Shown here piece by piece: positions 1 through 64,000 of a stretch of 64,000 nt of DNA. The DNA comes from Escherichia phage ESCO13: sequence record NC_047770.1, one strand, 5' to 3'. Both the position numbers and the translations under genes were made by a program. Positions within the stretch are counted from its first letter, which is position 1. Each line of letters opens with the position of its first letter. The notes under the pieces are model-generated. The model did not search any database. It had not been told where the DNA came from and was given only the letters and a program-made list of their open reading frames with translations.

Positions 1-206
1 TTGAGTTAGGTTCTTCAGTAACGAACGATCAAATCAAAGGTGTTATTTATGCAGCACTTGCTTTTGGACGCTTGACTTCTCTTCGTGTTTATGTTAAACT
101 TAATACTGAGGATGACAGTAAATATACAGAGAATAATATAGTTCCTGCTTATAATGTTGTCCCTTCTTTTGACCTTGATAACATTTCTTACGAGTATGGA
201 GTGTAA
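1..206 (+). CDS. 3-prime end of an upstream structural gene (partial; start lies outside the window)
   Basis: Frame 3 is open from the window edge to TAA at 204-206, 2 nt before the next ATG; no in-window start codon. Confidence 0.4.
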   Translation, partial: ELGSSVTNDQIKGVIYAALAFGRLTSLRVYVKLNTEDDSKYTENNIVPAYNVVPSFDLDNISYEYGV

Positions 207-208
207 AA

Positions 209-838
209 ATGGCAGTGAGTGTTGACCATGTAACAACTTGGGCCAGTATCAATGAAGATGTTAAAAACCTTCTGATTGAAGATTTTAAATCTTCTCCTAA
301 CATTGTCAAGCTCCTCTACATCGTATCCAGTGAAAAGCAAAAGATAGATCAGGCAATGATCTATCTTGCTAAACACCGCTTGATCTCTACAGCCACAGGC
401 AAATACCTAGATATTCTAGGGGAAGAAATGGGGATCGAACGTAATGGCTCTGATGATGAAGAGTATAGAACAATATTAAAAATCAGGGCTTACCGCGTAG
501 CCTCATCGGGGACTCGTGGTGACATAATTGATATCTTCGCCCGTTTCACAGGAACAGAGCGTGAAACGCTTAATACTTACGTAGGTTTGAATAAAACCTT
601 TGATGTGTTTTTCTACAACCTGTGTCTTCAATCTGATCAAGCTTTAGAGCAGTTGCTAAGTGTTTTCCCTATTATTAGTAGCTACCGTCTTGGAGCAAAA
701 GCAGGATCAGCTTTTGGTTTTAGTTCTTATTATGCTACCAAACCGCCTCATGGTATTGGTGGTTTAGGTTCCCTGTACATGGAATCTACTGGGGATGAAA
801 CAGGACGCATGTGTACGCTTCTCAAGCAAATAGATTAA
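209..838 (+). CDS. hypothetical tail/baseplate-associated protein
   Basis: 209-aa ORF, co-oriented and tightly packed with the tail-fibre genes. Confidence 0.55.
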   Translation: MAVSVDHVTTWASINEDVKNLLIEDFKSSPNIVKLLYIVSSEKQKIDQAMIYLAKHRLISTATGKYLDILGEEMGIERNGSDDEEYRTILKIRAYRVASSGTRGDIIDIFARFTGTERETLNTYVGLNKTFDVFFYNLCLQSDQALEQLLSVFPIISSYRLGAKAGSAFGFSSYYATKPPHGIGGLGSLYMESTGDETGRMCTLLKQID

Positions 839-847
839 GGAGTTTAA

Positions 848-1909
848 ATGGCGAAGCCAATATATTATCCTGACTGGGCTACACAAACTGTAACGCTCCC
901 AGGAACTTTAAACACAAACAAAATTAGACCTAAAGAAACCATCCGCACAGTTGGTATGGATTATGGTCAAATCATGACTTGCGAAGAAATGAACTGGATT
1001 CTTAATAATATCGGTTTATGGATTCGCTATTTGGTGGATGACTTTCTTCCAACTTTACCTAATACCTACTTGCCTTTAGTGGGAACTAAGATTACAATGG
1101 CAGGTGATGCTACTGGTGAGGCTACTTGGAACGGTAACAAAGAAGTTACTTTATCTATCCAGGTTCAAGATAACAGTCATAATCACTTGTCGGCAAACAT
1201 TACGGATGCCACTAGTTCAACAGTAACACCAAACGTGTTGGTAAAACGTGATGCGGGTGGTGCTATTTATGGTGGTGATGTTTATGTTAACGGTACTTCC
1301 ACAACAGATCCTGCAACACTGTTCTTCAAAAACTTTGCAGGACAAACAAATGGTGAGATTTCTGCCGAGTATCAAAGCGGAGGTCAGCTTTACATCTATC
1401 GTAGAAATCCTAGCACAGGCAGTGTATCGGCAGGTGTTCGTTTATATGATGCAGGTTATGTTCTAATAGATAATCCAAGATCAAACAGTGGACAAGACAC
1501 TTCTAACGGAAATGCTTTAGTTCGTTTAGATTATCTGAACTCTCGTTTGACTTCCCTTCAGAACACATTGCAGACGAATATTAACACTGTTCAAAACAAC
1601 TTGAATAATGTTAACAACAACCTCTCTTCTCGTATAAACAATGTAGAAAGTAATCATCAAAGTCAGATTACAAATAACTACAACTATGCTAACGGAACCT
1701 TTGTAAGAGATATTCGTTATACTAGCCAAGGTGTGTATTATCCACCAGGGAACGAGGTTTCTTGGACTTATATCTGTTCTTCTGGTTATGTTCTTTCTGG
1801 TATTATCGTACAGGAAACAGGACGTAGCTCTGCGGATAACATCGGTGGGGTTTACTTCAAACGCCTCCAGCGCAACGTTAACGGAAACTGGTACGATATT
1901 GGAGGCTAA
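848..1909 (+). CDS. tail fibre protein (short, coiled-coil shaft)
   Basis: 353 aa; Asn/Gln-rich heptad-like stretch LNSRLTSLQNTLQTNINTVQNNLNNVNNNL; directly followed by a Tfa-like chaperone gene. Confidence 0.6.
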   Translation: MAKPIYYPDWATQTVTLPGTLNTNKIRPKETIRTVGMDYGQIMTCEEMNWILNNIGLWIRYLVDDFLPTLPNTYLPLVGTKITMAGDATGEATWNGNKEVTLSIQVQDNSHNHLSANITDATSSTVTPNVLVKRDAGGAIYGGDVYVNGTSTTDPATLFFKNFAGQTNGEISAEYQSGGQLYIYRRNPSTGSVSAGVRLYDAGYVLIDNPRSNSGQDTSNGNALVRLDYLNSRLTSLQNTLQTNINTVQNNLNNVNNNLSSRINNVESNHQSQITNNYNYANGTFVRDIRYTSQGVYYPPGNEVSWTYICSSGYVLSGIIVQETGRSSADNIGGVYFKRLQRNVNGNWYDIGG

Positions 1910-2455
1910 ATGATATTTACAAACTTTAAAAAATATATTCCTGAAGACCCTGAACTAAAAGAATTGGTAGAAGCAGAGAACATTCTTTTTCTTCGTTGCG
2001 ATCAAGGTTACGACTGGTATGATTTACGTAGCACAGAATTCAATAACGATAAAATGAAAGTCGTTTTTGATGATCAAAATCGTATTGTGTTTTGGAATAC
2101 TGATCCTACACTACTTTGCCCTGAAGATCTTTCTATAGCACAAGTAGACTTTAATATAGATACTTTTGAGGATATTAGGAACAAGGTTCTGGATTTAGAA
2201 ACCTTAACTCTTAAAGATAAAGAGTATTCCCGTGAAGAGTTGATGACACAAGCTAGTGCAAAAATTCGCTCTTTACAAGAAACAGCGGTAGCACTTATAA
2301 CACCTTTACAGTATGCTAAAGATTTAGAAATGGCTACTGAAGACGAATTAGCTTATCTTAAAAATCTTCAAGTTTATGTAGTTAAACTAAATCGTGTTCC
2401 GCTTCAAAAAGACTATCCTTACGCTATAGATTGGCCTACATTACCGACAGAATAA
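1910..2455 (+). CDS. tfa: tail fibre assembly chaperone (lambda Tfa-like)
   Basis: C-terminal ITPLQYAKDLEMATEDELAYLKNLQVYVVKLNRV...IDWPTLP matches the conserved Tfa C-terminal signature (recalled from memory); TAAATG overlap with the upstream fibre gene. Confidence 0.7.
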   Translation: MIFTNFKKYIPEDPELKELVEAENILFLRCDQGYDWYDLRSTEFNNDKMKVVFDDQNRIVFWNTDPTLLCPEDLSIAQVDFNIDTFEDIRNKVLDLETLTLKDKEYSREELMTQASAKIRSLQETAVALITPLQYAKDLEMATEDELAYLKNLQVYVVKLNRVPLQKDYPYAIDWPTLPTE

Positions 2456-2464
2456 GGGATCACT

Positions 2465-2800
2465 ATGGAATTTCAAGAAGCATGGGGACTTGCAAAGGAT
2501 GCAATAATCCCTTTAATCGGAGTCATCTGGTTCTTTTTCAAACAAAAAATGGATAAATTCGGCTCTGATCTTGAGGAAATGGAGGAGAAAAGTCGAGAGC
2601 TAGAGAAGAAGTTGGTCTTTGTTGAATCAACTTATGCAACTAAAGCCGAACTTACCCAGATGCTAAATCAAATTAACTCTACATTAATGGCAAATAATAA
2701 CACCCTTGAGCAAAAAATTGAAAAGATTATGGACCTCAAGAATGCGACTATCCAAATGATGCTAGATGACATAGTTAAACGTACACAGAATAAGGGGTAA
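2465..2800 (+). CDS. membrane-anchored coiled-coil protein (function unknown)
   Basis: 111 aa; N-terminal hydrophobic helix IIPLIGVIWFFF followed by a charged coiled coil; RBS AAGGGA. Confidence 0.5.
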   Translation: MEFQEAWGLAKDAIIPLIGVIWFFFKQKMDKFGSDLEEMEEKSRELEKKLVFVESTYATKAELTQMLNQINSTLMANNNTLEQKIEKIMDLKNATIQMMLDDIVKRTQNKG

Positions 2801-2803
2801 TTA

Positions 2804-5800
2804 ATGGCAACATTCCCAACATATCCAGCAACGTCTCTCGAACAGGGCGTAGACCTGGTTATTTTCTCATCTAACCAACTCCATGATGTTATTAATGGAA
2901 GTGCTACAGAGAGTATTGAAACAGAATCAGGGTTGATACCAACCCTGAGAAAAGCCCTTGTTGACAACTTTTTCTTTAAAAGCCCATTGGATTGGGCGCA
3001 AGGCACAAACGAAACAGTTTTTAACCAACTACGTTATTTTCAGAATGGGGTATTGAGCGGTTATTATTATGCTCCTAATGCTACACTGGTAAACCCAATT
3101 CCTATGCAAGGGACTCCAGTAGGAGATAACAACTGGGTATTGTGGGGACTGAAGACAGAACAACTAGCAACAGAAGTCACCCCGTGGGTATACTCTGGTG
3201 CAACGGGTTATGAAACAGTAATTAGTCCTCCTTACATCTTTGATAGTGCTATTGTTACGATCAATGGTGTTATTCAGGTTCTGGGGGAAGCTTTCCGTAT
3301 AGAAGATAGTAAGATCATCTTATCTGAACCTTTGGGACACGATCCTGCAACAGGACTACCAAACAAGCTTTTTGCTTATATTGGTAAAATCGTAGCTTCA
3401 GCAGATACAGATCCTAATCTAGAGAACCGTCTTGTTAGTTTAGAAACAAAAACGGAAGAACTAACAGAAAGCATGGATAAAGTCCCTCTGCAAACTATTG
3501 CTCGTAAATATGGTTTGTTAGATGACGAGGTGGCTTACGCAACAGCAGGTCAATCGTTAACAGGGATTAAAGCTCTGTATGATCCAGTAGCACAGTCTTC
3601 CTACACATTACCTCCTAACATCACAGGAACTTTAACATCCTTGTCTGTTTCTGGAGTAATGACTTATTCTGGGGGGTCTGTAGATCTTTCTGCACTAGCT
3701 GTTGAACGTGGACAGTTTGTTCATTTGCCTACAAGCTTTGGTAATAACGTAACTCTGACAGCTAAAAATCAGACGATTGGACGTGGTGCTGGTCGTTATC
3801 GTTGGGCTGGAAGTTTACCAAAAAGTATTTTGGCCTCCGATACATTGGAGACAAGCGGTGGATTAGGTCCAAATGCATGGGTTCTGACCAATACAGAAGG
3901 ACTGTTAACCCCTCGTGGTGGAACATACAACGATTTATTCGATGTTGTCTACTTGTCAGAATTTGCTAACAACACAACAACATATACCACACCAGAAGCA
4001 GCTTTCCAAGCGGCACTGTTAGCAGCAAAAGCTTCGAAAAGCAAGATTCTCGATGCTTACGGTTGCGATATGACTTTCACGACAAGCTCTTTTGATATTC
4101 AAGGTATCACTTTGCGTGGGGGTGTGTTCCGTGGTCAACGCGACTATCGTGTGCAAAATGCTACAGTAGAAGGCACAACTTTCCGTAACTCTCGTGTTAT
4201 GTATTGGGGTGGTGCTGTGCGCATGTTCGATTGTTTGTGGGACGGTGCTCCTCGCGCAGGTCAAGTTGGTAGCTTGGTATTCCAAGGCAACCCAATATCA
4301 GGTACTTTTGAAATTGATAACTGTACTTTTAAAAACGGGTTGTATGGCATCCTTCAACAAGGAACAGGGGAACCAGTAACACATGGTGTCTTCCGTAACC
4401 TTACCTTCATGGACATGCAAGGTGATGCAATAGAACTGAACGTCATCAATAAACATTATGACGATGGTTGTGTGATTGAGAATATTTACCTGTCTAATAT
4501 CGATGGGACTAACGCTCCTATTCCTCTGTCCAACTGGGGTATCGGTATCGGTGTAGCTGGTAAAGGACCATATGGTTACGGAATACCTGATGATCAATAT
4601 TGCAAGAATATTACAATTCGTAACGTTTTTGCAAAACGTTGTCGTCAGATTGTCCACGTAGAAGTTGGTCGTAATATCTCTATCGAAAACATTCATGGCG
4701 ATCCAGACCAAACTGTATCTGTTGGGACAGGTTTGGCAACTGGCGCAGTTGTAATGTATGGAAGTAAAGACTTTACGATTGATGGTGTTTATGGAGAGCC
4801 TAAAACAGACGGTAGCACACTTGCAAGTAATATCCGTATGATTTATTTGGAGTGGGGAACTAACGCAGTTCTGGACGAAGAGGGTAATCCGGTAGTTCCG
4901 GCACAGGGTAGACCTTCAAATCCATGCTTTAACTATTCTGTTCGTAACATTCACACCAAAACTGGGCGTGTTTTTGCGGGAGTTTCCGCTGGGCCAGGTT
5001 ATGAAAACAGAGTTAGCTTTGAAAATATTCGTTGCGCCGCATTGCAGTTGTTCGGTATAGCTTCTTGGCTTTCAATGTCTAACATCACCTGTAATATCTT
5101 CGATTGTGTTGGTCAACCTGAATCTGGTCCAGGGACATTTTATGATGGATTCTTCCGTAGAGAAAAATCTGTTCTTGAAATGGTTAACGTAAACTGTTAC
5201 CCAGATGGCAAGACGATGGTTACTGGTCGTCCACAGTGGAGCCGTTGCCGTTACTCGGATATTCATCGTGTCAACTGTAATGTTGAAGCTAATATGTATA
5301 CCAATATCGCAGGTGGTATTGGAGCTATTGTAGGGACAACGGGCAAAGTTTATTACTTAGAGCCTAATCCTAGTCGAAACATTGATGGAATGCATTTCCC
5401 AACGGGGAAAGAGTTTGACAAAGGGGATATGATAGTCAAGGCGGATAATACGTTCTTCCTTGTAACAACAAGTGGGGCATATATTCCAGATATCCCAGCT
5501 TTCGGTATTCGAGCTACACAGGCAGGAGATACCTTCCTGACACAGAACTTGACTCCTAACGGGACAGCAACAAATGCTTCTTGGTTGTATCATTACCCTC
5601 TGTCAGCAGGGACACGTATCCGTATTCCTGGTGCTGGTGTAGGTGGAGCAGATTTGGACACAGTTATTACTCGTGCACCTTATCAAGATAATGATACGTG
5701 GACTAACCCAGTTAAAATAGACATTGCAGATCCAATTGTAACGCCTACAAGTGCTGGAGTTAGAATTAAAACCATACCTAATGATTCCAGTAATGTTTCT

Positions 5801-5857
5801 GTAGGTAATACTGCGGTTATTCGCCCAACGCCAGTAGTAGATGTGCCAACAACCTAA
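2804..5857 (+). CDS. large tail fibre / tailspike protein
   Basis: 1017 aa, Gly/Thr/Asn-rich beta-type composition, inside the fibre gene block. Confidence 0.65.
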   Translation: MATFPTYPATSLEQGVDLVIFSSNQLHDVINGSATESIETESGLIPTLRKALVDNFFFKSPLDWAQGTNETVFNQLRYFQNGVLSGYYYAPNATLVNPIPMQGTPVGDNNWVLWGLKTEQLATEVTPWVYSGATGYETVISPPYIFDSAIVTINGVIQVLGEAFRIEDSKIILSEPLGHDPATGLPNKLFAYIGKIVASADTDPNLENRLVSLETKTEELTESMDKVPLQTIARKYGLLDDEVAYATAGQSLTGIKALYDPVAQSSYTLPPNITGTLTSLSVSGVMTYSGGSVDLSALAVERGQFVHLPTSFGNNVTLTAKNQTIGRGAGRYRWAGSLPKSILASDTLETSGGLGPNAWVLTNTEGLLTPRGGTYNDLFDVVYLSEFANNTTTYTTPEAAFQAALLAAKASKSKILDAYGCDMTFTTSSFDIQGITLRGGVFRGQRDYRVQNATVEGTTFRNSRVMYWGGAVRMFDCLWDGAPRAGQVGSLVFQGNPISGTFEIDNCTFKNGLYGILQQGTGEPVTHGVFRNLTFMDMQGDAIELNVINKHYDDGCVIENIYLSNIDGTNAPIPLSNWGIGIGVAGKGPYGYGIPDDQYCKNITIRNVFAKRCRQIVHVEVGRNISIENIHGDPDQTVSVGTGLATGAVVMYGSKDFTIDGVYGEPKTDGSTLASNIRMIYLEWGTNAVLDEEGNPVVPAQGRPSNPCFNYSVRNIHTKTGRVFAGVSAGPGYENRVSFENIRCAALQLFGIASWLSMSNITCNIFDCVGQPESGPGTFYDGFFRREKSVLEMVNVNCYPDGKTMVTGRPQWSRCRYSDIHRVNCNVEANMYTNIAGGIGAIVGTTGKVYYLEPNPSRNIDGMHFPTGKEFDKGDMIVKADNTFFLVTTSGAYIPDIPAFGIRATQAGDTFLTQNLTPNGTATNASWLYHYPLSAGTRIRIPGAGVGGADLDTVITRAPYQDNDTWTNPVKIDIADPIVTPTSAGVRIKTIPNDSSNVSVGNTAVIRPTPVVDVPTT

Positions 5858-5863
5858 TGGAAT

Positions 5864-5885
5864 AGAGGGGGGGATTCCCCCTCTT
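5864..5885 (+). other. G-rich hairpin AGAGGGGGGGATTCCCCCTCT between fibre genes
   Basis: 9-bp inverted repeat immediately after the stop at 5855-5857; no clear U-tract. Confidence 0.35.
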
Positions 5886-5920
5886 CTTCCAATAGAATGG
5901 TCTAATGATAGGAGAGATAA

Positions 5921-7945
5921 ATGAATTTAACAAGACCTAATAGTGCGATAGCCGATCTGGTAGAAGCTACTTATCGAAAACGTCGCAGCTTTGAGGCAGG
6001 TTTTACATTACGTAATTCCCGTGAAGTTTTGCTGTTAGCAGCAGAAGGGAATTATTACCAATGGAAAGGAACTTTTCCTAAAGTAGTTCCAGCAAACTCT
6101 ACGCCAGCCACCACAGGTGGTATTTCTTCCCTTGCATGGCAAAATGTTGGGACCGCTGATGATATAGCAATTATCAATGCCAAGTTTACGGCAGTGCAAC
6201 AACAGATTAATGATTTGTCAGAAGCAATACCTGAAGCTGGTAAATCGGCTTATCAGATCGCACTTGATAATGGTTTTGTTGGAACAGAAGCCCAGTGGCT
6301 TGCTTCTTTGAAAGGAGATACTGGTGCTCAACTTAATATTAAGGGATCATTAGCAAGCACTAGTGAACTACCATCTACAGGTAACATCGCAGGAGATGGT
6401 TATATCGTAGGTGATGTGATTTACGCTTGGGATGGTTCTGTTTGGAAACTTATTTCTTCTCTTGGACCAGAAGGGAAATCAGCTTATGAGGTATGGTTGG
6501 CAGATGGTAATACAGGATCTGTTTATGACTTTCTTACCTCTATAAAAGGTGATAAAGGTGATGTTGGTCCTACAGGGCCACAGGGAGCACCTGGTGTTAA
6601 CGCCAACGGTTTTGATTATCGTGGGGATTTACCTTCTACAAGTAACTTACCACAACCTAACTCTGAAAACGTAAGCCAAGCTTATTCTATCAATGGTAAT
6701 CTTTATGTCTCTAATGGGACAGCTTGGGTCAACATGGGTAATATTGTTGGTCCTCAAGGTCCACAAGGTGAGGCAGGTAAAGACGGTCTTGATGGAACAG
6801 ATGGAGATGAAGGGAAATCTGCATATCAAAGTTGGCTGGATGCTGGTAATGAAGGGACAGAAGTAGATTTTATTGCCTCACTTAAAGGTCCAAAAGGAGA
6901 CAAGGGTGATCAAGGAGAGCGAGGTCCACAAGGTGAACTAGGTCCACAAGGACCAGTGGGTGCAACAGGATCAGGCTTAGAGATTATCGGGGTTCTGAAC
7001 AGTGAAGCTGAACTTCCTCCTACTGGAGAAGTAGGTGACGCATATAAAATTAATAATGATTTATATGTTTGGGTCCAAGATGCTACGGAATGGATGAATG
7101 TTGGCAGTCTTGGAGGAACATCAATTACAGCTAAAGGTCATGTTCCGAACAGTGAAGCTCTCCCTGTTTACAATAACTATGGTGATGCTTACTTAACTGA
7201 AGACACTAGTAATCTTTACATCTATACCTACGATCAAGACACCAATTCCGCATCTTTTGTTGACATGGGAAGTATTAAAGGCGACAAAGGTGAAAAAGGG
7301 GATAAAGGAGATAAGGGTGATCCTGGAACAAACGGAACCAACGGTACTGATGGGACCAACGGTAAGGATGGCGCACAGTGGTTTGTAGCAACAACTAATC
7401 CAGTCACAGGAGACGGTGTTATCAATGATTACGCCTTCAATACTACCACTGGAGCAGTGTTTAAGAAAACAGATTCTTCTACGTGGACGCTTATAGGCAC
7501 TCTTCCTAGTATACCAGAAGCCCCTCAAGACGGCTTGACGTATGGTCGGTCTGATGGAAACTGGATCGAAATATCAGGATCAGATCCTACGGAAGCTATA
7601 ACACCAACTAGAGTTACAGCAGGTTTCATGGAACTTGAAACAACTACTGCCAACTCTGGAGCATCTTGGACTCCTTCTGGAACTTCCAATATGTATGTTG
7701 TTACAGTAACTGATGCTCTGACAGTTGGAGCATGGCCTGGTGTCACTGGCTCTACAAAACCTAAAGCATTTTCAGCAATGATTTATTTGATTCAAGATAC
7801 AACGGGACACACGGTTACACTAGATGCGTCTTATGGAGCACTAAATGATACAGAAATAGCAACTACTGCTAACGCAGTAACAATTTTGCAATTAACGTAT
7901 CCTGGTGTGGGTGATATCGTGGACATGGTTGTTGTAACACGATAA
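5921..7945 (+). CDS. tail fibre protein with collagen-like Gly-X-Y repeats
   Basis: 674 aa; four Gly-X-Y runs, e.g. GDKGDVGPTGPQGAPG, GPKGDKGDQGERGPQGELGPQGPVGATG, GDKGEKGDKGDKGDPGTNGTNGTDGTNGKDG. Confidence 0.7.
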   Translation: MNLTRPNSAIADLVEATYRKRRSFEAGFTLRNSREVLLLAAEGNYYQWKGTFPKVVPANSTPATTGGISSLAWQNVGTADDIAIINAKFTAVQQQINDLSEAIPEAGKSAYQIALDNGFVGTEAQWLASLKGDTGAQLNIKGSLASTSELPSTGNIAGDGYIVGDVIYAWDGSVWKLISSLGPEGKSAYEVWLADGNTGSVYDFLTSIKGDKGDVGPTGPQGAPGVNANGFDYRGDLPSTSNLPQPNSENVSQAYSINGNLYVSNGTAWVNMGNIVGPQGPQGEAGKDGLDGTDGDEGKSAYQSWLDAGNEGTEVDFIASLKGPKGDKGDQGERGPQGELGPQGPVGATGSGLEIIGVLNSEAELPPTGEVGDAYKINNDLYVWVQDATEWMNVGSLGGTSITAKGHVPNSEALPVYNNYGDAYLTEDTSNLYIYTYDQDTNSASFVDMGSIKGDKGEKGDKGDKGDPGTNGTNGTDGTNGKDGAQWFVATTNPVTGDGVINDYAFNTTTGAVFKKTDSSTWTLIGTLPSIPEAPQDGLTYGRSDGNWIEISGSDPTEAITPTRVTAGFMELETTTANSGASWTPSGTSNMYVVTVTDALTVGAWPGVTGSTKPKAFSAMIYLIQDTTGHTVTLDASYGALNDTEIATTANAVTILQLTYPGVGDIVDMVVVTR

Positions 7946-7949
7946 CAGA

Positions 7950-7976
7950 AGCCCCGAAAGGGGCTTTCTTTTTATG
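7950..7976 (+). terminator. rho-independent terminator
   Basis: AGCCCC-GAAA-GGGGCT stem-loop followed by TTTCTTTTTAT. Confidence 0.6.
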
Positions 7977-7986
7977 GAGGGTTTAA

Positions 7987-10662
7987 ATGTTTCCAATTCC
8001 AATATTTACTATTATGACCAGCACTGGTGTCGTTCCTCTGCCAGCAGGTATTGTTAAAAAAGTAATCACTTTAGATTACCCAGATAACGCTGGTAATTCT
8101 AACAGCAGTTTAGCAATTTTGCTTAATGATGGTAGATTGTTTACTCAAGGCGCAAACCTCTTTGGTGAGATTGCAGATGGAACTCGTAGTGCACGATTCA
8201 ATAATTTCCACTTAGCTTCTACTGTAGTAGCGGATGTGTTTACCGCAGATCGTTGTTTTGTTATTAAAACTAACAGTGGGGGATGGCAATATTCAGGATT
8301 GACAGCAGGGTTGGTAGGATCTATAGCAGCAGGTGGTACGGATGCATGTGTAACTACCTGGACCAGCTTTCCATCTGTAATAACAGGGACTATTTCTTTA
8401 GCCAATCTTAAAGAGGTTAAAGGAGGGTATAACAATACTCTCTGGTTAATGAATAGTGGTGTTCTTTATGGATCGGGTCAAAACACAGTAGGTAGTTTAG
8501 GTGCAAGCACTACTAACGAAGTTTCTACTCCTCGTCAGATAACAAGCGCAGCAGTTGCTTTTGATGCAGGTTACAACCAATGCTCTTATGTCAACAATGT
8601 GGGAACCTTGCGTGTTTGTGGAGCTAGTAAAGGTTTAGCAGGTAATAATAACACAACAACAGCTTTTGTCAATGCCACAATATCCACTACTGAAACAGTG
8701 TATGTCAAAGATTACATCAATACAGTTTCCCAGACAATAGTTGTAGGAGATACCTCCGGTGGCACGGGTACAGTAAACTACTTATATGTTAGATCTAATA
8801 CAGAAACAACCTACACTAAACTGGATACCTTTGCAGCAGGTTTCTCAACATGGAAGTTTCCACCAAGCCGCCACTCTTTTTTCGTTGGGATCAATAATTC
8901 CTTGTGGGCTATTGGTAAGAACTACACTGCAAACTTAGGTTTGGGGTATGATTCTGCGAGCGGAGATCCACTCCAAGTGGGAAAACCAGTTAAACCTGAA
9001 GGAGTGGGTTCTTGGGATATAAACAAGCTCACAAGCGTTCATACGCTGAATATGGATGTTACTAACCAATTAGGTTATCAAGGAACCTTTTTCGTTTATA
9101 ATGGAGATATGTATTATTCCGGTATTTGGAAAGATGGGAAAGCCTCGTATCTGTTCAATAGTGGTCTAAACTATAATAAATTCACACCAATAGCAAGCTC
9201 CGTGATTACGGGCGATATTCTGGCAACAGGCTTAACTACAGATTCTTTAGGAATTTGTATTGTAGGTGGAACTAAACAGTTGACACATTCTGTTAGCCCA
9301 GAAGGAGGCAAACTTTTCAATATTAAATACACTTCTTCTGCCCCTGCAAACATGACAATATCATCTACTGGTTTAATGACTTTCCATGCAGAAGGTGGTT
9401 TTGATGCAGGTATGACAGCCTTAAACGCTGAAGGAACAACTTTATCAGATACCTCTGGAGGATATGCTTCAACATTGAGTGTTTACACCCCTAGCTTATC
9501 TGCGATGGATGTAGGAACAACACAAACAATGGTAGCAGAAATAACGCCAACAGGAGCAGCAAGCTTACCTGGTATGGTTGTTGAGTATTTCTCTAATGAC
9601 CCTACGGTAGCAACAGTTGACCCCGTTACAGGCGTTATTACAGCGGTTGCTGATGGAGGTTGTCGTATCGGTTGTAGAGCAACTTATCAAGGTGTGGTAA
9701 CTGCCGAAGATAGTTCTTATCTCACAGTGAATGCTGTGGTGATTGTGATGGATTATGATTTGACGCAAGAAACTATTCCGGCGGATGTAAAGGTCAACAG
9801 GAGTAACCGTTATGCCAGGGCTTCTGGAGATATCCTTGTACCTACAGAGAGTTCTGCTCCCGTAGCACCTTTAGAATATGTTGGTACAACTCCACAAGGT
9901 AGACGTGTTGTAGCAGCCAACCGTACACATATCTTTATCAACAATAACTTGACAACAGCTTCCCCGTGGTTGAAGACGAACTTGACAGTCACGGCATCAA
10001 CAATCAACTCTCCGGTTGGAACTACAGCTAACACTTACAAGTTAACACCTTCTACAACTTCAGGACAACATATTTTATCAGCAGTGAATACAGCTTCTGA
10101 TATTACAGCAGGTAAGCACTGGGCGGCATCCGTATTCTTGAAGCCAGACGGGATCACTAAAGTGAAACTCAAATTGACTTCAGGAGATGAGATTAACGAA
10201 GGGACTTATGATCTTGTAGCTGGAACATTTACAGGTGCAGATGCAAACATAATCGATATGGGGAATGGTTGGTATCGTGTAATTCTACACAAAGTGACAG
10301 TTGCCAAACAAGCATCTATAACCTATGAGATTATAGCTTTGAATGCAAGTGGATCAGACACTTTCGCAGGAGATGGTACGGCAGGTCTTATTGCTTGGGT
10401 TCCACAGCTTGAGATGGGTGATATGACAAATCCAGTTTGGGCTGGGACACCATTTGTTTGTTCTTATGCACGAGACACTACCAGTGCTGTTACCTTCACT
10501 ATTCCTAAGAATGGACATACTGGCGTGGACATTTACCACACTGATGGTACTGTGCAACGAGAGGTCTTCACTGGTACAGCTACAACTTGGATGTTGACGT
10601 TCACCGCCGCAAGTGCGGATTGGGGATCGAAGTTCATTACAGGTTTGAAATATTACGACTAA
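7987..10662 (+). CDS. tail fibre protein with Ig-like (Big_2-type) domain
   Basis: 891 aa; Ig-like segment VGTTQTMVAEITPTGAASLPGMVVEYFSNDPTVATVDPVTGVITAVADGG; last gene of the plus-strand late block. Confidence 0.65.
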   Translation: MFPIPIFTIMTSTGVVPLPAGIVKKVITLDYPDNAGNSNSSLAILLNDGRLFTQGANLFGEIADGTRSARFNNFHLASTVVADVFTADRCFVIKTNSGGWQYSGLTAGLVGSIAAGGTDACVTTWTSFPSVITGTISLANLKEVKGGYNNTLWLMNSGVLYGSGQNTVGSLGASTTNEVSTPRQITSAAVAFDAGYNQCSYVNNVGTLRVCGASKGLAGNNNTTTAFVNATISTTETVYVKDYINTVSQTIVVGDTSGGTGTVNYLYVRSNTETTYTKLDTFAAGFSTWKFPPSRHSFFVGINNSLWAIGKNYTANLGLGYDSASGDPLQVGKPVKPEGVGSWDINKLTSVHTLNMDVTNQLGYQGTFFVYNGDMYYSGIWKDGKASYLFNSGLNYNKFTPIASSVITGDILATGLTTDSLGICIVGGTKQLTHSVSPEGGKLFNIKYTSSAPANMTISSTGLMTFHAEGGFDAGMTALNAEGTTLSDTSGGYASTLSVYTPSLSAMDVGTTQTMVAEITPTGAASLPGMVVEYFSNDPTVATVDPVTGVITAVADGGCRIGCRATYQGVVTAEDSSYLTVNAVVIVMDYDLTQETIPADVKVNRSNRYARASGDILVPTESSAPVAPLEYVGTTPQGRRVVAANRTHIFINNNLTTASPWLKTNLTVTASTINSPVGTTANTYKLTPSTTSGQHILSAVNTASDITAGKHWAASVFLKPDGITKVKLKLTSGDEINEGTYDLVAGTFTGADANIIDMGNGWYRVILHKVTVAKQASITYEIIALNASGSDTFAGDGTAGLIAWVPQLEMGDMTNPVWAGTPFVCSYARDTTSAVTFTIPKNGHTGVDIYHTDGTVQREVFTGTATTWMLTFTAASADWGSKFITGLKYYD

Positions 10663-10663
10663 T

Positions 10664-10698
10664 AAAAAAGGGAACCCGCAAAGGTTCCCTTTTCTTTT
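10664..10698. terminator. bidirectional rho-independent terminator between convergent late and early blocks
   Basis: AAAAAA-GGGAACC-CGCAAA-GGTTCCC-TTTTCTTTT; A-run upstream and T-run downstream of a 7-bp stem. Confidence 0.6.
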
Positions 10699-10725
10699 AT
10701 AAAAACTCTTTATAAATCAATAAGA

Positions 10726-11613
10726 TCAGAACGGAATATCATCATCGAAGTCCATTGGAGGTTCTTCTTGATTGCTTGGAGTTGGTTCTGGTTGTGGTTC
10801 AGGTTTCTTAACTTCTTTCTTCTCTTCTTTCTTAGGTTGTTCTGCGGAACCACGAATGGCAGCAGCAACTTTATCAGACAGAGCTAGAACTTTACGAGCA
10901 GAGTCAATCAGATCTTCTACAGATACAGTCTTAATGGTATGGTCTTTACAAGCATTGAGAATAGCGTGACCAACAGATGCCCCAAGATCATAATCATTAA
11001 TATCAACGCCACGAGATTCAGCAATTTCCGATTTCAGCGTGACAGTTGCAGATTGAACAACCCCAGCGATATCGAAAGCATCACCTTTAACACCATTACG
11101 AATCAGTTCCAGTGCACCATTTACTGCGTGACCAGTTTCCAGACCTACAGTATCACGTTTTTTATAGGACTGCTTAGGAGCAGCATCGTTGGAACCTTTA
11201 TTGCCAGAAGATTTGTTAGACTTCTGAACACCATCGGTAGACAATACTGTAATACGAGATTTTTTAGTATTGTAGTAAGTTTTACCGCCTTTATTATCAA
11301 CGCGATCAATATCAATACTTACTTCTACACCTTTTTCAATAGTGATCCAATTATCACCTTCTTTGACTTGCAGGTTTTCATAACCTTCTTTCAGTTCAAT
11401 GTCACCAAGAGAAATCCAAACACCTTTCTCATCTGGTTTAGCACCTTTCTCTTTCAGAACAAGAGAGGCTCGGTGAGTTGAAACAATCGTTTTTCCTTCC
11501 CAATGAAAAGTTTTAGGTTCAGCGAATTTATCCAGTTTAACGTAGTCTACGATACCAGTTGCATAAGTTACGGTTTTGCCTTTACGATCAGTTTCAGTAT
11601 TAATTACGGACAT
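10726..11613 (-). CDS. ssb: single-stranded DNA-binding protein
   Basis: 295 aa; C-terminal acidic tail PPMDFDDDIPF is the same as the E. coli SSB C-terminal tail (from memory); Gly/Lys-rich linker. Confidence 0.8.
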   Translation of the reverse strand: MSVINTETDRKGKTVTYATGIVDYVKLDKFAEPKTFHWEGKTIVSTHRASLVLKEKGAKPDEKGVWISLGDIELKEGYENLQVKEGDNWITIEKGVEVSIDIDRVDNKGGKTYYNTKKSRITVLSTDGVQKSNKSSGNKGSNDAAPKQSYKKRDTVGLETGHAVNGALELIRNGVKGDAFDIAGVVQSATVTLKSEIAESRGVDINDYDLGASVGHAILNACKDHTIKTVSVEDLIDSARKVLALSDKVAAAIRGSAEQPKKEEKKEVKKPEPQPEPTPSNQEEPPMDFDDDIPF

Positions 11614-11629
11614 TATTATCTCCTCTACA

Positions 11630-12022
11630 TTACATTAATTTTGCACAGAAAGAGCGGAGTCTTTCCATATCATCTTGCTCTAACAGGTATTTACCTTTAC
11701 CTATTCCAACTCCAATTTCACCATTAGGAAAATGAACTATTTGCACTGGGAAACCTCCGAGTTTAATTGTGGCAGCTTTGCCTTCTTCGTCTATAACGTT
11801 TCGGATTGTATCTTGCAGTGAAATGAATTCTTTGTTTGTAACAGTGGTTTCAATTATTTCAGATGTTTCGACACGAGCAGTTAGCTTCTTGTTTCCACCT
11901 TGAATAACCAAAATTTGAAAATAAAAAGAGTTGTCAAGACCTACAACATTTTTCTCAACTAGTGTCAAACTGGTGTAGTTTCCATAAACAGTTTCAACAG
12001 CTATCTTAGAACGTTCAGTCAT
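11630..12022 (-). CDS. hypothetical protein
   Basis: 130-aa ORF in the packed early operon. Confidence 0.5.
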   Translation of the reverse strand: MTERSKIAVETVYGNYTSLTLVEKNVVGLDNSFYFQILVIQGGNKKLTARVETSEIIETTVTNKEFISLQDTIRNVIDEEGKAATIKLGGFPVQIVHFPNGEIGVGIGKGKYLLEQDDMERLRSFCAKLM

Positions 12023-12067
12023 TGAATGCTATCCTATCATAAAATGTTTAATATTGTCAAGCTTTAA

Positions 12068-12661
12068 TTACCAAGGAATATCATCTTCTTCCAATCTGGT
12101 ATCTACTTGAGGTGGACGTGGAACCTTAACCTCTTTCACAAAACGAAGATATGGGAAACGTGTAGCAATTTTAATAACGTGTTTGGCATCTTCTCTAACA
12201 TCTTTGTGCAAGAAGCAGATCCCTGTTTCCAAAGTTGTTTCAAAATCTTTAGAGTAATAACAATCCTTCCCATCAAATGCAGCCTGGCAGATGGACAGAT
12301 CAAACTCATTTAGAAAGGTTGTCATTACGCTTGGTTCCATAATCATAAGGTTGCAAAGCTGACCATCACGTTCAAACTCAAAAACGTGTTTAAGACCAGT
12401 AACACCCTCGTAGTTATCCGAAGCTTCTTTGTTTCCTAATTTACGAACATTAGTTCCCATCAAAGCAGATGCAATCAATTCTTGTATTTGCTCTTCTGAT
12501 CGATGTGCAGGAAGAGACGTGTAAAAATCCAGATCACGTCCAGCAATATCAAGAATACGCCAATCACGAACAGCGCCGCCAGCCAAGACAGAATTAGGAT
12601 CAGCAATCTTTAATACGGTAAGAATTTCTTTGGCAATATTGATTTGTTTTGATTTAGTCAT
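12068..12661 (-). CDS. Pol-beta superfamily nucleotidyltransferase (CCA-adding-enzyme head-like)
   Basis: 197 aa; LAGGAVRDWRILDIAGRDLDFY carries the GGAVRD ... DxD nucleotidyltransferase motif; C-terminus EEDDIPW resembles the SSB tail. Confidence 0.6.
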   Translation of the reverse strand: MTKSKQINIAKEILTVLKIADPNSVLAGGAVRDWRILDIAGRDLDFYTSLPAHRSEEQIQELIASALMGTNVRKLGNKEASDNYEGVTGLKHVFEFERDGQLCNLMIMEPSVMTTFLNEFDLSICQAAFDGKDCYYSKDFETTLETGICFLHKDVREDAKHVIKIATRFPYLRFVKEVKVPRPPQVDTRLEEDDIPW

Positions 12662-12872
12662 GGATACGCTCCACAGTTACTTTTACAACATCGTCCATAT
12701 TAATCTCATCCCCCAAGACCTCAATAACACCTTCCTCATAAAGTCGAGCACATTCTTCCCACACTTCAGCTTCCGTCATTCCGCCTGCAATCTTATTTGC
12801 AAGACCTTTAATAACATCTTCATTTTGTTCATCAACAAGAATTGAAACATTAAAGCTCACTAATTTACGCAT
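12654..12872 (-). CDS. hypothetical protein
   Basis: 72-aa ORF; RBS AAGGAG upstream. Confidence 0.5.
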   Translation of the reverse strand: MRKLVSFNVSILVDEQNEDVIKGLANKIAGGMTEAEVWEECARLYEEGVIEVLGDEINMDDVVKVTVERIHD

Positions 12873-12882
12873 TGTTTTCTCC

Positions 12883-13050
12883 TTATACTTCTAAACGGAA
12901 AGTTTCTTTAGATACAAAATCGTATCCACCTTTTTCAAGCCAGTCATTGTAAACCTCATCGGCTTGAGACTCTATCATAAAATACCGAGTGATAACTTCG
13001 TCTCCGACAATACGCACAATTTTATAGCAAATCATGATACCATTTCCCAT
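12883..13050 (-). CDS. small hypothetical protein (below the ORF-track length cutoff)
   Basis: 55-aa ORF MGNGIMICYK...; start overlaps the upstream stop (TAATG) and its stop lies just before the RBS of the next gene. Confidence 0.35.
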   Translation of the reverse strand: MGNGIMICYKIVRIVGDEVITRYFMIESQADEVYNDWLEKGGYDFVSKETFRLEV

Positions 13051-13241
13051 TAATCTTCCTCCAGATCAATTTCATTATAACAATGTATGCAGAAACCATC
13101 ATTGTGCATATGTTGTTCATAGGACATATCTTTACCACAAGACCAACAACGGATATCCCCATCGTCCCATTCACGTTCTTCTTCACCTTCAAATTCATCT
13201 GGTAGGTAAGGCATACCAAGACAATCTAAATCGTAATGCAT
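13050..13241 (-). CDS. small Cys-rich (zinc-binding) protein
   Basis: 63 aa with CWSC ... CIHC pairs. Confidence 0.5.
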   Translation of the reverse strand: MHYDLDCLGMPYLPDEFEGEEEREWDDGDIRCWSCGKDMSYEQHMHNDGFCIHCYNEIDLEED

Positions 13242-13289
13242 ATCTCCTCCTATAAAGGGGCAGAAGCCCCTTATAAAACAATGAGTTAA

Positions 13290-15887
13290 CTAGTGACAGG
13301 ACGCCCAGGAGTTACCCACATCATATCCGGCAGTAAGCTGAACATTAAGATTGTAAAATTCTCCAGCCTTAGTAACAGCTAAAGCAGCAAGTTCACCTGC
13401 CCGACTATAGGCTGTAAACCATCCACCTTTGGGAGATTCATGAATGTTAGCCCAAATTTGCCCTGTCTCTTTTTCCTTATTATGCTTCCATTCTTCAACT
13501 TTAGCAAGGCATTCTTTATCAATTTTCTTTTGTTCTTCAGGATCGTCTACTTTCTTCCAACCTAATGATTCAGGTGAAAACCATTTGAATTCTACAAGGT
13601 TACGAGAAACTTCAAGCTGGGCTTCATCGTGATATGCAATCATTTGTTGCACGAAGTCTTTATTCTTCCAGTCATCTTTAAAGAAGTCAACACTTAGCCC
13701 TTCTTCTTCGATCATGTCGTCATAAATAACCATTGCACGTTTAGCACAGATAACCCCACCACTTTGGAACAGAGAGTTAAGAATCGCGTGAGCAGAACGA
13801 GTAGGAACCTTACGACCGTCAATACCCAAAACATACTGTTTACCAGTCTTAACCCAGAAATCGTTTAAACGTTCTTTAAGACGCGCCAGTGGGAATGCAG
13901 CTTCCCAGAAAGCATCGAACACCAGTTGCCCTGTGTATTTATCGCTACCAATTGTTTTAGCAACCTTGTCTGCTTGTGCACCATAAGTGATCCCGTATTT
14001 AACAGATTTCGCCGGACTACGTTCAAACTTACGCCCAATAGTATCTGTAATACGTTTTGCCATCATGGTATGAACATCGTTAGGCTTCTCTAACAAGAGA
14101 GCGTTACAGTATTCATGAGGCTCCGGTTCGTAGCGCCAACAATAATGCGACTCAATCTTTGCTTCCAAAGAGTCGAAGTCATAACCGATCTGGAAGTATT
14201 TAGGAACTTCTACACCAAACAAGTTACGCATCTCCCATCCAAACAAAGATGTGACACGAGGGATATTGGCTACAGACCTATGCTTCATACGAGAGGTTGC
14301 AGCATCACATGTAGCGGCTGGTGTAGGAATACGCCCATCCGCCCTTACTGCGGCTAAGAAACCTTTATCGTATTCTTGATCTTCTTCATCTTCTTCCCAA
14401 TCAGCACCGCCACCTAAAATAGAGTTCCTACGATGCTTATACGTTAAGTATTCTACAATCTGAGTAGCATAAGGAAATTTCTCACCCAAAGCTTGCAGGT
14501 TAGGACAGATTTCTTTTTCCTGACCTTTGGTAAAACATGGGTTAGTCAATACTTTAAGACCGCGACCTTTACCTTTTGCTATACGCTCTTGAATCTTCCT
14601 TTCCAAGGTTTCCGGTGTGCACTCCAGATGATCACAACGATCCTGACAAAAATTAGAAGATAGAGTTTGCTCAACGTAAGCTCGAATACCTTTCTGAAGT
14701 TCTTCCTCGCTCTTTTTAATCTTGGTGCCAGATTTAAGAGTCAAGTCTTTATCTTTATATTCAGACGGTACCCAACCTAATCCTACAAGCCAGTTTTTAA
14801 TATGGGTTGTATCGTTCAATGTTGCAGGGATGTTAGGATCACATAGAGGTTCATCTGCTGCAACTGGCAGTTTCCACTCTTTCCCCAACATAACTAACCA
14901 CCAATCGCCATCCCTCTCTTCCAAATGACCATCATGCTTCTTAGCAAAATTGATCATATGGTTAGTTGGCTCTAAGTTCTTTTTAATTTGCAACTTAGGT
15001 GGAATAAAAGCCTTAAGATAGCCTTTTGTTGCTGGTTTAGGTGGCAAAATAGGCTCAACGAGTAAACGAAGACGCTCCATTTCTGCATCCAAAAAAGCAA
15101 GGTTCTCTTCTGCTTGCTTCATGTTAAAAGCAAACCCACGGTGTTCCTGGCGTGTGATAATGTCTGCTACACGTTGTTCAAGTTCAAATGGACCTTCCCA
15201 TTTATCATAATCACCCCATTCTTCCATAAGGTAGTTATATACGCTCGTATTGGCTTTGTTGTCATAGATACAGTAATAAAGCATATCCGCAGCAAAAGTC
15301 TTAAATCGATCTTCTTCTGGAATCTCTTTACGGAAATCTATTTTTACATCACCACCTGCTTTTCGAGAAAGTGCTGCCAAGCTATGTCCTGATTTGCCCT
15401 CAATCTTTCGATCTGGGTTTAACACTTTACTCAAAATCAAGGAGTCAATAAGTTTTACCTTATTTTTGCCCCACGTATTATATTTAACACTGTAATCTAA
15501 TCCATAAAACAGTTTTGTAGCCAACCAGTCGTAGTTGATACCGTTGTGAGCCACAGCCATTTCAACCAGATATTCAGGCTTGTCTTTAAAATAACCTTCA
15601 TGATTAATAAAGTCTGGGAAATCTTTTAGTTGAAAATGCGTGTAATCTTGCGCCACATACTCTTTAAGAACATATGTGTATTTACCATCTGACTCTTCAT
15701 AAGGACGCCCATCAAAGATGTATTTAGGGCCATCGTGGAAAGCTACTATTTCTCCTGTTTCATGGTTCTCTAAGACAATACAGTGCATTTGAAATGTGTC
15801 TTTGAGACGATAAGGACTAGCTAAATAATCAATAGTGTCATTATTCAACAATCCGTTTGCTTCAATATCCCATGTAAACTTACTCAC
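13290..15887 (-). CDS. DNA polymerase, family A, with 3-prime to 5-prime exonuclease domain
   Basis: 865 aa; Exo I WDIEANGL; motif B RSPAKSVKYGITYG (R..AK..YG); motif C HDEAQLEV. Confidence 0.9.
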   Translation of the reverse strand: MSKFTWDIEANGLLNNDTIDYLASPYRLKDTFQMHCIVLENHETGEIVAFHDGPKYIFDGRPYEESDGKYTYVLKEYVAQDYTHFQLKDFPDFINHEGYFKDKPEYLVEMAVAHNGINYDWLATKLFYGLDYSVKYNTWGKNKVKLIDSLILSKVLNPDRKIEGKSGHSLAALSRKAGGDVKIDFRKEIPEEDRFKTFAADMLYYCIYDNKANTSVYNYLMEEWGDYDKWEGPFELEQRVADIITRQEHRGFAFNMKQAEENLAFLDAEMERLRLLVEPILPPKPATKGYLKAFIPPKLQIKKNLEPTNHMINFAKKHDGHLEERDGDWWLVMLGKEWKLPVAADEPLCDPNIPATLNDTTHIKNWLVGLGWVPSEYKDKDLTLKSGTKIKKSEEELQKGIRAYVEQTLSSNFCQDRCDHLECTPETLERKIQERIAKGKGRGLKVLTNPCFTKGQEKEICPNLQALGEKFPYATQIVEYLTYKHRRNSILGGGADWEEDEEDQEYDKGFLAAVRADGRIPTPAATCDAATSRMKHRSVANIPRVTSLFGWEMRNLFGVEVPKYFQIGYDFDSLEAKIESHYCWRYEPEPHEYCNALLLEKPNDVHTMMAKRITDTIGRKFERSPAKSVKYGITYGAQADKVAKTIGSDKYTGQLVFDAFWEAAFPLARLKERLNDFWVKTGKQYVLGIDGRKVPTRSAHAILNSLFQSGGVICAKRAMVIYDDMIEEEGLSVDFFKDDWKNKDFVQQMIAYHDEAQLEVSRNLVEFKWFSPESLGWKKVDDPEEQKKIDKECLAKVEEWKHNKEKETGQIWANIHESPKGGWFTAYSRAGELAALAVTKAGEFYNLNVQLTAGYDVGNSWASCH

Positions 15888-16681
15888 TATTCCTCCTTTC
15901 TAATGTTCTCCAGAACCCACTGAAGTTCTTTTAAACTTAAACTTCTTACTCCCGCAGTTTTACTAGCTTCAGCTTTAAGTAACGGGTAAGCCTCAATGAT
16001 ACGCGTTTTAAGATCAGAAGTCAAGGCTTTTAAAAAATAGGTAGATGCTTCAGATAAAGAATCTTCTTCTGATAACACTTTACCTGCACTTGCTCCCGCT
16101 CTCCTAACGGCTATATCGTAGTCTTTACTGTTACCTAATACGAATAGTCGATTCTCTCCTAAAACAACGGGAGAACGCTTCTCGTTGCGTTTAATCCATA
16201 TCTGGAATACACAAGGAACATCCCAAGGTTCTCCATGAAGAATAAAAGATCCTTTTGGACATTCTTCTTCGTAAAGAAGATGCATGTGGGGATTTAGTTT
16301 GTGTGCAAAAAAGATTTTTTGAAATGTGCGAGGCAAGATAAAACAAATACCACCTTCGTTATCCAACATTTCAGCACAATGGTTAAAGAACTTAATGGCA
16401 AGACTAGCATTTTTTCCAAACGGAGGATTACCGACAAAAGCAGTTACACTACCAACAGACTCTACAGATTGAGCTAAAAAATCTGCCTCAATACAATCTT
16501 CAAACTTAGGATCAATATCAAAAGAAGTTATGTTTTTAAAACAAGAAGAGAAAGCTCCTTCTCCCGCAGATGGTTCTACGTAGTTAGCTTCCTCTCCAAA
16601 AATTTCTTTGATCTTATCACATAAGAACCCCGCATAAGCGGGGTTAGTGTAATATTGATCAAGTGTGTTCAACTTGCTCAA
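15887..16681 (-). CDS. DNA N6-adenine/N4-cytosine methyltransferase (amino-methyltransferase class)
   Basis: 264 aa; SAM motif VEPSAGEGAF followed by catalytic FVGNPPF (NPPF). Confidence 0.75.
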   Translation of the reverse strand: MSKLNTLDQYYTNPAYAGFLCDKIKEIFGEEANYVEPSAGEGAFSSCFKNITSFDIDPKFEDCIEADFLAQSVESVGSVTAFVGNPPFGKNASLAIKFFNHCAEMLDNEGGICFILPRTFQKIFFAHKLNPHMHLLYEEECPKGSFILHGEPWDVPCVFQIWIKRNEKRSPVVLGENRLFVLGNSKDYDIAVRRAGASAGKVLSEEDSLSEASTYFLKALTSDLKTRIIEAYPLLKAEASKTAGVRSLSLKELQWVLENIRKEE

Positions 16682-16690
16682 TAGTCCTCC

Positions 16691-17122
16691 TTAGTTGTTA
16701 GCGAACTCAATAGTGAGGTCAACTTTACCATCGTCAGAAATAACCATGTTTTTGGTATTTTTAAAGATGATATCTACTTTACCTTCACTTACACGACAGA
16801 ATGCAACACCATCTGCAACTTTATCGATATAATATTTGTAAGAAAGAATACCCACTTTACTACGACCAGCACCTTTTGTGAAAGAAGGGCTTACATCGAA
16901 ACGGAAACCTTTAGAAGAAACAACACGGTAAGAACGTCCAGTTGGAAGATGTTCAATAACAGAGACATTGTTCTCAACAACTTTTACAGCAAACTCTTCA
17001 GGATGATCCTCAACAATCATATGTGGGATGGCAAATGCCAACGCTTGTTTGTGTTTAATAACACCAGCACCCAGAGCACCAGCAGCTTTAACTTTTGCAT
17101 TCAGATCGATTGTCATACGCAT
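16691..17122 (-). CDS. hypothetical protein
   Basis: 143-aa ORF; RBS AGAGGAG; downstream of a consensus sigma70 promoter. Confidence 0.55.
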   Translation of the reverse strand: MRMTIDLNAKVKAAGALGAGVIKHKQALAFAIPHMIVEDHPEEFAVKVVENNVSVIEHLPTGRSYRVVSSKGFRFDVSPSFTKGAGRSKVGILSYKYYIDKVADGVAFCRVSEGKVDIIFKNTKNMVISDDGKVDLTIEFANN

Positions 17123-17155
17123 TTTTACTTCTCCTCTTGTTTGGTTGATGAGACA

Positions 17156-17184
17156 AGTATAAGTCCCTTCCGCAAAGTTGTCAA
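17156..17184 (-). promoter_or_regulatory. sigma70-type promoter TTGACA-N17-TATACT
   Basis: Minus-strand -35 at 17184-17179 and -10 at 17161-17156; drives the 16691 gene and likely the methyltransferase and polymerase. Confidence 0.5.
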
Positions 17185-17198
17185 CAGGTATTTTTAAT

Positions 17199-17214
17199 AA
17201 AAGGGCCGAAGCCC
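17199..17214 (-). terminator. hairpin / putative terminator after the primase-helicase gene
   Basis: Minus-strand AAGGGC-TTCG-GCCCTT followed by TTTATTAAAAA. Confidence 0.4.
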
Positions 17215-18993
17215 TTAGTAGTTGCTATCCGTAGGCAAATTAGCAGGATTGTTGAAATACTGCTCTTTGTCATGCAGAGTTGCAGTTCTAATGTCATAGT
17301 AAAACTGCCCTGCCGGACCAGTTTCCGAGAACTCACGGTTTTTTAGGATAAAGCAATGAGTCGTATTGCGTTCTACAGGGTCTTCAGCGGCTTTATCTCG
17401 TTCCAAAGCCAAGGTAATACCAGCACCTTTAGCCAAGAAACTACTACCCATTGCATCGTCCTCTGTTAAGTGTTCATTGCCACCATTAGCCGATTTCTTA
17501 ACGTGTGAGATGACGATAATAGTTATAGCATACTCTTTCATGATGCGCTTCAACCATGTTGCTAACTCTTCCTGGGCTTGAACATCCATACCAGAAAGCA
17601 AATCAGAATAAGGGTCGATAACAAGAATTGTTACTCCAAAATAGATGATCATCTCCAAAACTTTTTCTTTGATAGACTCCACATCTGCTCCACGATCATC
17701 ACACACATAAAAACGTGGTGATCCATCTTCTCTTTCGTAAAAATCTAGGATTTTTTCTTTATTCTCTTCCAAGATTTGAAATTTCTCTTCCGGTGTTTTC
17801 CTGTGTAGAGGAATATGCAGGAACGAGGACAACAGGTTACGAGAATACTTCTTATAAGTTGCTTCCAAGGACAGAATGCCTAGGGTATGTTCTGGGTGCG
17901 CAACAATGATATGTTTGGTGATCTCGTTCACCATCAAAGTTTTACCGATACTGGTCTTTGCCAGGATGACTGTAATCTCTTCCTCTACTAAACCACCACC
18001 CAGCATATTTGCAGCAACACGCATAAAAGGAGGCAAGGTAATCATCTTGGATTCCAAGCATTCTAATGCAGCTTCATACAAGACATTAGAAGCATAAACA
18101 CCTGCTGGGGTGTATAGACGAGCACTCCAAAAAGCTTTTACGAAATCTTTTGCACGACCTTCTTCCAGATATTGATTGGCATCCTTAAGATCCATCTGCA
18201 TACGGTAGACTTTGTTACGAGGCAGCACCTTAACAATATTTTCAAATGCCTCATTACCTGCTTTGTCATTATCCATGCAAACAATAATCTTCTTAAATTT
18301 TTCAAAGAAAGGGTATTGTGCCTGAACTTGTTTATACATACTGGTTTCACCAGTTGTGCCACTTACTACGGCTGGAAGCTCATATTTACTGTCCAAGTTT
18401 TCAGATAGCATTTGATAAGCTGCCAGAGCATCGTGTTCACCACCTGTAATTACAACAGTATGAGAACGGTCTGCAAAACGAATTTGTCCAAAAAGATCTA
18501 CATCTTTACCTACTTGACCAATAGGTTTACTGAAATCTTTAGGATGAATACGACGCTTAAAACCAACCAATTCTTTACCGATGGTAGTCGGATATAAACA
18601 ACTTTCTACTACCATCTGATCTCCTTCCTGACGGTATTCATAACGAACACCATAGAAAGATGAAACTTTTTCTTTAATGCCTCGATAACCACGTGGGTTG
18701 GTTGATGTTTCTTGAACAATTTTACGATGAATCTGTTTATTAAATTCCGAACCCACAATCTCCTCCTCTTCTTCTAAAACTTCACCATTTTCTCGTAACC
18801 ATTCTACGCTAGGAATAGTGTATTCACACGCAAAGCACTTAGCACCTTTATGCTCTCCATTAGAATCTAATCCGTAAACCATCAGGTTATTACGAGAGCG
18901 ATCCTTGCCATTTTTCATGCAGCGCGGACAACCTGTATGTCCTTCCTTGCTAAGATCAACATCAAATCCATATTTAGTTATAATGTGCGACAC
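17215..18993 (-). CDS. primase-helicase (T7 gp4-like)
   Basis: 592 aa; N-terminal zinc ribbon CPRC...CFAC, TOPRIM-like middle, DnaB-type Walker A AKTSIGKT. Confidence 0.85.
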   Translation of the reverse strand: MSHIITKYGFDVDLSKEGHTGCPRCMKNGKDRSRNNLMVYGLDSNGEHKGAKCFACEYTIPSVEWLRENGEVLEEEEEIVGSEFNKQIHRKIVQETSTNPRGYRGIKEKVSSFYGVRYEYRQEGDQMVVESCLYPTTIGKELVGFKRRIHPKDFSKPIGQVGKDVDLFGQIRFADRSHTVVITGGEHDALAAYQMLSENLDSKYELPAVVSGTTGETSMYKQVQAQYPFFEKFKKIIVCMDNDKAGNEAFENIVKVLPRNKVYRMQMDLKDANQYLEEGRAKDFVKAFWSARLYTPAGVYASNVLYEAALECLESKMITLPPFMRVAANMLGGGLVEEEITVILAKTSIGKTLMVNEITKHIIVAHPEHTLGILSLEATYKKYSRNLLSSFLHIPLHRKTPEEKFQILEENKEKILDFYEREDGSPRFYVCDDRGADVESIKEKVLEMIIYFGVTILVIDPYSDLLSGMDVQAQEELATWLKRIMKEYAITIIVISHVKKSANGGNEHLTEDDAMGSSFLAKGAGITLALERDKAAEDPVERNTTHCFILKNREFSETGPAGQFYYDIRTATLHDKEQYFNNPANLPTDSNY

Positions 18994-19005
18994 TTTGTTC
19001 TCCTG

Positions 19006-19284
19006 TTAAAATGGTTCGTTAGTCTCCATCATATATTCTGCTTCTAGTTCTTCCATGTGCTTTCTAAATTGGAAAGCAATTTCTGCTACAGTTACATTTA
19101 AATCTTTTTCAAAAACTTCTGTAGATCCTTCATAAAAACGAATACCGTCAATTAAAAGCCCTCCGTGGTAATCCCAATCGCTTTCACGAGAAAGTGGATT
19201 AGGTTCTTCATAATAGTAATCCACCTCCACGACCAAGGCTTTCCCGTTACGAGTGGTGTATTCAAAATCAAAAGTGTTAATCAT
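19006..19284 (-). CDS. hypothetical protein
   Basis: 92-aa ORF; ATGA-type overlap with the downstream gene. Confidence 0.5.
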   Translation of the reverse strand: MINTFDFEYTTRNGKALVVEVDYYYEEPNPLSRESDWDYHGGLLIDGIRFYEGSTEVFEKDLNVTVAEIAFQFRKHMEELEAEYMMETNEPF

Positions 19285-20228
19285 TATAGCTCCTCAAATA
19301 AAAGTCTACGACGCTCATTCAACACATCAATGTGATAATGAGTCCTGACATACTTAGCTAATGCTAATCCTTTCTCCATGCAAACATCGGGAGCACTTAA
19401 TAAGTATTCCGTAATATCTTTCCACTCGGAAGGTGTTTCAGCAAAGAATAACAAATCTTTAAACTCTTGTGTATGATAATTCTCACGAGGAGAGCAGATT
19501 AAAGGTAAACCCTTAGCACCTGCCTCAAGAATTTTAAGATTGCTTTTTGCATTATTAAACACGTTATCGACCAATGGTGCAAGACTGATTTGATGACCAT
19601 CGTAAGATTCCATGTAGTTGGCATATGGTCTTACACCTTCATAAACACTAGTTGGTGCTACATTTTCTCTAATTACAGACCATTCACGACTACTTAAAAC
19701 TTCAGAATCCCTACGAAAACCACATATTGTAAGATCTTTACCAAAATCGGGCAAGATAGCCAAATCTTGTTTATGTGTTTCACTTCCAGCCCAGACTAAT
19801 GGAGTTTTGGAGTAGCGATCACGGGTCAACACAAATTGACCTTCATCGTAAGGAAGTCCATTAGGGATTATGTGCACATTATCATTGTATTGTGAAAGTT
19901 CAACTTGCAAAGCAGGTGTCGTAGTTGTAACAAGATCACTGTGCTCTAAAAACCATTTTAAATGTTCACGAATACCTGATTCAAAAATACCTTCTAACAT
20001 GTGTCCTTTTGGAATAACTAAAGAGTCATCCAAATCCATAACCATTTTAAAGCCCAGGTTTTTAAGGGCTAAAAAGCCCTCTTTACCTTTTGTTGGCACT
20101 CCGTTAAAAACGAAAACGTTGTATTTAGGTTGTGAAGAGAACTGCCTTGAGTAAGGCAGCACTACCCTATGGAAATCGCAGACACTATAATTGATTCCGT
20201 TACGATTGTCAAGAATTATTTGTCCCAT
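19284..20228 (-). CDS. putative glycosyltransferase (paralog 1)
   Basis: 314 aa; shares CD(F/Y)HR(V/I)V(L/I)P(Y/F) and NLKILEAGAKG(L/I)P(L/I)(I/V)CS with the next gene; E-x7-E-like region typical of GT-B enzymes. Confidence 0.55.
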   Translation of the reverse strand: MGQIILDNRNGINYSVCDFHRVVLPYSRQFSSQPKYNVFVFNGVPTKGKEGFLALKNLGFKMVMDLDDSLVIPKGHMLEGIFESGIREHLKWFLEHSDLVTTTTPALQVELSQYNDNVHIIPNGLPYDEGQFVLTRDRYSKTPLVWAGSETHKQDLAILPDFGKDLTICGFRRDSEVLSSREWSVIRENVAPTSVYEGVRPYANYMESYDGHQISLAPLVDNVFNNAKSNLKILEAGAKGLPLICSPRENYHTQEFKDLLFFAETPSEWKDITEYLLSAPDVCMEKGLALAKYVRTHYHIDVLNERRRLLFEEL

Positions 20229-20235
20229 ACTTCAC

Positions 20236-21183
20236 CTACAAACTTTCAATAACCTGGCGTCGCAATTCGTTTGCATCTGCCAGATTATAATGTGTTCGAA
20301 CATGTTCCGCTAAGAACAAGCCACGATCTTCCCGATAGTTCGGATTGCGAAGAAGCTTAACAATTTCGTAATGCCATTCTGCTTTATTCTCTGCGTAAGC
20401 AACAGCGCGAGCATCTACAGGGTTAAAATAAGGTAATATCTTAGAACAAACAATTGGAATACCTTTTGCCCCAGCTTCCAAGATTTTGAGATTACTTTTA
20501 CAATTATTAAAATCGTTATCTACCAGAGGAGCTATAGCAATAGCATGACCCTCGTAAACACTCATGTAATTATCTAAATCTTTTACAGCGGCTTTATATT
20601 TAGCATTTGGTAAATTTCTGCGAATCTTAATCCACTCTTGTCCCGTGATGCTCTGTGATGCCTCATATCCCGCAATAGTAAGAAGTTCATCGTCGAAAGT
20701 ATTAGAGACTAGTCGTAAGTCGGGTTCGTGACTAGCACCGCCAGCCCATACGACAGGGGTACCGGATGAACGATCATTTGACAAAGTGAATTGTCCGCTA
20801 TCAAAAGGAAGTGCATTTCGGATCACAACAACATTCCTATTTAAGTGACGGATCTTATATGCCAAGTATTCCGTAGTCACAATGACCACATCAGCAAGCT
20901 TAACCATAGCTACAATAGAATGGGTGTTTGACTCGTATAGACTTGCTAAATAATGTTCTGGATTAAGTTGGTAGAAATCATCTAAATCTACAACAATCTT
21001 AACACCTTGACGTTTCAGGGACAGAACATATTCTGCCCCTTTAGAATGAATACGGTTAAACACGACAACATCTTTCTTAGGCTGAAAATTATTGTTGTTA
21101 AATGGTATAACAATACGATGATAATCACAACCACTGTGAGGTTTTGCATCAATTTTCAGTTTAGTCCATTTTTTATTTGACAT
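20236..21183 (-). CDS. putative glycosyltransferase (paralog 2)
   Basis: Start moved to the ATG at 21183 (MSNKKWTK; RBS GAGGAGG upstream; 315 aa, matching the 314-aa paralog). Confidence 0.55.
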   Translation of the reverse strand: MSNKKWTKLKIDAKPHSGCDYHRIVIPFNNNNFQPKKDVVVFNRIHSKGAEYVLSLKRQGVKIVVDLDDFYQLNPEHYLASLYESNTHSIVAMVKLADVVIVTTEYLAYKIRHLNRNVVVIRNALPFDSGQFTLSNDRSSGTPVVWAGGASHEPDLRLVSNTFDDELLTIAGYEASQSITGQEWIKIRRNLPNAKYKAAVKDLDNYMSVYEGHAIAIAPLVDNDFNNCKSNLKILEAGAKGIPIVCSKILPYFNPVDARAVAYAENKAEWHYEIVKLLRNPNYREDRGLFLAEHVRTHYNLADANELRRQVIESL

Positions 21184-21856
21184 GTGCCAGTGCCTCCTCA
21201 TAAGAAATTCGGATTTTCCCATTTTTAATATCTTCTAAAGACGCTTTATATTCTTCCCAGTTAATGCCAATAGCAGCTTCTTTCTCTTCTTTTGTCAGAT
21301 TAGCAAAAGGCATAGGATTGTTTCCAAAAACATCGTCTGGGTGGATATAAGCCATGATACGAAGTGGACAAGGTATTGCCTGAATGCCCTGATTCAAACC
21401 AGCAGCTTTCAAACGGTGTACCCATTCAGCATCTTCAAAACCATAGCCGTGAGTGTAAGGGCGGAAATAACCCATCTTCTCAACAACGGCACGAGAATAC
21501 ATTGCAAATTGACACATTGCAAGTTCCCAGAGAATAACTTCTCCTTTACTCCCAACAACTTTATCTTTGAAATACTCCGGCATACCAAAGAAATCCCATC
21601 CTCCAGAGACAGCTTGATCTACAAAATATGTTTCCCATCCCTCCATGATTGGGTAGCAATCGTCGTCAAAAATAAACCAATAATCATAACCTTCTTCATA
21701 AAACTGGTGCATAAGTTCATTCCTGGCGTAAGCTACACCTTTACGATCTGGATCGTTGAATACTCGAAAATCTGCATGTGGATCTGTTACAAGATAGTCT
21801 TTAAGTGGACGGACACCTACAGTGATAACACCCACTCCGATTTTAATATTTTCCAT
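21173..21856 (-). CDS. GT-A fold glycosyltransferase (DxD type)
   Basis: 227 aa; WFIFDDDCYP (DxD) and GYGFEDAEW motifs. Confidence 0.55.
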   Translation of the reverse strand: MENIKIGVGVITVGVRPLKDYLVTDPHADFRVFNDPDRKGVAYARNELMHQFYEEGYDYWFIFDDDCYPIMEGWETYFVDQAVSGGWDFFGMPEYFKDKVVGSKGEVILWELAMCQFAMYSRAVVEKMGYFRPYTHGYGFEDAEWVHRLKAAGLNQGIQAIPCPLRIMAYIHPDDVFGNNPMPFANLTKEEKEAAIGINWEEYKASLEDIKNGKIRISYEEALAHVK

Positions 21857-21864
21857 TTTCTCTC

Positions 21865-22428
21865 CTAGATAGTTTTACTGTGATCGTGACAGTGTAATAA
21901 ATGATGTATAGACCGTTGAGGATTTGTTTGACCTAATCTGTAAATGTGAAACAGATACATTCCCCGCATCAATCCTAACCTTTTTCCTTTTTCATGTAAA
22001 GTGCGAGAGAAAATTAGGTCGAATTGGATAGATTTTTCTTCGAAAGGAATTTCATTCCACAATGATTTTCTAAAAAGCAAAAAGAAACCTGCCAGAGGTG
22101 TTCCGAAAGGAACTTCTTCAACACTCACTTTATGATATTCTCTTGCAATCTTAGCATATTCTATATGGTTTAGAATATTTGGATCATCGTTAATTTGGTT
22201 AGAGAAAAGCTGATAACCACTACCTAACCTGTTACAAGTTGCACCTATTACATCAAAAGGCGGGTTTGACATAATAAGCTCTTCAAGCATAGATGGTTGA
22301 TCAGGCAGGAGGAACATTGTATCGGTATCTCTTAAGCACACCCAACTATCATCTGGAAGAACGGCAATAGCTTCATTGATAGCCTTGCCGATATTTCCTG
22401 TCAGATAGGGAGTAATATAATAAATCAT
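21865..22428 (-). CDS. putative glycosyltransferase-like protein
   Basis: 187 aa; LRDTDTMF DxD-like motif; fourth member of the tandem block. Confidence 0.4.
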   Translation of the reverse strand: MIYYITPYLTGNIGKAINEAIAVLPDDSWVCLRDTDTMFLLPDQPSMLEELIMSNPPFDVIGATCNRLGSGYQLFSNQINDDPNILNHIEYAKIAREYHKVSVEEVPFGTPLAGFFLLFRKSLWNEIPFEEKSIQFDLIFSRTLHEKGKRLGLMRGMYLFHIYRLGQTNPQRSIHHLLHCHDHSKTI

Positions 22429-22445
22429 TCTCCCCCTCCGTTATA

Positions 22446-22637
22446 TTAACTGTCAGCTACAATCCCACGTTTAATCATTTCTTGTTGGATTTGGATGACA
22501 CGATCTCGTGCTTCCATATATTCTTTAAAAGATTCTTGGAGATGGTCACGAGCTACATCCCGTAGTTTAATCAGCTTGTCGTTTGTCACTTCTTGAAGAG
22601 AGATCTCGCCAGTTTCATTGGTCCCAAGCGTTTTCAT
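22446..22637 (-). CDS. hypothetical protein
   Basis: 63-aa ORF. Confidence 0.45.
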   Translation of the reverse strand: MKTLGTNETGEISLQEVTNDKLIKLRDVARDHLQESFKEYMEARDRVIQIQQEMIKRGIVADS

Positions 22638-22845
22638 TTACAACCTCCTTAATAGCTACTGCACAGTTCTTACAAATACATTGACCTTTGTTCTTAGAAA
22701 TTTCAATGTAAGGTTCATTTTCGTTTTCTCCGCGTCGTGAATCGTATATTACAGTATTGAAGCAGACAACGCAAATGTTTTTAATAACAACATATTTTTG
22801 CACTTTTTGTTTAGTGCGAAAATTTACTTCAATGACTTCTCCCAT
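22615..22845 (-). CDS. small Cys-rich protein
   Basis: Start moved to MGEVIEV (ATG at 22845, TGATG overlap with the upstream stop, RBS GGGGAG); CVVC...CKNC. Confidence 0.45.
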   Translation of the reverse strand: MGEVIEVNFRTKQKVQKYVVIKNICVVCFNTVIYDSRRGENENEPYIEISKNKGQCICKNCAVAIKEVVNENAWDQ

Positions 22846-23129
22846 CAGTGAATCTCCCCTAAAATGTTGTTTTGAGACATTACTGCGGAGCATTCTACAG
22901 CATCATGAGTCCTTGCAAAACGCTCCCACAGCACAGCATCTACTTTAAGAACCATACAAGGATAAATACTGTCGTTGATCATATCAATGCTATATTTATC
23001 TACATCCTTTTCATCTTCCATAAACAAAGTAGCGTATGCTTCCAAATGTTTACGGGTGTAGTATACGTCCTCTTCGGTAAGACCGACAACCAGGTAACTT
23101 GCTACAACAACAGTATTATCTTCTTGCAT
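22845..23129 (-). CDS. hypothetical protein
   Basis: Start moved to MQEDNTVVV (ATG at 23129) to remove the overlap with the upstream hydrolase gene. Confidence 0.45.
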   Translation of the reverse strand: MQEDNTVVVASYLVVGLTEEDVYYTRKHLEAYATLFMEDEKDVDKYSIDMINDSIYPCMVLKVDAVLWERFARTHDAVECSAVMSQNNILGEIH

Positions 23130-23130
23130 T

Positions 23131-23652
23131 TTAACTCCCCTTTGGTAGATAGAAACCATGCACTTTATCTCGATAAACAAGACGCATATCACGCTCCCAG
23201 TGTGTCCTTATATTCCGTTTCTTGAAGTATAGAGCACCTTTAGTAACATCTAAAACAGACCGCAATTCAGGAAAATGTTTCTCTAAATAAAGTAAACGCT
23301 CCGCTATTGCTTTTGCTTCCTGCCACTTATCTTTCTCTGTCACGTTAAAAGTTTTCGCATATGAGAATTGCCCTTTCTGGAACAAGACTCCCTTGACTGT
23401 GTTAGGGAAGTAGGCATCATTTCTTCTGTTGATTACCACATTCCCAACGGCATTCATTCCTTTTTTACCCAGACCGCGACCTTCTGCGTAAATTGCACAA
23501 GCTAATAGAATTTTATCATTATATTGCTTTGTACATTTGTGAACTACTTTAGCGGTTTTTACGTTTGCAGCTTCGGCTTTCGCCACAACAGGTGTAAATG
23601 TAAAAGCAGTTAAGGATAGTAACGCAACTGTTACAAAGTTTTTTATCAGCAA
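23131..23652 (-). CDS. secreted cell-wall hydrolase (SleB/Hydrolase_2-like)
   Basis: 173 aa; signal peptide MLIKNFVTVALLSLTAFTFTPVVAKA; AIYAEGRGLG...GMNAVGNVVINR motif; TTG start after RBS AAGGAGG. Confidence 0.65.
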   Translation of the reverse strand: MLIKNFVTVALLSLTAFTFTPVVAKAEAANVKTAKVVHKCTKQYNDKILLACAIYAEGRGLGKKGMNAVGNVVINRRNDAYFPNTVKGVLFQKGQFSYAKTFNVTEKDKWQEAKAIAERLLYLEKHFPELRSVLDVTKGALYFKKRNIRTHWERDMRLVYRDKVHGFYLPKGS

Positions 23653-23684
23653 ATTTTGCCTCCTTTTTAAGTTAACGAACTTCT

Positions 23685-23713
23685 AGTATAACACGATAGA
23701 GGCTTTATTGCAA
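23685..23713 (-). promoter_or_regulatory. sigma70-type promoter TTGCAA-N17-TATACT
   Basis: Minus-strand promoter just downstream of the TerD stop; adjacent G-rich hairpin GAGGGGG-ACTTCTC-CCCCCTC at 23714-23734. Confidence 0.45.
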
Positions 23714-23752
23714 GAGGGGGACTTCTCCCCCCTCAAAATCATTTGTTAATTA

Positions 23753-24355
23753 TTATGGACATTCATACCATTCTTTTTTACCACCGAAGGCCATCACCAC
23801 ATCGCAAATATCCAGACCAGCTTTACCTACACCATATGCTTTCAGCTTCCATTCTCCATCTTCACGAACCAGGGAAGCCACGTGGCAGATTGTGTTGCCA
23901 GCTACTTCAGGAGCCAGGAAGTCAAAATCCAGAATTTCCACATTGCGCTCGGAGTCGAAGATTTTAAGCATACCTTCAGAAGCATGACCAAAACGTTTCA
24001 GACCTGTATCATCATCAATGGTCAGAACAAAGGCAATCTCTTGTGCATCAGGAGAGATTTTAGCCAGAGTAATATCAATCTGCTCCATGCTGCCAGTTCC
24101 ATCACGAACATCGTCACCAGCGAAGGTAGAACGTTCAGGATCAAACTTGTTAGCATAGCAAACCAGATGACGTGCAGATAGCATTTCAGGATTGCCAGCG
24201 GCATTGTGACGACAAACCAGTGCACTTACATCCAGATCCAGTTTAGAATCAGATTTCCAAGAGAATTCCAGACGCAGTTCTTTCAGAGCCGGAGCAACTT
24301 TCTTCAGGGAAATTTTTTCGCTAGAACCTTTTTTCAGGGAAATTTTATCAGTCAT
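23753..24355 (-). CDS. terD: TerD-family stress protein
   Basis: 200 aa; N-terminal doubled ISLKK motif, DLDVSA, GDDVRDGTG, FVLTIDD and GEWKLKAYG segments follow the TerD domain pattern. Confidence 0.75.
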   Translation of the reverse strand: MTDKISLKKGSSEKISLKKVAPALKELRLEFSWKSDSKLDLDVSALVCRHNAAGNPEMLSARHLVCYANKFDPERSTFAGDDVRDGTGSMEQIDITLAKISPDAQEIAFVLTIDDDTGLKRFGHASEGMLKIFDSERNVEILDFDFLAPEVAGNTICHVASLVREDGEWKLKAYGVGKAGLDICDVVMAFGGKKEWYECP

Positions 24356-24370
24356 CTTTTGTCTCCTCTA

Positions 24371-24640
24371 TTATTTAAGTGTAATACCAGTTACAGTCAA
24401 TTCTACTTCCAAAAGCTTAGATGTGTTTTGGATTGATACTAATTGTGCATGATGGTTTAGTTCTACAGCAGAATAATCATTTTCCCCATCATCTACTTTT
24501 AAATAAACAATGATTTCACTAAGGTCTAAACCATTTTCGTCAAATGCATTTTCATAGACGAAAGTATCTCCTACATCCAAATCTTTAATGGTAAGGCATC
24601 GTTTATTTACTTTTTGCTCATCAATTTCGAAGTTTAACAC
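24371..24640 (-). CDS. hypothetical protein (paralog of 25662-25940)
   Basis: 89 aa; shares DLDVGxTF.Y..A..E.GLD and (V/L)E(V/L)TVTGITLK-type C-terminus with the paralog. Confidence 0.5.
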   Translation of the reverse strand: MLNFEIDEQKVNKRCLTIKDLDVGDTFVYENAFDENGLDLSEIIVYLKVDDGENDYSAVELNHHAQLVSIQNTSKLLEVELTVTGITLK

Positions 24641-24869
24641 TTCTTCCTCCTAATGTTATCTCCGGTTTGTATATACGAAGAATTATAGCATTTTCATTTT
24701 CTTTGTCAACCCATTCTTCATAATCAGGCCATACATGAATCTCTACTCTACTTACAATATCTTCCATTCGCACAGTCCCAATGAAATACTCTTTGAGACT
24801 GCGCATAATGAAAGCTTCTCTCTCGCGCCAATAATTTTCTATGACTTGAGAGGCAAGCTCGTCGATCAT
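24621..24869 (-). CDS. hypothetical protein
   Basis: 82-aa ORF; ATGA-type overlap with the upstream gene. Confidence 0.5.
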   Translation of the reverse strand: MIDELASQVIENYWREREAFIMRSLKEYFIGTVRMEDIVSRVEIHVWPDYEEWVDKENENAIILRIYKPEITLGGRSVKLRN

Positions 24870-25660
24870 TTTTTAGCACCTACTTTAACAACCCACTCTC
24901 CGAACTCTTCAGATAAGAGTTTGTCATAAAGCTCTGAATCTGTCAAGTCTAAATCTTTAATGCCAATAAAACCAACATTATCATAAGCATTTGCCAGTTC
25001 TTTCAGGAAGCCAAACTTCTCATTACCAACGCCAACCATGAACCAATAAATAGGTTTATTCTTATTCTCTTCAATAAGACGACGAACAGCACTAGGATCA
25101 CCATTCTCACCATCCGTCTGGAAGAATACAACACCAGGGGTAACGTCAGCACCTGGTTCAGACACAGCTACAACCTTTTCACGCTCTACAGATACTGTTT
25201 CAGTTTTACCAAGCAGACGATTAAAGAAGCCTTTCTTTGGAGCCTCCTCTTGTACCACTTGTTTAGTGGTAATATATTTGGTAACAGTGCCAAAATACTC
25301 ATCGTAGATATCTGCCATTACAGGGGCGTAATTTGTTCCACCTCCGATACGAACATTACGCATACATTTACCAACATAGTCATCGTAAACGTCTGCTGTT
25401 GCTGGAGTAAGCTCTTGGGAACTCGTATTGAAGGCCCACATATCAATTTGTTGATTATCGTCGAACAGCATACCAAAAGGAAGCAGTTTACCTACAAAAT
25501 CACTCACTACCCCACTAGAATATAGACCATGCATACTACCAGAAATATCTAGAGCACATGCTACACGAAGAACAATCTTACCTTCATTCAGGTTCTTATT
25601 CTTTTTCAGAGAGAAAGCAAGGTTTTCTTGACGTTTTTTCAGGCTGATTTTCTCGGACAT
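24866..25660 (-). CDS. vWA-domain protein (TerY-like)
   Basis: 264 aa; MIDAS motif ALDISGSM; N-terminus MSEKISLKK echoes the TerD N-terminus. Confidence 0.65.
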   Translation of the reverse strand: MSEKISLKKRQENLAFSLKKNKNLNEGKIVLRVACALDISGSMHGLYSSGVVSDFVGKLLPFGMLFDDNQQIDMWAFNTSSQELTPATADVYDDYVGKCMRNVRIGGGTNYAPVMADIYDEYFGTVTKYITTKQVVQEEAPKKGFFNRLLGKTETVSVEREKVVAVSEPGADVTPGVVFFQTDGENGDPSAVRRLIEENKNKPIYWFMVGVGNEKFGFLKELANAYDNVGFIGIKDLDLTDSELYDKLLSEEFGEWVVKVGAKK

Positions 25661-25661
25661 A

Positions 25662-25940
25662 TTATTTCTCCTTCTTAAGTGTAATATTGGTAACTTCTAA
25701 ATCTACTTCCACCATATTTGTATCTGGTGGGATGCAATGAGTATAGCCTCGTTGTGCTAGTGATCCATTAATACAAATCGCACTGTTTGTGGAATTTTTA
25801 ATGAACACCAAGTTACGGTAGGTATCCAACCCTGCGTCTTCATAGGCATCATAATACATGAATGTGGCCCCTACGTCAAGATCTTCGAAAGCAATAGGTA
25901 AATCCTGACTTTTTTCTTCTTGAATATTGAATCTAAACAC
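25662..25940 (-). CDS. hypothetical protein (paralog of 24371-24640)
   Basis: Probable GTG start at 25940 after RBS GAGGAGG; the track ATG at 26006 would overlap the upstream gene by 74 nt. Confidence 0.45.
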   Translation of the reverse strand: MFRFNIQEEKSQDLPIAFEDLDVGATFMYYDAYEDAGLDTYRNLVFIKNSTNSAICINGSLAQRGYTHCIPPDTNMVEVDLEVTNITLKKEK

Positions 25941-26496
25941 GCATACCTCCTCTACCAATTTTGAAGCCCAAATCGTAAGCTTCCTTAGTGATCTTTTGTA
26001 ACTCACTTATAGGAAGTGTTACAAGAGGATCATCTTCTTCAATTTCCATCTTGTCATCTTCTGTTTCAATGAGAGTATTATGCACTTTGTGATAAGGGTT
26101 GTCAACACGTTTAAACTTATTCTTTTCTGTGCTGAAAAAACAATCTGGATCTTCTTCGCCATCACCCCAACCTTGGTTAGGATCTCCGTCAGATTGTTCT
26201 GTAGGGATTTCACCTGTAAAATACTCTTCCAGCACCATAGCGATACCATCCCTTGGATTCGAGGAATGCATTAAATCACAAACCTTACCCCAATCCATAG
26301 CCCATTCGAACCGTTCACGAACGCCATTTTCATCCTCCTTTCCAGAGAAAACACAACCATAACTATCATAGTTGCCATACATCTCTTCAATAACAACACC
26401 GTCCTTCAAAAGAAAGAGATAACAAGGTGATCCGTCGAAAGAAGTAGAAAGGGCAGCTTTGCCCGATTCTTTGCACAAAAAGCTAAAACAACCCAT
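25933..26496 (-). CDS. hypothetical acidic protein
   Basis: 187-aa ORF. Confidence 0.5.
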   Translation of the reverse strand: MGCFSFLCKESGKAALSTSFDGSPCYLFLLKDGVVIEEMYGNYDSYGCVFSGKEDENGVRERFEWAMDWGKVCDLMHSSNPRDGIAMVLEEYFTGEIPTEQSDGDPNQGWGDGEEDPDCFFSTEKNKFKRVDNPYHKVHNTLIETEDDKMEIEEDDPLVTLPISELQKITKEAYDLGFKIGRGGMRV

Positions 26497-26699
26497 TACA
26501 AACCCTCCTTCAGATTATCAAGAGCTACAGTGGTTTCACAAAATTCTCCATAAGCTTTATGATGTTCCAGAAAAGCTTCGGGTCCACCCCAATCATTGTC
26601 TTGTGTATTCCAGCCATCAATAAAAGCATCTTCAATGATTGTGATCAGTTCTTGTCGGGTTAACTGGATAATATTAGGGTCGTTATCGTAGTTAAACAT
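26496..26699 (-). CDS. hypothetical protein
   Basis: 67-aa ORF. Confidence 0.5.
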   Translation of the reverse strand: MFNYDNDPNIIQLTRQELITIIEDAFIDGWNTQDNDWGGPEAFLEHHKAYGEFCETTVALDNLKEGL

Positions 26700-26865
26700 C
26701 CTCTTCCTCCTCTAAAATATGGAACCCGTAATTACAATAGTCCTGAAAGGTTTCGTGTGCAAGATCTTCTATATCCTCTTGAGACATATCATCTTCAATT
26801 TCGATATCCACAACCTCATTGCATCCACACCAAGCAGTTTCAATATTCACTCGTAATATTTTCAT
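26692..26865 (-). CDS. small hypothetical protein (below the ORF-track cutoff)
   Basis: 57-aa ORF MKILRVNIETAWCGCNEVV...; TAATG overlap with the upstream stop, RBS GAGGAG, 8-nt overlap with the next gene. Confidence 0.35.
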   Translation of the reverse strand: MKILRVNIETAWCGCNEVVDIEIEDDMSQEDIEDLAHETFQDYCNYGFHILEEEEDV

Positions 26866-27065
26866 TACTCCTCCTCCTCCTCATTGAAGTCAATATCTGC
26901 AAGGAGTTCGAATTTACGGAAGTTACGACAACCTTCATAAATATAACAATCACGACAAACTGCTAGAACACTTGGGGGATATATGCCTCCCATCGGCGCG
27001 AATCGTTTTTCGTCATCATAACGGACACCAATGTCCTCATCAATTATATAGATACGGATTCTCAT
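26865..27065 (-). CDS. hypothetical protein
   Basis: 66 aa; ATGA overlap with the TelA-like gene. Confidence 0.5.
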   Translation of the reverse strand: MRIRIYIIDEDIGVRYDDEKRFAPMGGIYPPSVLAVCRDCYIYEGCRNFRKFELLADIDFNEEEEE

Positions 27066-28174
27066 TTACCAAGCCCTCGTTTCACAGCAGCTACCATCCC
27101 GTCTTCCAAAGATTGAACTTCATTAATATAATCAACACGAGCAGCACGGGCTTCCGTATTGATGCGGTTAGTTTCTTCCAACATCTTAACCAAGTTTTCC
27201 TGATCGTGACGCAGAGTTTCAATATCCAACACTTGACGGTTAGCCAGTGCTGCTGCTTCGATCTGATTCTGTGTGGCAAGATCGCTACCCAGTTTAATTG
27301 CCAGGTTAAATTCATCAAGAACGTTATTCTGCGTCTCTGCTGCTTTCATTTGACGTAAGCTCTCGATATACATTGAGAAGTTAGCAGAGTAAGCAGGAAT
27401 AACATTATTTACTATGTTACGCGCAGATCGCATTAAGCTTGCAGAAACTTTTTGCATACCTTGTACACGCGGTCCCATTTGGACACACAGTAGGCGCAAT
27501 GCTTTTAAATCTGCAATACGAATCTCCAGAAGATCCAAAGTATCTCGGATCACTTGTCGCTGTTCTACTGCATCTTCTGGAAGAGCAGCCAAAGCTTGTT
27601 CTTCTTTTTCATAGGTTGCTGTTAGAAGCTGCATATCTCGGTTCAAACTTGCAGCATATTGTCCAATAGCTTGATGTAGCTTTTCAAGATATACCAAGGA
27701 ATCTTCTTCTTTGCGAATATCCATTTGAAGGTTTTTTACCAACTCTTCAATACGGTTATTAACATTATCAAACTCCCCAAACAGATCTTCTTTCATACCC
27801 ATAACTTTTTTAATGAGTTTAGTAATACCCTTGCTTTGTTTAATAGAGTTTGGATCAAGTTGTTTTGCCTGTTTAATCAAAGCTGTGAGTCGTTCACTCA
27901 TCTGATCGCCTTGATTACTACGTTGATGTTTTAATACCTCGGCATTCAAGGAACGCAAGGTTGTTCCTGCCTCTGCCCCAATCTCTTCGATCTCTTGTCG
28001 GGTCATAGAAGGCAAAACTGGAACTTCTTGCGGTGCCGCTGGTGCATAAACAGGACTGGCATCTAACACGCTTGGAGCGAATACAGATTTACTTGCATCT
28101 GTTGTTGCAGCAAATACGCTCATTTCAGGCTTCTTCTGACCGCCAGTAGCTGCTTTTAAAAATGGACTTGTCAT
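27062..28174 (-). CDS. telA: TelA-like (toxic anion resistance family) protein
   Basis: 370 aa, all-helical, coiled-coil-rich; size and composition fit TelA/KlaA; sits next to the TerD, vWA and TerC genes. Assignment by context, not a verified domain hit. Confidence 0.45.
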   Translation of the reverse strand: MTSPFLKAATGGQKKPEMSVFAATTDASKSVFAPSVLDASPVYAPAAPQEVPVLPSMTRQEIEEIGAEAGTTLRSLNAEVLKHQRSNQGDQMSERLTALIKQAKQLDPNSIKQSKGITKLIKKVMGMKEDLFGEFDNVNNRIEELVKNLQMDIRKEEDSLVYLEKLHQAIGQYAASLNRDMQLLTATYEKEEQALAALPEDAVEQRQVIRDTLDLLEIRIADLKALRLLCVQMGPRVQGMQKVSASLMRSARNIVNNVIPAYSANFSMYIESLRQMKAAETQNNVLDEFNLAIKLGSDLATQNQIEAAALANRQVLDIETLRHDQENLVKMLEETNRINTEARAARVDYINEVQSLEDGMVAAVKRGLGK

Positions 28175-28761
28175 TCTTCATTCTCCTCTTCTGCATCTCT
28201 TATATATGGTGAAACACCGTACTCTTTAGCTACTTTAACCCAATCGTCCCATTTATACAACCATAATTTTCCTTCGGTCCCTTCTTTATCTGATTTCAAC
28301 CACATATTAGGTTGCTTACCTGGGTACATGCGATTAGGTTTACGATTATAACCTCTAACACATCTTGTCGCAAACCTATCTACCAGAACAAGAACATATT
28401 TATATTCGTGGTTCAACGGCTCTTTGGAAGTGGCTTTAGGATTAGCCCCTAACTCTGCTGCCAGTTTTTGCCAATGAGCACCGTGTCTACTAAACTTACC
28501 CATACAACCATCAATAGCATGAGCAATTTCGTGCTTCATTGTATCCACGATCATATCTCTTGTAGAGTTCTTATGCAAGTGCCAATTTACAACAACAATT
28601 TTATCTCGGTAGTTGCACCAACCGAAAGAGTTATTCACTTTGTTTCTAACACAAGCTTTATATCCTGCTTCACGTAACATGTTGTAGTAAACAGGAAAAT
28701 CTTCTTTTATTTCCTGCATCACTTCCCACCACAAGAGTTGCAAGTCTCTCTCGGTATACAT
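28171..28761 (-). CDS. SprT-like zinc metallopeptidase
   Basis: 196 aa; HExxH motif MKHEIAHAI plus downstream His/Cys. Confidence 0.5.
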   Translation of the reverse strand: MYTERDLQLLWWEVMQEIKEDFPVYYNMLREAGYKACVRNKVNNSFGWCNYRDKIVVVNWHLHKNSTRDMIVDTMKHEIAHAIDGCMGKFSRHGAHWQKLAAELGANPKATSKEPLNHEYKYVLVLVDRFATRCVRGYNRKPNRMYPGKQPNMWLKSDKEGTEGKLWLYKWDDWVKVAKEYGVSPYIRDAEEENEE

Positions 28762-28764
28762 AAC

Positions 28765-29358
28765 TTACACCTTAAAAGTGAAATGCGTGGTCGTGGTTTC
28801 AAAATCAGGACCAGATAAACGTGCACTGAAATCTGAAATATTTGTAATTAAAAAGCTTTTATGCATACCTAACACAGCTACGCTTTCAATATCTTCTACT
28901 AACATTTCAACCATGTTAGAAACATGGCTGAACGTAGAGTTTTGTTTTTTGATGGTGTAGAAAGAAAGATTCCCACCTGCTGTATAAGATACCTCTTCAA
29001 AATCTTTAATCGTATATTGTGTGCCATCAGTAAAGAAAATGGTAGCTTTATTAGTAGCACGTTTCTTGTTTTTTGGTCCTTTTTTACGTTTACTGCGAGT
29101 AGGCAAACCGTTTGGGAACACCATAGCTACAAATTCTTCAGCAGAAACCTCCTTACCGAAATCATAACCATAAGAAACAGCGTCTATAAACTCGTCATCT
29201 TCATTTTTAAAATAATGGAAATAGGGCCAATTTGAAAGATTATCAAGCATCTTATGCTCGTCCACAGCAGAGAATGTATCCCTCAAAGCGCGTGTGATTT
29301 GCAAAGCATTAGGCAACCTTTTAACACCTACGATGGAAGTACGAATAGAAATTGTCAT
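28765..29358 (-). CDS. hypothetical protein
   Basis: 197-aa ORF. Confidence 0.5.
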   Translation of the reverse strand: MTISIRTSIVGVKRLPNALQITRALRDTFSAVDEHKMLDNLSNWPYFHYFKNEDDEFIDAVSYGYDFGKEVSAEEFVAMVFPNGLPTRSKRKKGPKNKKRATNKATIFFTDGTQYTIKDFEEVSYTAGGNLSFYTIKKQNSTFSHVSNMVEMLVEDIESVAVLGMHKSFLITNISDFSARLSGPDFETTTTHFTFKV

Positions 29359-29372
29359 TGTTTTTCTCCTTA

Positions 29373-29810
29373 TTAACGTCGCTTGCTACGAGATGAACTC
29401 TTTTTACTTAAAGGGCTATTGTAAGATTTACGAGTTGTATAGCTACTATTTGTTTTAAAAGTTTGTCTCGGCTTTTCATAAGTTTTTATCTCTTGTTTAG
29501 GCTTACTATAAAAATTAGTTTTCGGTTTAGGTGTATTATAATGCTTATTAATAATCGTTCTGTTATCGTTATAATCCCCACTGCTACGATTACTACCGCC
29601 ACTCATCATATGCCCTAACAACATACCTGTAGCAAACTCACCAACACCGCTACTACTAGAACCGCCACCATTGTTGATAATAGTTGTATCTCCGTCAGAT
29701 CCTTGTTGAGCGTATTGTTGAGGAGGTTGTTGGTATTGTGCAGGATTTGTTTCATCCTCGCAAGCTGTTAAAAAGATACAACCAATTAAAATCAGGGCTA
29801 GTTTTTTCAT
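29373..29810 (-). CDS. lipoprotein with Gly-zipper segment
   Basis: Start moved to MKKLALILIGCIFLTAC (lipobox LTAC; RBS GAGGA); GMLLGHMMSGG glycine zipper; basic C-terminus. Confidence 0.55.
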   Translation of the reverse strand: MKKLALILIGCIFLTACEDETNPAQYQQPPQQYAQQGSDGDTTIINNGGGSSSSGVGEFATGMLLGHMMSGGSNRSSGDYNDNRTIINKHYNTPKPKTNFYSKPKQEIKTYEKPRQTFKTNSSYTTRKSYNSPLSKKSSSRSKRR

Positions 29811-29997
29811 ATTTGCTTTCCTCGTTTTGGCTATTAATACATCTGTGTTTGAAATCTCCAGAGAAGCAATAAAGTTGCTCTCCATCTCGGTATAAACTCA
29901 CTTTACTGCCGTTGATTACGCTTGTCAATACAAAAATTACAACAAACAACCCTATTGCAAAACAAATATTTTCAAACACAACCAACAAGTATTTCAT
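29752..29997 (-). CDS. small membrane protein
   Basis: 81 aa; N-terminal TM helix; ATGA overlap with the upstream gene; 3-prime end overlaps the lipoprotein start. Confidence 0.4.
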   Translation of the reverse strand: MKYLLVVFENICFAIGLFVVIFVLTSVINGSKVSLYRDGEQLYCFSGDFKHRCINSQNEESKYEKTSPDFNWLYLFNSLRG

Positions 29998-30344
29998 TTT
30001 AAAAATACCTCATCATCAGTTTCATTATCCCAGAAGAACAAGTCCCAACCATTCGGATCATTCCATTTAGCTGCTGGAGAAGTCCATATTTGCTCGATAT
30101 CAATATTCAAAACTTCACCGTTTCGTTTTGAAACAGCTTTAGTTAATTCCCAACGGGATACAGGCTCCACTTCCCCTGAACCACTCCCACAACAAGCTAC
30201 CACATTAGGAGGCAAATTAATTGGATCTTTGGTCACGATCATAACGCTTACCCCAGGGTAAACTTTTGAAAGATAATCTAAAACGTAATCCACATCACCA
30301 GATAAATCCCAAACAAGTTCTTGAATTTCATCAAAATTACTCAT
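29994..30344 (-). CDS. hypothetical protein
   Basis: 116-aa ORF. Confidence 0.5.
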   Translation of the reverse strand: MSNFDEIQELVWDLSGDVDYVLDYLSKVYPGVSVMIVTKDPINLPPNVVACCGSGSGEVEPVSRWELTKAVSKRNGEVLNIDIEQIWTSPAAKWNDPNGWDLFFWDNETDDEVFLK

Positions 30345-30386
30345 AAGTCTCTCCTATAAAATAGCCTCCCGAAGGAGGCTCATTTA

Positions 30387-31361
30387 TTAAACAGTAGCTT
30401 CTTCTTTTTCAGGGAAGATAAAGCTTGCAATAACACCAAGAGATAATGTGCCTAGAACAATCATCAGACTTACGTTAGGGGAAATATCATGCGGGAGGAA
30501 TGACCACTTGGCATGAAGTGTTTCACCGAACGGGTGATACATAAGTTTAGCACCAACAAACACCAGAACCACAGCAACAGCTTTCTCTAAGTGAACCAGA
30601 TATTTCACAGCTACACTTAACACAAAGAAAAGTGCACGTAAACCAAGAACAGCCATCAGCATTGCAGAATAAACTAGCAGAGGTTCTTGTGTCACACCGA
30701 TCACAGCCGGAACTGAATCAAAAGAGAAGACAATATCTGTAAGCTCAATAACAAACACACAAAGAAGAGCAGGAGTTGCATATTTAATACCATTCTTAAT
30801 GGTGATGAACTTTTCACCATCCAGTGCATTGTGCACAGGCAGAACTTTACCTACTAAACGAACAGCCCAATGTTTAGAGTAATCAATATCCTCTTCTTCG
30901 TCACCACCTTTGATGATAGCCACGGCAGACCAAGCTACAATCAAACCGAACAACACTTGGACCGACCAATGAAGGTTAAACAAAGCGGTCCCTGCTGCAA
31001 CAAAAATACCTCGGAAGACAATGGCTCCTGCAATCCCCCAAAGTAGAATCTTATGTTGGAGATGTGTGCTCTTAATTCCAAAGCTTGCAAAAATTGCCAT
31101 GAACACCATTAGGTTATCTACAGAAAGACTCTTTTCCAACACATAGCCACTTAGGAAAAGCGCGGCAAACTCTTTACCATGTTCTACCCAAATGAATGCG
31201 TAATACCCTAAAGCTAAAGCAATCCAAAAAACAGACCAAAGCAAAGCAGATTTAATTCCAATTTCTTTATTCTCTTTATGACCAAAGAAATCGATACCAA
31301 TAGACAATGCTAAAATACCAACTAAAACAACTACATCAATAATTGGGAAACCGAGTTGCAT
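30387..31361 (-). CDS. terC: TerC-family integral membrane protein
   Basis: 324 aa, multi-TM; hallmark segments LEKSLSVDNL and ELTDIVFSFDSVPAV. Confidence 0.85.
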   Translation of the reverse strand: MQLGFPIIDVVVLVGILALSIGIDFFGHKENKEIGIKSALLWSVFWIALALGYYAFIWVEHGKEFAALFLSGYVLEKSLSVDNLMVFMAIFASFGIKSTHLQHKILLWGIAGAIVFRGIFVAAGTALFNLHWSVQVLFGLIVAWSAVAIIKGGDEEEDIDYSKHWAVRLVGKVLPVHNALDGEKFITIKNGIKYATPALLCVFVIELTDIVFSFDSVPAVIGVTQEPLLVYSAMLMAVLGLRALFFVLSVAVKYLVHLEKAVAVVLVFVGAKLMYHPFGETLHAKWSFLPHDISPNVSLMIVLGTLSLGVIASFIFPEKEEATV

Positions 31362-31378
31362 TCTTTTCTCCTCTCTTT

Positions 31379-31437
31379 GCGGGGAACTATTCCCCGCTTC
31401 ATGTGATATATCTTACTCTTTTTAAGAACTATGTCAA
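31379..31437 (-). promoter_or_regulatory. promoter plus 5-prime hairpin cassette upstream of terC (minus strand)
   Basis: Minus strand reads TTGACA-N16-TAAGAT-ATATCACATGAA-GCGGGGAACTATTCCCCGC then RBS GAGAGGAG and ATG; same architecture as the plus-strand cassettes at 53-63 kb. Confidence 0.55.
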
Positions 31438-31440
31438 CAC

Positions 31441-31662
31441 TTATTTTGTTGAATGAGAGGAAAAGATTCCTCGTAATACCGCCAAAATAAACGAAACACA
31501 AACCACGGTCCAGAAGGTTACTGGGACAGTGATATCTGCATGACCCATAACTTCAGCAACATAGTTGTAAGCCAGCAACAGTAACCAAGCTGGAATCAAA
31601 CTAAGCATAAAAGCAATAACAAAAAAGCTTACCACTGCAACAATACCTGCAAAAACACCCAT
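31441..31662 (-). CDS. small membrane protein
   Basis: 73 aa, two predicted TM helices. Confidence 0.5.
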   Translation of the reverse strand: MGVFAGIVAVVSFFVIAFMLSLIPAWLLLLAYNYVAEVMGHADITVPVTFWTVVCVSFILAVLRGIFSSHSTK

Positions 31663-31674
31663 ACTAATCTCCTC

Positions 31675-32148
31675 TTAAAGTTTATAAATAGTCACATCGT
31701 GACCTGTTTTTACTAAAGTTTCTTCAATCATCACTTGGATGATAGCCCAATTACCTCCGGCATGTCCCGCTCCAATCATAGGTAAACCGATCTTACATTT
31801 TTGGTCACGGAGAAGCAAATCATTAGCCATAGCTATTAGTGCATCGTAAAGTGCATCATAGTCCAACTGACGACCTTTAGCATTGTATCCGTAACGGTAT
31901 TGCCCGTATAGATTATATACCAAAGGGTCTGATTGTTCGTCTGGCACCCCTAAACTAAAAGAACCTAACTTACTTTGATCACCAGCCATTGTGTCTAAAT
32001 CTGCCGCATATGCATAAGGGAATGCTCGTTTAATTTGCGGAGCAATTCCTGCTCCCATATTACACATACAATTGCAACAATGAGCAATAACAGTTACTTC
32101 ACCTGCTTTAGCGGCATCAATAAGATTACCTGTTTTCATTTTAAGCAT
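31675..32148 (-). CDS. macro-domain protein (ADP-ribose binding/processing)
   Basis: Start moved to the ATG at 32148 (RBS AAGGAG); GNLIDAAKAGEVTVIAHCCNCMCNMGAGIAPQIKRAFP matches the macro-domain N-terminal signature. Confidence 0.7.
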   Translation of the reverse strand: MLKMKTGNLIDAAKAGEVTVIAHCCNCMCNMGAGIAPQIKRAFPYAYAADLDTMAGDQSKLGSFSLGVPDEQSDPLVYNLYGQYRYGYNAKGRQLDYDALYDALIAMANDLLLRDQKCKIGLPMIGAGHAGGNWAIIQVMIEETLVKTGHDVTIYKL

Positions 32149-32161
32149 TTTTAGCTCCTTA

Positions 32162-32989
32162 TTACAGAATGTGTTGTTTTGTGTAACGATCCAAGAATTC
32201 AAAGTTTTCAGCATACTTTGAAATTCGGTTGTAACCTTCTCCCAAACATCCGAAGAAAAGTTGCTCTACATAGTAGTGTGGCAATTGGCTAAGAATGATT
32301 TTGAAGTCTTCGTGATTTTGGCCCATAAGATACTTAATAGGACGAACAAGACACTGTGCATCACGTTCTTCATTAATCATTTTAACAAACGCTTCTGGTG
32401 TATTGATGTAGTTAAAATTCAGTTTAGCTTCAGTATCTGCTTGATTACCTTCATATTTTGCAAAATACAAGAAGTAAACATCATTTTTAACTTGATTTTC
32501 ATCAAGAATCTCAATCAGTTTGTCTTCATGAGTTCCGGTGATATTTACATCATCAATGAACACAAGCTTCTTATCACCCCAGAATTCTTTGTTGCAGTAG
32601 AATGTATCCCCATCAATAAGTTTCTTACGACTAGCTTTATCCAAGAAACCATAATCGTTGATATAGCTAACTTTACGATGAATAATATCCAGTTCTGCTG
32701 AACGACCTTGATCATATTGTGCTTGCAACATATTAAAGTAATTAATAAAATGATCTGTCATCATTGTTGCAGCATTGTGCACATGGTTATAAGGAGAAGG
32801 GATGATAACAAATTGTTCCCCAATATGTTTCATTGCCACTTGAGCAAAAAACTGAAGTGCCAATTCTTTACCCATACGACGCGCAGCTTGGTTACTACCA
32901 AATTTCAATTTTGAATAGTCTTTGATATCAAAAGTAGCAGTTTCCAGGTCATCAAATTTATTTGCAAAAATTTGAGTTTGATTACGCAT
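32162..32989 (-). CDS. phosphoribosyltransferase-like protein
   Basis: 275 aa; PRPP-binding-like motif KKLVFIDDVNITGTHEDKL. Confidence 0.5.
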   Translation of the reverse strand: MRNQTQIFANKFDDLETATFDIKDYSKLKFGSNQAARRMGKELALQFFAQVAMKHIGEQFVIIPSPYNHVHNAATMMTDHFINYFNMLQAQYDQGRSAELDIIHRKVSYINDYGFLDKASRKKLIDGDTFYCNKEFWGDKKLVFIDDVNITGTHEDKLIEILDENQVKNDVYFLYFAKYEGNQADTEAKLNFNYINTPEAFVKMINEERDAQCLVRPIKYLMGQNHEDFKIILSQLPHYYVEQLFFGCLGEGYNRISKYAENFEFLDRYTKQHIL

Positions 32990-33638
32990 TTACAATTTCT
33001 CCTCTTTTAAGTTTCTCTAGTAAATCGTTAGGGTTCTTAATATGACAGAAGTTAATCCCTATGTCAACACATTTACCATCAAATTCTTCGCTGTCCCCAA
33101 CATGTAAAATCTCTTCAGCCTTCAAAGGAATGCTTGAATATGTGGCGGTCCTAACAAAGAATCTAGGATCTGGTTTACATAACAGATGTTCGTCTGAAAA
33201 ATGCATAAATTCAAAACAATTCCAACTGTCGAACATACAAGCACGACGCAAAATATCCCCAGATATAAAATTAGTATTGCTTTTAATACTAAGATCATAT
33301 TTACCAGACAAGTATAGCAAACAAACTGGCAAATCTAAAGCGATATGTGGAGGAAATTTAAGAAACCATTGCTCACACTCAAAACGCATTTGTGCAGATT
33401 CTACAGGGGTTAAACCTATCTTTCTTCCCAACATATTCCATGCATATGCTACACCTTCTGCACACCCATTTAGTGCAGCATTATCCATAATTTCTTTGGC
33501 ATCTTTATATGCTTCTTTTGCCGCACGTTCAGACATTCTACCATATGTAGCAATAGTGTGCGTACGTGCATCTGCATAGTTTTGATTGGCAGAAATAAGA
33601 GTATTCCATACATCAAAAGAAATATGTTTTATTGTCAT
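32982..33638 (-). CDS. HAD-superfamily hydrolase
   Basis: Start moved to MTIKHISFDVWNTL; motifs FDVWNT, KPDPRFF and GDSEEFD. Confidence 0.6.
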   Translation of the reverse strand: MTIKHISFDVWNTLISANQNYADARTHTIATYGRMSERAAKEAYKDAKEIMDNAALNGCAEGVAYAWNMLGRKIGLTPVESAQMRFECEQWFLKFPPHIALDLPVCLLYLSGKYDLSIKSNTNFISGDILRRACMFDSWNCFEFMHFSDEHLLCKPDPRFFVRTATYSSIPLKAEEILHVGDSEEFDGKCVDIGINFCHIKNPNDLLEKLKRGEIVNA

Positions 33639-33639
33639 A

Positions 33640-34245
33640 CTAGGCCCACCACGCATCAAGATTTAAGTTACTGTCTACCACAACTTGTTCTATGTGGTAG
33701 CCTTTTATCTGTATCCCACTGTTCAAGAGCATATCATACGCTTCATTGAAACGCAACTTATCTTCTGCGGAATATAAGCGAGCATTATAAAATCGGTAAT
33801 CAATTTCTTCAGCATTAGAAGAAATACGGAAGAAGTTTGTTTCTACTTCGGGATCACTTGCTGAAGTCTTAATGTGAACTTCTCCATAATTTTCTTTACT
33901 TAGATCCATGAAAAGAACACAGGCAACATGTTTAAACATTCGTTCCAGTTTGTAACGAACAACATTGAAACCTGCATTCTCAAGTTTTTCTACACACTGC
34001 AACATTAAAGTAGTGTCGAGATCGCTTTGATACTTTGTTAACATACGATCACGTTGAGACTTTGTATCCCGATGTAAATCAATTGTTGTGCATTTGGCAC
34101 CAATAATCTTAGCTGCTTTCATCAACTCTTCAGAACTAACGTTAGATAAAGTAAGATGAAAATGGGCTTTCCACACTTTTTTAGCAGGGACACCAAAAGA
34201 TTTATCCCCACTATTCGGCATGTTGACTACTACACTATGTTGCAT
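33640..34245 (-). CDS. hypothetical protein (weak 2H-phosphoesterase-like H-x-T motif)
   Basis: 201 aa; AHFHLT motif; function not assignable by eye. Confidence 0.45.
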   Translation of the reverse strand: MQHSVVVNMPNSGDKSFGVPAKKVWKAHFHLTLSNVSSEELMKAAKIIGAKCTTIDLHRDTKSQRDRMLTKYQSDLDTTLMLQCVEKLENAGFNVVRYKLERMFKHVACVLFMDLSKENYGEVHIKTSASDPEVETNFFRISSNAEEIDYRFYNARLYSAEDKLRFNEAYDMLLNSGIQIKGYHIEQVVVDSNLNLDAWWA

Positions 34246-34260
34246 TACTTATCTCCTCAC

Positions 34261-34452
34261 TTAAAATGGAAGTCTTTGAAGTTCATCTCCTCCGATATCA
34301 AGTAATTTAGCAACATCTCGATCAGAAAGCAACTCTTTTCTTTGTAAAATATCCACAAGGGTTGCAAGAATGTCCTTAACGTCCCGATCACTGTTCTTCA
34401 AAAGTTCTCCTGCCGTCCCTACCCTATCTCCTACAGCAAAATATGTAACCAT
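34261..34452 (-). CDS. hypothetical protein
   Basis: Start moved to MVTYFAVGDR (ATG at 34452, RBS GGAGG, 14 nt after the nrdG stop). Confidence 0.45.
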   Translation of the reverse strand: MVTYFAVGDRVGTAGELLKNSDRDVKDILATLVDILQRKELLSDRDVAKLLDIGGDELQRLPF

Positions 34453-34465
34453 AAAACCTCCTACG

Positions 34466-34936
34466 CTAATCTGATTGCCAACCACTCGCCGTTTTGGTCC
34501 ATAATCTTTGATTATCTGACCCTCTGAAAGGTTTTGTGGTTGGATTGTTTATTTCATACTTTCCGTCTACAATAATGTCAACAAGATTTTTAATATACAA
34601 AGGCACTTCCTCAAAAGTATATCCTGTATACACCATTATATCTTTGCTTGACCCATAAACGTCTCTAACCTTTTCTATAAGGTTTTTAACATTGTAAATA
34701 TTCTGCGGATCTAATGGTTCTCCTCCTAAAATTGTTAAACCTTTTACAAACGGTCTTGACAAATCTTTTAAAACTTGCTCTACATTTTCGTTAGTGAACG
34801 GTTTCCCATAAGAATAAGACCAGGCTTTCTGGTTAAAACAGCCACGACAACCGTGGCTACAACCACTAACCCAGAGGGAGCACCTAACTCCCTCACCATT
34901 AATAAGATCTACAGGTTCATATCCTGCAAAATTCAA
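34466..34936 (-). CDS. nrdG: anaerobic ribonucleotide reductase activating protein (radical SAM)
   Basis: 156 aa; CxxxCxxC cluster GCSHGCRGC; ATGA overlap with nrdD. Confidence 0.85.
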   Translation of the reverse strand: MNFAGYEPVDLINGEGVRCSLWVSGCSHGCRGCFNQKAWSYSYGKPFTNENVEQVLKDLSRPFVKGLTILGGEPLDPQNIYNVKNLIEKVRDVYGSSKDIMVYTGYTFEEVPLYIKNLVDIIVDGKYEINNPTTKPFRGSDNQRLWTKTASGWQSD

Positions 34937-36747
34937 AGATGTTTCTCCCTTTGCAAAACTTCCTGCATTTTACCTTTGTTATAAGGCCGTGAATTAGGGG
35001 CAGAAAGATACCCTGATACACGTCTAACTACAGAAATAGTTTCTTCTTCATGGTTGCCACAATTAGGACACTCAAACCCTTTAGCCGTTGCCTTAAATTC
35101 TCCATGAAAACCACACTTAAAGCATTGATCCACGGGCTGATTAATACCAAAATAGTGAATATGTTCATAAGCGTAGTCTACTAAAGTCTCCAAAGCTTCT
35201 AAGTTATTCTTTAAGTTTGGTGTTTCGACATAACTTATGTTACCACCATTGCTAATCTGTGCAAAACCTGCTTCATAATCCCATTTTTCAAAAGGATTTG
35301 TTACCAACCATACAGGTTGATGAAAAGAATTAGTAAGATAGTCTCTTTCTACCAGACCTGGATATTTTTCATTTAAAGCTGTTGCAAATTTATAGCACAA
35401 GGATTCTGCTGGAGTTCCATAAAGACTAAATGCCAACTTAGATCGTTCTTTAAACACAGCACACACATCTTTCATATGTTGCAGAATGTTTTTACCTAGT
35501 TCCTTTTTATCTTTTTCCTCTGGATAAAGGATTTCCAAAGCTTCGGCAAGACCTACATAACCAATACTAATAGAAGCATAACCACCTTCAAACAAAGCAC
35601 CAATTTCATCGTTGGCATTTAAACGCGCTAAAGCCCCTTCCATGAAAAGAATAGGGTTTTCAGATGCTTTGGTATGTCTGATACGGTTTACACGTAGCAT
35701 GTGAGCATCGTAGGCTATCTCCATATGTTTATTAAGAAGATCGGTGAAAGATTCTCCTTTACTTCTCGCTTCCGCAGCAATCAGAGGCAAGTTGATAGAA
35801 ACTACTCCAAGGTTGAATCGTCCATCATATTTTTCTCCTTGTTCGGTGGCATAGTACGACAAAAAGGAACGACAACCCATACTCGTAACGGTACCATCTG
35901 CTGATCCCGTAACTTCTTTGTTCAAAGGAACAGAAATAAAATCTGGATAAATACGATCAGCACAACATGCCAAAGCTTGTTGCTTAAGGTCGTAGTTAGG
36001 ATCACTAGGTTTCATGTTAACACCTTCTTGTAAAAAGAAAATAACTTTAGGGAATACAGGCGTTACATGATCTTTACCTAGACCGTTACTATGCACTTTA
36101 AGATAGTTAGCTGTGATCATTCTGCCAAAAACAGAGGTATCCAGACCCATACTGATTGTAATAAAAGGAGATTGTCCATTAACACTCATTAAAGTGTTAA
36201 CCTGATACAAAAGAGTTTGCATAGCGTCATATACATCTTGTTCGGTCATTTCTAGGGCTTCTTTCCTTGCATAACAACCGTAGCGACGTTTGGTTATCTC
36301 CATGTTTTTAAGGAAACTGGCTTCAACATAAGGACTAAGACCTTTATCAATGTGCGCACACGTCTGACCTCCATACTGACTGGAGGCAACAGCTTGGATG
36401 ATTTGAGTTAGCACTGTAGTAGCTACTCCAATAGATTTTGGTTTTTCTATCTGTGCAGCACCGATCTTAAAACCATTCTCTAACATATCTTGATAATTAA
36501 CAAGACAACAGTTTGTAAGAGGAGAGAGCAGATAATCCAAGTCGTGAATATGTCCAAAACCTTCTGTATGCCATTCTGACAAGTTTTTTGGCAGTATCTG
36601 TGTCATTGCCATATGTTTGCTTAAAATCCCCGCCAAGAGATCCCTGTGCGTGTTAACAAGGTGGGAAGGTTTGTTTGCATTCTCTCTAGTGTATGTTTCT
36701 GAAGTGCGATCTAAAAAAGAAAAAACATCTTGGTACAAATCTTTCAT
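34933..36747 (-). CDS. nrdD: anaerobic ribonucleoside-triphosphate reductase (class III)
   Basis: 604 aa; C-terminal zinc ribbon CFKCG...CPNCG and glycyl-radical-type motif RRVSGYLSAPNSRPYNKGK. Confidence 0.85.
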   Translation of the reverse strand: MKDLYQDVFSFLDRTSETYTRENANKPSHLVNTHRDLLAGILSKHMAMTQILPKNLSEWHTEGFGHIHDLDYLLSPLTNCCLVNYQDMLENGFKIGAAQIEKPKSIGVATTVLTQIIQAVASSQYGGQTCAHIDKGLSPYVEASFLKNMEITKRRYGCYARKEALEMTEQDVYDAMQTLLYQVNTLMSVNGQSPFITISMGLDTSVFGRMITANYLKVHSNGLGKDHVTPVFPKVIFFLQEGVNMKPSDPNYDLKQQALACCADRIYPDFISVPLNKEVTGSADGTVTSMGCRSFLSYYATEQGEKYDGRFNLGVVSINLPLIAAEARSKGESFTDLLNKHMEIAYDAHMLRVNRIRHTKASENPILFMEGALARLNANDEIGALFEGGYASISIGYVGLAEALEILYPEEKDKKELGKNILQHMKDVCAVFKERSKLAFSLYGTPAESLCYKFATALNEKYPGLVERDYLTNSFHQPVWLVTNPFEKWDYEAGFAQISNGGNISYVETPNLKNNLEALETLVDYAYEHIHYFGINQPVDQCFKCGFHGEFKATAKGFECPNCGNHEEETISVVRRVSGYLSAPNSRPYNKGKMQEVLQREKHL

Positions 36748-36823
36748 TATTAATCCTTATTTTGTGAGTAGAACTATTATTCTACCTCTTTCAACCGAAA
36801 AAAGCTTTGAGGGAAATCAAAAA

Positions 36824-36843
36824 AGGCGCAAAGTGCGCCTTTA
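36824..36843 (-). terminator. rho-independent terminator
   Basis: Minus strand AAAGGCGCAC-TTTG-CGCCTTTTTT after the 36851 gene. Confidence 0.5.
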
Positions 36844-36850
36844 AGTTTTA

Positions 36851-38236
36851 TCATTTGGAGAGGAATTGTCTTCCCATGATCTTACCGTTCTTCACAGCGG
36901 TCCCATCGTGTCCATTGTAATCCCAGGTTCCATCGATATTACGCAAGAAGCTATCACGAACAGTATAGGCTTTACCGTTCTCTACTTTACTTTCTTCCAC
37001 AATGATTGCCATAACAAGCTTATTTTCAATTTCGGTAGTAACCGATTCTTTGATACCCTCTGTAACTTCACGATCATATTGGATATAAACTCGCTCCTCG
37101 GTTACTTGCACGTCTACCACATTTTTAAATGTGTAGGTCTGTTGCGTAGTGTAGAGGACACGAACGACACTCTTCTTACCTACCGGAGGCTTCTTACGAG
37201 GCTTACGGTAACGTGGTTTAGGGTTGTTAGTTGGAAGCCAACCAACAATATCCCGATCATATCCAACATGACCCCAAGTGAAATGCGTAGCCGATCCACT
37301 ATCCGTAGTTCCGTCACGAAAGAGAACTTCTACGTGACCACCACAAGGGCGGTGTCCACCATTATTATAGTTGTATTTTGCCGTGCGCGGGAGAATGAAG
37401 TATTCTTTAATCGCCCACTCTTCCAGATTGTCGATATTCCAAGTGAATACTGTTCCCTTAGCAACATCTGTTTGACCATTGTTGAAGCGAACCTGCACGA
37501 AATCTTCCGAAGGCATAACACCTGTGTTCGGCAGATATTCAAATGCAGTATCTTCCGCTACAAACTGTTCTTCCTCTTGCTCCTCAATACTTGGCACAGG
37601 CGCAGCTTCATCGTATTTCGCAGCAAACATATTTTTAAATTCTTGAGCCGTGACTTCTACAAGGCCGCGATCACCAGTAGCAGCAGAGTGTGGGCGTGGT
37701 AAATCCCCAACTTCAATATGCATTGCATCTAAGCCTGCTTGACGATCAAAGAAGATAACCTTGCGGAATTGTTTATCTTTATATTGTGGCAGTTCATACA
37801 TACTTGGATCGATTGTCTTCAAACGTTCAGCATCTTCTGGCTTCCAGAAGCTTTTACCTGTTGCAAATCTAAAGTCTACCAGTAGTTTAACAACATCTCC
37901 TAATGATAAACTATCTGCATCTACGAAAACGTCTTCGATTCCCAATAACCCTGATTTCTTAAGAATCAAATCTAACATGTAACCTCCTGTGGTTTGTTCT
38001 GCGTCTGGATAACGATCAACACTGGTGCTGGTTACACCGTTTATTTCACCAGTGGAGGCATTGTAGGAAATATATGGGAAGGTCATATCGTTCATTGCAA
38101 AATCACCTGAACAGGTTGGATCATCTTCTCCCTCCCAGCCATACACCTTCACAATACCTTCACACAATTTGTCATACACACCAGCGCGACGTGCTGCTTC
38201 AGCAACTTCCTGTTTACGGGCAAATTTATTAATCAT
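36851..38236 (-). CDS. hypothetical protein (461 aa)
   Basis: Start moved to MINKFARKQ (RBS AGGAGG); no recognisable motif. Confidence 0.55.
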   Translation of the reverse strand: MINKFARKQEVAEAARRAGVYDKLCEGIVKVYGWEGEDDPTCSGDFAMNDMTFPYISYNASTGEINGVTSTSVDRYPDAEQTTGGYMLDLILKKSGLLGIEDVFVDADSLSLGDVVKLLVDFRFATGKSFWKPEDAERLKTIDPSMYELPQYKDKQFRKVIFFDRQAGLDAMHIEVGDLPRPHSAATGDRGLVEVTAQEFKNMFAAKYDEAAPVPSIEEQEEEQFVAEDTAFEYLPNTGVMPSEDFVQVRFNNGQTDVAKGTVFTWNIDNLEEWAIKEYFILPRTAKYNYNNGGHRPCGGHVEVLFRDGTTDSGSATHFTWGHVGYDRDIVGWLPTNNPKPRYRKPRKKPPVGKKSVVRVLYTTQQTYTFKNVVDVQVTEERVYIQYDREVTEGIKESVTTEIENKLVMAIIVEESKVENGKAYTVRDSFLRNIDGTWDYNGHDGTAVKNGKIMGRQFLSK

Positions 38237-38786
38237 GATTCCTCCTGTTAATTGCCATAGATGCACGAGGTTCGGCTATGGCTGTTGCATAAATATATGG
38301 ATGACCTTGTGGGGACAATCTTGTTCCGAATGACCCTAATTCTAAACCATTCATGTCTTCCACGTCAAGCCCTATTTCTGTTTCTACAATTCTTGTTTGG
38401 ACTTTGTAGTAGGTCCAGAAGAAGTATCGCATTTCTTCGGCATACTCTTTCACTTCACCAAAGCTGGGATAGAACTCAATCAACTCCAGCTTCAAGAAGA
38501 TGTTGAAGTGAGAATCATCCAACACTTCCTCTGTGCGGTAACATGGTGTCAGGGCCATGTAGGGATGACCAGCGATAAACTCGTAGCCATCCTTTTCCAT
38601 TTGCAAGAATGATTGCTCGGCACTGGCAACATAAAACTTCCCATTAGGATGCCCCAAAGGAGCATCTTCTTTGCCAGGTGGCAGTGTGAATGCCAAAATA
38701 TCTGCATCCACTAAATAAGGAACATCTAACATTTCAGCAAAGCGTCCATAACTCTGGATGGCTTCGGCAATCACACCTGTGTTCAT
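38229..38786 (-). CDS. hypothetical protein
   Basis: 185-aa ORF. Confidence 0.5.
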   Translation of the reverse strand: MNTGVIAEAIQSYGRFAEMLDVPYLVDADILAFTLPPGKEDAPLGHPNGKFYVASAEQSFLQMEKDGYEFIAGHPYMALTPCYRTEEVLDDSHFNIFLKLELIEFYPSFGEVKEYAEEMRYFFWTYYKVQTRIVETEIGLDVEDMNGLELGSFGTRLSPQGHPYIYATAIAEPRASMAINRRNHD

Positions 38787-39034
38787 GACCTTCCTCCTGT
38801 GCGGAAAGCGCGTTTAGTAATGTTGGACATAATGATTAAATCTTGTAAAGTCATATCTGGGAACTGTTGTTCTAAAACTCCCTCGACAGCCCCTATAATA
38901 TCTGACAATTCAACAAGTTGCATTATTTTGCAATCCTGCTCAACAGCATCAAAAAGTTCTTCTACTTCCTCTTTAATCTTTTCTATGCTGCCATAAGGTT
39001 GTTTCTTAATGTCTGTTATGTGATACCCTGCCAT
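38783..39034 (-). CDS. small acidic protein, possibly MazG-like pyrophosphohydrolase
   Basis: 83 aa; IKEEVEELFDAVEQD resembles the MazG EExxE motif; weak. Confidence 0.35.
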   Translation of the reverse strand: MAGYHITDIKKQPYGSIEKIKEEVEELFDAVEQDCKIMQLVELSDIIGAVEGVLEQQFPDMTLQDLIIMSNITKRAFRTGGRS

Positions 39035-40627
39035 TTAACGATCCTCTCTGATTTGATTAATCTTACGAGCAAGGGCAGCTATAAGCTTATCTTCTTCAGA
39101 TACAGGAGCCGTGCTCTTACCTAAACGATGCATGTCTAAAATCTCTTGAACAGTTCGGTTCCATTGCAGACATTTAATACAACGTGTATGTGCAACATAC
39201 AGAAGATTTCGTTCTGATTCTTCAAGACCTACCCACTCACCCTTCTTATCGTAATTAGAAGGGAAGTCATTTGCAACAATAACCTGATCCCATTCCAAAC
39301 CTTTTGATTTGTGGGCTGTAGTTAAAGTAACTTTAGCCGTTGGAGAGTTACGGTGCATACGTAAAGTGTATGCAATATTATTAGCTTTACCAGAAACAAC
39401 AATGTTTAAAAGTCGTTTTGCATCAGGATCTGATTCTGCACACTCTACAAATTCTTCCCAAGAAGTGTAAGGTAGAACTGTCTCATGCTTAACTTTGTCC
39501 AAATCACCTCTACGTAAAGCATTAACACTATCAACCATAGAAATGAAATCTTTGGTATCTACGTTAATAATAATCTCTTCTCCGTTAGCGATTCGGTCCA
39601 TAGCTTCGAGCAACAGGGTCAAATTCTTACGGAAAATAATGGTGTAAGGTTTACTATAATCTACCACATCAGAATGAAAACTTCCAGTGACAGTATCATA
39701 ACCTTTCCCTACCAGCGGATGCTTCAGAGGTGAGCGATCAGAAAGGATCGCATTAGCAATGTCCGCAACTTTAGGACCAAAGCGAAAACAAGCTGTCAGA
39801 GGCAACTCAACCCCATATGTAGCCGTTTGCTTCATCATGTTCTGGCTTCCACGGAACTGATAAATACTCTGAAACTCATCACCCACAACAACAATACGTT
39901 TAGCCGATTTAGCATTGCGAAGGATAGACAGGAATGCAGGGTTAACATCCTGGAATTCATCTCCAAAAATAATATCGTATCCTAAATCTTCTTTACTCAA
40001 TTCAAAGAGTTTCACATAGGTGTCATGAGTCATAATGGTTTCTGATTTAGGATCAATACGCTCACGCCAAAGTTGCTTCGCATATTTAACAACTTCGTTA
40101 ATAAGTTTTTGTTCGTTGATGTTCTTACGTTTAAGATCTGACATATGCACTTTAGGAAAATGTTTATGTCCAATATGTTCATCGTCAGAAAACTCGTATT
40201 TAGCTAAAGTTTGTTTTACCATTAACCCGATCATTGCACGAGTCAGTAGCACTTTACCATTCTTATCAATCAAGTTCTGAATCTTGAATTTTTTGGCAAT
40301 CTCACTACCAGTTCCAGCTACGTTAACATATTGACCTTCTGGACGAGACAATTTGTGTCGAAGGTTTTGTGGAAGACGCTGGTAACAGATTGAATGTAGC
40401 GTTCGGCACATAACATTAGGCGGCATTTTACGTCGAGCTTCCTCTGCCATACTTTTGTTAAACGCCAAGTATAGAATACTATCATTTGTGCCATTAGCCA
40501 ACATATACAGCGTTGACGTTTTACCTGATCCAGATTTAGCTTGAATTGTAACGAAACGATTTTCTTGATACCCACTTTCAATAGCGTATTGTTCGTCGGT
40601 AGGTGTAAAACTCAACTGTGTAGACAC
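39035..40627 (-). CDS. SF1 DNA helicase (UvrD/Dda-like)
   Basis: 530 aa; Walker A AKSGSGKTS, Walker B IIFGDEFQD, C-terminal helicase motifs. Confidence 0.8.
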   Translation of the reverse strand: MSTQLSFTPTDEQYAIESGYQENRFVTIQAKSGSGKTSTLYMLANGTNDSILYLAFNKSMAEEARRKMPPNVMCRTLHSICYQRLPQNLRHKLSRPEGQYVNVAGTGSEIAKKFKIQNLIDKNGKVLLTRAMIGLMVKQTLAKYEFSDDEHIGHKHFPKVHMSDLKRKNINEQKLINEVVKYAKQLWRERIDPKSETIMTHDTYVKLFELSKEDLGYDIIFGDEFQDVNPAFLSILRNAKSAKRIVVVGDEFQSIYQFRGSQNMMKQTATYGVELPLTACFRFGPKVADIANAILSDRSPLKHPLVGKGYDTVTGSFHSDVVDYSKPYTIIFRKNLTLLLEAMDRIANGEEIIINVDTKDFISMVDSVNALRRGDLDKVKHETVLPYTSWEEFVECAESDPDAKRLLNIVVSGKANNIAYTLRMHRNSPTAKVTLTTAHKSKGLEWDQVIVANDFPSNYDKKGEWVGLEESERNLLYVAHTRCIKCLQWNRTVQEILDMHRLGKSTAPVSEEDKLIAALARKINQIREDR

Positions 40628-40641
40628 GTATTTCTCCTCTC

Positions 40642-41151
40642 TTAATAAAAACTCTTGACAATCCTCATCATTTCCTTAGCTCTGCTGGCATAAGGTTCTT
40701 TTAGATTAGGTGGCAAATGTGCATTAATGTATCCCATTTGTTTTTCCCATGTCCACTTATCTTTAAATCTTGGCATGGTATCTCCTGCTAAACTGTTTTC
40801 TTTTCGTGTTTGAATAATCCAATTACATGGAAAATGCACACCACCTTTACGGAAGGGAATATAATGTCCCAATGTGAATGCCTTATTGTTCTTTAAACGT
40901 CCAGCTAAATTAAGATTAACAATAAGACTACGAAACACATAGTATTGATAAAGATTGTCAACAGTATATACAGAGTAGTATGCTCTAAGTGCATTATCTC
41001 TACTAAGATTACCAACATCCAAACTGCACCAGTTTAAATTACTTGGATCATAGTTGTGATTATCAATCCATTCTTCTCTTTCCTCAAATTCTGCATTAAC
41101 AGCAGATTGCCCTGCTGTAGATACAAAAAGAGAATTTGCATCAAAGAACAT
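40642..41151 (-). CDS. HNH-type endonuclease (putative homing endonuclease)
   Basis: 169 aa; GHYIPFRKGGVHFPCNWIIQTRKEN resembles the His-Me finger H..P..GG....N...N pattern. Confidence 0.45.
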   Translation of the reverse strand: MFFDANSLFVSTAGQSAVNAEFEEREEWIDNHNYDPSNLNWCSLDVGNLSRDNALRAYYSVYTVDNLYQYYVFRSLIVNLNLAGRLKNNKAFTLGHYIPFRKGGVHFPCNWIIQTRKENSLAGDTMPRFKDKWTWEKQMGYINAHLPPNLKEPYASRAKEMMRIVKSFY

Positions 41152-41161
41152 ACTCCCTCCT

Positions 41162-41572
41162 TTAGTTTACATCGTTTAGAGCATTACCAATCTTTAAGAT
41201 AATAACATCGTTAAGGGCTTCTTCTCCATTAAGGCCAGAGAAAGCAGGAGTAACGAAAGTTACCATATAATAATGGTCTTCTTGTAGGATTGCGATAACG
41301 CCGTCTAGTTTAACATCTCCTGTGAAACGAAAAACTTTCAACTTTTGTTCTAAAGGAAGATCTCCTTCAACATTTAAAACCATATCTCCAACACCAAACT
41401 TTTCTGCCCCGATGTAGATGTAAGCTTGGTCCTCTTTTTTATGATAATACAGTGTTGCTTGTTTGTCTTGTAGTGTTGTGATACCAAACACATCTACATC
41501 AATAATATTTTTCAAAAATTCTCCTCCCAAATCCAATAATTGTCTACATAAGTAGGATGCCTTTTGTCCCAC
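41162..41572 (-). CDS. hypothetical protein (start uncertain)
   Basis: 136-aa track ORF overlaps the upstream gene by 61 nt, so the true start is probably internal. Confidence 0.4.
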   Translation of the reverse strand: MGQKASYLCRQLLDLGGEFLKNIIDVDVFGITTLQDKQATLYYHKKEDQAYIYIGAEKFGVGDMVLNVEGDLPLEQKLKVFRFTGDVKLDGVIAILQEDHYYMVTFVTPAFSGLNGEEALNDVIILKIGNALNDVN

Positions 41573-41880
41573 TCTTTTCTAGCCCAAGCCACGGCTGCTA
41601 TCAATACATCTCCATGACAAGGTTGAGGGGAGCAGAAGCAAACTAAATCTTTCCCTTCTAGCTCTAATAAATCTTCAAGAGTGATCTTACCACAACGAAT
41701 TTGCTCCCACAACCACTCTTTATACCTTTGTATAGTTGATCCTCGTGGTTCATCATCTTTTAACTTAAAAGGGTTTGCAAACTTGGAGGCTTTTAGTCCC
41801 ATGTGTGGCATTGCTCTACCAATATAAACAGCACCTTCTGGGATTGTTTTGCCTAAATGGTAAAAGTTTAATACCTTCAT
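41512..41880 (-). CDS. DUF4326-like protein
   Basis: 122 aa; conserved GKDLVCFCSPQPCHGDVL segment. Confidence 0.5.
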   Translation of the reverse strand: MKVLNFYHLGKTIPEGAVYIGRAMPHMGLKASKFANPFKLKDDEPRGSTIQRYKEWLWEQIRCGKITLEDLLELEGKDLVCFCSPQPCHGDVLIAAVAWARKEWDKRHPTYVDNYWIWEENF

Positions 41881-41881
41881 A

Positions 41882-42244
41882 TTAACCTAAACACATACGT
41901 GCGATCAGACCTTGAATTAGTTTATCTGCTTCTTCTCGATCATAGTCGGTATCTTCTATACCACCATCTTCGTCACGATAAACTTTACCTTCCAGGTACC
42001 CAGCATCGATCAAACCAATAATCAAATCGAACTGCCAACAAGAATTACCGAAAGGACGTTTTCCACTGAAACTGTCTTCTTCTTCCCAAAGTGTAGAGAG
42101 CAGTCGTCTGAAATATTCACGCACAGTAACAGTGCCAAGATCATCGTCTTCAAAAACAACATCTAAAGCATCTGGTTCAGCTTTATCTACAACAGGCACA
42201 TAACGTTGACCATTAATAACAACATCTACAATCGTTTCTCTCAT
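41882..42244 (-). CDS. hypothetical protein
   Basis: 120-aa ORF. Confidence 0.5.
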   Translation of the reverse strand: MRETIVDVVINGQRYVPVVDKAEPDALDVVFEDDDLGTVTVREYFRRLLSTLWEEEDSFSGKRPFGNSCWQFDLIIGLIDAGYLEGKVYRDEDGGIEDTDYDREEADKLIQGLIARMCLG

Positions 42245-42603
42245 TTTTCCTCCTTCTTGTATTCTAAGAACATGTCAACTTCATAAGCTGCCCGTTCATT
42301 AAATTTACTAGGATCTACTAAAATAAAAAGTTGTTTATTTATATCTTGAAACTCTTTTACTACAATGTAAAGGTGTTTCTTACAAGAGAAGCCTGTTGCT
42401 TGATAAGCATCGCCCCAATCATCCACACCTTTTAATGTTTCTACATACTTACATTTTATTTTATCTTTACCGTCTTGGTAAAGTGCTTCACCTCCGAACC
42501 ATGTGAAGAATTTAGTGCGATCTGCCCCAACCTTAAAGCCGTCACGAGCAAAAACACCAGTAGAGGCTAATAACAGCAAGGCAAACAGCACTTTTCTCAT
42601 CAC
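42241..42603 (-). CDS. secreted hypothetical protein
   Basis: 120 aa; signal peptide MMRKVLFALLLLASTGVFA. Confidence 0.5.
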   Translation of the reverse strand: MMRKVLFALLLLASTGVFARDGFKVGADRTKFFTWFGGEALYQDGKDKIKCKYVETLKGVDDWGDAYQATGFSCKKHLYIVVKEFQDINKQLFILVDPSKFNERAAYEVDMFLEYKKEEK

Positions 42604-42911
42604 ATCTCCTCGTCGGACTTCAAGGCTTTAGAGAATACTACATTAAACATTTCACCGCAACCATTATTAACATAATACATGATGTAATTATCATCTTCGT
42701 CTACAGGCGCACGATACTCCAATTCATAACTATACAGATTAGAATTACTTGTGCAACCTTGTGGATACCAAAAGTAAAGTTCACCACAAGATTCTACCCA
42801 TTTAAGACCAGTCCGATCTTCAAACACCAATGTAGAAGGGTTTTCTGAATCTTTCACAGCTTCTTCATACTGTTGATGTACCATAACTGCTAATGATAAT
42901 GTACTCATCAC
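42600..42911 (-). CDS. hypothetical protein
   Basis: 103-aa ORF; ATGA overlap. Confidence 0.5.
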   Translation of the reverse strand: MMSTLSLAVMVHQQYEEAVKDSENPSTLVFEDRTGLKWVESCGELYFWYPQGCTSNSNLYSYELEYRAPVDEDDNYIMYYVNNGCGEMFNVVFSKALKSDEEM

Positions 42912-43124
42912 GCCTCCAAATAGTGTTTACAAATGACAAAACGCCATGTTTGTTTATAATAGTCTCTTTTTTCAAGAGCCTCTTTGTAAGAGGGTATACG
43001 TTGCGACAGAAGCATCCATTCACAATCTGCACCCATTCTTCCATAAAGCGCGTAACGGATGTTACTTTGTTTATCTCCCATAAATGCCTCCTTAATCTTG
43101 TTTACAAGTATACCCTCTAATTAG

Positions 43125-43322
43125 TTACACTTTTTCCCAAGTACCAAAAGCACAGGAAGGGTAGATTCCAACTTGAGGGTTTCCGTTATCATCTTTGAAA
43201 GTAAAACTGTTGTTGTCTTTATCAAGAACTGTAGAATAAATCTTACCAACAGTAACGCAGTTGGAAGCTTGACCCAGTTCAGTAAGAGTAAGACATTTCA
43301 TTTTCTGTTTCTTTGTAGCCAT
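43125..43322 (-). CDS. hypothetical protein
   Basis: 65-aa ORF. Confidence 0.45.
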   Translation of the reverse strand: MATKKQKMKCLTLTELGQASNCVTVGKIYSTVLDKDNNSFTFKDDNGNPQVGIYPSCAFGTWEKV

Positions 43323-43404
43323 TTATAAAGTCTCCTTAGTAAGTGAATCTTTATTCTACACAAAGAGCTTTGCACATGTCAAGTAACTCTTTGTGAGATT
43401 AATC

Positions 43405-43674
43405 TTAATGATTGATGATGTTGATGACGATCTTAGTTTCAACCTTAGCCCAACAGGAATCTGCTTCATTAAAACGACTATTTGCAATGTATTCTCCTGC
43501 ACGAGAACCTGTTAAGCAAACTGCACCTGTATCTGTAGCTAAGTAGTAGTCCCGTTCTTGTTCATTTACTTCTGAGTTGTAGTAATAGAAAACAGACATA
43601 GGTTCAATTTCAGATAAACGGTATAACTTTGGAACAGGGGATTTCTCGATAAACTCAACAGAAGTTTTACTCAT
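43405..43674 (-). CDS. hypothetical protein
   Basis: 89-aa ORF. Confidence 0.5.
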   Translation of the reverse strand: MSKTSVEFIEKSPVPKLYRLSEIEPMSVFYYYNSEVNEQERDYYLATDTGAVCLTGSRAGEYIANSRFNEADSCWAKVETKIVINIINH

Positions 43675-43907
43675 TTGTTTTCTCCTAGATCTAAACTAAT
43701 TAAGAAGTCACGAAGGATGATCATTTGTTCTGTAGACAATGATAATACACCTTCTCCATAAATATCACCAGACCATTCAGCAGTTAGATCTAGTGTACCA
43801 GTACCAGGAAACCAATCAATAGTGATCTGATTACCATTAGAGTCAGGTAGTATTTCACTGACTAACATAACACACTCTCCTATTATTGTTCTTGATCTTA
43901 CGATCAT
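43671..43907 (-). CDS. hypothetical protein
   Basis: 78-aa ORF; ATGA overlap. Confidence 0.5.
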   Translation of the reverse strand: MIVRSRTIIGECVMLVSEILPDSNGNQITIDWFPGTGTLDLTAEWSGDIYGEGVLSLSTEQMIILRDFLISLDLGENK

Positions 43908-44037
43908 CTACCGATAAGAACAAGTACTTAAATCTCTGTTCTTCGAACATCTAACGATAGAGATTAATCTATTACATAATCTATACTCGCTATCGCTCGA
44001 CCCTTCGGGGTTAGGGTAGCATATTTTTTGAAAAAAG

Positions 44038-44394
44038 TCAACACTTATTTTTGGTAAGTAGATAAATCAATTGTTCACCTGCTTCTGGTGCATATAGTGC
44101 TTTAGTATCGAAGTCAAAGAAGTGAGTGACTCCTGTTACTTTGGATGCCTGAATAGATAATCGTGCAAGCTTAAGCAGATTATCCATTTCTGCAATCTTT
44201 GCACGAAACACTGCACGTGTAGCGTCAAAAGCTGCATGTGGCATGTATTTACGATTTAGACTACTACGTTTAAATTTACGATAATCTGCAATGATCTTGT
44301 TACGTTCTTTGTTCAAGTGCTTTACCAGTGCAGTGTATACATGTGGTTCTTTGTTAGCCATTGTTAATCTCCTCTTCATATGTTGGTAGTGCAT
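44038..44394 (-). CDS. hypothetical basic protein
   Basis: 118-aa ORF. Confidence 0.5.
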   Translation of the reverse strand: MHYQHMKRRLTMANKEPHVYTALVKHLNKERNKIIADYRKFKRSSLNRKYMPHAAFDATRAVFRAKIAEMDNLLKLARLSIQASKVTGVTHFFDFDTKALYAPEAGEQLIYLLTKNKC

Positions 44395-44566
44395 GGTATG
44401 CGATCACAGGTGCCAAGTCAAAATAAAAATGACCATTGATAACAGCTATCGTGCCATTGCGTGTTTTGTTAACTTCACAGAATCCCTTCTTGCCGTTTGC
44501 CATGATTACAAGCCACTCTCCGATAGGAACATCCTCGGTACCAGATACTTTAATCCATCCACTCAC
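44354..44566 (-). CDS. hypothetical protein
   Basis: 70-aa ORF. Confidence 0.45.
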   Translation of the reverse strand: MSGWIKVSGTEDVPIGEWLVIMANGKKGFCEVNKTRNGTIAVINGHFYFDLAPVIAYHALPTYEEEINNG

Positions 44567-44820
44567 TTTACTTCCCCTTTGTAATCGGACACTATACCAG
44601 GTCTTACTTTTGCCTTAAGATGTTTCAACTCTACCATAGGAGTTGCCACTTGTATAGGGCTAACTTCAACCTTGTAGATAGTATATTCATAAGTCGCATA
44701 TTTACCGATGGAATGCAAATACTTAATTGCGTGTTCAGGGGAATCTGCTTCAACATACCCTAAATCTTTCGTAGTACGACCTTCGGTATCGCCTTCAGTG
44801 GTTACGTGATAAAGTGTCAT
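44563..44820 (-). CDS. hypothetical protein
   Basis: 85-aa ORF; ATGA overlap. Confidence 0.5.
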   Translation of the reverse strand: MTLYHVTTEGDTEGRTTKDLGYVEADSPEHAIKYLHSIGKYATYEYTIYKVEVSPIQVATPMVELKHLKAKVRPGIVSDYKGEVK

Positions 44821-45140
44821 AAAACCTCCTTCTGGTTGGCTGCTTCAATCATAACGTTAAGAGTCTCCATACCGCTTTCAACTGCTTGAGCAATCTCTTG
44901 GAACACTGTTTTCTTAAAGATGTATAAAGATCCTGCCTGTAAGCGTTGCACACAGCATAAGAGGGTTTGGTGATCCATAACAAAGTCTCCATAAGCACAA
45001 TCAATTTTCCCTGTGATTGGGTTGTCTCGTGAGCGAGGATCGTATTCTAATGTGATATGCGTTACACCAGGTAAAGTAACAAACTGACAACGGATGTTGA
45101 CACGTGGTGCAATTGACACGCTAAACAAACTGTTTGACAT
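44817..45140 (-). CDS. hypothetical protein
   Basis: 107-aa ORF. Confidence 0.5.
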   Translation of the reverse strand: MSNSLFSVSIAPRVNIRCQFVTLPGVTHITLEYDPRSRDNPITGKIDCAYGDFVMDHQTLLCCVQRLQAGSLYIFKKTVFQEIAQAVESGMETLNVMIEAANQKEVL

Positions 45141-45287
45141 TTAAACCTCCTCGTAGTAAGGCAAAGCTTTGATCAGCTGTTCTGAAGTGCCATTCTCTGT
45201 CCATGTAACCCCGTTGTCAAGAGAAACATACCCTTTCTTATCGATAAATTTACGGAGACAACCAGTGAACTTGTTTTTGTAGATCAT
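45141..45287 (-). CDS. small hypothetical protein (below the ORF-track cutoff)
   Basis: 48-aa ORF MIYKNKFTGCLRKFIDKKGYVSLDNGVTWTENG...; ATGA overlap with the upstream stop; fills the gap exactly. Confidence 0.35.
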   Translation of the reverse strand: MIYKNKFTGCLRKFIDKKGYVSLDNGVTWTENGTSEQLIKALPYYEEV

Positions 45288-45718
45288 TTCTTCTTTCCTT
45301 TCTTTAATTTGTTGTGACCTTTACCCTTATAAAGCTTGTGATTACGAGCAGATGGGTTATTTTGGTTCTCCAGTCGGCTAACAGGTGTATTCCAAAGATT
45401 TCCTGCTACAAAAGATGCTGCCACAAGTTCTTCCAGGTATACAAAATCCAAAGCAGGTATCTTTGTTTCCCTCATCTTGCGTTCTACATTAGACAACACG
45501 CCTTCTTCCTTACTGTCTTCTTTTTCAATTACAGACCAACCCTCTTCCTGCCAAGCTTCCCCTCTGAACCAAGTTTCCATGTTATAACCTTGTTCGTCGA
45601 GAATAACACCATCTCGCATCTCAAACCATTCACCACCGCAAAAATAACTGTGCTCAACACGTCTACCTTCCTTCATTGCTTCTTTAGCTTCGGTCCAAGT
45701 CAGTTTGATGTTTTGCAT
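45284..45718 (-). CDS. hypothetical protein
   Basis: 144 aa; first gene of the minus-strand block; RBS AAGAGGAG. Confidence 0.55.
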   Translation of the reverse strand: MQNIKLTWTEAKEAMKEGRRVEHSYFCGGEWFEMRDGVILDEQGYNMETWFRGEAWQEEGWSVIEKEDSKEEGVLSNVERKMRETKIPALDFVYLEELVAASFVAGNLWNTPVSRLENQNNPSARNHKLYKGKGHNKLKKGKKK

Positions 45719-45748
45719 TTGTTTTCTCCTCTTGTTTTGTATGAGTTG

Positions 45749-45776
45749 ATCTTAACAGGACTAAAAAGCATGTCAA
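45749..45776 (-). promoter_or_regulatory. sigma70-type promoter TTGACA-N16-TAAGAT (minus strand)
   Basis: -35 at 45776-45771, -10 at 45754-45749; divergent from the plus-strand block. Confidence 0.5.
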
Positions 45777-45779
45777 TAC

Positions 45780-45808
45780 TTGATCTGAAATTATTTTCAG
45801 GTATCATA
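45780..45808 (+). promoter_or_regulatory. sigma70-like promoter TTGATC-N16-TATCAT (plus strand)
   Basis: Upstream of the 45836 gene in the divergent intergenic region. Confidence 0.4.
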
Positions 45809-45835
45809 TATGAACATTAACAAGAGAGGTAGATG

Positions 45836-46126
45836 ATGAACATTACTTTAGCAACTAAGAATATTTCTGAGACAATTAACGGTTTTGGTGTCATTGTAGC
45901 CTTACACGGTAACAACGAGAAATGGTTGGCTTCTTTTGAAGAGGATCGTCAGCACAACATTATTTTAGATGCTCCTATAAAAGTTATGCATATCGTTGGT
46001 GAAAGCAAAGTGCTCACTTCCTCCCGTTCAAAAGAACAAATTACAAATGAATTAGTAAAACTGCTTGACAATGTTCTTAACATGTTTGATAATGCACCCA
46101 TCGATACAAAACGTGTCTTAATGTGA
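45836..46126 (+). CDS. hypothetical protein
   Basis: Second ATG chosen for RBS spacing (GAGAGG plus 6 nt). Confidence 0.5.
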   Translation: MNITLATKNISETINGFGVIVALHGNNEKWLASFEEDRQHNIILDAPIKVMHIVGESKVLTSSRSKEQITNELVKLLDNVLNMFDNAPIDTKRVLM

Positions 46127-46138
46127 GAGGAGAACCAA

Positions 46139-46426
46139 ATGTATTATTCACAAAATGAAGTAGCAAACATTAAACTGGCAGTTGGCGATCTTATTGTGTC
46201 ACCTAACTACCATTGGGATAACACAGACTTGGTTGAAGTAGTAACTCATGTTGGGTTTGAGGGTGTTGTGCTCTACACCCTGGGTGGAGGTGTTGTTGGG
46301 GAAATGGAACGTTATACAACGACCAAGAAACTGGTAAGTTCTTATCGTATGTTCTTGCATCAAGGCTCAGAAGAGTATGCAACCTTCTTGTTGAAATTGG
46401 ACGCAGATCGGGAGAAGGCACGATGA
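46139..46426 (+). CDS. hypothetical protein
   Basis: 95 aa; RBS GAGAGGAG. Confidence 0.5.
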   Translation: MYYSQNEVANIKLAVGDLIVSPNYHWDNTDLVEVVTHVGFEGVVLYTLGGGVVGEMERYTTTKKLVSSYRMFLHQGSEEYATFLLKLDADREKAR

Positions 46427-46779
46427 AAATTGTACACGATGAAATTCAAATAGAAGAAAGTGACCTGATGGATTTGGATGCAGCTTTGGGGAAGGTAATC
46501 TATGCAGGAATTAAAGCCTTCCGTGAGAAGGCAAACAATAGCACGTTTGTCATGATCCCCACTAAACTGATGCGTGTTTTGTATCCAAATAGAAGTGCGC
46601 CGTATACAGATGAAGAAGAGGAGACAGGTAGAAGAGAGTGGTTAAATATTTTAGAAAAGATGGAGAATGCTTTTATTGATAGTGGTAATCCAGAAATCGT
46701 GTATGCTGAAGATCAAAGGAAGGCACGGTTAGAGGGCCGTCTTTTATTCGCTAGTTATTTTGATAATCTTTGGAGCTAA
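46423..46779 (+). CDS. hypothetical protein
   Basis: 118 aa; ATGA overlap. Confidence 0.5.
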   Translation: MKIVHDEIQIEESDLMDLDAALGKVIYAGIKAFREKANNSTFVMIPTKLMRVLYPNRSAPYTDEEEETGRREWLNILEKMENAFIDSGNPEIVYAEDQRKARLEGRLLFASYFDNLWS

Positions 46780-46781
46780 AT

Positions 46782-46958
46782 ATGTCTGAATTCTTCACAA
46801 TGGCTTTCTTAGGGATCTATCTGATTATTAGTGCTGTTGGCTTAATCATGTCTCTAATAGAGGAAATGGGAATTAAGTGGAATTGTGCATTCGGTATAGC
46901 TCTTATGCTCACTCCGGTTTGGATCTACATCTGCAAAGCAGTTGAACTCATTGGTTAA
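46782..46958 (+). CDS. small membrane protein
   Basis: Start at MSEFFTMAFLG; two hydrophobic helices. Confidence 0.45.
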   Translation: MSEFFTMAFLGIYLIISAVGLIMSLIEEMGIKWNCAFGIALMLTPVWIYICKAVELIG

Positions 46959-46968
46959 TGGAGGTAAT

Positions 46969-47307
46969 ATGTTTAGTAAAGAAATGAGAGAGGTGATCGC
47001 TACTCTGGTAGTAGATCATAGTGTTGAAGTTGAGCGTCACGTTTGGAAAGATGAGCCTCCTTTCTTTGATTTGGCATCACGGGCTAAAAGTCACATGTAT
47101 CTCCTTGAAGATGATAAGGATTTTATTCTGCGTATGCGTTATGATCGAGAGTTTAGAATTCCTCTTGACACAGATCCTGATGATGTAGTATTGTGGTTGG
47201 CAGAGCATTTCGCATTTAACGCTCTACATGGAAGAAGTTTTGGTAATGAACGTTGGGATACCATTTGTCGTAAACATAATATTGAACCAGAATACGGGAG
47301 TATGTAA
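46969..47307 (+). CDS. hypothetical protein
   Basis: Start at MFSKEMREV after RBS GGAGG. Confidence 0.5.
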   Translation: MFSKEMREVIATLVVDHSVEVERHVWKDEPPFFDLASRAKSHMYLLEDDKDFILRMRYDREFRIPLDTDPDDVVLWLAEHFAFNALHGRSFGNERWDTICRKHNIEPEYGSM

Positions 47308-47558
47308 TGTTAAGTATCAAACCTAAAATGATTACTGAAGATCAAAAAGATTACATTTATAAATGTGGTCGGGTGTGGAAAGAATACACTAAAGGTAATG
47401 AAGTTATTGTAGTTACGGAACATGCTATTTCTTTATCAGATCTTTTTGGTGATTATTTGCAAGTCATTAAAATTGGTATTGACAGAGGTTTGGTGCAGGT
47501 GTTAACATTATCCCAAGTTGAAGCAGAACACTTAGACAAAATCATTGTCGAGTTCTAA
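47307..47558 (+). CDS. hypothetical protein
   Basis: 83 aa; TAATG overlap. Confidence 0.5.
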   Translation: MLSIKPKMITEDQKDYIYKCGRVWKEYTKGNEVIVVTEHAISLSDLFGDYLQVIKIGIDRGLVQVLTLSQVEAEHLDKIIVEF

Positions 47559-47571
47559 GAGGAGAAAGAAT

Positions 47572-47736
47572 ATGATCTCTTTAGAATCAATAGCTTTTAA
47601 GAAGGGGTATACCGCAGGGTTCAAGTTTGGTATGTTTAATAAAGTAAATCCATATTGTCCAATGACACACAAAAAGGAATTCGAAGAATGGGAAGATGGA
47701 TTTTCTAAAGGCTATCAGGCAAAAGGTTGGTTGTAA
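47572..47736 (+). CDS. hypothetical protein
   Basis: Start at MISLESIAF after RBS AAGAGGAG. Confidence 0.45.
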   Translation: MISLESIAFKKGYTAGFKFGMFNKVNPYCPMTHKKEFEEWEDGFSKGYQAKGWL

Positions 47737-47745
47737 GGAGAGAAT

Positions 47746-47910
47746 ATGATTTTAAACTTCATCATCAACTTGTGTTTGACATTGGGGTTACTCTGTGCAA
47801 TAGTATCCCCTTTGGTTGGTGAATATTGTTCTGAACTGGCGATGTTTATAGTTCTTGGTGCGGCTATTGCTAATATGTTTGTCGCTGCGATTTGTATGTT
47901 GTGGGAATAG
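47746..47910 (+). CDS. small membrane protein (below the ORF-track cutoff)
   Basis: 54-aa ORF MILNFIINLCLTLGLLCAIVSPLVGEYCSELAMFIVLGAAIANMFVAAICMLWE; RBS AAGGAGAG. Confidence 0.4.
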   Translation: MILNFIINLCLTLGLLCAIVSPLVGEYCSELAMFIVLGAAIANMFVAAICMLWE

Positions 47911-47921
47911 GAGGGAAGTTT

Positions 47922-48278
47922 ATGAAAAAACTAATCTTAGCCACATTGCTGGCTACCGTAAGCTTCACCACTTACGCTCAAAAATTTGTAGCAGTTAAAA
48001 CAGATATTGGTAAAGATGTTGTGATCACAGGCAACAAGTTTTACTATACACCTGGGAATGGTGTTCTAGAAGAGTGTAAAGATGTTGAGGCATATACGGG
48101 AAAAGAAGATAACACGGAACGTCCTTTTTATTCGATTATAGCTACTTGCAAAAATGAAATAGTAGCTATTAAACAATACAAAGATGCCCCTGGAGGAGAA
48201 TACTTATTAGTCAAGAATATTAAGAGTGAAAAAACTGCAAAGTTTACAGTAATTATTTTAAAAGGAGAAACGTTCTAA
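47922..48278 (+). CDS. secreted protein
   Basis: Start at MKKLILATLLATVSFTTYA (signal peptide) after RBS GGAGGGAAG. Confidence 0.55.
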   Translation: MKKLILATLLATVSFTTYAQKFVAVKTDIGKDVVITGNKFYYTPGNGVLEECKDVEAYTGKEDNTERPFYSIIATCKNEIVAIKQYKDAPGGEYLLVKNIKSEKTAKFTVIILKGETF

Positions 48279-49417
48279 TGAAATACACTATTTTTGGAGA
48301 TGTAGCTGTTGTAAATAAGGAATATGGCGTTGAAGCTAATAAACTTCCTGCTGGAGTTTGGGTTGTCAACTGCGATCCGCACGGTAACTACTCTTTAGTG
48401 CGTGGTGAAAGTTTCTCTCTTCCGAACACTCTTTATGGGGAAACTAAAGATCGCGCCGCACATGTTATTAAAACATTTGCTCGTCGTAGTAAAGAAGGTA
48501 AAAATACTGGGGTGTTACTGACAGGGACAAAAGGCAGTGGTAAGACGATGTTAGCTAAACTAATTAGCATGTCTCTAATGTCCACAGAAGGTTTAGGTAT
48601 TCCAACCATTTTGGTTACACAGCCTTACACAGATGCTGGATTCTTAGAATTTATGAGTAAAATTACAGATCGTGCTGTTGTTTTATTTGACGAGTTTGAT
48701 AAAGTGTACGCTAAGAAAGAAGATCAGGAAGCACTGTTGACCTTGTTGGATGGAACAGGAAGTGGAAATAAACTTTACATCCTCACTAAAAATAGTGGCT
48801 ATATCTCGGAATATTTTGTAAACCGTCCTAGTCGTATCTACTACAGTTTCAATTACGATAAACTGTCTAGTGAAACTATGTTAGATTACTTGGATAAGAA
48901 CTTGGTAAATAAAAAGCACGTAGATAACTTCCAACGTTTATGGGATGTTAGCACAGAGTTGTCTTTCGATGTTATTCAAGGCATTGTAGAAGAATTGAAT
49001 TTCTATCCAAAAATGACTTTTAAAGAATGTCTTGAAATGATGGGTATTTCTTTAGGGAACGATGCTAAATGGAATGTGGCTTCTATCGTAGCTAATGGCA
49101 AAACCTTGAAGGTGAATTGGATCAATAACTGGCACGACTTCACCCCTACTAAGTTTTTGTCGGGTGCTTGTTCCCTGAACATCTATCTACAAAGTTTGAA
49201 AGATGATGAAGTGGAAGCAATGGAAACCAACAGTTATGTTATCCTGGATGAAGATGGTGATCCACATATTGATCTATGTGCAACGGCTGATGGTCTAACT
49301 TGTGATCTGATTGAAGGTGGTAAGATTCTGGTTATGAGCACTACACCAGGAAACACTTTGCGAGTGGTGCTGGAGCCTGTAACACAACGTTCCACTACAC
49401 TTGGTAGCGTGTTCTAA
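48278..49417 (+). CDS. AAA+ ATPase
   Basis: 379 aa; Walker A GTKGSGKT, Walker B VVLFDEFD. Confidence 0.7.
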   Translation: MKYTIFGDVAVVNKEYGVEANKLPAGVWVVNCDPHGNYSLVRGESFSLPNTLYGETKDRAAHVIKTFARRSKEGKNTGVLLTGTKGSGKTMLAKLISMSLMSTEGLGIPTILVTQPYTDAGFLEFMSKITDRAVVLFDEFDKVYAKKEDQEALLTLLDGTGSGNKLYILTKNSGYISEYFVNRPSRIYYSFNYDKLSSETMLDYLDKNLVNKKHVDNFQRLWDVSTELSFDVIQGIVEELNFYPKMTFKECLEMMGISLGNDAKWNVASIVANGKTLKVNWINNWHDFTPTKFLSGACSLNIYLQSLKDDEVEAMETNSYVILDEDGDPHIDLCATADGLTCDLIEGGKILVMSTTPGNTLRVVLEPVTQRSTTLGSVF

Positions 49418-49422
49418 TAAAG

Positions 49423-49446
49423 ATGCCCCGCAAGGGGCATTTGTTA
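49423..49446 (+). terminator. rho-independent terminator
   Basis: ATGCCCC-GCAA-GGGGCAT followed by TTGTT. Confidence 0.5.
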
Positions 49447-49505
49447 TGGAGGGATTTTAGTTATTCTTTTGTTGTAGGCTCGCACTAATAGCTAAAGGGG
49501 GAGGT

Positions 49506-50966
49506 GTGCCAAAAATAGTCACTTGGGAACAATATAAAACAGATATAAAACAAGCTTATCAAGGTAAGTCTTGGATTGTTGTAGATTATATTGAGCCGTG
49601 GAACGGCAATAAAACTAAACTTAGATGCATCTGTGCTCTGCATGGAGAATGGAAAACAACAAGCATAAATACCGCTAAACTAGGGAGGGGTTGTCCAGAA
49701 TGCGGTAGGGAGATTATAAGTAAAGCAGTATCTATAAACAAATCAAAAACCTGGGAGCAATATAAAGAAGAAGTGCAAACCACTTACAATCAGGCAGGTA
49801 AGTTTTGGACTGTTACAGGATGGCACGGAGAATGGAAAGGATGGAATACTAAACTGGTTTGTTGTTGTGCTTTACATGGGGAGTGGAGGTCTACTTCTAT
49901 ATCTTCTGCGAAAAACGGGAGTGGATGCAGGAAGTGTATGGGAGAAGCAAACAGAGAAAGAACATCGATTGCATGGGAGAAACATAAAGAAGAAGTAGAA
50001 GAAGCTTATAAAGAAAAACCCTGGATTGTTAGAGGCTATGTGGAACCGTGGAACGGTTCCCGCACTAAGTTGATTTGTGAGTGTAAGGTTCATGGTCAAT
50101 GGTGCACTACCACTGTAAACAGTGCTAAACAAGGGACTGGATGCTACAGTTGTCAAAGAGAAATGACGAAACAAAGGAATACAATGGAGGATAAACAACA
50201 TGTTGAAGATTTTATAAAAGCTTGTCCTGATAATGTAGAGCGTAAATATTATCGTAGCGATAGAGTAGATAGATTAGGTCGTCAGGTTTACTGGATTGTA
50301 GAATGTCCTATATGTGCAGAGGATGATTATTGTAAAGAAGGCTTATGCGATAATAAATTTGAGATGAAGATGAGTCATTTGAAAAGGGGTGGCCTTCCTT
50401 GCCGTTGTTCTAAATATTATCATTACACTCCTGAACAATGGGCCTACCGTATGACCAAAGCTTGCCAGGAACGAGGGGATCAATTTATAGGATTCATTGA
50501 TAAGGTAAGCAATAACAGCAAGTTTAAATATCTATGTAGGGAGCATGGAGAGCAAACGATCACACCTACCGATTATCTCAATGGGAAAGGTTGTCCAGGC
50601 TGTAAGAACAGAAATATGCAAGAATTTTACATCAATATTATTCTTGATGAGTACGGAGAAGACACGGGAGCTTACAAGTTGGGGATTGCAAAGGACAGTG
50701 ATATCAGGATCAAAGGGCAGAATGCAAACAACAATTACTCTATGCGCCGTATAGCATTGTTCGATCTGCCGTCCTACCAAGCTTGCAGGGCGTTAGAGAG
50801 TAAGCTAAAGTCTAAGACTGATCAGATTCTACCGTCTATTGGCTGTGTAGAACGCTTGCACATGAAAGATGGTCATAGTGAAACCTTCCTGCGCGAGGAT
50901 TTGGCTATCGTCTTAAGTGCTATCAACCAAGCAGGTGGAATAATGAGAGAGGAGGAAACATGTTAG
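49506..50966 (+). CDS. protein with tandem zinc-ribbon repeats and a C-terminal GIY-YIG/T5orf172-like domain
   Basis: 486 aa; GTG start after RBS GGGGGAGG; at least three ~48-aa repeats of the pattern W(T/I)V.G(Y/W).EPWNG..TKL.C.C..HGEW..T(S/T)(I/V)..AK.G.GC..C; C-terminal YKLGIAKDSDIRIKGQ resembles the T5orf172/GIY-YIG core. Confidence 0.6.
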   Translation: MPKIVTWEQYKTDIKQAYQGKSWIVVDYIEPWNGNKTKLRCICALHGEWKTTSINTAKLGRGCPECGREIISKAVSINKSKTWEQYKEEVQTTYNQAGKFWTVTGWHGEWKGWNTKLVCCCALHGEWRSTSISSAKNGSGCRKCMGEANRERTSIAWEKHKEEVEEAYKEKPWIVRGYVEPWNGSRTKLICECKVHGQWCTTTVNSAKQGTGCYSCQREMTKQRNTMEDKQHVEDFIKACPDNVERKYYRSDRVDRLGRQVYWIVECPICAEDDYCKEGLCDNKFEMKMSHLKRGGLPCRCSKYYHYTPEQWAYRMTKACQERGDQFIGFIDKVSNNSKFKYLCREHGEQTITPTDYLNGKGCPGCKNRNMQEFYINIILDEYGEDTGAYKLGIAKDSDIRIKGQNANNNYSMRRIALFDLPSYQACRALESKLKSKTDQILPSIGCVERLHMKDGHSETFLREDLAIVLSAINQAGGIMREEETC

Positions 50967-51325
50967 TTGACGTTCAAATTATGCGCAACGAAAGAATGGA
51001 CTTCTTTGAAGCAGTAGAGAAACATCTGATCAGATGGGACTATGAATTTGTTCCTGCTGGATGTGGACCAGTAGAGCATTTAGCGGAAGACGACGATGTA
51101 TACATGATCATTCGTCAAGTGTACCAGACAGACCAGTGTGAAGAAACTCCCGAACTGATTTTGTTTGAGTGTAAAGATCTTGCAAAATATTTTGACTATG
51201 GCGGAAAAGAGGGTCATAATCTCTCCAGATACAATAAACGTCTACTTATCTTAGACTACATGCGGAACAACAAACACAAACTCATCGACGCAGACGCAGT
51301 TTATGGCTACTGGTGGATGGACTAA
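50960..51325 (+). CDS. hypothetical protein
   Basis: 121 aa; RBS GAGGAGG. Confidence 0.5.
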   Translation: MLVDVQIMRNERMDFFEAVEKHLIRWDYEFVPAGCGPVEHLAEDDDVYMIIRQVYQTDQCEETPELILFECKDLAKYFDYGGKEGHNLSRYNKRLLILDYMRNNKHKLIDADAVYGYWWMD

Positions 51326-51338
51326 CAAAGGAGAAACT

Positions 51339-51518
51339 ATGGCACGTTTAGCAGATCATGAAATCTTTAAACCTATTCTGAACCACTATGATGAACTTAA
51401 AGCAGTGTTGGATTGTTATAGAGAGGATGAAGAACGTTTGGAAGTCAATCTTAAGATAGTTCTGATGAAAGCTTTTCAAGACGGGCAAGCTAAAGTTTTA
51501 GAAGGCATGAAAAAATGA
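51339..51518 (+). CDS. hypothetical protein
   Basis: Start at MARLADHE after RBS AAAGGAG. Confidence 0.45.
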   Translation: MARLADHEIFKPILNHYDELKAVLDCYREDEERLEVNLKIVLMKAFQDGQAKVLEGMKK

Positions 51519-52057
51519 GAATAACTGATGAATATGTATTCTTCTTTTCACATAAAGATGTGTTTAGTAATTGGTATATTGCACCCTTTACAGAAACTGA
51601 ACCAGGTTACAATGAGACTTTCTGTTGTGTTGAGCAATATATGATGTGGCGTAAGGCTTTGCTGTTCAAGGATCATGCGATTGCAGCAGCTATCCTTGAT
51701 CACTCAACTATACGTGACAACGAGAGGAAACAAGCATACTACAAACGTATGGGTCGAGCGGTATCTGGTTTTAATAATGATATGTGGGAAGAGAACCGTG
51801 AGCGTATTGTTATGCGAGGCTTATGCTTGAAATATGTACAGAATCCAGATTTGTATGCAGACTTACACCTTTACCAATACAAAACGTTTGTTGAAGCAAG
51901 TCCTTACGATAAGGTTTACGGTATTGGAATGGGAATGTATGAACCAGGGGTGCTAAACCCTGCTACCTGGAAAGGGCAGAATCTTTTAGGAAAATATCAT
52001 AATAAACTGATCGAAATACTTTTCCCAGACAAAATACCGCAAAGACGATATTTGTGA
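51515..52057 (+). CDS. NADAR/YbiA-like (DUF1768) domain protein
   Basis: 180 aa; FFFSHKDVFSNWY ... CVEQYMMWRKALLF ... YGIGMG pattern characteristic of the NADAR family. Confidence 0.65.
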   Translation: MRITDEYVFFFSHKDVFSNWYIAPFTETEPGYNETFCCVEQYMMWRKALLFKDHAIAAAILDHSTIRDNERKQAYYKRMGRAVSGFNNDMWEENRERIVMRGLCLKYVQNPDLYADLHLYQYKTFVEASPYDKVYGIGMGMYEPGVLNPATWKGQNLLGKYHNKLIEILFPDKIPQRRYL

Positions 52058-52113
52058 TATTTTAACTTTTTTCATTTTTAGAACAAAGGTGTCACTTTGT
52101 AGCACAGAAATAA

Positions 52114-52148
52114 GGCTCCTACAGCACCGTAGAGAGCCTGTTATTTTG
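52114..52148 (+). terminator. rho-independent terminator ending the plus-strand block
   Basis: GGCTCCTAC-AGCACC-GTAGAGAGCC followed by TGTTATTTTGT. Confidence 0.5.
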
Positions 52149-52296
52149 TCCTATACAAACCCTTGTCTTTTTCAGTTTGCATCACTAGGATTCGATCTGA
52201 GTGGGTTCCTGAAGGTTTACCAATAAGATTAAAGGTTATATCAAATTCCCACTACCTATTATCTCAAAAATCCCTCAAATTATTTAAACTTTTTAA

Positions 52297-52480
52297 GAAT
52301 TTACAAAAGTGAAAGTTGAAAACCAAAATTTAAAGTTTAGGAAAATTATCTTAAAATGTCAGATACAAAACAAAACTCAAAAGTCAAGGAAAATTTTAAA
52401 AATTTTGCGCGCCCACAGTATTTAAAGTTTTTTTGCTTTTACAAAAATGAAAGTACAAAAGCAAAATTTAAAGTTTACAA
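52297..52480. repeat. AT-rich iteron-like repeat zone
   Basis: About seven copies of (G/T)AAAGT(T/C/A) with A-tracts; two ~40-bp imperfect direct repeats (TACAAAAGTGAAAGTTGAAAACCAAAATTTAAAGTTTAG and TACAAAAATGAAAGTACAAAAGCAAAATTTAAAGTTTAC). Confidence 0.45.
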
Positions 52481-52497
52481 AAATTTTTATGCAGGTG

Positions 52498-52606
52498 AGA
52501 ATGAGAAGAGTTCTCATATGGAAATGCAAATGATAATGATTCGCATTTAAGTTTATAAATGAGATTGATTCTTATTTAATAAGGTAAATGATAATCATTC
52601 TCATTT
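52498..52606. promoter_or_regulatory. array of four phased 21-bp Fur-box-like palindromes
   Basis: Boxes start at 52498, 52528, 52557, 52586 (29-30 bp period): gAATGAgAagagTTCTCATat, AAATGATAATGATTCGCATTT, AAATGAGATTGATTCTTATTT, AAATGATAATCATTCTCATTT; the last contains AATGATAATCATT, the core of the Fur consensus GATAATGATAATCATTATC. Confidence 0.45.
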
Positions 52607-52865
52607 AGAGAATGACGCGCAGGGGCGGTGTTTGTCTCGCGCTCCCGTGTCCCCTCGCCATGTAATAAGAATAACAGATCCAGCCAGGAAAGCAAGCGAT
52701 TATTTTATCTTTACATTTCTTTACAAATATAGAGCGCCCAGCCTACCGGCGATCAACCTTCCAACCAGTGCCCCCTGGTATGTTAGCCCCGCCTTTACGC
52801 CGTGGGGTGGCGCTTCCTCTTCTGTATGTAAAACAGTATAAGCCCGATCCCTGGGCTTGTCAAGA

Positions 52866-53132
52866 TTATTTTTTGTTTTCTTGCCAGGATAGGACACCTA
52901 ACCAAAAATACATATCGCCCCGCGCCCCTGGTGGTATCTTGCTTTCCCCGCCGCCACTGCAAGCCCATAGATAACCATTTGCGAACGTATCAAAATGATC
53001 TATCTCTTCCACCTTATGATCGCCCAGGTTGAGAACGGTTTCAACCTTTAAGCCCGTTGCGCTTGCTACCTGGTGCACCGTGCCGCCTTGCCAGCCCAAT
53101 GAGTGCATAAGGTGTAATGTAGTATTTGTCAT
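52866..53132 (-). CDS. hypothetical protein in the GC-richer island
   Basis: 88 aa; preceded on the minus strand by its own promoter, 5-prime hairpin and RBS. Confidence 0.5.
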   Translation of the reverse strand: MTNTTLHLMHSLGWQGGTVHQVASATGLKVETVLNLGDHKVEEIDHFDTFANGYLWACSGGGESKIPPGARGDMYFWLGVLSWQENKK

Positions 53133-53154
53133 GGTATCGCCCTTTCTTTGATGT

Positions 53155-53207
53155 GCGCCCTGGTTGGCGCGGTAGAAAGATGATAGCCCTTTCTTTTATA
53201 TATAGCA
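53155..53207 (-). promoter_or_regulatory. minus-strand promoter TTGCTA-N17-TATCAT plus 5-prime hairpin
   Basis: -35 at 53207-53202, -10 at 53184-53179, hairpin GCGCC-AACCAG-GGCGC (53170-53155), then RBS AAAGGG and ATG at 53132; divergent from the first plus-strand cassette. Confidence 0.45.
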
Positions 53208-53241
53208 AGCAAAAAGAAAATAAAAAAGATTGAAAAAGTGA

Positions 53242-53299
53242 TTGACGTTCGCCAGGTGGCGGCATAATATTTACCACGTAGGGCGGCAATGGTGCCGCT
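53242..53299 (+). promoter_or_regulatory. promoter-hairpin cassette 1
   Basis: TTGACG-N17-TAATAT-TTACCACG-TAGGGCGGCAATGGTGCCGCT. Confidence 0.6.
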
Positions 53300-53319
53300 C
53301 ATTATTTGGAGTTAAAATC

Positions 53320-53517
53320 ATGGCAACATTGCACATTGTGGCGAAAGCTGGACAAATAAACGTGGTAGTAAACGGTTTTACTGAGTTCAGTCATCCCCAG
53401 GATGATCATGAAACGGTTTTATCTTTCATTGATTCACTGTTAGAAATGGGAGTAATTACAGAAGACCAGCACGGTACAAAATGCAAGCGCGTTAATCAAA
53501 TTGCAGGAATAGAATAA
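53320..53517 (+). CDS. small hypothetical protein
   Basis: 65 aa MATLHIVAKAGQ...; ATG after RBS GGAG, not the upstream TTG of the track ORF. Confidence 0.55.
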   Translation: MATLHIVAKAGQINVVVNGFTEFSHPQDDHETVLSFIDSLLEMGVITEDQHGTKCKRVNQIAGIE

Positions 53518-53523
53518 AAACTA

Positions 53524-53582
53524 TTGACAACAAACAACAACCTGATAAGATGTATCACATAGGGCGGGAAGTGGTTTCCCGC
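53524..53582 (+). promoter_or_regulatory. promoter-hairpin cassette 2
   Basis: TTGACA-N16-TAAGAT-GTATCACA-TAGGGCGGGAAGTGGTTTCCCGC. Confidence 0.6.
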
Positions 53583-53607
53583 TCGTAACAGAAGAGAGAT
53601 TATCATC

Positions 53608-53880
53608 ATGGCATCATATAGCGCAACAATGATCGTAGCTGGCACAACTGGTAAACCTATGAGCGGTGGCGGATCTTTCGCTAATATCAATATTGACGGG
53701 CGTTTATCCCTGGACGCAGCGATCGCTATTGCACGGGAAACATTTAAGAAAGAATGTAATTTCAACAAGCAAGATTATCTCGGTTTCGCTATTGAAAAAA
53801 CCGCGCGCTTTGTTGATTATAAAAGCCCGAAAATGGTTGATACTACACTAAAAGCGCAAGATGTAGCGTTTTTGCTTTAA
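53608..53880 (+). CDS. small hypothetical protein
   Basis: 90 aa; RBS AGAAGAGAG. Confidence 0.55.
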   Translation: MASYSATMIVAGTTGKPMSGGGSFANINIDGRLSLDAAIAIARETFKKECNFNKQDYLGFAIEKTARFVDYKSPKMVDTTLKAQDVAFLL

Positions 53881-53883
53881 GGC

Positions 53884-53939
53884 TTGACATTAACGAATAA
53901 TTTGTTAATATGTTACATAAAGCGGGAATAGTTCCCGCT
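53884..53939 (+). promoter_or_regulatory. promoter-hairpin cassette 3
   Basis: TTGACA-N16-TAATAT-GTTACATA-AAGCGGGAATAGTTCCCGCT. Confidence 0.6.
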
Positions 53940-53956
53940 ATTTGTAAGGTGGTAGA

Positions 53957-54214
53957 ATGTTTTACATCAAATTAAAAGGTCACGTGATCGCGTTCAAAGA
54001 TAACGCTTTTTACAGATTAGCAAAATATGCGTTAATACATCCCCACTATGTTTATATAAGGAGGCGTGATGAAATAAATATCTTTGATCAAACAACATGC
54101 GAGAACATCGAGATCCGCAAGGTTGGCGTACGTGATTATCGTACATCTTTCTACCCTTGCAAGGATTCAGCAAGTCTTTTTAAAGTATGCCAATTGTTGA
54201 AAAAAGGTGGTTAA
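53957..54214 (+). CDS. small hypothetical protein
   Basis: 85 aa; RBS AAGGTGG. Confidence 0.55.
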   Translation: MFYIKLKGHVIAFKDNAFYRLAKYALIHPHYVYIRRRDEINIFDQTTCENIEIRKVGVRDYRTSFYPCKDSASLFKVCQLLKKGG

Positions 54215-54215
54215 T

Positions 54216-54773
54216 ATGGGCCGCGAATATGTGATCCAGTCTTGGGTAAAACATGAAGCAGATGATCCGCGCATCATTCCCGATCATCTTATCGATGAAT
54301 CCACGGGATATAGCGGTGAGCAAATAGGTAACAGATTAGCACGTAGTAACGGCAACGTAAAAGCGCGTTATGTGCGCCCTGGCTGGCTGGCAAATGGTAA
54401 CGCTGATTTATCCAGTGCGGAAGATGCGAGCGACGGCGCGAAAGATAATCCTTTGTACAAAGTTGATCCGGCTTTTCGTGTCCTGGATGAATACCCCAGC
54501 AAGATAGCGGCGCTCGATCAGGCCCTGGAAAGTAAGCGCATCACCTGGACCGCTTACAACATGGCAAAAAACGTACTTGATGGTAAATTGATTCAAGCTG
54601 AAAGAAAATTAGCCAAAATTGCAGCCATAGCCCAGGAGGAAGACGAGGAGACAACGGAAGAGGAAGAGTACGAAGAGATCCCGCCGTTGTTGTGTGTTGA
54701 TGCTTTTCCTGATTATCAGCCGACAGAGGAAGAAAAAAGGATCGCACTAGAAAACTTTGAAAATAGTCTTTGA
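54216..54773 (+). CDS. hypothetical protein with acidic C-terminal region
   Basis: 185 aa from the ATG at 54216 (RBS AAAGGTGG); second cistron of cassette 3; EEDEETTEEEEYEE stretch. Confidence 0.55.
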   Translation: MGREYVIQSWVKHEADDPRIIPDHLIDESTGYSGEQIGNRLARSNGNVKARYVRPGWLANGNADLSSAEDASDGAKDNPLYKVDPAFRVLDEYPSKIAALDQALESKRITWTAYNMAKNVLDGKLIQAERKLAKIAAIAQEEDEETTEEEEYEEIPPLLCVDAFPDYQPTEEEKRIALENFENSL

Positions 54774-54827
54774 CATATCGCCGCCACTGGCATAATATTT
54801 ACCACGTAGGGCGGCAATGGTGCCGCT
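54770..54827 (+). promoter_or_regulatory. promoter-hairpin cassette 4
   Basis: TTGACA (overlapping the upstream stop)-N17-TAATAT-TTACCACG-TAGGGCGGCAATGGTGCCGCT; near-identical to cassette 1. Confidence 0.6.
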
Positions 54828-54855
54828 CATAGTGAAATTATGCAAGAGGCTTACA

Positions 54856-54951
54856 ATGATTAATAAAGAAAATAGCTTGACGGTTGGAACGATTAACGCT
54901 ATCATTCTAGCCGTTCCATTTTGGATTGTAGTAGCGGCTATTATTTTCTAA
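54856..54951 (+). CDS. hydrophobic micro-protein (31 aa)
   Basis: MINKENSLTVGTINAIILAVPFWIVVAAIIF; RBS AGAGG 6 nt upstream. Confidence 0.4.
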   Translation: MINKENSLTVGTINAIILAVPFWIVVAAIIF

Positions 54952-54959
54952 AAATATTC

Positions 54960-55020
54960 TTGACAACGTTTTTTAATCTGATAAGATGTATCACATAGGG
55001 CGGCGGAATACTTCCCCGCC
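54960..55020 (+). promoter_or_regulatory. promoter-hairpin cassette 5
   Basis: TTGACA-N16-TAAGAT-GTATCACA-TAGGGCGGCGGAATACTTCCCCGCC. Confidence 0.6.
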
Positions 55021-55041
55021 AAAACAAAAAAGGGTAACACA

Positions 55042-55404
55042 ATGAGCAAGCAAATCAATACTATCATGTTAAACCTGGTATCCTTCCGCGATGATATGAA
55101 AAATTTACCACGTGAAACGGTTGATATTCATGTTTCAGCTTATCGCGCCCTTATTGACATGTTACCGCTAAAACGTGATCAACATGCCGCTAACATGATG
55201 CTTAATGCTATGCTTAAAAAGATGATTCAAACGGATCTCATCCTGGCGTATGAGTATCAAGGGCGCTTATATGCTACTTACAACAAGGCGGTACCTGGTC
55301 TGGGAAGTACCGAAGAGTTGCACGGCTTAAACCTGGATCAGAACACTTGGGATAGTATGCGCCGCGTTATGGTATGGGCCGAAAGCGGTAAAATTTACGA
55401 ATAA
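55042..55404 (+). CDS. hypothetical protein
   Basis: 120 aa. Confidence 0.55.
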   Translation: MSKQINTIMLNLVSFRDDMKNLPRETVDIHVSAYRALIDMLPLKRDQHAANMMLNAMLKKMIQTDLILAYEYQGRLYATYNKAVPGLGSTEELHGLNLDQNTWDSMRRVMVWAESGKIYE

Positions 55405-55409
55405 AACGG

Positions 55410-55466
55410 TTGACACTGTTTAAAATTCTGGTATAGTTTATCACGTAGGGCGGCAATGGTGCCGCC
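55410..55466 (+). promoter_or_regulatory. promoter-hairpin cassette 6
   Basis: TTGACA-N16-TATAGT-TTATCACG-TAGGGCGGCAATGGTGCCGCC. Confidence 0.6.
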
Positions 55467-55486
55467 AACAATAAAAGGTTAACATC

Positions 55487-55666
55487 ATGACTATCATTGC
55501 AAAAACTGAGATTATAGGTTTAGATTCGATCCTCCTGGCTTATGAGGAAACTTTAAAAATGTATGTAGTGACCTATGGTGATTATGTGCGTGAATACGAA
55601 TACATTGATCTTGCTTTCGAATGTTACATTCGCCAGGTCAATAAAGCCTATAACGATTATCGTTAA
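55487..55666 (+). CDS. small hypothetical protein (59 aa)
   Basis: MTIIAKTEIIGLDSILLAYEETLKMYVVTYGDY...; below the track cutoff. Confidence 0.45.
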   Translation: MTIIAKTEIIGLDSILLAYEETLKMYVVTYGDYVREYEYIDLAFECYIRQVNKAYNDYR

Positions 55667-55685
55667 AAGTTTTAGTCTTATACTA

Positions 55686-55738
55686 TTGACAATGAGTGAT
55701 AGTATAAGCATAATAACTTTTATCGGGAATACTTCCCA
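55686..55738 (+). promoter_or_regulatory. promoter-hairpin cassette 7 (variant)
   Basis: TTGACA-N17-CATAAT ... CGGGAATACTTCCC. Confidence 0.5.
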
Positions 55739-55763
55739 CTAACCAAAAAAAGAGAGTAATATC

Positions 55764-56129
55764 ATGGCTATTAATATCAATGTTTCCTCTTATGCTACCC
55801 TGGCTGACACGGCTAAAATTGAATTATCCAGCATTGAGGCGGTGCATATTAGCGCCCGTCGTTGGTTTCAACAGTCCTACGGTAACACATATTTTTCTTT
55901 AATGGTTGACGTTGAGATCGGCGGTAAACTGATCGAGGTGGTTAACGTTCCGTTTCAATATGGTTATGGTGATCATTTTGATACCGTCGCCCTGGAAGAA
56001 TTTAGCAAGGTTATTAATATGGAAGGTAAAGAGTTTTCACGCGGCGCGTATCTTTCCCGTTTTTGCCGTGACAATGGGATCACTGTATACAGTCATGCAA
56101 GCGATGTTAAACGTAAAAAAGATTTATAA
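55764..56129 (+). CDS. hypothetical protein
   Basis: 121 aa; RBS AGAGAG. Confidence 0.55.
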   Translation: MAININVSSYATLADTAKIELSSIEAVHISARRWFQQSYGNTYFSLMVDVEIGGKLIEVVNVPFQYGYGDHFDTVALEEFSKVINMEGKEFSRGAYLSRFCRDNGITVYSHASDVKRKKDL

Positions 56130-56135
56130 AAAGCA

Positions 56136-56194
56136 TTGACAGCACGAATAAAAAGAGTAAACTGTATTACATAGAGAGCGGGAACACTTCCCGC
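56136..56194 (+). promoter_or_regulatory. promoter-hairpin cassette 8
   Basis: TTGACA-N16-TAAACT-GTATTACA-TAGAGAGCGGGAACACTTCCCGC. Confidence 0.55.
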
Positions 56195-56218
56195 CTCACT
56201 GAAAAAGAGATTAACATC

Positions 56219-56458
56219 ATGGCTAAATCAAAAATGTTCTTAGGTCACAAAAATAAAACTCATTGGAATGTAAGCCTTTGGATTAATAACGACGAATCAT
56301 TATATCGGTTGGCGAAAGAATTTATCGCCGCTAATACTAATCGTAATGATGCTGCCCGTGATATGATGTTATTCCTGGAACAAACTGGACAAGATAAAAC
56401 TCCAGACGGTTTCAAGTATAGTAAAACTGCAATCCGTGCCGCGATGGTTGGAATGTAA
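56219..56458 (+). CDS. small hypothetical protein
   Basis: 79 aa. Confidence 0.55.
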   Translation: MAKSKMFLGHKNKTHWNVSLWINNDESLYRLAKEFIAANTNRNDAARDMMLFLEQTGQDKTPDGFKYSKTAIRAAMVGM

Positions 56459-56467
56459 TAAAAACAG

Positions 56468-56526
56468 TTGACAACGTTTAAAATTAGTGTAAGATGTATC
56501 ACATAGGGCGGGAAATGGTTTCCCGC
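56468..56526 (+). promoter_or_regulatory. promoter-hairpin cassette 9
   Basis: TTGACA-N16-TAAGAT-GTATCACA-TAGGGCGGGAAATGGTTTCCCGC. Confidence 0.6.
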
Positions 56527-56549
56527 TCACAACAGAGAGATTAAAGATT

Positions 56550-56777
56550 ATGGCTATCAATATTGTTCGCGTATCCGGCACCGTTGGCTATTCCCAGGTT
56601 GTAGCAGTTGTAACAAACAAAAAGATTAATGATGTATGTGAGATCTTGAATAAGTGGGCTATTGCTAATTTTGGAGAATATGCAAGCGTCGAGTACATCG
56701 AATCCTACCAGGTGCCGACCATCAGCCTAACCGATCTCAACGTTGATCGCCTGTTATGCCTGGATGAATTAAACTAA
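56550..56777 (+). CDS. small hypothetical protein
   Basis: 75 aa. Confidence 0.55.
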   Translation: MAINIVRVSGTVGYSQVVAVVTNKKINDVCEILNKWAIANFGEYASVEYIESYQVPTISLTDLNVDRLLCLDELN

Positions 56778-56784
56778 AATAATA

Positions 56785-56841
56785 TTGACAAGATAACTAA
56801 AATCAGTAAAATGTAATGCATAGGGCGGCAATAGTGCCGCT
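56785..56841 (+). promoter_or_regulatory. promoter-hairpin cassette 10
   Basis: TTGACA-N16-TAAAAT-GTAATGCA-TAGGGCGGCAATAGTGCCGCT. Confidence 0.6.
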
Positions 56842-56863
56842 CATAGTAAGAGGGATTATCAAA

Positions 56864-57079
56864 ATGGCTAATATCCGCACACTGTTAAAAAATGCAAGTC
56901 AAGTTTTATTTTCAGATGACGAGTATTTCAATAAAGACATTACAGGCGTGAAAAATTTAAAAGACGTTAAGGATGTAATAGGTATTCGAGGATCTTTACG
57001 TAAAGGTGACTACTACGGCAATAAAGTACAATATAAATTAAATCAGTCTTATGATTTTACTTTGACAATTATTTCATAA
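56864..57079 (+). CDS. small hypothetical protein
   Basis: 71 aa from MANIRTLLK (RBS AAGAGGGA). Confidence 0.55.
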   Translation: MANIRTLLKNASQVLFSDDEYFNKDITGVKNLKDVKDVIGIRGSLRKGDYYGNKVQYKLNQSYDFTLTIIS

Positions 57080-57085
57080 AACCGC

Positions 57086-57147
57086 TTGCAATCTTAATAA
57101 AATAAAGTAAACTGTATTACATCAAGGCGGCGGAATGGTCCACCGCC
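57086..57147 (+). promoter_or_regulatory. promoter-hairpin cassette 11
   Basis: TTGCAA-N16-TAAACT-GTATTACA-TCAAGGCGGCGGAATGGTCCACCGCC. Confidence 0.55.
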
Positions 57148-57171
57148 TAACAAAGAGAAGAGGAAAACATC

Positions 57172-57339
57172 ATGATCACTTTCGCTACCCGTGAAGCCGC
57201 TCGCAACGTTGCCCGTAAAGTTAACGCCGCCAACCTGGGCGCTACGCTTAAAGCCCCTGTAAAAGATGAATCAGGAAAATGGATCTTCCCTGGTCTGCGT
57301 CATGCTGACAAGTTAGGTACTTTAAGCCTTAAAAAATAA
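57172..57339 (+). CDS. small basic protein (55 aa)
   Basis: MITFATREAARNVARKVNAANLGATLKAPVKDESGKWIFPGLRHADKLGTLSLKK; below the track cutoff. Confidence 0.45.
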   Translation: MITFATREAARNVARKVNAANLGATLKAPVKDESGKWIFPGLRHADKLGTLSLKK

Positions 57340-57342
57340 TCG

Positions 57343-57380
57343 TTGACTTTTCGTTATAGCGCCTTATAATGGGCGCTATA
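57343..57380 (+). promoter_or_regulatory. consensus promoter TTGACT-N16-TATAAT inside a 9-bp inverted repeat
   Basis: TATAGCGCC-TTATAATG-GGCGCTATA (57355-57380) brackets the -10 hexamer; operator-like. Confidence 0.5.
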
Positions 57381-57413
57381 GAGAAGAGAAACCACTACTA
57401 ACAAGGAAACATC

Positions 57414-57635
57414 ATGATCACTTTCGCTATTGTCGCCGTTGTCGCTGGTCAGGTTTACATAAACGATACATTCACCACAGAAGACAAGGCCGCAGGAGAC
57501 ATAACCGCCGTTTACAATGAGTGCAAGGCAGTAGAAAGGATGTTAGCGCCTTGTATGCTAATGAGTGAACGCCAGGACGGGATAACAGTATTTACTAACA
57601 TTGAAACAGGGTACCAAATGGTAGTAACAAAATAA
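57414..57635 (+). CDS. small hypothetical protein
   Basis: 73 aa; shares the MITFA N-terminus with the preceding ORF. Confidence 0.55.
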   Translation: MITFAIVAVVAGQVYINDTFTTEDKAAGDITAVYNECKAVERMLAPCMLMSERQDGITVFTNIETGYQMVVTK

Positions 57636-57638
57636 AGC

Positions 57639-57695
57639 TTGACACGGATTTAATTTTTAGTAAACTGTTACACGTAGGGCGGGAATAGTTCCCGC
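57639..57695 (+). promoter_or_regulatory. promoter-hairpin cassette 13
   Basis: TTGACA-N16-TAAACT-GTTACACG-TAGGGCGGGAATAGTTCCCGC. Confidence 0.6.
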
Positions 57696-57714
57696 TCAAA
57701 AAGAGAGAAAGACC

Positions 57715-58068
57715 ATGAAAGCACAAAATGCAATTAAAGAGTACATCCTTGCCGCTATCGATTTTAATGATTACGGTATTACAACCGAAAAAGAGAAGAT
57801 CGCGGAATTGATGCGCCGTTTTAATTCCGAGTACTGGTACCCTGATAACCAATCACGTTTTAATTATAGTATTGTTAAAGCACTTGCATCATGGTTACAA
57901 GGCTTGCCATCAGATATCAATATCGCTTTCGAATATTGGGAAATTGATCGCCTGTTAACATCCTGGGGATACATTAAAGAGAATAGCAGCGATGATAAAA
58001 TCCAACGAGAAAGGGAAAATTATTGGCTTTATATTGCAGGCGTGATCCTTGCTTGCTCTTATGAATGA
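57715..58068 (+). CDS. hypothetical protein
   Basis: 117 aa. Confidence 0.55.
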   Translation: MKAQNAIKEYILAAIDFNDYGITTEKEKIAELMRRFNSEYWYPDNQSRFNYSIVKALASWLQGLPSDINIAFEYWEIDRLLTSWGYIKENSSDDKIQRERENYWLYIAGVILACSYE

Positions 58069-58074
58069 TAAACC

Positions 58075-58128
58075 TTGACAATTTTACAAAACAGTTTAAA
58101 TTAACAATATAGCGGCAATGGTGCCGCT
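58075..58128 (+). promoter_or_regulatory. promoter-hairpin cassette 14
   Basis: TTGACA-N16-TAAATT-AACAATAT-AGCGGCAATGGTGCCGCT. Confidence 0.55.
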
Positions 58129-58147
58129 CATATGAAGAGGAAACAAA

Positions 58148-58294
58148 ATGAATACATCTAATCGCGCAGAAAAAATTCAATCTTCCAAGATCCGCAAGGC
58201 CTGGAACGAGGAAGTGATCCGCAAAGGCGACAAGCGCAATAAAACAAAGCGCGGGAAGAGTGACAAATATAATTGGATGGATTTAGAGGATTAA
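58148..58294 (+). CDS. small basic protein (48 aa)
   Basis: MNTSNRAEKIQSSKIRKAWNEEVIRKGDKRNKTKRGKSDKYNWMDLED; RBS GAAGAGGAA. Confidence 0.45.
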   Translation: MNTSNRAEKIQSSKIRKAWNEEVIRKGDKRNKTKRGKSDKYNWMDLED

Positions 58295-58303
58295 CATAAC
58301 AAG

Positions 58304-58329
58304 GGGCGCACCAAGCGCCCTTTCTTTTT
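58304..58329 (+). terminator. rho-independent terminator
   Basis: GGGCGC-ACCAA-GCGCCC followed by TTTCTTTTT. Confidence 0.6.
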
Positions 58330-58350
58330 ACATGTAGAGGATAAACAAAG

Positions 58351-58536
58351 ATGACTTTAAGCGAGCTTAAAACAGCCTACAACGCAACGTTAAAAATAGC
58401 CGTGCGTTACCGTGACGAATACGGTTTTATTGCGCAGGGCGTGATCCTGGGCTTTTCTGACGATGGTTTGATCTATGTTGATGCACATCACAATAAGGTT
58501 AAACCTGAAAACGTCATTAGCATAAAATATCTTTAA
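58351..58536 (+). CDS. small hypothetical protein
   Basis: 61 aa; RBS GAGGA; no own promoter seen (read-through?). Confidence 0.5.
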   Translation: MTLSELKTAYNATLKIAVRYRDEYGFIAQGVILGFSDDGLIYVDAHHNKVKPENVISIKYL

Positions 58537-58542
58537 AAGTGG

Positions 58543-58600
58543 TTGACACCATAACCGGACCTGTTAAACTGTATTACATCAGGCGGGGAATAGTTCCCAC
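58543..58600 (+). promoter_or_regulatory. promoter-hairpin cassette 15
   Basis: TTGACA-N16-TAAACT-GTATTACA-TCAGGCGGGGAATAGTTCCCACC. Confidence 0.55.
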
Positions 58601-58620
58601 CATACAAAAAGGTAAATATT

Positions 58621-58827
58621 ATGATCACCGCAAAACAAGAAAAAATCATTATCGACGTTGCAGCCGTTGCCGCTATTGCTATTATTGGATCTTATTATGA
58701 CACCGCGCGTCCTTCCTCCTTGCATGAGGTCGCCGCCGTTGCATCAGTTGGCGTACTGTTTTACGTTGGTAAACGCTATTTATCACCAATGATTAACAAG
58801 CTGACACCGTGGAAAAATAAAGGTTGA
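58621..58827 (+). CDS. small membrane protein
   Basis: 68 aa; hydrophobic stretches IIIDVAAVAAIAIIGSYY and VAAVASVGVLFYV. Confidence 0.55.
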   Translation: MITAKQEKIIIDVAAVAAIAIIGSYYDTARPSSLHEVAAVASVGVLFYVGKRYLSPMINKLTPWKNKG

Positions 58828-58883
58828 TCCTGTTTTATATTGTGTTATAGTTATCGTGTAGGGCGGCAATGGTGCCGCGCCCT
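58824..58883 (+). promoter_or_regulatory. promoter-hairpin cassette 16
   Basis: TTGATC (overlapping the upstream stop)-N16-TATAGT-TATCGTG-TAGGGCGGCAATGGTGCCGCGCCC. Confidence 0.55.
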
Positions 58884-58898
58884 TTTGAGGATGCAATC

Positions 58899-59183
58899 AT
58901 GAGTAAAGCTAACACCGTGCTAATGTTTTCCCTGATTAATGATTCCGCTTACTTGTCCAACATGACGCAGGAGGGTAACACATTAACGGCAACATTCACC
59001 AATAAGCTTGACCGGGTGATCATCGTCTCACTGAAAACAGTTAGTAAAGGCTTTTACTCGTTAGCTTATCATTGGATCACCGATACCGATGAGACAAGCC
59101 AGGACTATAGCACCCCTTTCCCTGAATCAATGGCACGGGAGGTCATCGCCGCCGTTGTAAATGATGGTTTGTTTACTGCATAA
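58899..59183 (+). CDS. hypothetical protein
   Basis: 94 aa from MSKANTVLMFSL. Confidence 0.55.
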   Translation: MSKANTVLMFSLINDSAYLSNMTQEGNTLTATFTNKLDRVIIVSLKTVSKGFYSLAYHWITDTDETSQDYSTPFPESMAREVIAAVVNDGLFTA

Positions 59184-59201
59184 AATAATTTAGAAAAAGG
59201 C

Positions 59202-59258
59202 TTGCAATCATTTTGAGATAGTGTATATTTAATTCATAGGGCGGCGGGAATAGTTCCC
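59202..59258 (+). promoter_or_regulatory. promoter-hairpin cassette 17
   Basis: TTGCAA-N16-TATATT-TAATTCA-TAGGGCGGCGGGAATAGTTCCC. Confidence 0.55.
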
Positions 59259-59281
59259 AAAGCAAACGAGAGGATTACACG

Positions 59282-59401
59282 ATGAGCAAGTACACAGTAG
59301 AATACACGGTAGAAAATCCGGCAGTATCCGAAGGTAAAAAGATGACATTTGCCATCAGTATAATCGCTTTCGTTATCACTATCTTATCAATCATCTTATA
59401 A
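59282..59401 (+). CDS. micro-protein with C-terminal TM helix (39 aa)
   Basis: MSKYTVEYTVENPAVSEGKKMTFAISIIAFVITILSIIL; RBS GAGAGG. Confidence 0.4.
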   Translation: MSKYTVEYTVENPAVSEGKKMTFAISIIAFVITILSIIL

Positions 59402-59411
59402 GGTGCGTACT

Positions 59412-59573
59412 ATGAAAACAACAGACATTATCAAAGAGATCGCCCTTGCCGCTGACGTTGAGATCGAGGAAGTGATCGCGCTCAACCTTACAGAAAACGA
59501 TCTGCGCAACTATGAAGCGGAAAGCGTGAAAGCAAGCGGCGCGGTCCTGGCATATAATCCGGCTAACAAGTAA
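59412..59573 (+). CDS. small acidic protein (53 aa)
   Basis: MKTTDIIKEIALAADVEIEEVIALNLTENDLRNYEAESVKASGAVLAYNPANK; RBS AAGGTG. Confidence 0.4.
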   Translation: MKTTDIIKEIALAADVEIEEVIALNLTENDLRNYEAESVKASGAVLAYNPANK

Positions 59574-59582
59574 GGGGATAAC

Positions 59583-59693
59583 ATGAATCCGAAAGATATG
59601 CAAGCATGGAAAGGGTACGACGATCTAAGCGCCTTGCGCAATAAGTCAAGCCGTAACCTTAGACGGTTGGAAGCAAAGAAAAAGAAAAAATAG
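59583..59693 (+). CDS. small basic protein (36 aa)
   Basis: MNPKDMQAWKGYDDLSALRNKSSRNLRRLEAKKKKK; RBS AAGGGGA. Confidence 0.35.
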   Translation: MNPKDMQAWKGYDDLSALRNKSSRNLRRLEAKKKKK

Positions 59694-59694
59694 T

Positions 59695-59751
59695 TTGACA
59701 AGTCCGCCTAGTCTGATAATATGTATCTTGTAGGGCGGCAATGGTGCCGCT
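59695..59751 (+). promoter_or_regulatory. promoter-hairpin cassette 18
   Basis: TTGACA-N16-TAATAT-GTATCTTG-TAGGGCGGCAATGGTGCCGCT. Confidence 0.6.
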
Positions 59752-59771
59752 CACAAGAAGAGAGAAAAATC

Positions 59772-60056
59772 ATGAAAATCACAAAAAGCCTAACTAATTA
59801 TGCAGCACGTCGCGGATTATGTTTAACCGTTGAAAACTTAGGGAAAGAAGACTTTTTGTGTTTTTGGGAGCTTGAAAATGATTGCGAGTGGATGTTTTCT
59901 TATTCTATCTGCGAAGATCAAAACGGTTGTTTGTTAACCTGGCGCGGTAATATCTATTTACCGGAAGAAATTAAAGAAGAGTTACCAGGTACGATCATGA
60001 CAGAGAGACAGCTTAAGGAAGTGATCAATTTTGTAGGGCAAAACATTAAAAAATAA
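59772..60056 (+). CDS. Cys-rich hypothetical protein
   Basis: 94 aa from MKITKSLTNYAARRG; several Cys. Confidence 0.55.
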   Translation: MKITKSLTNYAARRGLCLTVENLGKEDFLCFWELENDCEWMFSYSICEDQNGCLLTWRGNIYLPEEIKEELPGTIMTERQLKEVINFVGQNIKK

Positions 60057-60057
60057 T

Positions 60058-60119
60058 TTGACAGTAGGCAAACAACGTAGTAAAGTTTATTACATAGAGC
60101 GGCGGAATGGTCCACCGCT
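60058..60119 (+). promoter_or_regulatory. promoter-hairpin cassette 19
   Basis: TTGACA-N17-TAAAGT-TTATTACA-TAGAGCGGCGGAATGGTCCACCGCT. Confidence 0.55.
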
Positions 60120-60141
60120 CACAACAGAAGAGAAACAAATC

Positions 60142-60312
60142 ATGATCCCGACTATGTTTTATGTATCGCGCAAAGGTCACAATATTTTTTGGTCTGAAGA
60201 TTTAAATGAAGCTATGACGTTTGCCCGTGATCGTGTTGCTATCGGTGGCGTTAATATCACCGTGACCGATGAAAACGGCATTGAATACTATAACGGCGAT
60301 GATGAAGAGTAA
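60142..60312 (+). CDS. small hypothetical protein (56 aa)
   Basis: MIPTMFYVSRKGHNIFWSEDLNEAMTFARDRVAIGGVNITVTDENGIEYYNGDDEE. Confidence 0.5.
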   Translation: MIPTMFYVSRKGHNIFWSEDLNEAMTFARDRVAIGGVNITVTDENGIEYYNGDDEE

Positions 60313-60318
60313 TCAACA

Positions 60319-60338
60319 AGGCGGGATTAATCCCGCCT
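60319..60338 (+). other. perfect 20-bp palindrome AGGCGGGATTAATCCCGCCT (promoter-less intercistronic hairpin)
   Basis: Preceded by TAATCAACAA; no -35/-10 pair and no U-tract. Confidence 0.5.
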
Positions 60339-60356
60339 ATATTAAAGGGTAATACA

Positions 60357-60494
60357 ATGAAAACTTTCAACGCAACAGCCTCGACAATTGGTTATATTAT
60401 TACAGTGCAAGCCGTGGATCTGGTAGCAGCAGCAAACAAGATTAAAAAGATGATCCCGCCAGGTAGTGAATTTTCCGTTTGGGAAGTAAAATAA
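60357..60494 (+). CDS. small hypothetical protein (45 aa)
   Basis: MKTFNATASTIGYIITVQAVDLVAAANKIKKMIPPGSEFSVWEVK; RBS AAAGGG. Confidence 0.4.
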   Translation: MKTFNATASTIGYIITVQAVDLVAAANKIKKMIPPGSEFSVWEVK

Positions 60495-60497
60495 ACC

Positions 60498-60559
60498 TTG
60501 ACAATAATTTGTTATCTGATAAAGTGTATTACGTAGGGCGGGGCAATGGTGCAACGCCC
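60498..60559 (+). promoter_or_regulatory. promoter-hairpin cassette 21
   Basis: TTGACA-N16-TAAAGT-GTATTACG-TAGGGCGGGGCAATGGTGCAACGCCC. Confidence 0.55.
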
Positions 60560-60577
60560 ATTAATGAGGGTAGAATC

Positions 60578-60682
60578 ATGTTAGAGAAAATTTTCACGGT
60601 TGTAATAGTGGGCCTGGCGTTATCGGTTGGAGTGGTTGCAACTATGGCTAACATGATCCTATCTTCCCACGGTATCGGTTAA
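60578..60682 (+). CDS. hydrophobic micro-protein (34 aa)
   Basis: MLEKIFTVVIVGLALSVGVVATMANMILSSHGIG; RBS GAGGG. Confidence 0.4.
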   Translation: MLEKIFTVVIVGLALSVGVVATMANMILSSHGIG

Positions 60683-60692
60683 GGTGAAACAA

Positions 60693-60908
60693 ATGATCAC
60701 GAACAAAACAGGCAAAACGGAATTTTTACGCGGCTTACAAGTTGGTAAGCCTGAGATCTGGCATTGCACGAAGTCCGCGCATAATGAAATGAAAGATTTC
60801 ACCGCTACTTTACAACGTGTTAAAATATCTATTACGCAGAAAAAAGCCTTATTAGTAGTAGAAAACGAGATCCCGCAAACCATTATTATTGTCGAGCGTA
60901 CAGCATGA
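60693..60908 (+). CDS. small hypothetical protein
   Basis: 71 aa from MITNKTGKTE (RBS AAGGTGA). Confidence 0.5.
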   Translation: MITNKTGKTEFLRGLQVGKPEIWHCTKSAHNEMKDFTATLQRVKISITQKKALLVVENEIPQTIIIVERTA

Positions 60909-61291
60909 AAACAGAAATCATTAACGAAATCATCAACGGCTATAAAGAAGCCTTTATTTTTGCTGAATCAGCAAGGGATCATGAAGGTAATTTTATAGAT
61001 GACATGACTGATTATGATTTTTCAGATCAAGCCCATCAACGGATCGCCCAGGATGTAACAGCCTTTATTAATGCTAATCTTGCCGCTATCTCTGAGGCAA
61101 TGAGCGACGGCGCAACAGCCAACCAGATCGGGAATGATTTACATTTTACCCGTAACGGTCACGGCGTAGGATTTTGGGATCGCCCTGAAATATACACCAC
61201 TAACACGGCGAACCGCCTAACAAATGCAGCTAAGTTTATGCCGAACGTGTCGGCTTACATTGGTGAAGATAATTTGATTTATATTGAATAA
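60905..61291 (+). CDS. hypothetical protein
   Basis: 128 aa; ATGA overlap. Confidence 0.55.
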   Translation: MKTEIINEIINGYKEAFIFAESARDHEGNFIDDMTDYDFSDQAHQRIAQDVTAFINANLAAISEAMSDGATANQIGNDLHFTRNGHGVGFWDRPEIYTTNTANRLTNAAKFMPNVSAYIGEDNLIYIE

Positions 61292-61297
61292 AAAGTA

Positions 61298-61354
61298 TTG
61301 ACACAGATCGCCAGTGTGCTAATATTTACCACGTAGGGCGGCAATGGTGCCGCC
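61298..61354 (+). promoter_or_regulatory. promoter-hairpin cassette 22
   Basis: TTGACA-N16-TAATAT-TTACCACG-TAGGGCGGCAATGGTGCCGCC. Confidence 0.6.
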
Positions 61355-61372
61355 GATAATGAGGAAAATAAA

Positions 61373-61672
61373 ATGGAAACTATCGCTATTGTTACCGTAG
61401 AAAAACTGGTTGTTGGTGATGTGTTCGCGTTAATGGTGCCTAACAGCAGCAAACTGGGCGCTTATGAAGTGATGGACCATAAAAATGAATCATTTGGCGA
61501 CGGTTGCACAATGGCGGTAAAATCCTTAAAGGATGGAATCATCCGCCAGGCTAACTGGCACAAAGGGAATCAAGTCGGTTTAATATCAGCTAATTTCTTG
61601 CCAGAAGAGCAAACGTTAGACCAACTATCAGGCGGTAAGACGTTAGCCGAACTACTGGAAACAGCGATCTAA
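61373..61672 (+). CDS. hypothetical protein
   Basis: 99 aa; RBS GAGGAAAA. Confidence 0.55.
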   Translation: METIAIVTVEKLVVGDVFALMVPNSSKLGAYEVMDHKNESFGDGCTMAVKSLKDGIIRQANWHKGNQVGLISANFLPEEQTLDQLSGGKTLAELLETAI

Positions 61673-61680
61673 TCAACAAA

Positions 61681-61696
61681 GGGGCGGCAACGCCCC
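61681..61696 (+). other. promoter-less intercistronic hairpin GGGGCG-GCAA-CGCCCC
   Basis: Preceded by TAATCAACAAA; no U-tract. Confidence 0.45.
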
Positions 61697-61716
61697 ACAT
61701 CAGAAAGGAAAAGATT

Positions 61717-61953
61717 ATGAGTATTGCAACAGTATTAAACGCCGTTAAAACCGCTGAATCATCCGGCTTGCATGTTGAGCTTATAGATCAACCAGGTGGC
61801 GATCTCCTTGTCCAGGTTTACCCGCCGAAAGTAGGGGATGATTATTATTGGGCTTATTCTGATACGTTCGAACAAGTAGACACGAAAGCGATCACGGCTT
61901 TTATTTTAAAAGCTATTGAAGAAAATAACTTTCATCATAACATCAATCAATAA
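61717..61953 (+). CDS. small hypothetical protein
   Basis: 78 aa. Confidence 0.55.
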   Translation: MSIATVLNAVKTAESSGLHVELIDQPGGDLLVQVYPPKVGDDYYWAYSDTFEQVDTKAITAFILKAIEENNFHHNINQ

Positions 61954-61962
61954 ACCATAAGC

Positions 61963-61978
61963 GGGGCGGTAACGCCCC
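61963..61978 (+). other. promoter-less intercistronic hairpin GGGGCG-GTAA-CGCCCC
   Basis: Same hairpin family as 61681-61696. Confidence 0.45.
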
Positions 61979-62007
61979 ATTAAACGCAATAGGAAGAGGA
62001 TAGACGC

Positions 62008-62292
62008 ATGAAAAACATGATCGCAGTAGTTGCCCTAGTTGTTGGTATTAACGCGCCTGTACTGGCTAATGAGTTGCCAGAATCCATCACGTTAACCGAT
62101 ATCAACGCAGTGAACCGGATCGGTGTTAATTATCGCCTATGCCTTGCCGCTAAAACTTTCCAGGATGGCACAACAGAGTACTACGGATTCGAGGGTATCC
62201 GGTGCGGTGAGCTTGCACGCGACCTTAAGGAAGATCCAGACCTTGAGGCCATACCGATGACCGTAAACGGTAAAGCTTACGTAAGCCGCTAA
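62008..62292 (+). CDS. secreted/periplasmic small protein
   Basis: 94 aa; signal peptide MKNMIAVVALVVGINAPVLA. Confidence 0.55.
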   Translation: MKNMIAVVALVVGINAPVLANELPESITLTDINAVNRIGVNYRLCLAAKTFQDGTTEYYGFEGIRCGELARDLKEDPDLEAIPMTVNGKAYVSR

Positions 62293-62294
62293 CC

Positions 62295-62429
62295 ATGAGA
62301 AAGGTAATCATCACAATGGGGATCGTAGTAGCAACGCTGGCGCTTATTCCCTTCATGGTTGAACATGTGCTGATCAATGTTGTCCTGGTAGTCAGCGACC
62401 TATTAGAAACGGTTGGCAACTGGTTTTAA
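62295..62429 (+). CDS. hydrophobic micro-protein (44 aa)
   Basis: MRKVIITMGIVVATLALIPFMVEHVLINVVLVVSDLLETVGNWF; starts 2 nt after the upstream stop. Confidence 0.4.
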   Translation: MRKVIITMGIVVATLALIPFMVEHVLINVVLVVSDLLETVGNWF

Positions 62430-62438
62430 GATAAATAA

Positions 62439-62468
62439 ACAGGGCTTGCAATAGTCCTGTTTTTTGTT
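62439..62468 (+). terminator. rho-independent terminator
   Basis: ACAGGGC-TTGCAATA-GTCCTGT followed by TTTTTTGTT. Confidence 0.55.
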
Positions 62469-62606
62469 ATACTTATTGAACGGGCGGCACCTGGGAGCAG
62501 GGGAAGATAATCACCGGAAGACCCCGCTATATATATTGATAGCTAACACCTATCAAACAACAAAACATCAAAGAGATAAACTATCAAATCTTTACAATCC
62601 CACCTA

Positions 62607-62664
62607 TTGACACCGGATCACGCTTACATTATTATTTATCACGTAGGGCGGGAATGTTTCCCAC
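62607..62664 (+). promoter_or_regulatory. promoter-hairpin cassette 24
   Basis: TTGACA-N17-TATTAT-TTATCACG-TAGGGCGGGAATGTTTCCCAC. Confidence 0.55.
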
Positions 62665-62683
62665 CTGATTTAGGAGTCATATC

Positions 62684-62917
62684 ATGATCGAACAAATTAA
62701 AAGCACTACACCAAATGTTAACGGTAATGTTTCTCACTTTATCGGGGATAATGAAAGAGGTACACCGTACGCCGCCGTAACCGTTCAACCTAACGGGGAT
62801 TATTGGTTTACCGTGTACGGATCTTACTCTTTTGGACGTTCGGCACATGATAAGATCTTGCAAGTGGTTAAGCCTACTGGGAAGAATATCACAGCAGAAA
62901 AATTTTATAAAAAATAA
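62684..62917 (+). CDS. small hypothetical protein
   Basis: 77 aa; RBS AGGAG. Confidence 0.55.
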   Translation: MIEQIKSTTPNVNGNVSHFIGDNERGTPYAAVTVQPNGDYWFTVYGSYSFGRSAHDKILQVVKPTGKNITAEKFYKK

Positions 62918-62918
62918 C

Positions 62919-62978
62919 TTGCTTTATAGCTCCTGTTAACTTATAGTTATTGCGTAGGGCGAGCAATACAGCAAGCCC
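62919..62978 (+). promoter_or_regulatory. promoter-hairpin cassette 25 (degenerate)
   Basis: TTGCTT-N17-TATAGT-TATTGCG-TAGGGCGAGCAATACAGCAAGCCC. Confidence 0.45.
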
Positions 62979-62995
62979 ACAAAGAGGAAAATAAA

Positions 62996-63364
62996 ATGAG
63001 CAAATCAGCAATTAAAGCACTTGAAAAAGCACAAGAAGTGATCGCAACGTCAACCACTGGCGCAAAGGTTAATCTCGTTGGTTATCTGACAGATGAAACT
63101 ATCCGTAAAAATTGGCGTAATGCTGATTTACTGGCTTGCTTATTGATTAATAGTGTCGCTAATGCTTTCCAGTGTGAAACAGCCGAGAGCCTGGAGGAAA
63201 ACTTGTTTGATAATATGGATCAAGCCATTGAAACCTATATTCAATCAAATTTAGATAGCTGGAACAGTAAAACATGGCCCGACAATTTACGCGATACAAC
63301 TGATCAACTGATCCGCCTTGCCCTGATGGTTGAACGCGATAACGTTCACAACCGCACAAAGTAA
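62996..63364 (+). CDS. hypothetical protein
   Basis: 122 aa; RBS AAGAGGAAA. Confidence 0.55.
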   Translation: MSKSAIKALEKAQEVIATSTTGAKVNLVGYLTDETIRKNWRNADLLACLLINSVANAFQCETAESLEENLFDNMDQAIETYIQSNLDSWNSKTWPDNLRDTTDQLIRLALMVERDNVHNRTK

Positions 63365-63375
63365 GATTATACAAG

Positions 63376-63395
63376 GGGCGCACTAAGCGCCCTTT
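63376..63395 (+). terminator. hairpin / weak terminator
   Basis: GGGCGC-ACTAA-GCGCCC followed by a short TTT; same hairpin family as 58304 and 63940. Confidence 0.4.
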
Positions 63396-63422
63396 AACGT
63401 AAAGAAATGTAAATAATGCGCT

Positions 63423-63459
63423 ATCCCCTATTGACAGGGGATCGGCGTTATATTATATT
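63423..63459 (+). promoter_or_regulatory. sigma70 promoter TTGACA-N17-TATATT with an inverted repeat over the -35
   Basis: ATCCCCT-ATTGAC-AGGGGAT (63423-63442) flanks the -35; no 5-prime hairpin. Confidence 0.5.
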
Positions 63460-63504
63460 TAACTCACTGGCAGCAAACAACGAAACGAAACAAAGGATAA
63501 CACT

Positions 63505-63924
63505 ATGAACATTAAATCAAATAATCCAGCTTACTCCTTCGATAACGCTTTTTGTCACGGTAGCGCCGCCAAAGGCTTCGAAATCGATGGTAAATTGGTT
63601 ATCGTGAACGTTGACGGGGAAGAGGTTGCAGTGTATCCGGTAAACGATGTTAAAAGCCGTTTACAATGCCGCATGGATGTTACCGCATATCAGCTTGATC
63701 CGGTCCGTGTAGTTGCCCTGGTGTTAGAGGAAGAGATCAAAGCAATGCATCACAGTAATAAGTTTATTGGTGACGCGCAGGATAATATGAACGTTTGCCG
63801 CCATAAAGTTAATGAAGCATTGAAAGAATGCGGTTTTAAGGATCTGATGATTAAACGTGATGAAAAATTCCGCTTTCGTAATGACCTGGCAAACCGGATC
63901 TACTCAATCTATGAAGCGTTATAA
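63505..63924 (+). CDS. hypothetical protein
   Basis: 139 aa; RBS AAAGGA. Confidence 0.55.
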   Translation: MNIKSNNPAYSFDNAFCHGSAAKGFEIDGKLVIVNVDGEEVAVYPVNDVKSRLQCRMDVTAYQLDPVRVVALVLEEEIKAMHHSNKFIGDAQDNMNVCRHKVNEALKECGFKDLMIKRDEKFRFRNDLANRIYSIYEAL

Positions 63925-63939
63925 TTGACAACAAAACAA

Positions 63940-63965
63940 GGGCGCACCAAGCGCCCTTTCTTTTT
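63940..63965 (+). terminator. rho-independent terminator
   Basis: GGGCGC-ACCAA-GCGCCC followed by TTTCTTTTT; near-identical to the terminator at 58304. Confidence 0.6.
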
Positions 63966-64000
63966 GCCCGAACAATGTTGATAGCTTTCGCCTATGAAAA

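Follow-up and report, generated by a model that had tools for sequence, protein, structure and literature searches.

The DNA analysed here (the window) is a stretch of 64,000 nucleotides from Escherichia phage ESCO13, a phAPEC8-like Phapecoctavirus of the Stephanstirmvirinae; between positions 10000 and 16000 it is 97.7-99.6% identical to the best-matching phAPEC8-type phages. The genes considered lie in a replication gene block on the minus strand, in the order primase-helicase, methyltransferase, family A DNA polymerase (13290-15887), three small open reading frames (ORFs), nucleotidyltransferase (12068-12661), a 130-residue protein (11630-12022), a 295-residue SSB-like protein (10726-11613) and a hairpin (10666-10693). 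An upstream ORF of 72 residues (12654-12872, minus strand; PHROG 25475) ends 8 nt inside the start of the transferase gene, an overlap that makes translational coupling possible. The 130-residue product (PHROG 16560) is a conserved protein of unknown function, and its gene always separates those of the transferase and the SSB-like protein. The hairpin is a palindrome with runs of A and T at its flanks, lying where the convergent genes for a tail protein and the SSB-like protein meet; as a match to the consensus it is likely to be a bidirectional terminator that closes the block. It was the only noteworthy site in a scan for promoters and terminators, in which the number of sites did not exceed the shuffled expectation. 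The same gene order is present in the divergent relatives L002 and L003 and in phages KP13-26 and phi92, and the SSB-like and transferase genes are syntenic across the Stephanstirmvirinae.

The transferase gene starts with ATG and encodes 197 residues, including LAGGAVRDW at residues 26-34, DLD at residues 43-45 and the C-terminal sequence TRLEEDDIPW. The ORF, its GGAVRD...DLD head motif and its EEDDIPW end are therefore present on the minus strand at 12068-12661, as a preliminary description of this DNA had claimed. The protein belongs to PHROG 10174 (E = 3e-63) and is Gad2-like, with the head and neck fold of CCA-adding enzymes. The catalytic core motif (GGAVRDW...DLD, G28-D45; 12527-12580, minus strand) is predicted to form a GG turn and to provide two metal-binding aspartates. 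At the opposite end of the protein, residues 178-197 (12071-12130, minus strand) are a disordered linker and tail of low pLDDT that vary in close homologues, and the last seven residues (EEDDIPW-COOH, 191-197; 12071-12091, minus strand) form a peptide that resembles the tip of SSB and contains a conserved DDIPW. The gene is already annotated, under the GenBank names 'putative tRNA nucleotidyl transferase / poly(A) polymerase' or 'nucleotidyltransferase', and its family is known but uncharacterised. Neither the conserved, recurrent SSB-like tail nor the specific connection with Gad2 seems to have been described before; a search of the literature for a phage nucleotidyltransferase bearing an SSB tail found none.

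A full HMMER search with E values of up to 1e-3 gave a family census of 281 representative clusters at the 50% identity level. Residues G28, G29, A30, R32, D33, W34, D43, D45 and Y84 are invariant in an alignment of 111 homologues, and W34, Y84, F140 and K164 are invariant residues specific to the family, unlike those of CCA-adding enzymes. E95 is likely to supply the third catalytic carboxylate; it is fully conserved in the close clade and acidic in just 68% of the wider family. These invariant motifs are consistent with an active transferase. An AlphaFold run with a 13-sequence alignment produced a poor model (pLDDT of 62.9) and was repeated with the 111-sequence alignment, which gave a model with a pLDDT of 87.8. 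The family has structural relatives in the Autographiviridae and in giant viruses. Neither a sequence match nor a close structural match was obtained to the MenT or AbiEii-type minimal nucleotidyltransferase toxins or to other defence transferases, and the PADLOC defence-system libraries gave zero matches. We tentatively describe the protein from these features as a stand-alone, catalytically intact nucleotidyltransferase of the Pol-beta type and a member of a large phage family, a description that forms part of the explanation favoured below.

The protein had also been described as CCA-enzyme-like, which holds for the fold and for motif A and fails beyond them, and as devoid of a tRNA-binding body, which is borne out by a length of about half that of the CCA-adding enzymes (350-450 residues). 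Motif A of the PF01743 enzymes (GGxVRD followed by DxD) is present and aligns with that of CCA-adding enzymes. The score against Pfam PolyA_pol (PF01743) is 15.5 bits, compared with a cut-off of 23, and the match covers profile positions 3-51 of 126; similar sub-threshold matches were obtained for ten of 13 relatives. Alignment of the 111-sequence family profile with E. coli Cca using hhalign paired 23 columns, corresponding to motif A, with a probability of 11%. Motifs B to E were not recovered in this comparison, and the family consensus contains no RRD or EDxxR; the transferase reads EDAKH at residues 157-161, where E157 and D158 are not conserved family-wide. Profile matches to CCA-adding enzymes in the PDB are likewise confined to the N-terminal helix, GGAxRD and DxD, and the other sequence matches in the PDB (such as Cas12f and haemoglobin) were rejected as chance. 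The top structural matches of the model are CCA-, CC- and A-adding enzymes, with the matched region spanning from under a third to half of these 350-450-residue targets (TM scores of 0.27-0.31 normalised to the target). Class II CCA-adding enzymes (PDB entries 1miv, 3h37 and 3aql) share the N-terminal helix, the GGAVRD turn and DxD with the phage protein, but have body and tail domains of their own that bind the tRNA elbow, whereas the phage transferase stops at residue 197.

These comparisons bear directly on the GenBank name, according to which the protein would be a minimal enzyme for the repair or addition of tRNA 3' ends (CCA) with an acidic tail unrelated to SSB-type docking. The identity of the closest structures (CCA-, CC- and A-adding enzymes) and the agreement of motif A with GGAVRD...DxD favour this reading, and the phage does have tRNA genes. 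In addition, and in keeping with a possible repair of 3' ends, the RNA ligase RtcB is encoded two genes from the family member in contig L009, and OLD-family nucleases, which are relatives of Gabija GajA, have been reported to cut tRNAs (reviewed in PMC12904381). However, each of the ten tRNA genes of the 99.6%-identical phage LR597654 encodes its 3' CCA, so de novo CCA addition is unnecessary, and a need to add CCA to the phage tRNAs was rejected for this reason. E. coli K-12, moreover, carries its own Cca. The annotated function is made less likely by the CCA-encoding tRNAs, by the host Cca and by the lack both of a body domain to hold a tRNA and of motifs B to E, of which the 23-column alignment with Cca shows no trace. 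With the head-domain score also below the Pfam cut-off, and with a conserved and recurrent SSB-like tail left unexplained, we consider a tRNA-directed role to be unlikely.

Other stand-alone proteins with a CCA-enzyme head are known, namely S. pneumoniae NP_344798.1 (PDB entry 2la3), gp22 of Klebsiella phage fHe-Kpn01 and the 'tRNA nucleotidyltransferases' of the Autographiviridae. They resemble the transferase in size (approximately 170-210 residues) and in their head-type fold, but the match is structural only, with sequence identities of 13-20%. The closest characterised relative by profile comparison is Gad2 instead, to which the family stands nearer than it does to the CCA-adding enzyme of the host. 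Gad2, found in Bacillus phage SPbetaL7 as the second anti-defence protein against Gabija, is a predicted nucleotidyltransferase of 400 residues that is toxic when expressed (bioRxiv 10.1101/2023.05.01.538930); its mechanism has not been elucidated according to a review of February 2026 (PMC12904381). Gad2 sequences were taken from the supplementary table of bioRxiv 10.1101/2023.05.01.538930. The family profile aligned with a three-sequence Gad2 alignment (two Gad2 sequences, one of them experimentally verified, and a metagenomic paralogue positive for Pfam Gad2) with a probability of 96.6% and an E value of 6.8e-10 over 124 columns, and with the experimentally verified Brevibacillus homologue alone with a probability of 92.5% over 112 columns. 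Precomputed annotation records Pfam PF26128 (Gad2) for about half of the family members; the match is graded 'faint' in P0009 (61% identical to the transferase) and P0018 and 'weak' in P0095 and P0124, and P0001, which is nearly identical to the transferase, has no recorded match.

The relationship is one of a shared core. Gad2 from SPbetaL7 and its homologue from a Brevibacillus prophage are phage-encoded and have a homologous nucleotidyltransferase core, as does the transferase, and toxicity on over-expression is a further likeness between their relatives, having been reported for related small phage transferases (PMC7291057; Emajogi gp22). The alignment ends near Gad2 residue 141, and Gad2, at about 400 residues, continues into an extra C-terminal domain of approximately 250 residues that the 197-residue protein lacks. 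The signature of Gad2 is GGxITSLF, without RDW, where the phage family has GGAxRDW, and Gad2 has no counterpart of the EEDDIPW tail. Because of the missing C-terminal domain, the different signature, the 'faint' Pfam match and the absence of the tail from Gad2, the transferase is not regarded as a Gad2 orthologue.

In the C-terminal tail, residues 191-196 read EEDDIP, compared with DDDIP in E. coli SSB, and are followed by the terminal Trp197. In the AlphaFold model residues 178-197 have no secondary structure, and the mean pLDDT is 63 and 52 over the last two blocks of ten residues. The tip is kept in all ten close homologues (59-99% identity), as DDIPW in nine and as DSFPW in one, while the 10-15 residues that precede it vary in both length and sequence among the same ten proteins. 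SSB tails are built in this way, with an unvarying tip borne on a variable, disordered linker. As in the tip of E. coli SSB (DDDIPF), the peptide is terminal, flexible and acidic, with an Ile-Pro-aromatic sequence and a free C-terminus. There are two differences: the SSB tip ends in Phe and belongs to a DNA-binding protein, whereas that of the transferase ends in Trp and belongs to an enzyme. Trp takes the place of the SSB Phe throughout the DDIPW lineages; some distant family members end in IPF. The earlier designation of an SSB-like acidic tail is thus upheld for a conserved, disordered, terminal and acidic Ile-Pro peptide and falls short at the terminal Phe.

Such termini are rare in the phage and recurrent in the family. 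In a stop-to-stop scan of window ORFs of at least 40 residues, only two of 620 ORFs, the transferase and its 295-residue neighbour, combined a terminal aromatic residue with three or more acidic residues, and no basic one, among the final eight positions. The rest of the LR597654 genome (99.6% identical) was also scanned, and no more acidic Ile-Pro-aromatic tails were found. Outside the clade of the transferase, a terminal [ILVM]P[FWY] occurs in seven of 248 family representatives, against a background of three in 2372 ORFs, which corresponds to an approximately 20-fold enrichment of IPF-type tips over the ORF background (binomial P of about 4e-8). C-termini of this kind are NFPDDIPW (P0018), SSNDIPW (P0095), PDDGIPF (P0122), NDTIPF (P0128), EPYIPF (P0132), EKPIPF (P0149) and ESIPY (P0052), and further members have acidic tails that terminate in Phe, such as FSDDDF, WDEEF and WETPF. 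In total, 23 of 258 family representatives (approximately 9%) carry a tail, including the ten-member clade of the transferase. Tips that resemble that of SSB (IPW, IPF or DDDF) occur in at least eight scattered lineages, which are taken to be independent because the nearest relatives of the tail-bearing members are mostly tail-less. The end of the transferase can be set beside that of the 5'-3' exonuclease encoded by the same phage: in the metagenomic contig L009 the two are similar (FSDDDF and FDDDYDF), and in L005 they read NDIPW and DDFDDF, respectively.

No such tail is present on the transferases of the sister genera represented by phi92 and KP13-26 despite the same gene order, and this indicates that the tail is an add-on outside the core function. 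The one small Autographiviridae transferase that was examined for a gp2.5-like tail, that of phiAS7, also has none. Judged by its sequence conservation, the tail is a real and selected feature of the SSB-tip type, and the independent recurrence of SSB-like tips across the family supports a function as a docking peptide. Since the tip ends in Trp rather than Phe, its pocket may differ from those known to bind SSB tails, and the proposed use of the very same pockets is conjectural.

The second protein with such a terminus is the 295-residue product encoded two genes downstream (PHROG 4477, of unknown function; annotated as SSB in some GenBank records). Its C-terminus is EEPPMDFDDDIPF, and the last 12 residues, EPPMDFDDDIPF (10729-10764, minus strand), are identical to the C-terminal tail of E. 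coli K-12 SSB, as found by BLASTP against the MG1655 protein. The last 33 nt of the gene match the 3' end of MG1655 ssb at 30 positions, and this tail lies 450 bp away from the transferase. The preliminary description had referred to a neighbouring SSB with the host tail; the tail is confirmed exactly, but the body has no detectable SSB homology. Pfam contains nothing relevant to the protein, its matches to the PHROG SSB and NCBIfam profiles are limited to residues 247-295, and once the tail is removed PHROG 4477 is the sole match. Searches of the PDB gave matches to the tail and none in the body, and hhalign detected no similarity to T7 gp2.5. The label is weak in that it derives from the tail; position and tail together fit an SSB, and the protein is best termed a putative one. 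Its tail is conserved across the subfamily, with 17 additional residues beyond DFDDDIPF in phi92. The idea that the transferase tail tracks the tail of the SSB-like protein was rejected, as phi92 and KP13-26 carry DFDDDIPF on the SSB-like protein and have a transferase without a tail.

The genomic setting of the wider family is mixed. In several unrelated phages the gene adjoins one for DNA polymerase, primase-helicase or ligase. A member adjoins the primase-helicase gene in L004, and members directly follow the DNA ligase gene in L005 and L009. The structural relative in phiAS7 lies between the ligase and DNA polymerase genes, and genes for DNA polymerase, helicase or ligase lie close to the phage members of the small CCA-head group (PMC7693777). 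The genes listed in the genome-map legend for Pectobacterium T7-like phages, for example, include a small transferase flanked by those for helicase and DNA polymerase (PMC7693777). Many tail-less members instead lie outside replication modules and have small accessory ORFs and DNA methylases as neighbours, a context typical of counter-defence genes.

The model that we favour builds on the observed fold, the intact active-site motifs, the homology to Gad2, the gene context and a tail that is both conserved and recurrent, and it proposes a binding partner, a substrate and a biological role. The transferase would be expressed within the replication gene block. Its tail would imitate the SSB tip through acidic residues, Ile-Pro and an aromatic residue with a free carboxylate, and as a docking peptide would take the place of the missing tRNA-binding body. 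It would thereby bring the catalytic module to a protein that recognises SSB tails, either a component of the phage replisome or a host SSB interactor at SSB-coated single-stranded DNA, where the docked enzyme would extend a DNA or RNA 3'-OH end with nucleotides. In this way the ends of phage DNA or the intermediates of its replication may be shielded or hidden from host defences, as is presumed for Gad2. We assign a probability of roughly 0.4 to this explanation as a whole, that is, to a stand-alone and catalytically intact transferase that is docked by its tail at the replisome or on SSB-coated DNA and modifies nucleic-acid ends there, perhaps as a counter-defence.

Docking is favoured by the finding that the tail is one of two of its kind in the phage proteome, the second of which reproduces the host SSB tail residue for residue. 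There are also precedents. T7 gp2.5 ends in ...EDGDF and the gp4 helicase in ...NDTDF, each an acidic stretch with a terminal Phe. Both dock on T7 DNA polymerase. T7 gp4 is a replisome protein other than an SSB with a tail like that of the T7 SSB. More generally, many genome-maintenance proteins are docked by SSB tips (PMC5872125), and the SSB tail of phage HK620 recruits the phage protein Sak4 (PMC5928155). A counter-defence role is plausible given the kinship with Gad2 and the existence of several defences that sense DNA ends or phage SSB (PMC12904381). Several observations count against over-reading the tail as a docking device, namely the Trp tip, the tail-less sister genera and the presence of a tail in approximately 9% of the representatives. 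The mechanism is further weakened by the differences from Gad2 (its C-terminal domain and lack of both tail and RDW), by an E95 position that is acidic in only 68% of the family and by the many tail-less members whose genes lie outside replication modules.

The same tail could also act in cis, without any partner, by folding onto the basic nucleic-acid groove of the enzyme and either gating its activity or mimicking nucleic acid. The transferase tail is acidic, flexible and terminal, in parallel with the acidic tails of SSB, T7 gp2.5 and T4 gp32, and the E. coli SSB tail has been reported to bind weakly to the DNA-binding site of its own protein (discussed in PMC5928155). A brake of this sort would be useful in view of the toxicity of related small phage transferases on over-expression (PMC7291057; Emajogi gp22). 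Charge mimicry needs no precise Ile-Pro-aromatic tip, however, yet the tip is both conserved and recurrent, and the AlphaFold model has no confident docking of the tail on the body. We therefore find a purely intramolecular role doubtful.

A decoy function is quite improbable. In this case the tail would compete with host SSB for its host interaction partners, such as exonuclease I, RecQ and RecJ, with catalysis secondary; the tail does resemble the host tip, and a second phage protein bears the host tail unchanged, which implies that the phage exploits the SSB interaction network. On the other hand, the invariance of the catalytic residues across the family indicates that catalysis matters, and a monomer with a single Trp-ended tail would presumably be a weak competitor against tetrameric SSB. 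Finally, that the resemblance is coincidental and functionless, as might be argued from a short motif that is missing from most family members and from the sister genera, is hardly credible given a tip that is retained at identities as low as 59% although the linker before it has diverged, an approximately 20-fold enrichment over the ORF background (P of about 4e-8) and at least eight independent lineages.

A bolder form of the tail-docking model can be envisaged, which we regard as a speculative and rather unlikely extension of it. An SSB-like tail would carry Gad2-family transferases in general to proteins that bind SSB tails, or to SSB-coated single-stranded phage DNA and DNA ends, where they would nucleotidylate DNA 3' ends or the partner protein; in doing so they would blind defences that sense such ends or the SSB of the phage, Gabija, Hachiman, Nhi and retron Eco8 among them. 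Were this true, these enzymes would form a new, tail-targeted class of enzymatic anti-defence, and the mechanism of Gad2 would be explained.

Small nucleotidyltransferases that resemble the head of CCA-adding enzymes are widespread in phages, and some are toxic to bacteria. The sole characterised relative of the present family, Gad2, defeats Gabija by an unelucidated mechanism. In the present case, a phage has placed tips like that of the host SSB on two distinct proteins without a recognised SSB fold in a single operon. The conserved and repeatedly acquired SSB-type peptide is the first sequence-level clue to the site of action of the family, and it points to the replisome, to SSB-coated DNA or to the SSB interaction network. 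The tail thereby offers a cheap experimental handle on how Gad2-like transferases work.

The 295-aa protein annotated as SSB ends in a copy of the Escherichia coli SSB tail that is exact over 12 residues (window 10729-10764, minus strand), and the final 33 nt of its gene match the 3' end of ssb at 30 positions. Outside this tail, no SSB homology is detectable in the protein. The tail may be a capture from the host and may by itself account for the SSB annotation. In the orthologous protein of phage phi92, gp156 (L013:4026-4973), 17 extra residues (APIGLQYGRNFLHCF) come after the motif DFDDDIPF, so that it does not form the free C-terminus. Its internal position could be due to a problem with the sequencing or the reading frame, or canonical tail function may genuinely have been lost.

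The tail of the 197-aa nucleotidyltransferase is encoded by the codons GAT ATT CCT TGG (window 12071-12082), and the same nucleotides are found in the transferase tails of the divergent relatives L003 and L002 and of the metagenomic phage L005. Protein identity to the query is far lower than this identity of the tail codons (61% for L003, 35% for L002 and more distant still for L005). The identical codons could result from codon bias or from transfer of the tail-coding segment.

Two metagenomic phages encode a 5'-3' exonuclease and an N-terminally extended transferase homologue (L009:3300-4397 and 10001-10990; L005:413-1486 and 6691-7608). In both, the exonuclease has a long acidic tail with a terminal Phe (FDDDYDF in L009 and DDFDDF in L005), and the transferase homologues end in FSDDDF and NDIPW, respectively. 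A DNA ligase lies directly upstream of the transferase homologue in both phages, and RtcB is encoded two genes downstream of it in L009. A weaker terminus, Leu-Pro-Phe, is present in a 74-aa ORF of the window (34261-34485, minus strand; ...GGDELQRLPF) immediately downstream of the genes for anaerobic ribonucleotide reductase (nrdD-like, 34933-36747; nrdG-like, 34466-34936).

An 84-kb phage contig (L016) encodes two paralogous transferases, one of 254 residues with a clear Pfam Gad2 match (3636-4400) and one of 204 residues (P0161; 6001-6615), on either side of a Dam-type methyltransferase and near an acetyltransferase. This region has the appearance of an island of accessory or counter-defence genes. 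In the phAPEC8-type genome LR597654, all ten tRNA genes (L008:13579-15594; LR597654 63478-65493) encode the 3'-terminal CCA.

Across Stephanstirmvirinae, the transferase and SSB-like genes are invariably separated by a gene for a 130-aa protein of PHROG 16560 (window 11630-12022, minus strand), which is a candidate partner of the transferase or of the SSB-like protein.

What the first reader, a model, noticed from the sequence alone, without database searches (positions are those of the whole stretch)
19284..22428. Four tandem putative glycosyltransferases embedded in the replication module
Two paralogous ~315-aa proteins, a GT-A DxD protein (FIFDDD, GYGFEDAEW) and a fourth DxD-like protein lie between the primase-helicase and the methyltransferase/polymerase genes. 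Glycosyltransferases inside a replisome operon are the signature of DNA base hypermodification (sugar transfer to hydroxymethylated pyrimidines), an anti-restriction strategy; no hydroxymethylase is visible in this window, so the substrate is unknown. Alternatives are virion protein glycosylation or host envelope modification.
Basis: inference. Interest (0 to 1): 0.6.

Follow-up and report, generated by a model that had tools for sequence, protein, structure and literature searches.

The report
Four phage glycosyltransferases, acceptor unknown
This E. coli phage carries four real sugar-transferring enzymes next to its DNA-replication genes, but published restriction data and the gene content argue against T4-style sugar-coating of its DNA, so the target of the sugars, possibly the virus particle's own proteins, is still unknown.

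Summary
The window is a Phapecoctavirus (phAPEC8-like E. coli myophage), 99.5% identical here to phage nieznany. The four minus-strand genes at 19284-22428 are real glycosyltransferases: two GT-B paralogues (42% identical) and two GT-A enzymes with conserved DxD motifs. RefSeq already labels them glycosyltransferases. Relatives encode a complete dTDP-L-rhamnose pathway outside the window, and it co-distributes with the cluster. Rhamnosylation of hydroxymethylated bases was proposed in 2020. Four results disfavour bulk DNA hypermodification. No hydroxymethylase, TET/JBP oxygenase or C5-methylase was found in the whole reference genome. HincII cuts Phapecoctavirus DNA while T-even DNA resists. 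Phi92-like phages with the orthologous cluster are "exceptionally susceptible" to restriction systems. The GT-A fails the TAGT threshold. The GT-A/GT-B pair is a mobile cassette found in many small phages. There it lies beside terminase and capsid genes with sugar acyl- and methyl-transferases, and only rarely beside Tet_JBP or TAGT genes. Best guess (about 0.35): a phage-autonomous assembly line putting a rhamnose-containing glycan on phage (virion) proteins. Sparse DNA glycosylation remains possible (about 0.2). The genes and the hypothesis are already known; the acceptor is an open, testable question.

The parts
21865..22428 (-). GT4: 187-aa minimal GT-A glycosyltransferase (RDTDT = DxD). 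It has no Pfam family. Its own family has 977 representatives at E<=1e-3.
   Evidence: phrog_14179, E 1.3e-112. D34/D36 are nearly invariant. The AlphaFold model has pLDDT 90. Foldseek against PDB finds the LH3 GT domain, LARGE1, ppGalNAc-T2, Listeria RmlT and TarP. Family size. Relatives are fused to TOD1_MUCI70, GT2 and Methyltransf_24 domains.
21173..21856 (-). GT3: 227-aa GT-A glycosyltransferase with invariant R45, DDD64-66 and E141-D142.
   Evidence: phrog_2456, E 2.9e-79. Only weak local Pfam hits: TAGT 19.2 bits against a cut-off of 27.5, Glyco_transf_7C, GT2. Invariant residues. Model pLDDT 82. GT-A fold matches are STIV A197, B4GALNT1, ColGalT1 and LH3. In BFVD the best matches are GT2/GT25-like phage and giant-virus enzymes, with TAGT only at rank 35.
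20236..21183 (-). GT2: 315-aa GT-B glycosyltransferase. This is the paralogue closest to the copies found in other phages. The ORF extends to 21222, but 21183 has the Shine-Dalgarno sequence.
   Evidence: phrog_7162, E 2.5e-149. Glyco_trans_1_4 and Glyco_trans_1_2 are below threshold. It is 43-51% identical to the prophage copies, against 36-39% for GT1. Start site.
19284..20228 (-). GT1: 314-aa GT-B glycosyltransferase, a diverged duplicate of GT2 found only in Stephanstirmvirinae-like phages.
   Evidence: phrog_7162, E 9.8e-145. PF13524 scores 24.9 bits against a cut-off of 25. It is 41.9% identical to GT2. The family profile hits GT4-family GT-B structures: TreT at E 1e-4, BshA, MshA. Nine residues are invariant across both paralogue lineages.
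19006..19284 (-). Conserved acidic 92-aa protein (pI 4.2). Its start overlaps the GT1 stop codon by 1 nt. Function unknown; it travels with the cluster in relatives.
   Evidence: phrog_4240, E 6e-33. It is conserved downstream of the GT block in L005, L006 and L010. pI.
22446..22893 (-). Two small conserved ORFs directly upstream: a 63-aa ORF and a 76/92-aa Cys-rich ORF. They probably belong to the same transcription unit.
   Evidence: phrog_5932 and phrog_15360. They are conserved upstream of GT4 in L005, L006 and L010.
17215..18993 (-). Context: primase-helicase directly downstream. It is followed by a 143-aa ORF, the N6-adenine methyltransferase (15887-16681) and PolA (13290-15887).
   Evidence: ORFs, RefSeq annotation. 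The orthologue carries Toprim_2 and DnaB_C domains.

Best explanation
Shown, confidence about 0.85. The locus is a co-transcribed set of four soluble glycosyltransferases: GT4 and GT3 have the GT-A fold with DxD motifs, and GT2 and GT1 have the GT-B fold. It is a core, syntenic feature of Stephanstirmvirinae.

Inferred. These enzymes act in sequence, each adding one sugar. They use host UDP-sugars plus dTDP-L-rhamnose made by the phage's own RmlABCD, which is encoded about 70 kb away outside the window. The product would be a short rhamnose-containing oligosaccharide.

Inferred, and the weakest step (confidence about 0.35, which is the figure given for this explanation as a whole). The acceptor is not bulk DNA. 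It is a phage-made protein, most likely a virion component such as capsid, decoration, tail or fibre protein. The particle would then be glycosylated independently of the host's glycosylation genes, as in mycobacteriophages and chloroviruses.

On this reading the position beside the replisome genes is inherited synteny, not a functional link to DNA.
For: Fold and motifs support the enzymatic identity. The genes are tightly packed, with gaps of 7-8 nt or overlaps. None has a transmembrane segment.

RmlB, RmlA, RmlC and RmlD of the 99.5%-identical phage nieznany all exceed the NCBIfam equivalog cut-offs. RmlC and the GT-B have matching distributions in phage genomes: 63 records at >=95% identity for both, and 65 and 66 records at 60-80%. 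The divergent Klebsiella phage 05F01 has both.

Nothing that could make an acceptor on DNA was found in the whole genome. DNA of near-identical and orthologous phages is cut by HincII and by cellular restriction systems.

The GT3-GT2 pair, sometimes with GT4, is a mobile cassette. It occurs in small HK97-like and P22-like phages and prophages of Serratia, Pseudomonas, Chitinophaga and others that show no nucleotide-metabolism genes. Of 40 GT-B lineages, 23 keep the GT-A partner and 23 have the large terminase subunit within 10 genes. One lineage has the GT-B directly upstream of the scaffold and major-capsid genes.

The neighbours include glycan-tailoring enzymes: a hexapeptide acyltransferase, and Methyltransf_24, TylF and RMNT_CmcI-like sugar O-methyltransferases. 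GT4-domain relatives are fused to further GT and methyltransferase domains. From my own knowledge, that architecture resembles the multi-domain chlorovirus capsid-glycan enzyme A064R.

The best fold matches of both GT-A enzymes are protein-glycosylating enzymes and giant-virus GTs: ColGalT1, LH3, ppGalNAc-T, Mimivirus R699. TarP, which Pyle et al. report as the top PDB hit of the DNA GT-As, is not a top hit here.
Against: No tool result or paper read here shows a glycan on any Stephanstirmvirinae protein.

In this phage the genes sit with early/middle replication genes, not with late structural genes.

A position next to the terminase is also typical of DNA-modification genes. In a few small phages the GT-B homologue lies in a hot spot that also holds Tet_JBP, TAGT, C5-methylase, ParB, Mom or N6-methylase genes. 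O'Toole et al. 2026 report GTs, ParB, terminases and O-methyltransferases as the commonest neighbours of phage 5mYOX genes.

The fold matches are generic, with TM-scores of 0.4-0.5.

A cassette that moves between unrelated phages needs a portable acceptor. DNA fits that requirement more simply than a particular protein does.
Confidence: 0.35

Rival explanations
1. DNA hypermodification. The GTs would transfer rhamnose and other sugars to a hydroxylated or hydroxymethylated pyrimidine in phage DNA. Given the restriction data, this could only occur at sparse or sequence-specific sites. The acceptor would have to be made by an oxygenase or hydroxymethylase that current profiles do not recognise.
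For: Synteny with the primase-helicase and PolA is conserved down to about 50% identity. The rml genes sit among RNR, ThyX-like and glutaredoxin genes.

GT3 carries R...DDD...ED motifs like those Pyle et al. describe for DNA GT-As, and has weak local hits to TAGT and to the T6-type glucosyl-HMC glucosyltransferase PHROG. The GT-B profile hits BshA and MshA, as the DNA GT-Bs of that study do.

GT-B homologues lie within a few genes of Tet_JBP (L106, L061), true TAGT (L088, L058) and C5-methylase genes in some small phages. The hypothesis is published. Most of the 150-kb genome has no assigned function.
Against: The complete genome has no ThyA-type hydroxymethylase, Tet_JBP or recognisable C5-methylase. 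The ThyX-like gene is shared with more than 1000 phages that lack the GTs.

GT3 is below the TAGT gathering score. TAGT ranks only 35th in BFVD. TAGT seeds do not recruit the GT3 family in jackhmmer. The GT-Bs have no hit to the T4 alpha- or beta-GT families at E<=1.

Tet_JBP accompanies the cassette in only 2 of about 100 loci.
Confidence: 0.22
2. Modification of a host envelope glycoconjugate (LPS core, ECA, O-antigen or capsule precursors) during infection or lysogeny. The purpose would be superinfection exclusion, or preventing progeny from sticking to debris. It is analogous to the prophage-encoded TarP or to serotype-converting GTs.
For: These phages use ECA and the LPS core as receptors. 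In prophages the cassette sits in the classical 'moron' site between the lysis and terminase genes. GT4 has fold matches to the wall-teichoic-acid GTs RmlT and TarP. The GT-B family resembles GT4-family enzymes that act on lipid-linked acceptors, such as PglA.
Against: The proteins are soluble, with no GtrA/B/C-type membrane components. The same cassette occurs in phages of Proteobacteria, Bacteroidota and a Firmicute, which have very different envelopes. That argues against a host-specific acceptor. The phage is strictly lytic, and the genes are in an operon with replication genes.
Confidence: 0.1
3. Glycosylation of another target: a host protein (takeover or counter-defence), tRNA, or a small molecule. 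The small molecule could be a product of the neighbouring Ter-associated PRTase/HAD/Macro module.
For: The Ter cluster and the PRTase_3, HAD and Macro genes lie upstream of the GT cluster (the nearest, TerD, about 1.3 kb away; the PRTase/HAD/Macro genes about 9-12 kb away). TerC, TelA, vWA-TerF-like and TerD remain syntenic with the GT cluster in relatives of about 50% identity. The phage encodes tRNAs.
Against: The small-phage cassettes have no Ter, PRTase or tRNA genes nearby. There is no positive evidence.
Confidence: 0.08

Closest known systems
T-even phage DNA glucosyltransferases (T4 alpha-GT and beta-GT; T2/T6 beta-glucosyl-HMC alpha-glucosyltransferase, a TAGT-family GT-A)
   Same: They are phage-encoded soluble GT-B and GT-A enzymes, expressed with replication and nucleotide-metabolism genes and using nucleotide sugars. 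There is weak local similarity around the DxD motif of GT3.
   Different: No dCMP hydroxymethylase or dCTPase system is present. Neither GT-B hits the T4 alpha- or beta-GT families. TAGT is below threshold. The DNA of relatives is cut by HincII and by cellular restriction systems. Four GTs plus a rhamnose pathway take the place of one or two glucosyltransferases.
5mYOX (TET/JBP)-dependent phage DNA glycosylation gene clusters (Burke 2021; Pyle 2023; O'Toole 2026)
   Same: They combine GT-A (R...DDD...ED) and GT-B (BshA/MshA-like) enzymes, often beside terminase, ParB and O-methyltransferase genes. A few distant GT-B homologues sit next to Tet_JBP or TAGT.
   Different: The defining oxygenase is absent from the window and from the whole reference genome, as is the C5-methylase where one is needed. 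Both are also absent from most loci that hold the cassette.
Virion glycosylation by phage- or virus-encoded GTs (mycobacteriophage Che8-type, Freeman 2023; chlorovirus PBCV-1 A064R with virus-encoded sugar-nucleotide enzymes). Cited from my own knowledge.
   Same: The virus carries its own GT set and, in this phage, its own NDP-sugar supply. Rhamnose and sugar O-methylation recur as themes. In many small phages the cassette lies next to head and packaging genes.
   Different: No glycoprotein has been shown for any Stephanstirmvirinae. The GT families are different. In this phage the genes lie in the replication region. The host is Gram-negative, and no case of virion glycosylation in such a phage is known to me.
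Prophage-encoded cell-envelope GTs (S. aureus TarP; Gtr serotype-conversion systems)
   Same: They are phage-borne GT-A enzymes that act on hydroxyl groups of surface polymers. TarP and RmlT are among the fold matches of GT4.
   Different: The phage is lytic. No membrane components are present. The cassette is spread across hosts with unrelated envelopes.

Membership tests
GT-A fold glycosyltransferases | Rossmann-like GT-A fold with a DxD metal- and nucleotide-sugar-binding motif | tested here: met
   GT3: pLDDT 82, with Foldseek hits only to GT-A enzymes and DDD64-66 invariant. GT4: pLDDT 90, GT-A hits, and D34-x-D36 nearly invariant.
GT-B fold, GT4-like (Pfam Glyco_trans_1_2 / Glyco_trans_1_4) | Score at or above the Pfam gathering threshold, or profile similarity to solved GT4-family structures | tested here: inconclusive
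   The window proteins are just below threshold: GT1 scores 24.9 bits on PF13524 against a cut-off of 25, and GT2 scores 20.7 bits on PF13692 against a cut-off of 27 (19.4 on PF13524). Many homologues carry a precomputed PF13524 hit, and a 44%-identical prophage copy passes PF13692. The family profile hits TreT at E 1e-4, plus BshA and MshA. No structure was predicted for the GT-B proteins.
T4 DNA alpha-/beta-glucosyltransferases | Sequence membership in the T4 alpha-GT or beta-GT families | tested here: not met
   Neither family appears in the Pfam scan of GT1 and GT2 at E<=1. Neither appears among the PDB sequence or profile hits.
T4-type DNA hypermodification pathway | An enzyme that makes the acceptor base (ThyA-like dCMP or dUMP hydroxymethylase/hydroxylase) encoded by the phage | tested here: not met
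   None is annotated in the 254 CDS of the 99.5%-identical genome. There is no Thymidylat_synt hit among the candidates scanned. jackhmmer from a ThyA seed finds nothing in the window or the genome. The ThyX-like gene scores 31 bits against a cut-off of 88 and is shared with more than 1000 phages that lack the GTs.
T4-type DNA hypermodification pathway | Virion DNA refractory to restriction enzymes and to cellular restriction-modification systems | not testable with these tools
   Published experiments point the other way. HincII cut all Phapecoctavirus and Justusliebigvirus isolates, while the three Tevenvirinae were uncut (PMC10269720). Phi92-like phages are exceptionally susceptible to restriction systems (PMC8594841).
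TAGT (TET-associated glycosyltransferase, PF20691) | Score at or above the gathering threshold of 27.5 bits | tested here: not met
   GT3 scores 19.2 bits, E 1.3e-3, over 36 residues only. True TAGTs found in other loci score 43-129 bits and do not recruit the GT3 family in jackhmmer. In BFVD a TAGT protein is only rank 35.
TAGT / 5mYOX DNA-glycosylation gene clusters | Co-occurrence with a TET/JBP (5mYOX) dioxygenase | tested here: not met
   There is no Tet_JBP hit among the larger hypothetical proteins. jackhmmer from Tet_JBP seeds (L106, L061) finds no relative in any ORF of 80 aa or more in the window or the nieznany genome. Highly divergent oxygenases cannot be excluded.
dTDP-L-rhamnose pathway (RmlA, B, C, D) as donor supply | All four enzymes present and above equivalog thresholds | tested here: met
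   This holds for the relative's genome only: RmlB 431 bits (cut-off 365), RmlA 464 (361), RmlC 225 (156), RmlD 237 (224). The genes are not in this window.
Phage virion-glycosylation systems | Glycan covalently attached to capsid or tail proteins | not testable with these tools
   This needs glycoprotein staining or mass spectrometry of purified virions. No report was found in the papers read.
Phage virion-glycosylation systems | GT genes located within or next to the structural or packaging module | tested here: inconclusive
   Not so in this window, where the cluster lies next to the primase-helicase. It is so for homologous cassettes: the large terminase subunit lies within 10 genes in 23 of 40 lineages, and one lineage has the GT-B directly upstream of the scaffold and capsid genes.
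Gtr-type serotype-conversion systems | Membrane-embedded GtrA flippase, GtrB and a specific GtrC | tested here: not met
   No hydrophobic segment passes a transmembrane-like level: the maximum 19-residue Kyte-Doolittle mean is 1.65 or less. There are no Gtr family hits.

The most novel reading that the evidence does not exclude
The phage puts rhamnose-containing glycans on its DNA at sparse, sequence-specific sites. It would do so through a route that does not use any recognised hydroxymethylase or TET/JBP enzyme, that is, a new acceptor-generating enzyme or a new linkage chemistry. Such a modification could escape the restriction tests done so far. It might serve something other than anti-restriction, such as packaging, partitioning, or evasion of other defences.
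Probability: 0.1. Interest if true: 0.85.

Novelty: new member of a known kind. Interest (0 to 1): 0.45.

Why it matters
Phapecoctavirus and phi92-like phages are abundant, broad-host-range coliphages that are often proposed for therapy and biocontrol. They spend eight genes, four GTs and four Rml enzymes, on a glycan whose target nobody has identified. At least three papers mention the puzzle.

If the target is the virion, this would be, to my knowledge, the first glycosylated phage of a Gram-negative host. That would bear on immune recognition, serum stability and pharmacokinetics of therapeutic phages.

If the target is DNA, it would be a sugar modification without the known precursor enzymes.

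The comparative result here reframes the question. The GT-A/GT-B pair is a widespread mobile cassette, with at least 558 relatives in IMG/VR and 40 lineages among those sampled. It usually lies next to packaging genes and only rarely next to Tet_JBP or TAGT genes. This also gives small, tractable phages in which to test the function.

Tried and rejected
1. Sequence searches of all four proteins, and of their family profiles, against PDB chains gave nothing for the GT-A enzymes and only weak GT4-family hits for the GT-B profile.

2. NCBIfam gave no family for any of the four proteins.

3. The AFDB50 fold library was not available. The comparison with trypanosome JGT used by Pyle et al. could therefore not be repeated.

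4. I looked for a hidden acceptor-making enzyme. Pfam on about 20 larger hypothetical proteins of the reference genome found none. The protein annotated 'Dcm', gp068, has no Pfam hit, and the 'DNA methyltransferase' gp247 is an XkdF-like protease. jackhmmer from Tet_JBP, TAGT, ThyA and C5-methylase seeds recovered from other loci was also negative.

5. I considered the ThyX-like protein (THR in place of the RHR motif, 31 bits) as a possible hydroxymethylase. I rejected it as a specific partner because the same family is in 1033 phage genomes, including rV5-, ICP1- and N4-like phages without the GTs.

6. The promoter and terminator scan shows no convincing internal signals. There are 32 promoter-like sites against 21 expected by chance, and no minus-strand terminator inside the cluster.

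7. Papers on BME3, the O177 phages, the Durham collection and END nucleases held no data on Stephanstirmvirinae DNA or virion glycans. The phi92 genome and structure paper is not held in the library.

8. Isoelectric points (GT2 8.5, the others 4.9-6.1) were computed as a crude test for DNA binding and were uninformative.

Full report
**Identity of the window**

Bases 19000-22900 match 69 phage genomes. The best match is Escherichia phage nieznany at 99.5% identity (Phapecoctavirus, Stephanstirmvirinae). The window corresponds to roughly 113 kb down to 50.7 kb of that 145-kb genome. RefSeq already annotates the four genes as "glycosyltransferase".

**The observation**

Four tightly packed minus-strand ORFs occupy 22428-19284. 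I call them GT4 (187 aa), GT3 (227 aa), GT2 (315 aa) and GT1 (314 aa), in the order of transcription.

- GT2 probably starts at 21183, where GGAGG lies 9 nt upstream.
- GT1 and GT2 are paralogues: 41.9% identity, E 8e-79.
- All four hit PHROG families annotated as glycosyltransferase, at E 1e-79 to 1e-149.
- Pfam is much weaker. GT1 and GT2 fall just below threshold for GT-B families (Glyco_trans_1_2 and Glyco_trans_1_4). GT3 has only short sub-threshold hits around its DxD motif (TAGT, Glyco_transf_7C, GT2). GT4 has nothing.
- Alignments of homologues show invariant R45, D64-D66 and E141-D142 in GT3, and a nearly invariant D34-x-D36 in GT4.
- The AlphaFold models (pLDDT 82 and 90) match only GT-A glycosyltransferases in PDB.
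- The GT-B family profile weakly matches GT4-family structures such as TreT, BshA and MshA.

One positional detail is wrong. The cluster lies upstream of the primase-helicase, not between it and the methyltransferase and polymerase. A 92-aa acidic ORF separates GT1 from the primase-helicase. On the other side of the cluster are three small ORFs, a signal-peptide SleB-like hydrolase and a TerD/vWA/TelA/TerC cluster.

**Donor supply**

The relative's genome encodes RmlB, RmlA, RmlC and RmlD, all above NCBIfam equivalog cut-offs. These genes are outside the window. RmlC and the GT-B have matching distributions among 50,697 phage records:

| Identity band | RmlC records | GT-B records |
|---|---|---|
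| >=95% | 63 | 63 |
| 60-80% | 65 | 66 |

The more divergent Klebsiella phage 05F01 has both. A rhamnose-containing product is therefore likely, though it is inferred.

**Is the acceptor DNA?**

Olsen et al. 2020 proposed that these phages use rhamnose to glycosylate hydroxymethylated nucleotides. Four lines of evidence argue against a T4-like, genome-wide modification.

1. Every known sugar modification of DNA needs a hydroxylated or hydroxymethylated base. No ThyA-type hydroxymethylase, Tet_JBP oxygenase or recognisable C5-methylase is found:
   - none is annotated in the whole genome;
   - Pfam finds none among the larger hypothetical proteins;
   - jackhmmer from ThyA, Tet_JBP and C5-methylase seeds recovered from other loci finds none among all ORFs of 80 aa or more.

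   The ThyX-like gene is a common phage family present in 1033 genomes that lack the GTs.
2. There is experimental evidence from near-identical phages. HincII produced RFLP patterns for all isolates except three Tevenvirinae. The digested isolates included five Phapecoctavirus, among them ESCO25, which is 99.0% identical across this cluster, and three phi92-like phages.
3. The phi92-like BASEL phages carry the orthologous cluster at 71% identity, plus the rml genes. They are described as "exceptionally susceptible" to restriction-modification systems "despite a putative dTDP glycosylation machinery". A later paper repeats this doubt.
4. GT3 is not a TAGT:
   - it scores 19.2 bits against a cut-off of 27.5;
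   - true TAGTs from other loci do not recruit its family in jackhmmer;
   - a TAGT protein ranks only 35th among viral fold matches.

   GT1 and GT2 show no hit to the T4 alpha- or beta-GT families.

**Comparative context**

The block GT4-GT3-GT2-GT1-p92-primase-PolA is conserved in metagenomic relatives at about 50% identity.

The cassette also occurs outside this phage group.

- A Serratia sp. M24T3 HK97-like prophage carries GT4-GT3-GT2 (40%, 37% and 51% identity) between its lysis genes and its HNH, terminase and capsid genes.
- Pseudomonas prophages carry GT3-GT2 directly before a metallopeptidase and the small and large terminase subunits.
- A P22-like contig carries GT2 and GT3 homologues between the terminase and portal genes.
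- IMG/VR holds at least 558 relatives of the GT-B.

I called and clustered ORFs in 104 loci. The GT-B proteins fall into 40 lineages at 60% identity.

| Feature near the GT-B | Lineages (of 40) |
|---|---|
| GT3-like GT-A adjacent | 23 |
| Large terminase subunit within 10 genes | 23 |
| Hexapeptide acyltransferase nearby | 9 |
| Sugar-type methyltransferase (Methyltransf_24, TylF, RMNT_CmcI-like, Methyltransf_23) nearby | 7 |
| Stephanstirmvirinae-like primase context | 7 |

In one lineage the GT-B lies directly upstream of the genes I read as scaffold and major capsid protein; that reading rests on their position and sequence, since Pfam gave no hit and PHROGs only a family of unknown function.

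The GT4 domain family has 977 representatives at E<=1e-3 among 1.84 billion proteins. It is often fused to TOD1_MUCI70, GT2 and Methyltransf_24 domains. This marks it as a module of multi-step glycan synthesis.

**The counter-current**

The stretch upstream of the small terminase subunit in the small phages is also a hot spot for DNA-modification genes. At one variable position next to the GT-B, different phages carry Mom, a ParB-N6-methylase fusion, a true TAGT or a Tet_JBP oxygenase. Some carry a C5-methylase or a ThyA homologue.

O'Toole et al. 2026 report GTs, ParB, terminases, endonucleases and O-methyltransferases as the commonest neighbours of phage 5mYOX genes. Pyle et al. 2023 describe DNA GT-As with R...DDD...ED motifs and DNA GT-Bs resembling BshA and MshA. 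These are features that GT3 and the GT-B family share in a generic way.

Genomic context therefore does not cleanly separate a DNA acceptor from a virion-protein acceptor. Tet_JBP accompanies the cassette in only 2 of about 100 loci, so the cassette does not generally depend on it. However, true TAGTs also occur without a detectable oxygenase (L058, L088), so absence of detection is imperfect evidence.

**Weighing the explanations**

- High confidence (about 0.85): these are four active glycosyltransferases forming one conserved operon, functionally tied to a phage-encoded dTDP-rhamnose supply.
- The acceptor is unresolved.
- I rank a phage, probably virion, protein first (about 0.35). The reasons are the lack of any acceptor-making enzyme for DNA, the restriction data, the predominance of packaging and head neighbourhoods with glycan-tailoring enzymes, and fold matches that favour protein-glycosylating and giant-virus GTs over TarP and JGT-type enzymes.
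- Sparse or sequence-specific DNA glycosylation through an unrecognised enzyme is second (about 0.22).
- Modification of the host envelope is less likely (about 0.1). The cassette spans hosts with unrelated envelopes, and the proteins are soluble.
- Other targets (host proteins, tRNA, a small molecule): about 0.08.

**Novelty**

The genes, their annotation and the DNA-rhamnosylation hypothesis are already public. What this analysis adds:

- a demonstration that GT4 is a Pfam-unrecognised GT-A;
- the finding that the cluster is a derivative of a widespread mobile GT-A/GT-B cassette;
- the specific negative tests against membership of the T4-type and TAGT/5mYOX systems.

The finding is a new member of a known kind, a phage-encoded glycan-building cassette, with an open and directly testable acceptor question.

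Noticed in passing
window 23753-34244, minus strand: A Ter-type cluster lies next to a small biosynthetic module. The Ter genes are TerD (23753-24355), vWA-TerF-like (24866-25660), TelA (27062-28174), a SprT-like protein (28171-28761) and TerC (about 30386-31360). The module is a Macro domain (about 31674-32147), a ComF-like PRTase_3 (about 32161-32988), a HAD hydrolase (about 32981-33637) and a 201-aa unknown protein. From my own knowledge, this resembles the Ter-associated 'nucleoside-like metabolite' neighbourhoods predicted by Anantharaman et al. 2012. TerC, TelA, vWA-TerF-like and TerD stay syntenic with the GT cluster in relatives of about 50% identity.
   Followed up: partly
window 13254-15887, minus strand: The PolA ORF is 865 aa here but is annotated as 1189 aa in phage nieznany. 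Window 13254-13992 has no BLASTN match in nieznany, which has about 2.3 kb at that place. This suggests an in-frame insertion (intein or homing element) in the relative, or its loss here.
   Followed up: no
window 23131-23652, minus strand: A SleB-like cell-wall hydrolase (Hydrolase_2) with an N-terminal signal or SAR-like sequence lies three small ORFs upstream of GT4. This adjacency is kept in distant relatives. In small phages the GT cassette also tends to lie next to lysis genes.
   Followed up: no
L058 3055-3771; L066, L102; L106 7139-8826; L061 15716-16513; L088 1398-2222: In related small metagenomic phages, one position between the HNH/ParB genes and the GT-B is occupied by different genes in different phages: Mom, a ParB-N6-methylase fusion, a true TAGT, or a Tet_JBP oxygenase preceded by a 300-aa unknown protein. 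This is a variable DNA-modification hot spot just upstream of the small terminase subunit.
   Followed up: partly
proteins P0086, P0096, P0100-P0102, P0112, P0145, P0192, P0210 (not in the window): The GT4-type minimal GT-A domain has no Pfam model of its own. It is frequently the C-terminal domain of 390-650-aa proteins whose other domains are TOD1_MUCI70, GT2 or Methyltransf_24. Some proteins carry two copies of it.
   Followed up: partly
L002 12853-13851 (phage nieznany gp030, outside the window): The 'FAD-dependent thymidylate synthase' is a divergent ThyX-like protein. It scores 31 bits against a cut-off of 88 and has THR where ThyX has the RHR motif. The same family is shared by 1033 phage genomes, including rV5-, ICP1-, Pakpunavirus- and N4-like phages.
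   Followed up: partly
window about 34900-39000, minus strand (nieznany gp166-gp170): The anaerobic ribonucleotide reductase large subunit is annotated in several separate pieces with intervening ORFs. This suggests intron or homing-element interruptions.
   Followed up: no
public records matching window 19000-22900: Records named Campylobacter phage B15, Acinetobacter phage vB_AbaM_ABPW7, Klebsiella phage ZCKP1 and a Pseudomonas phage are 97-99% identical to this coliphage region. The host labels of some deposited Phapecoctavirus genomes look doubtful.
   Followed up: no
L002 33128-33811 and L004 25982-26461 (phage nieznany gp068 and gp247): Two RefSeq 'DNA methyltransferase' annotations are not supported. 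gp068 ('Dcm') has no Pfam or NCBIfam hit. gp247 matches the XkdF-like prohead protease family.
   Followed up: partly
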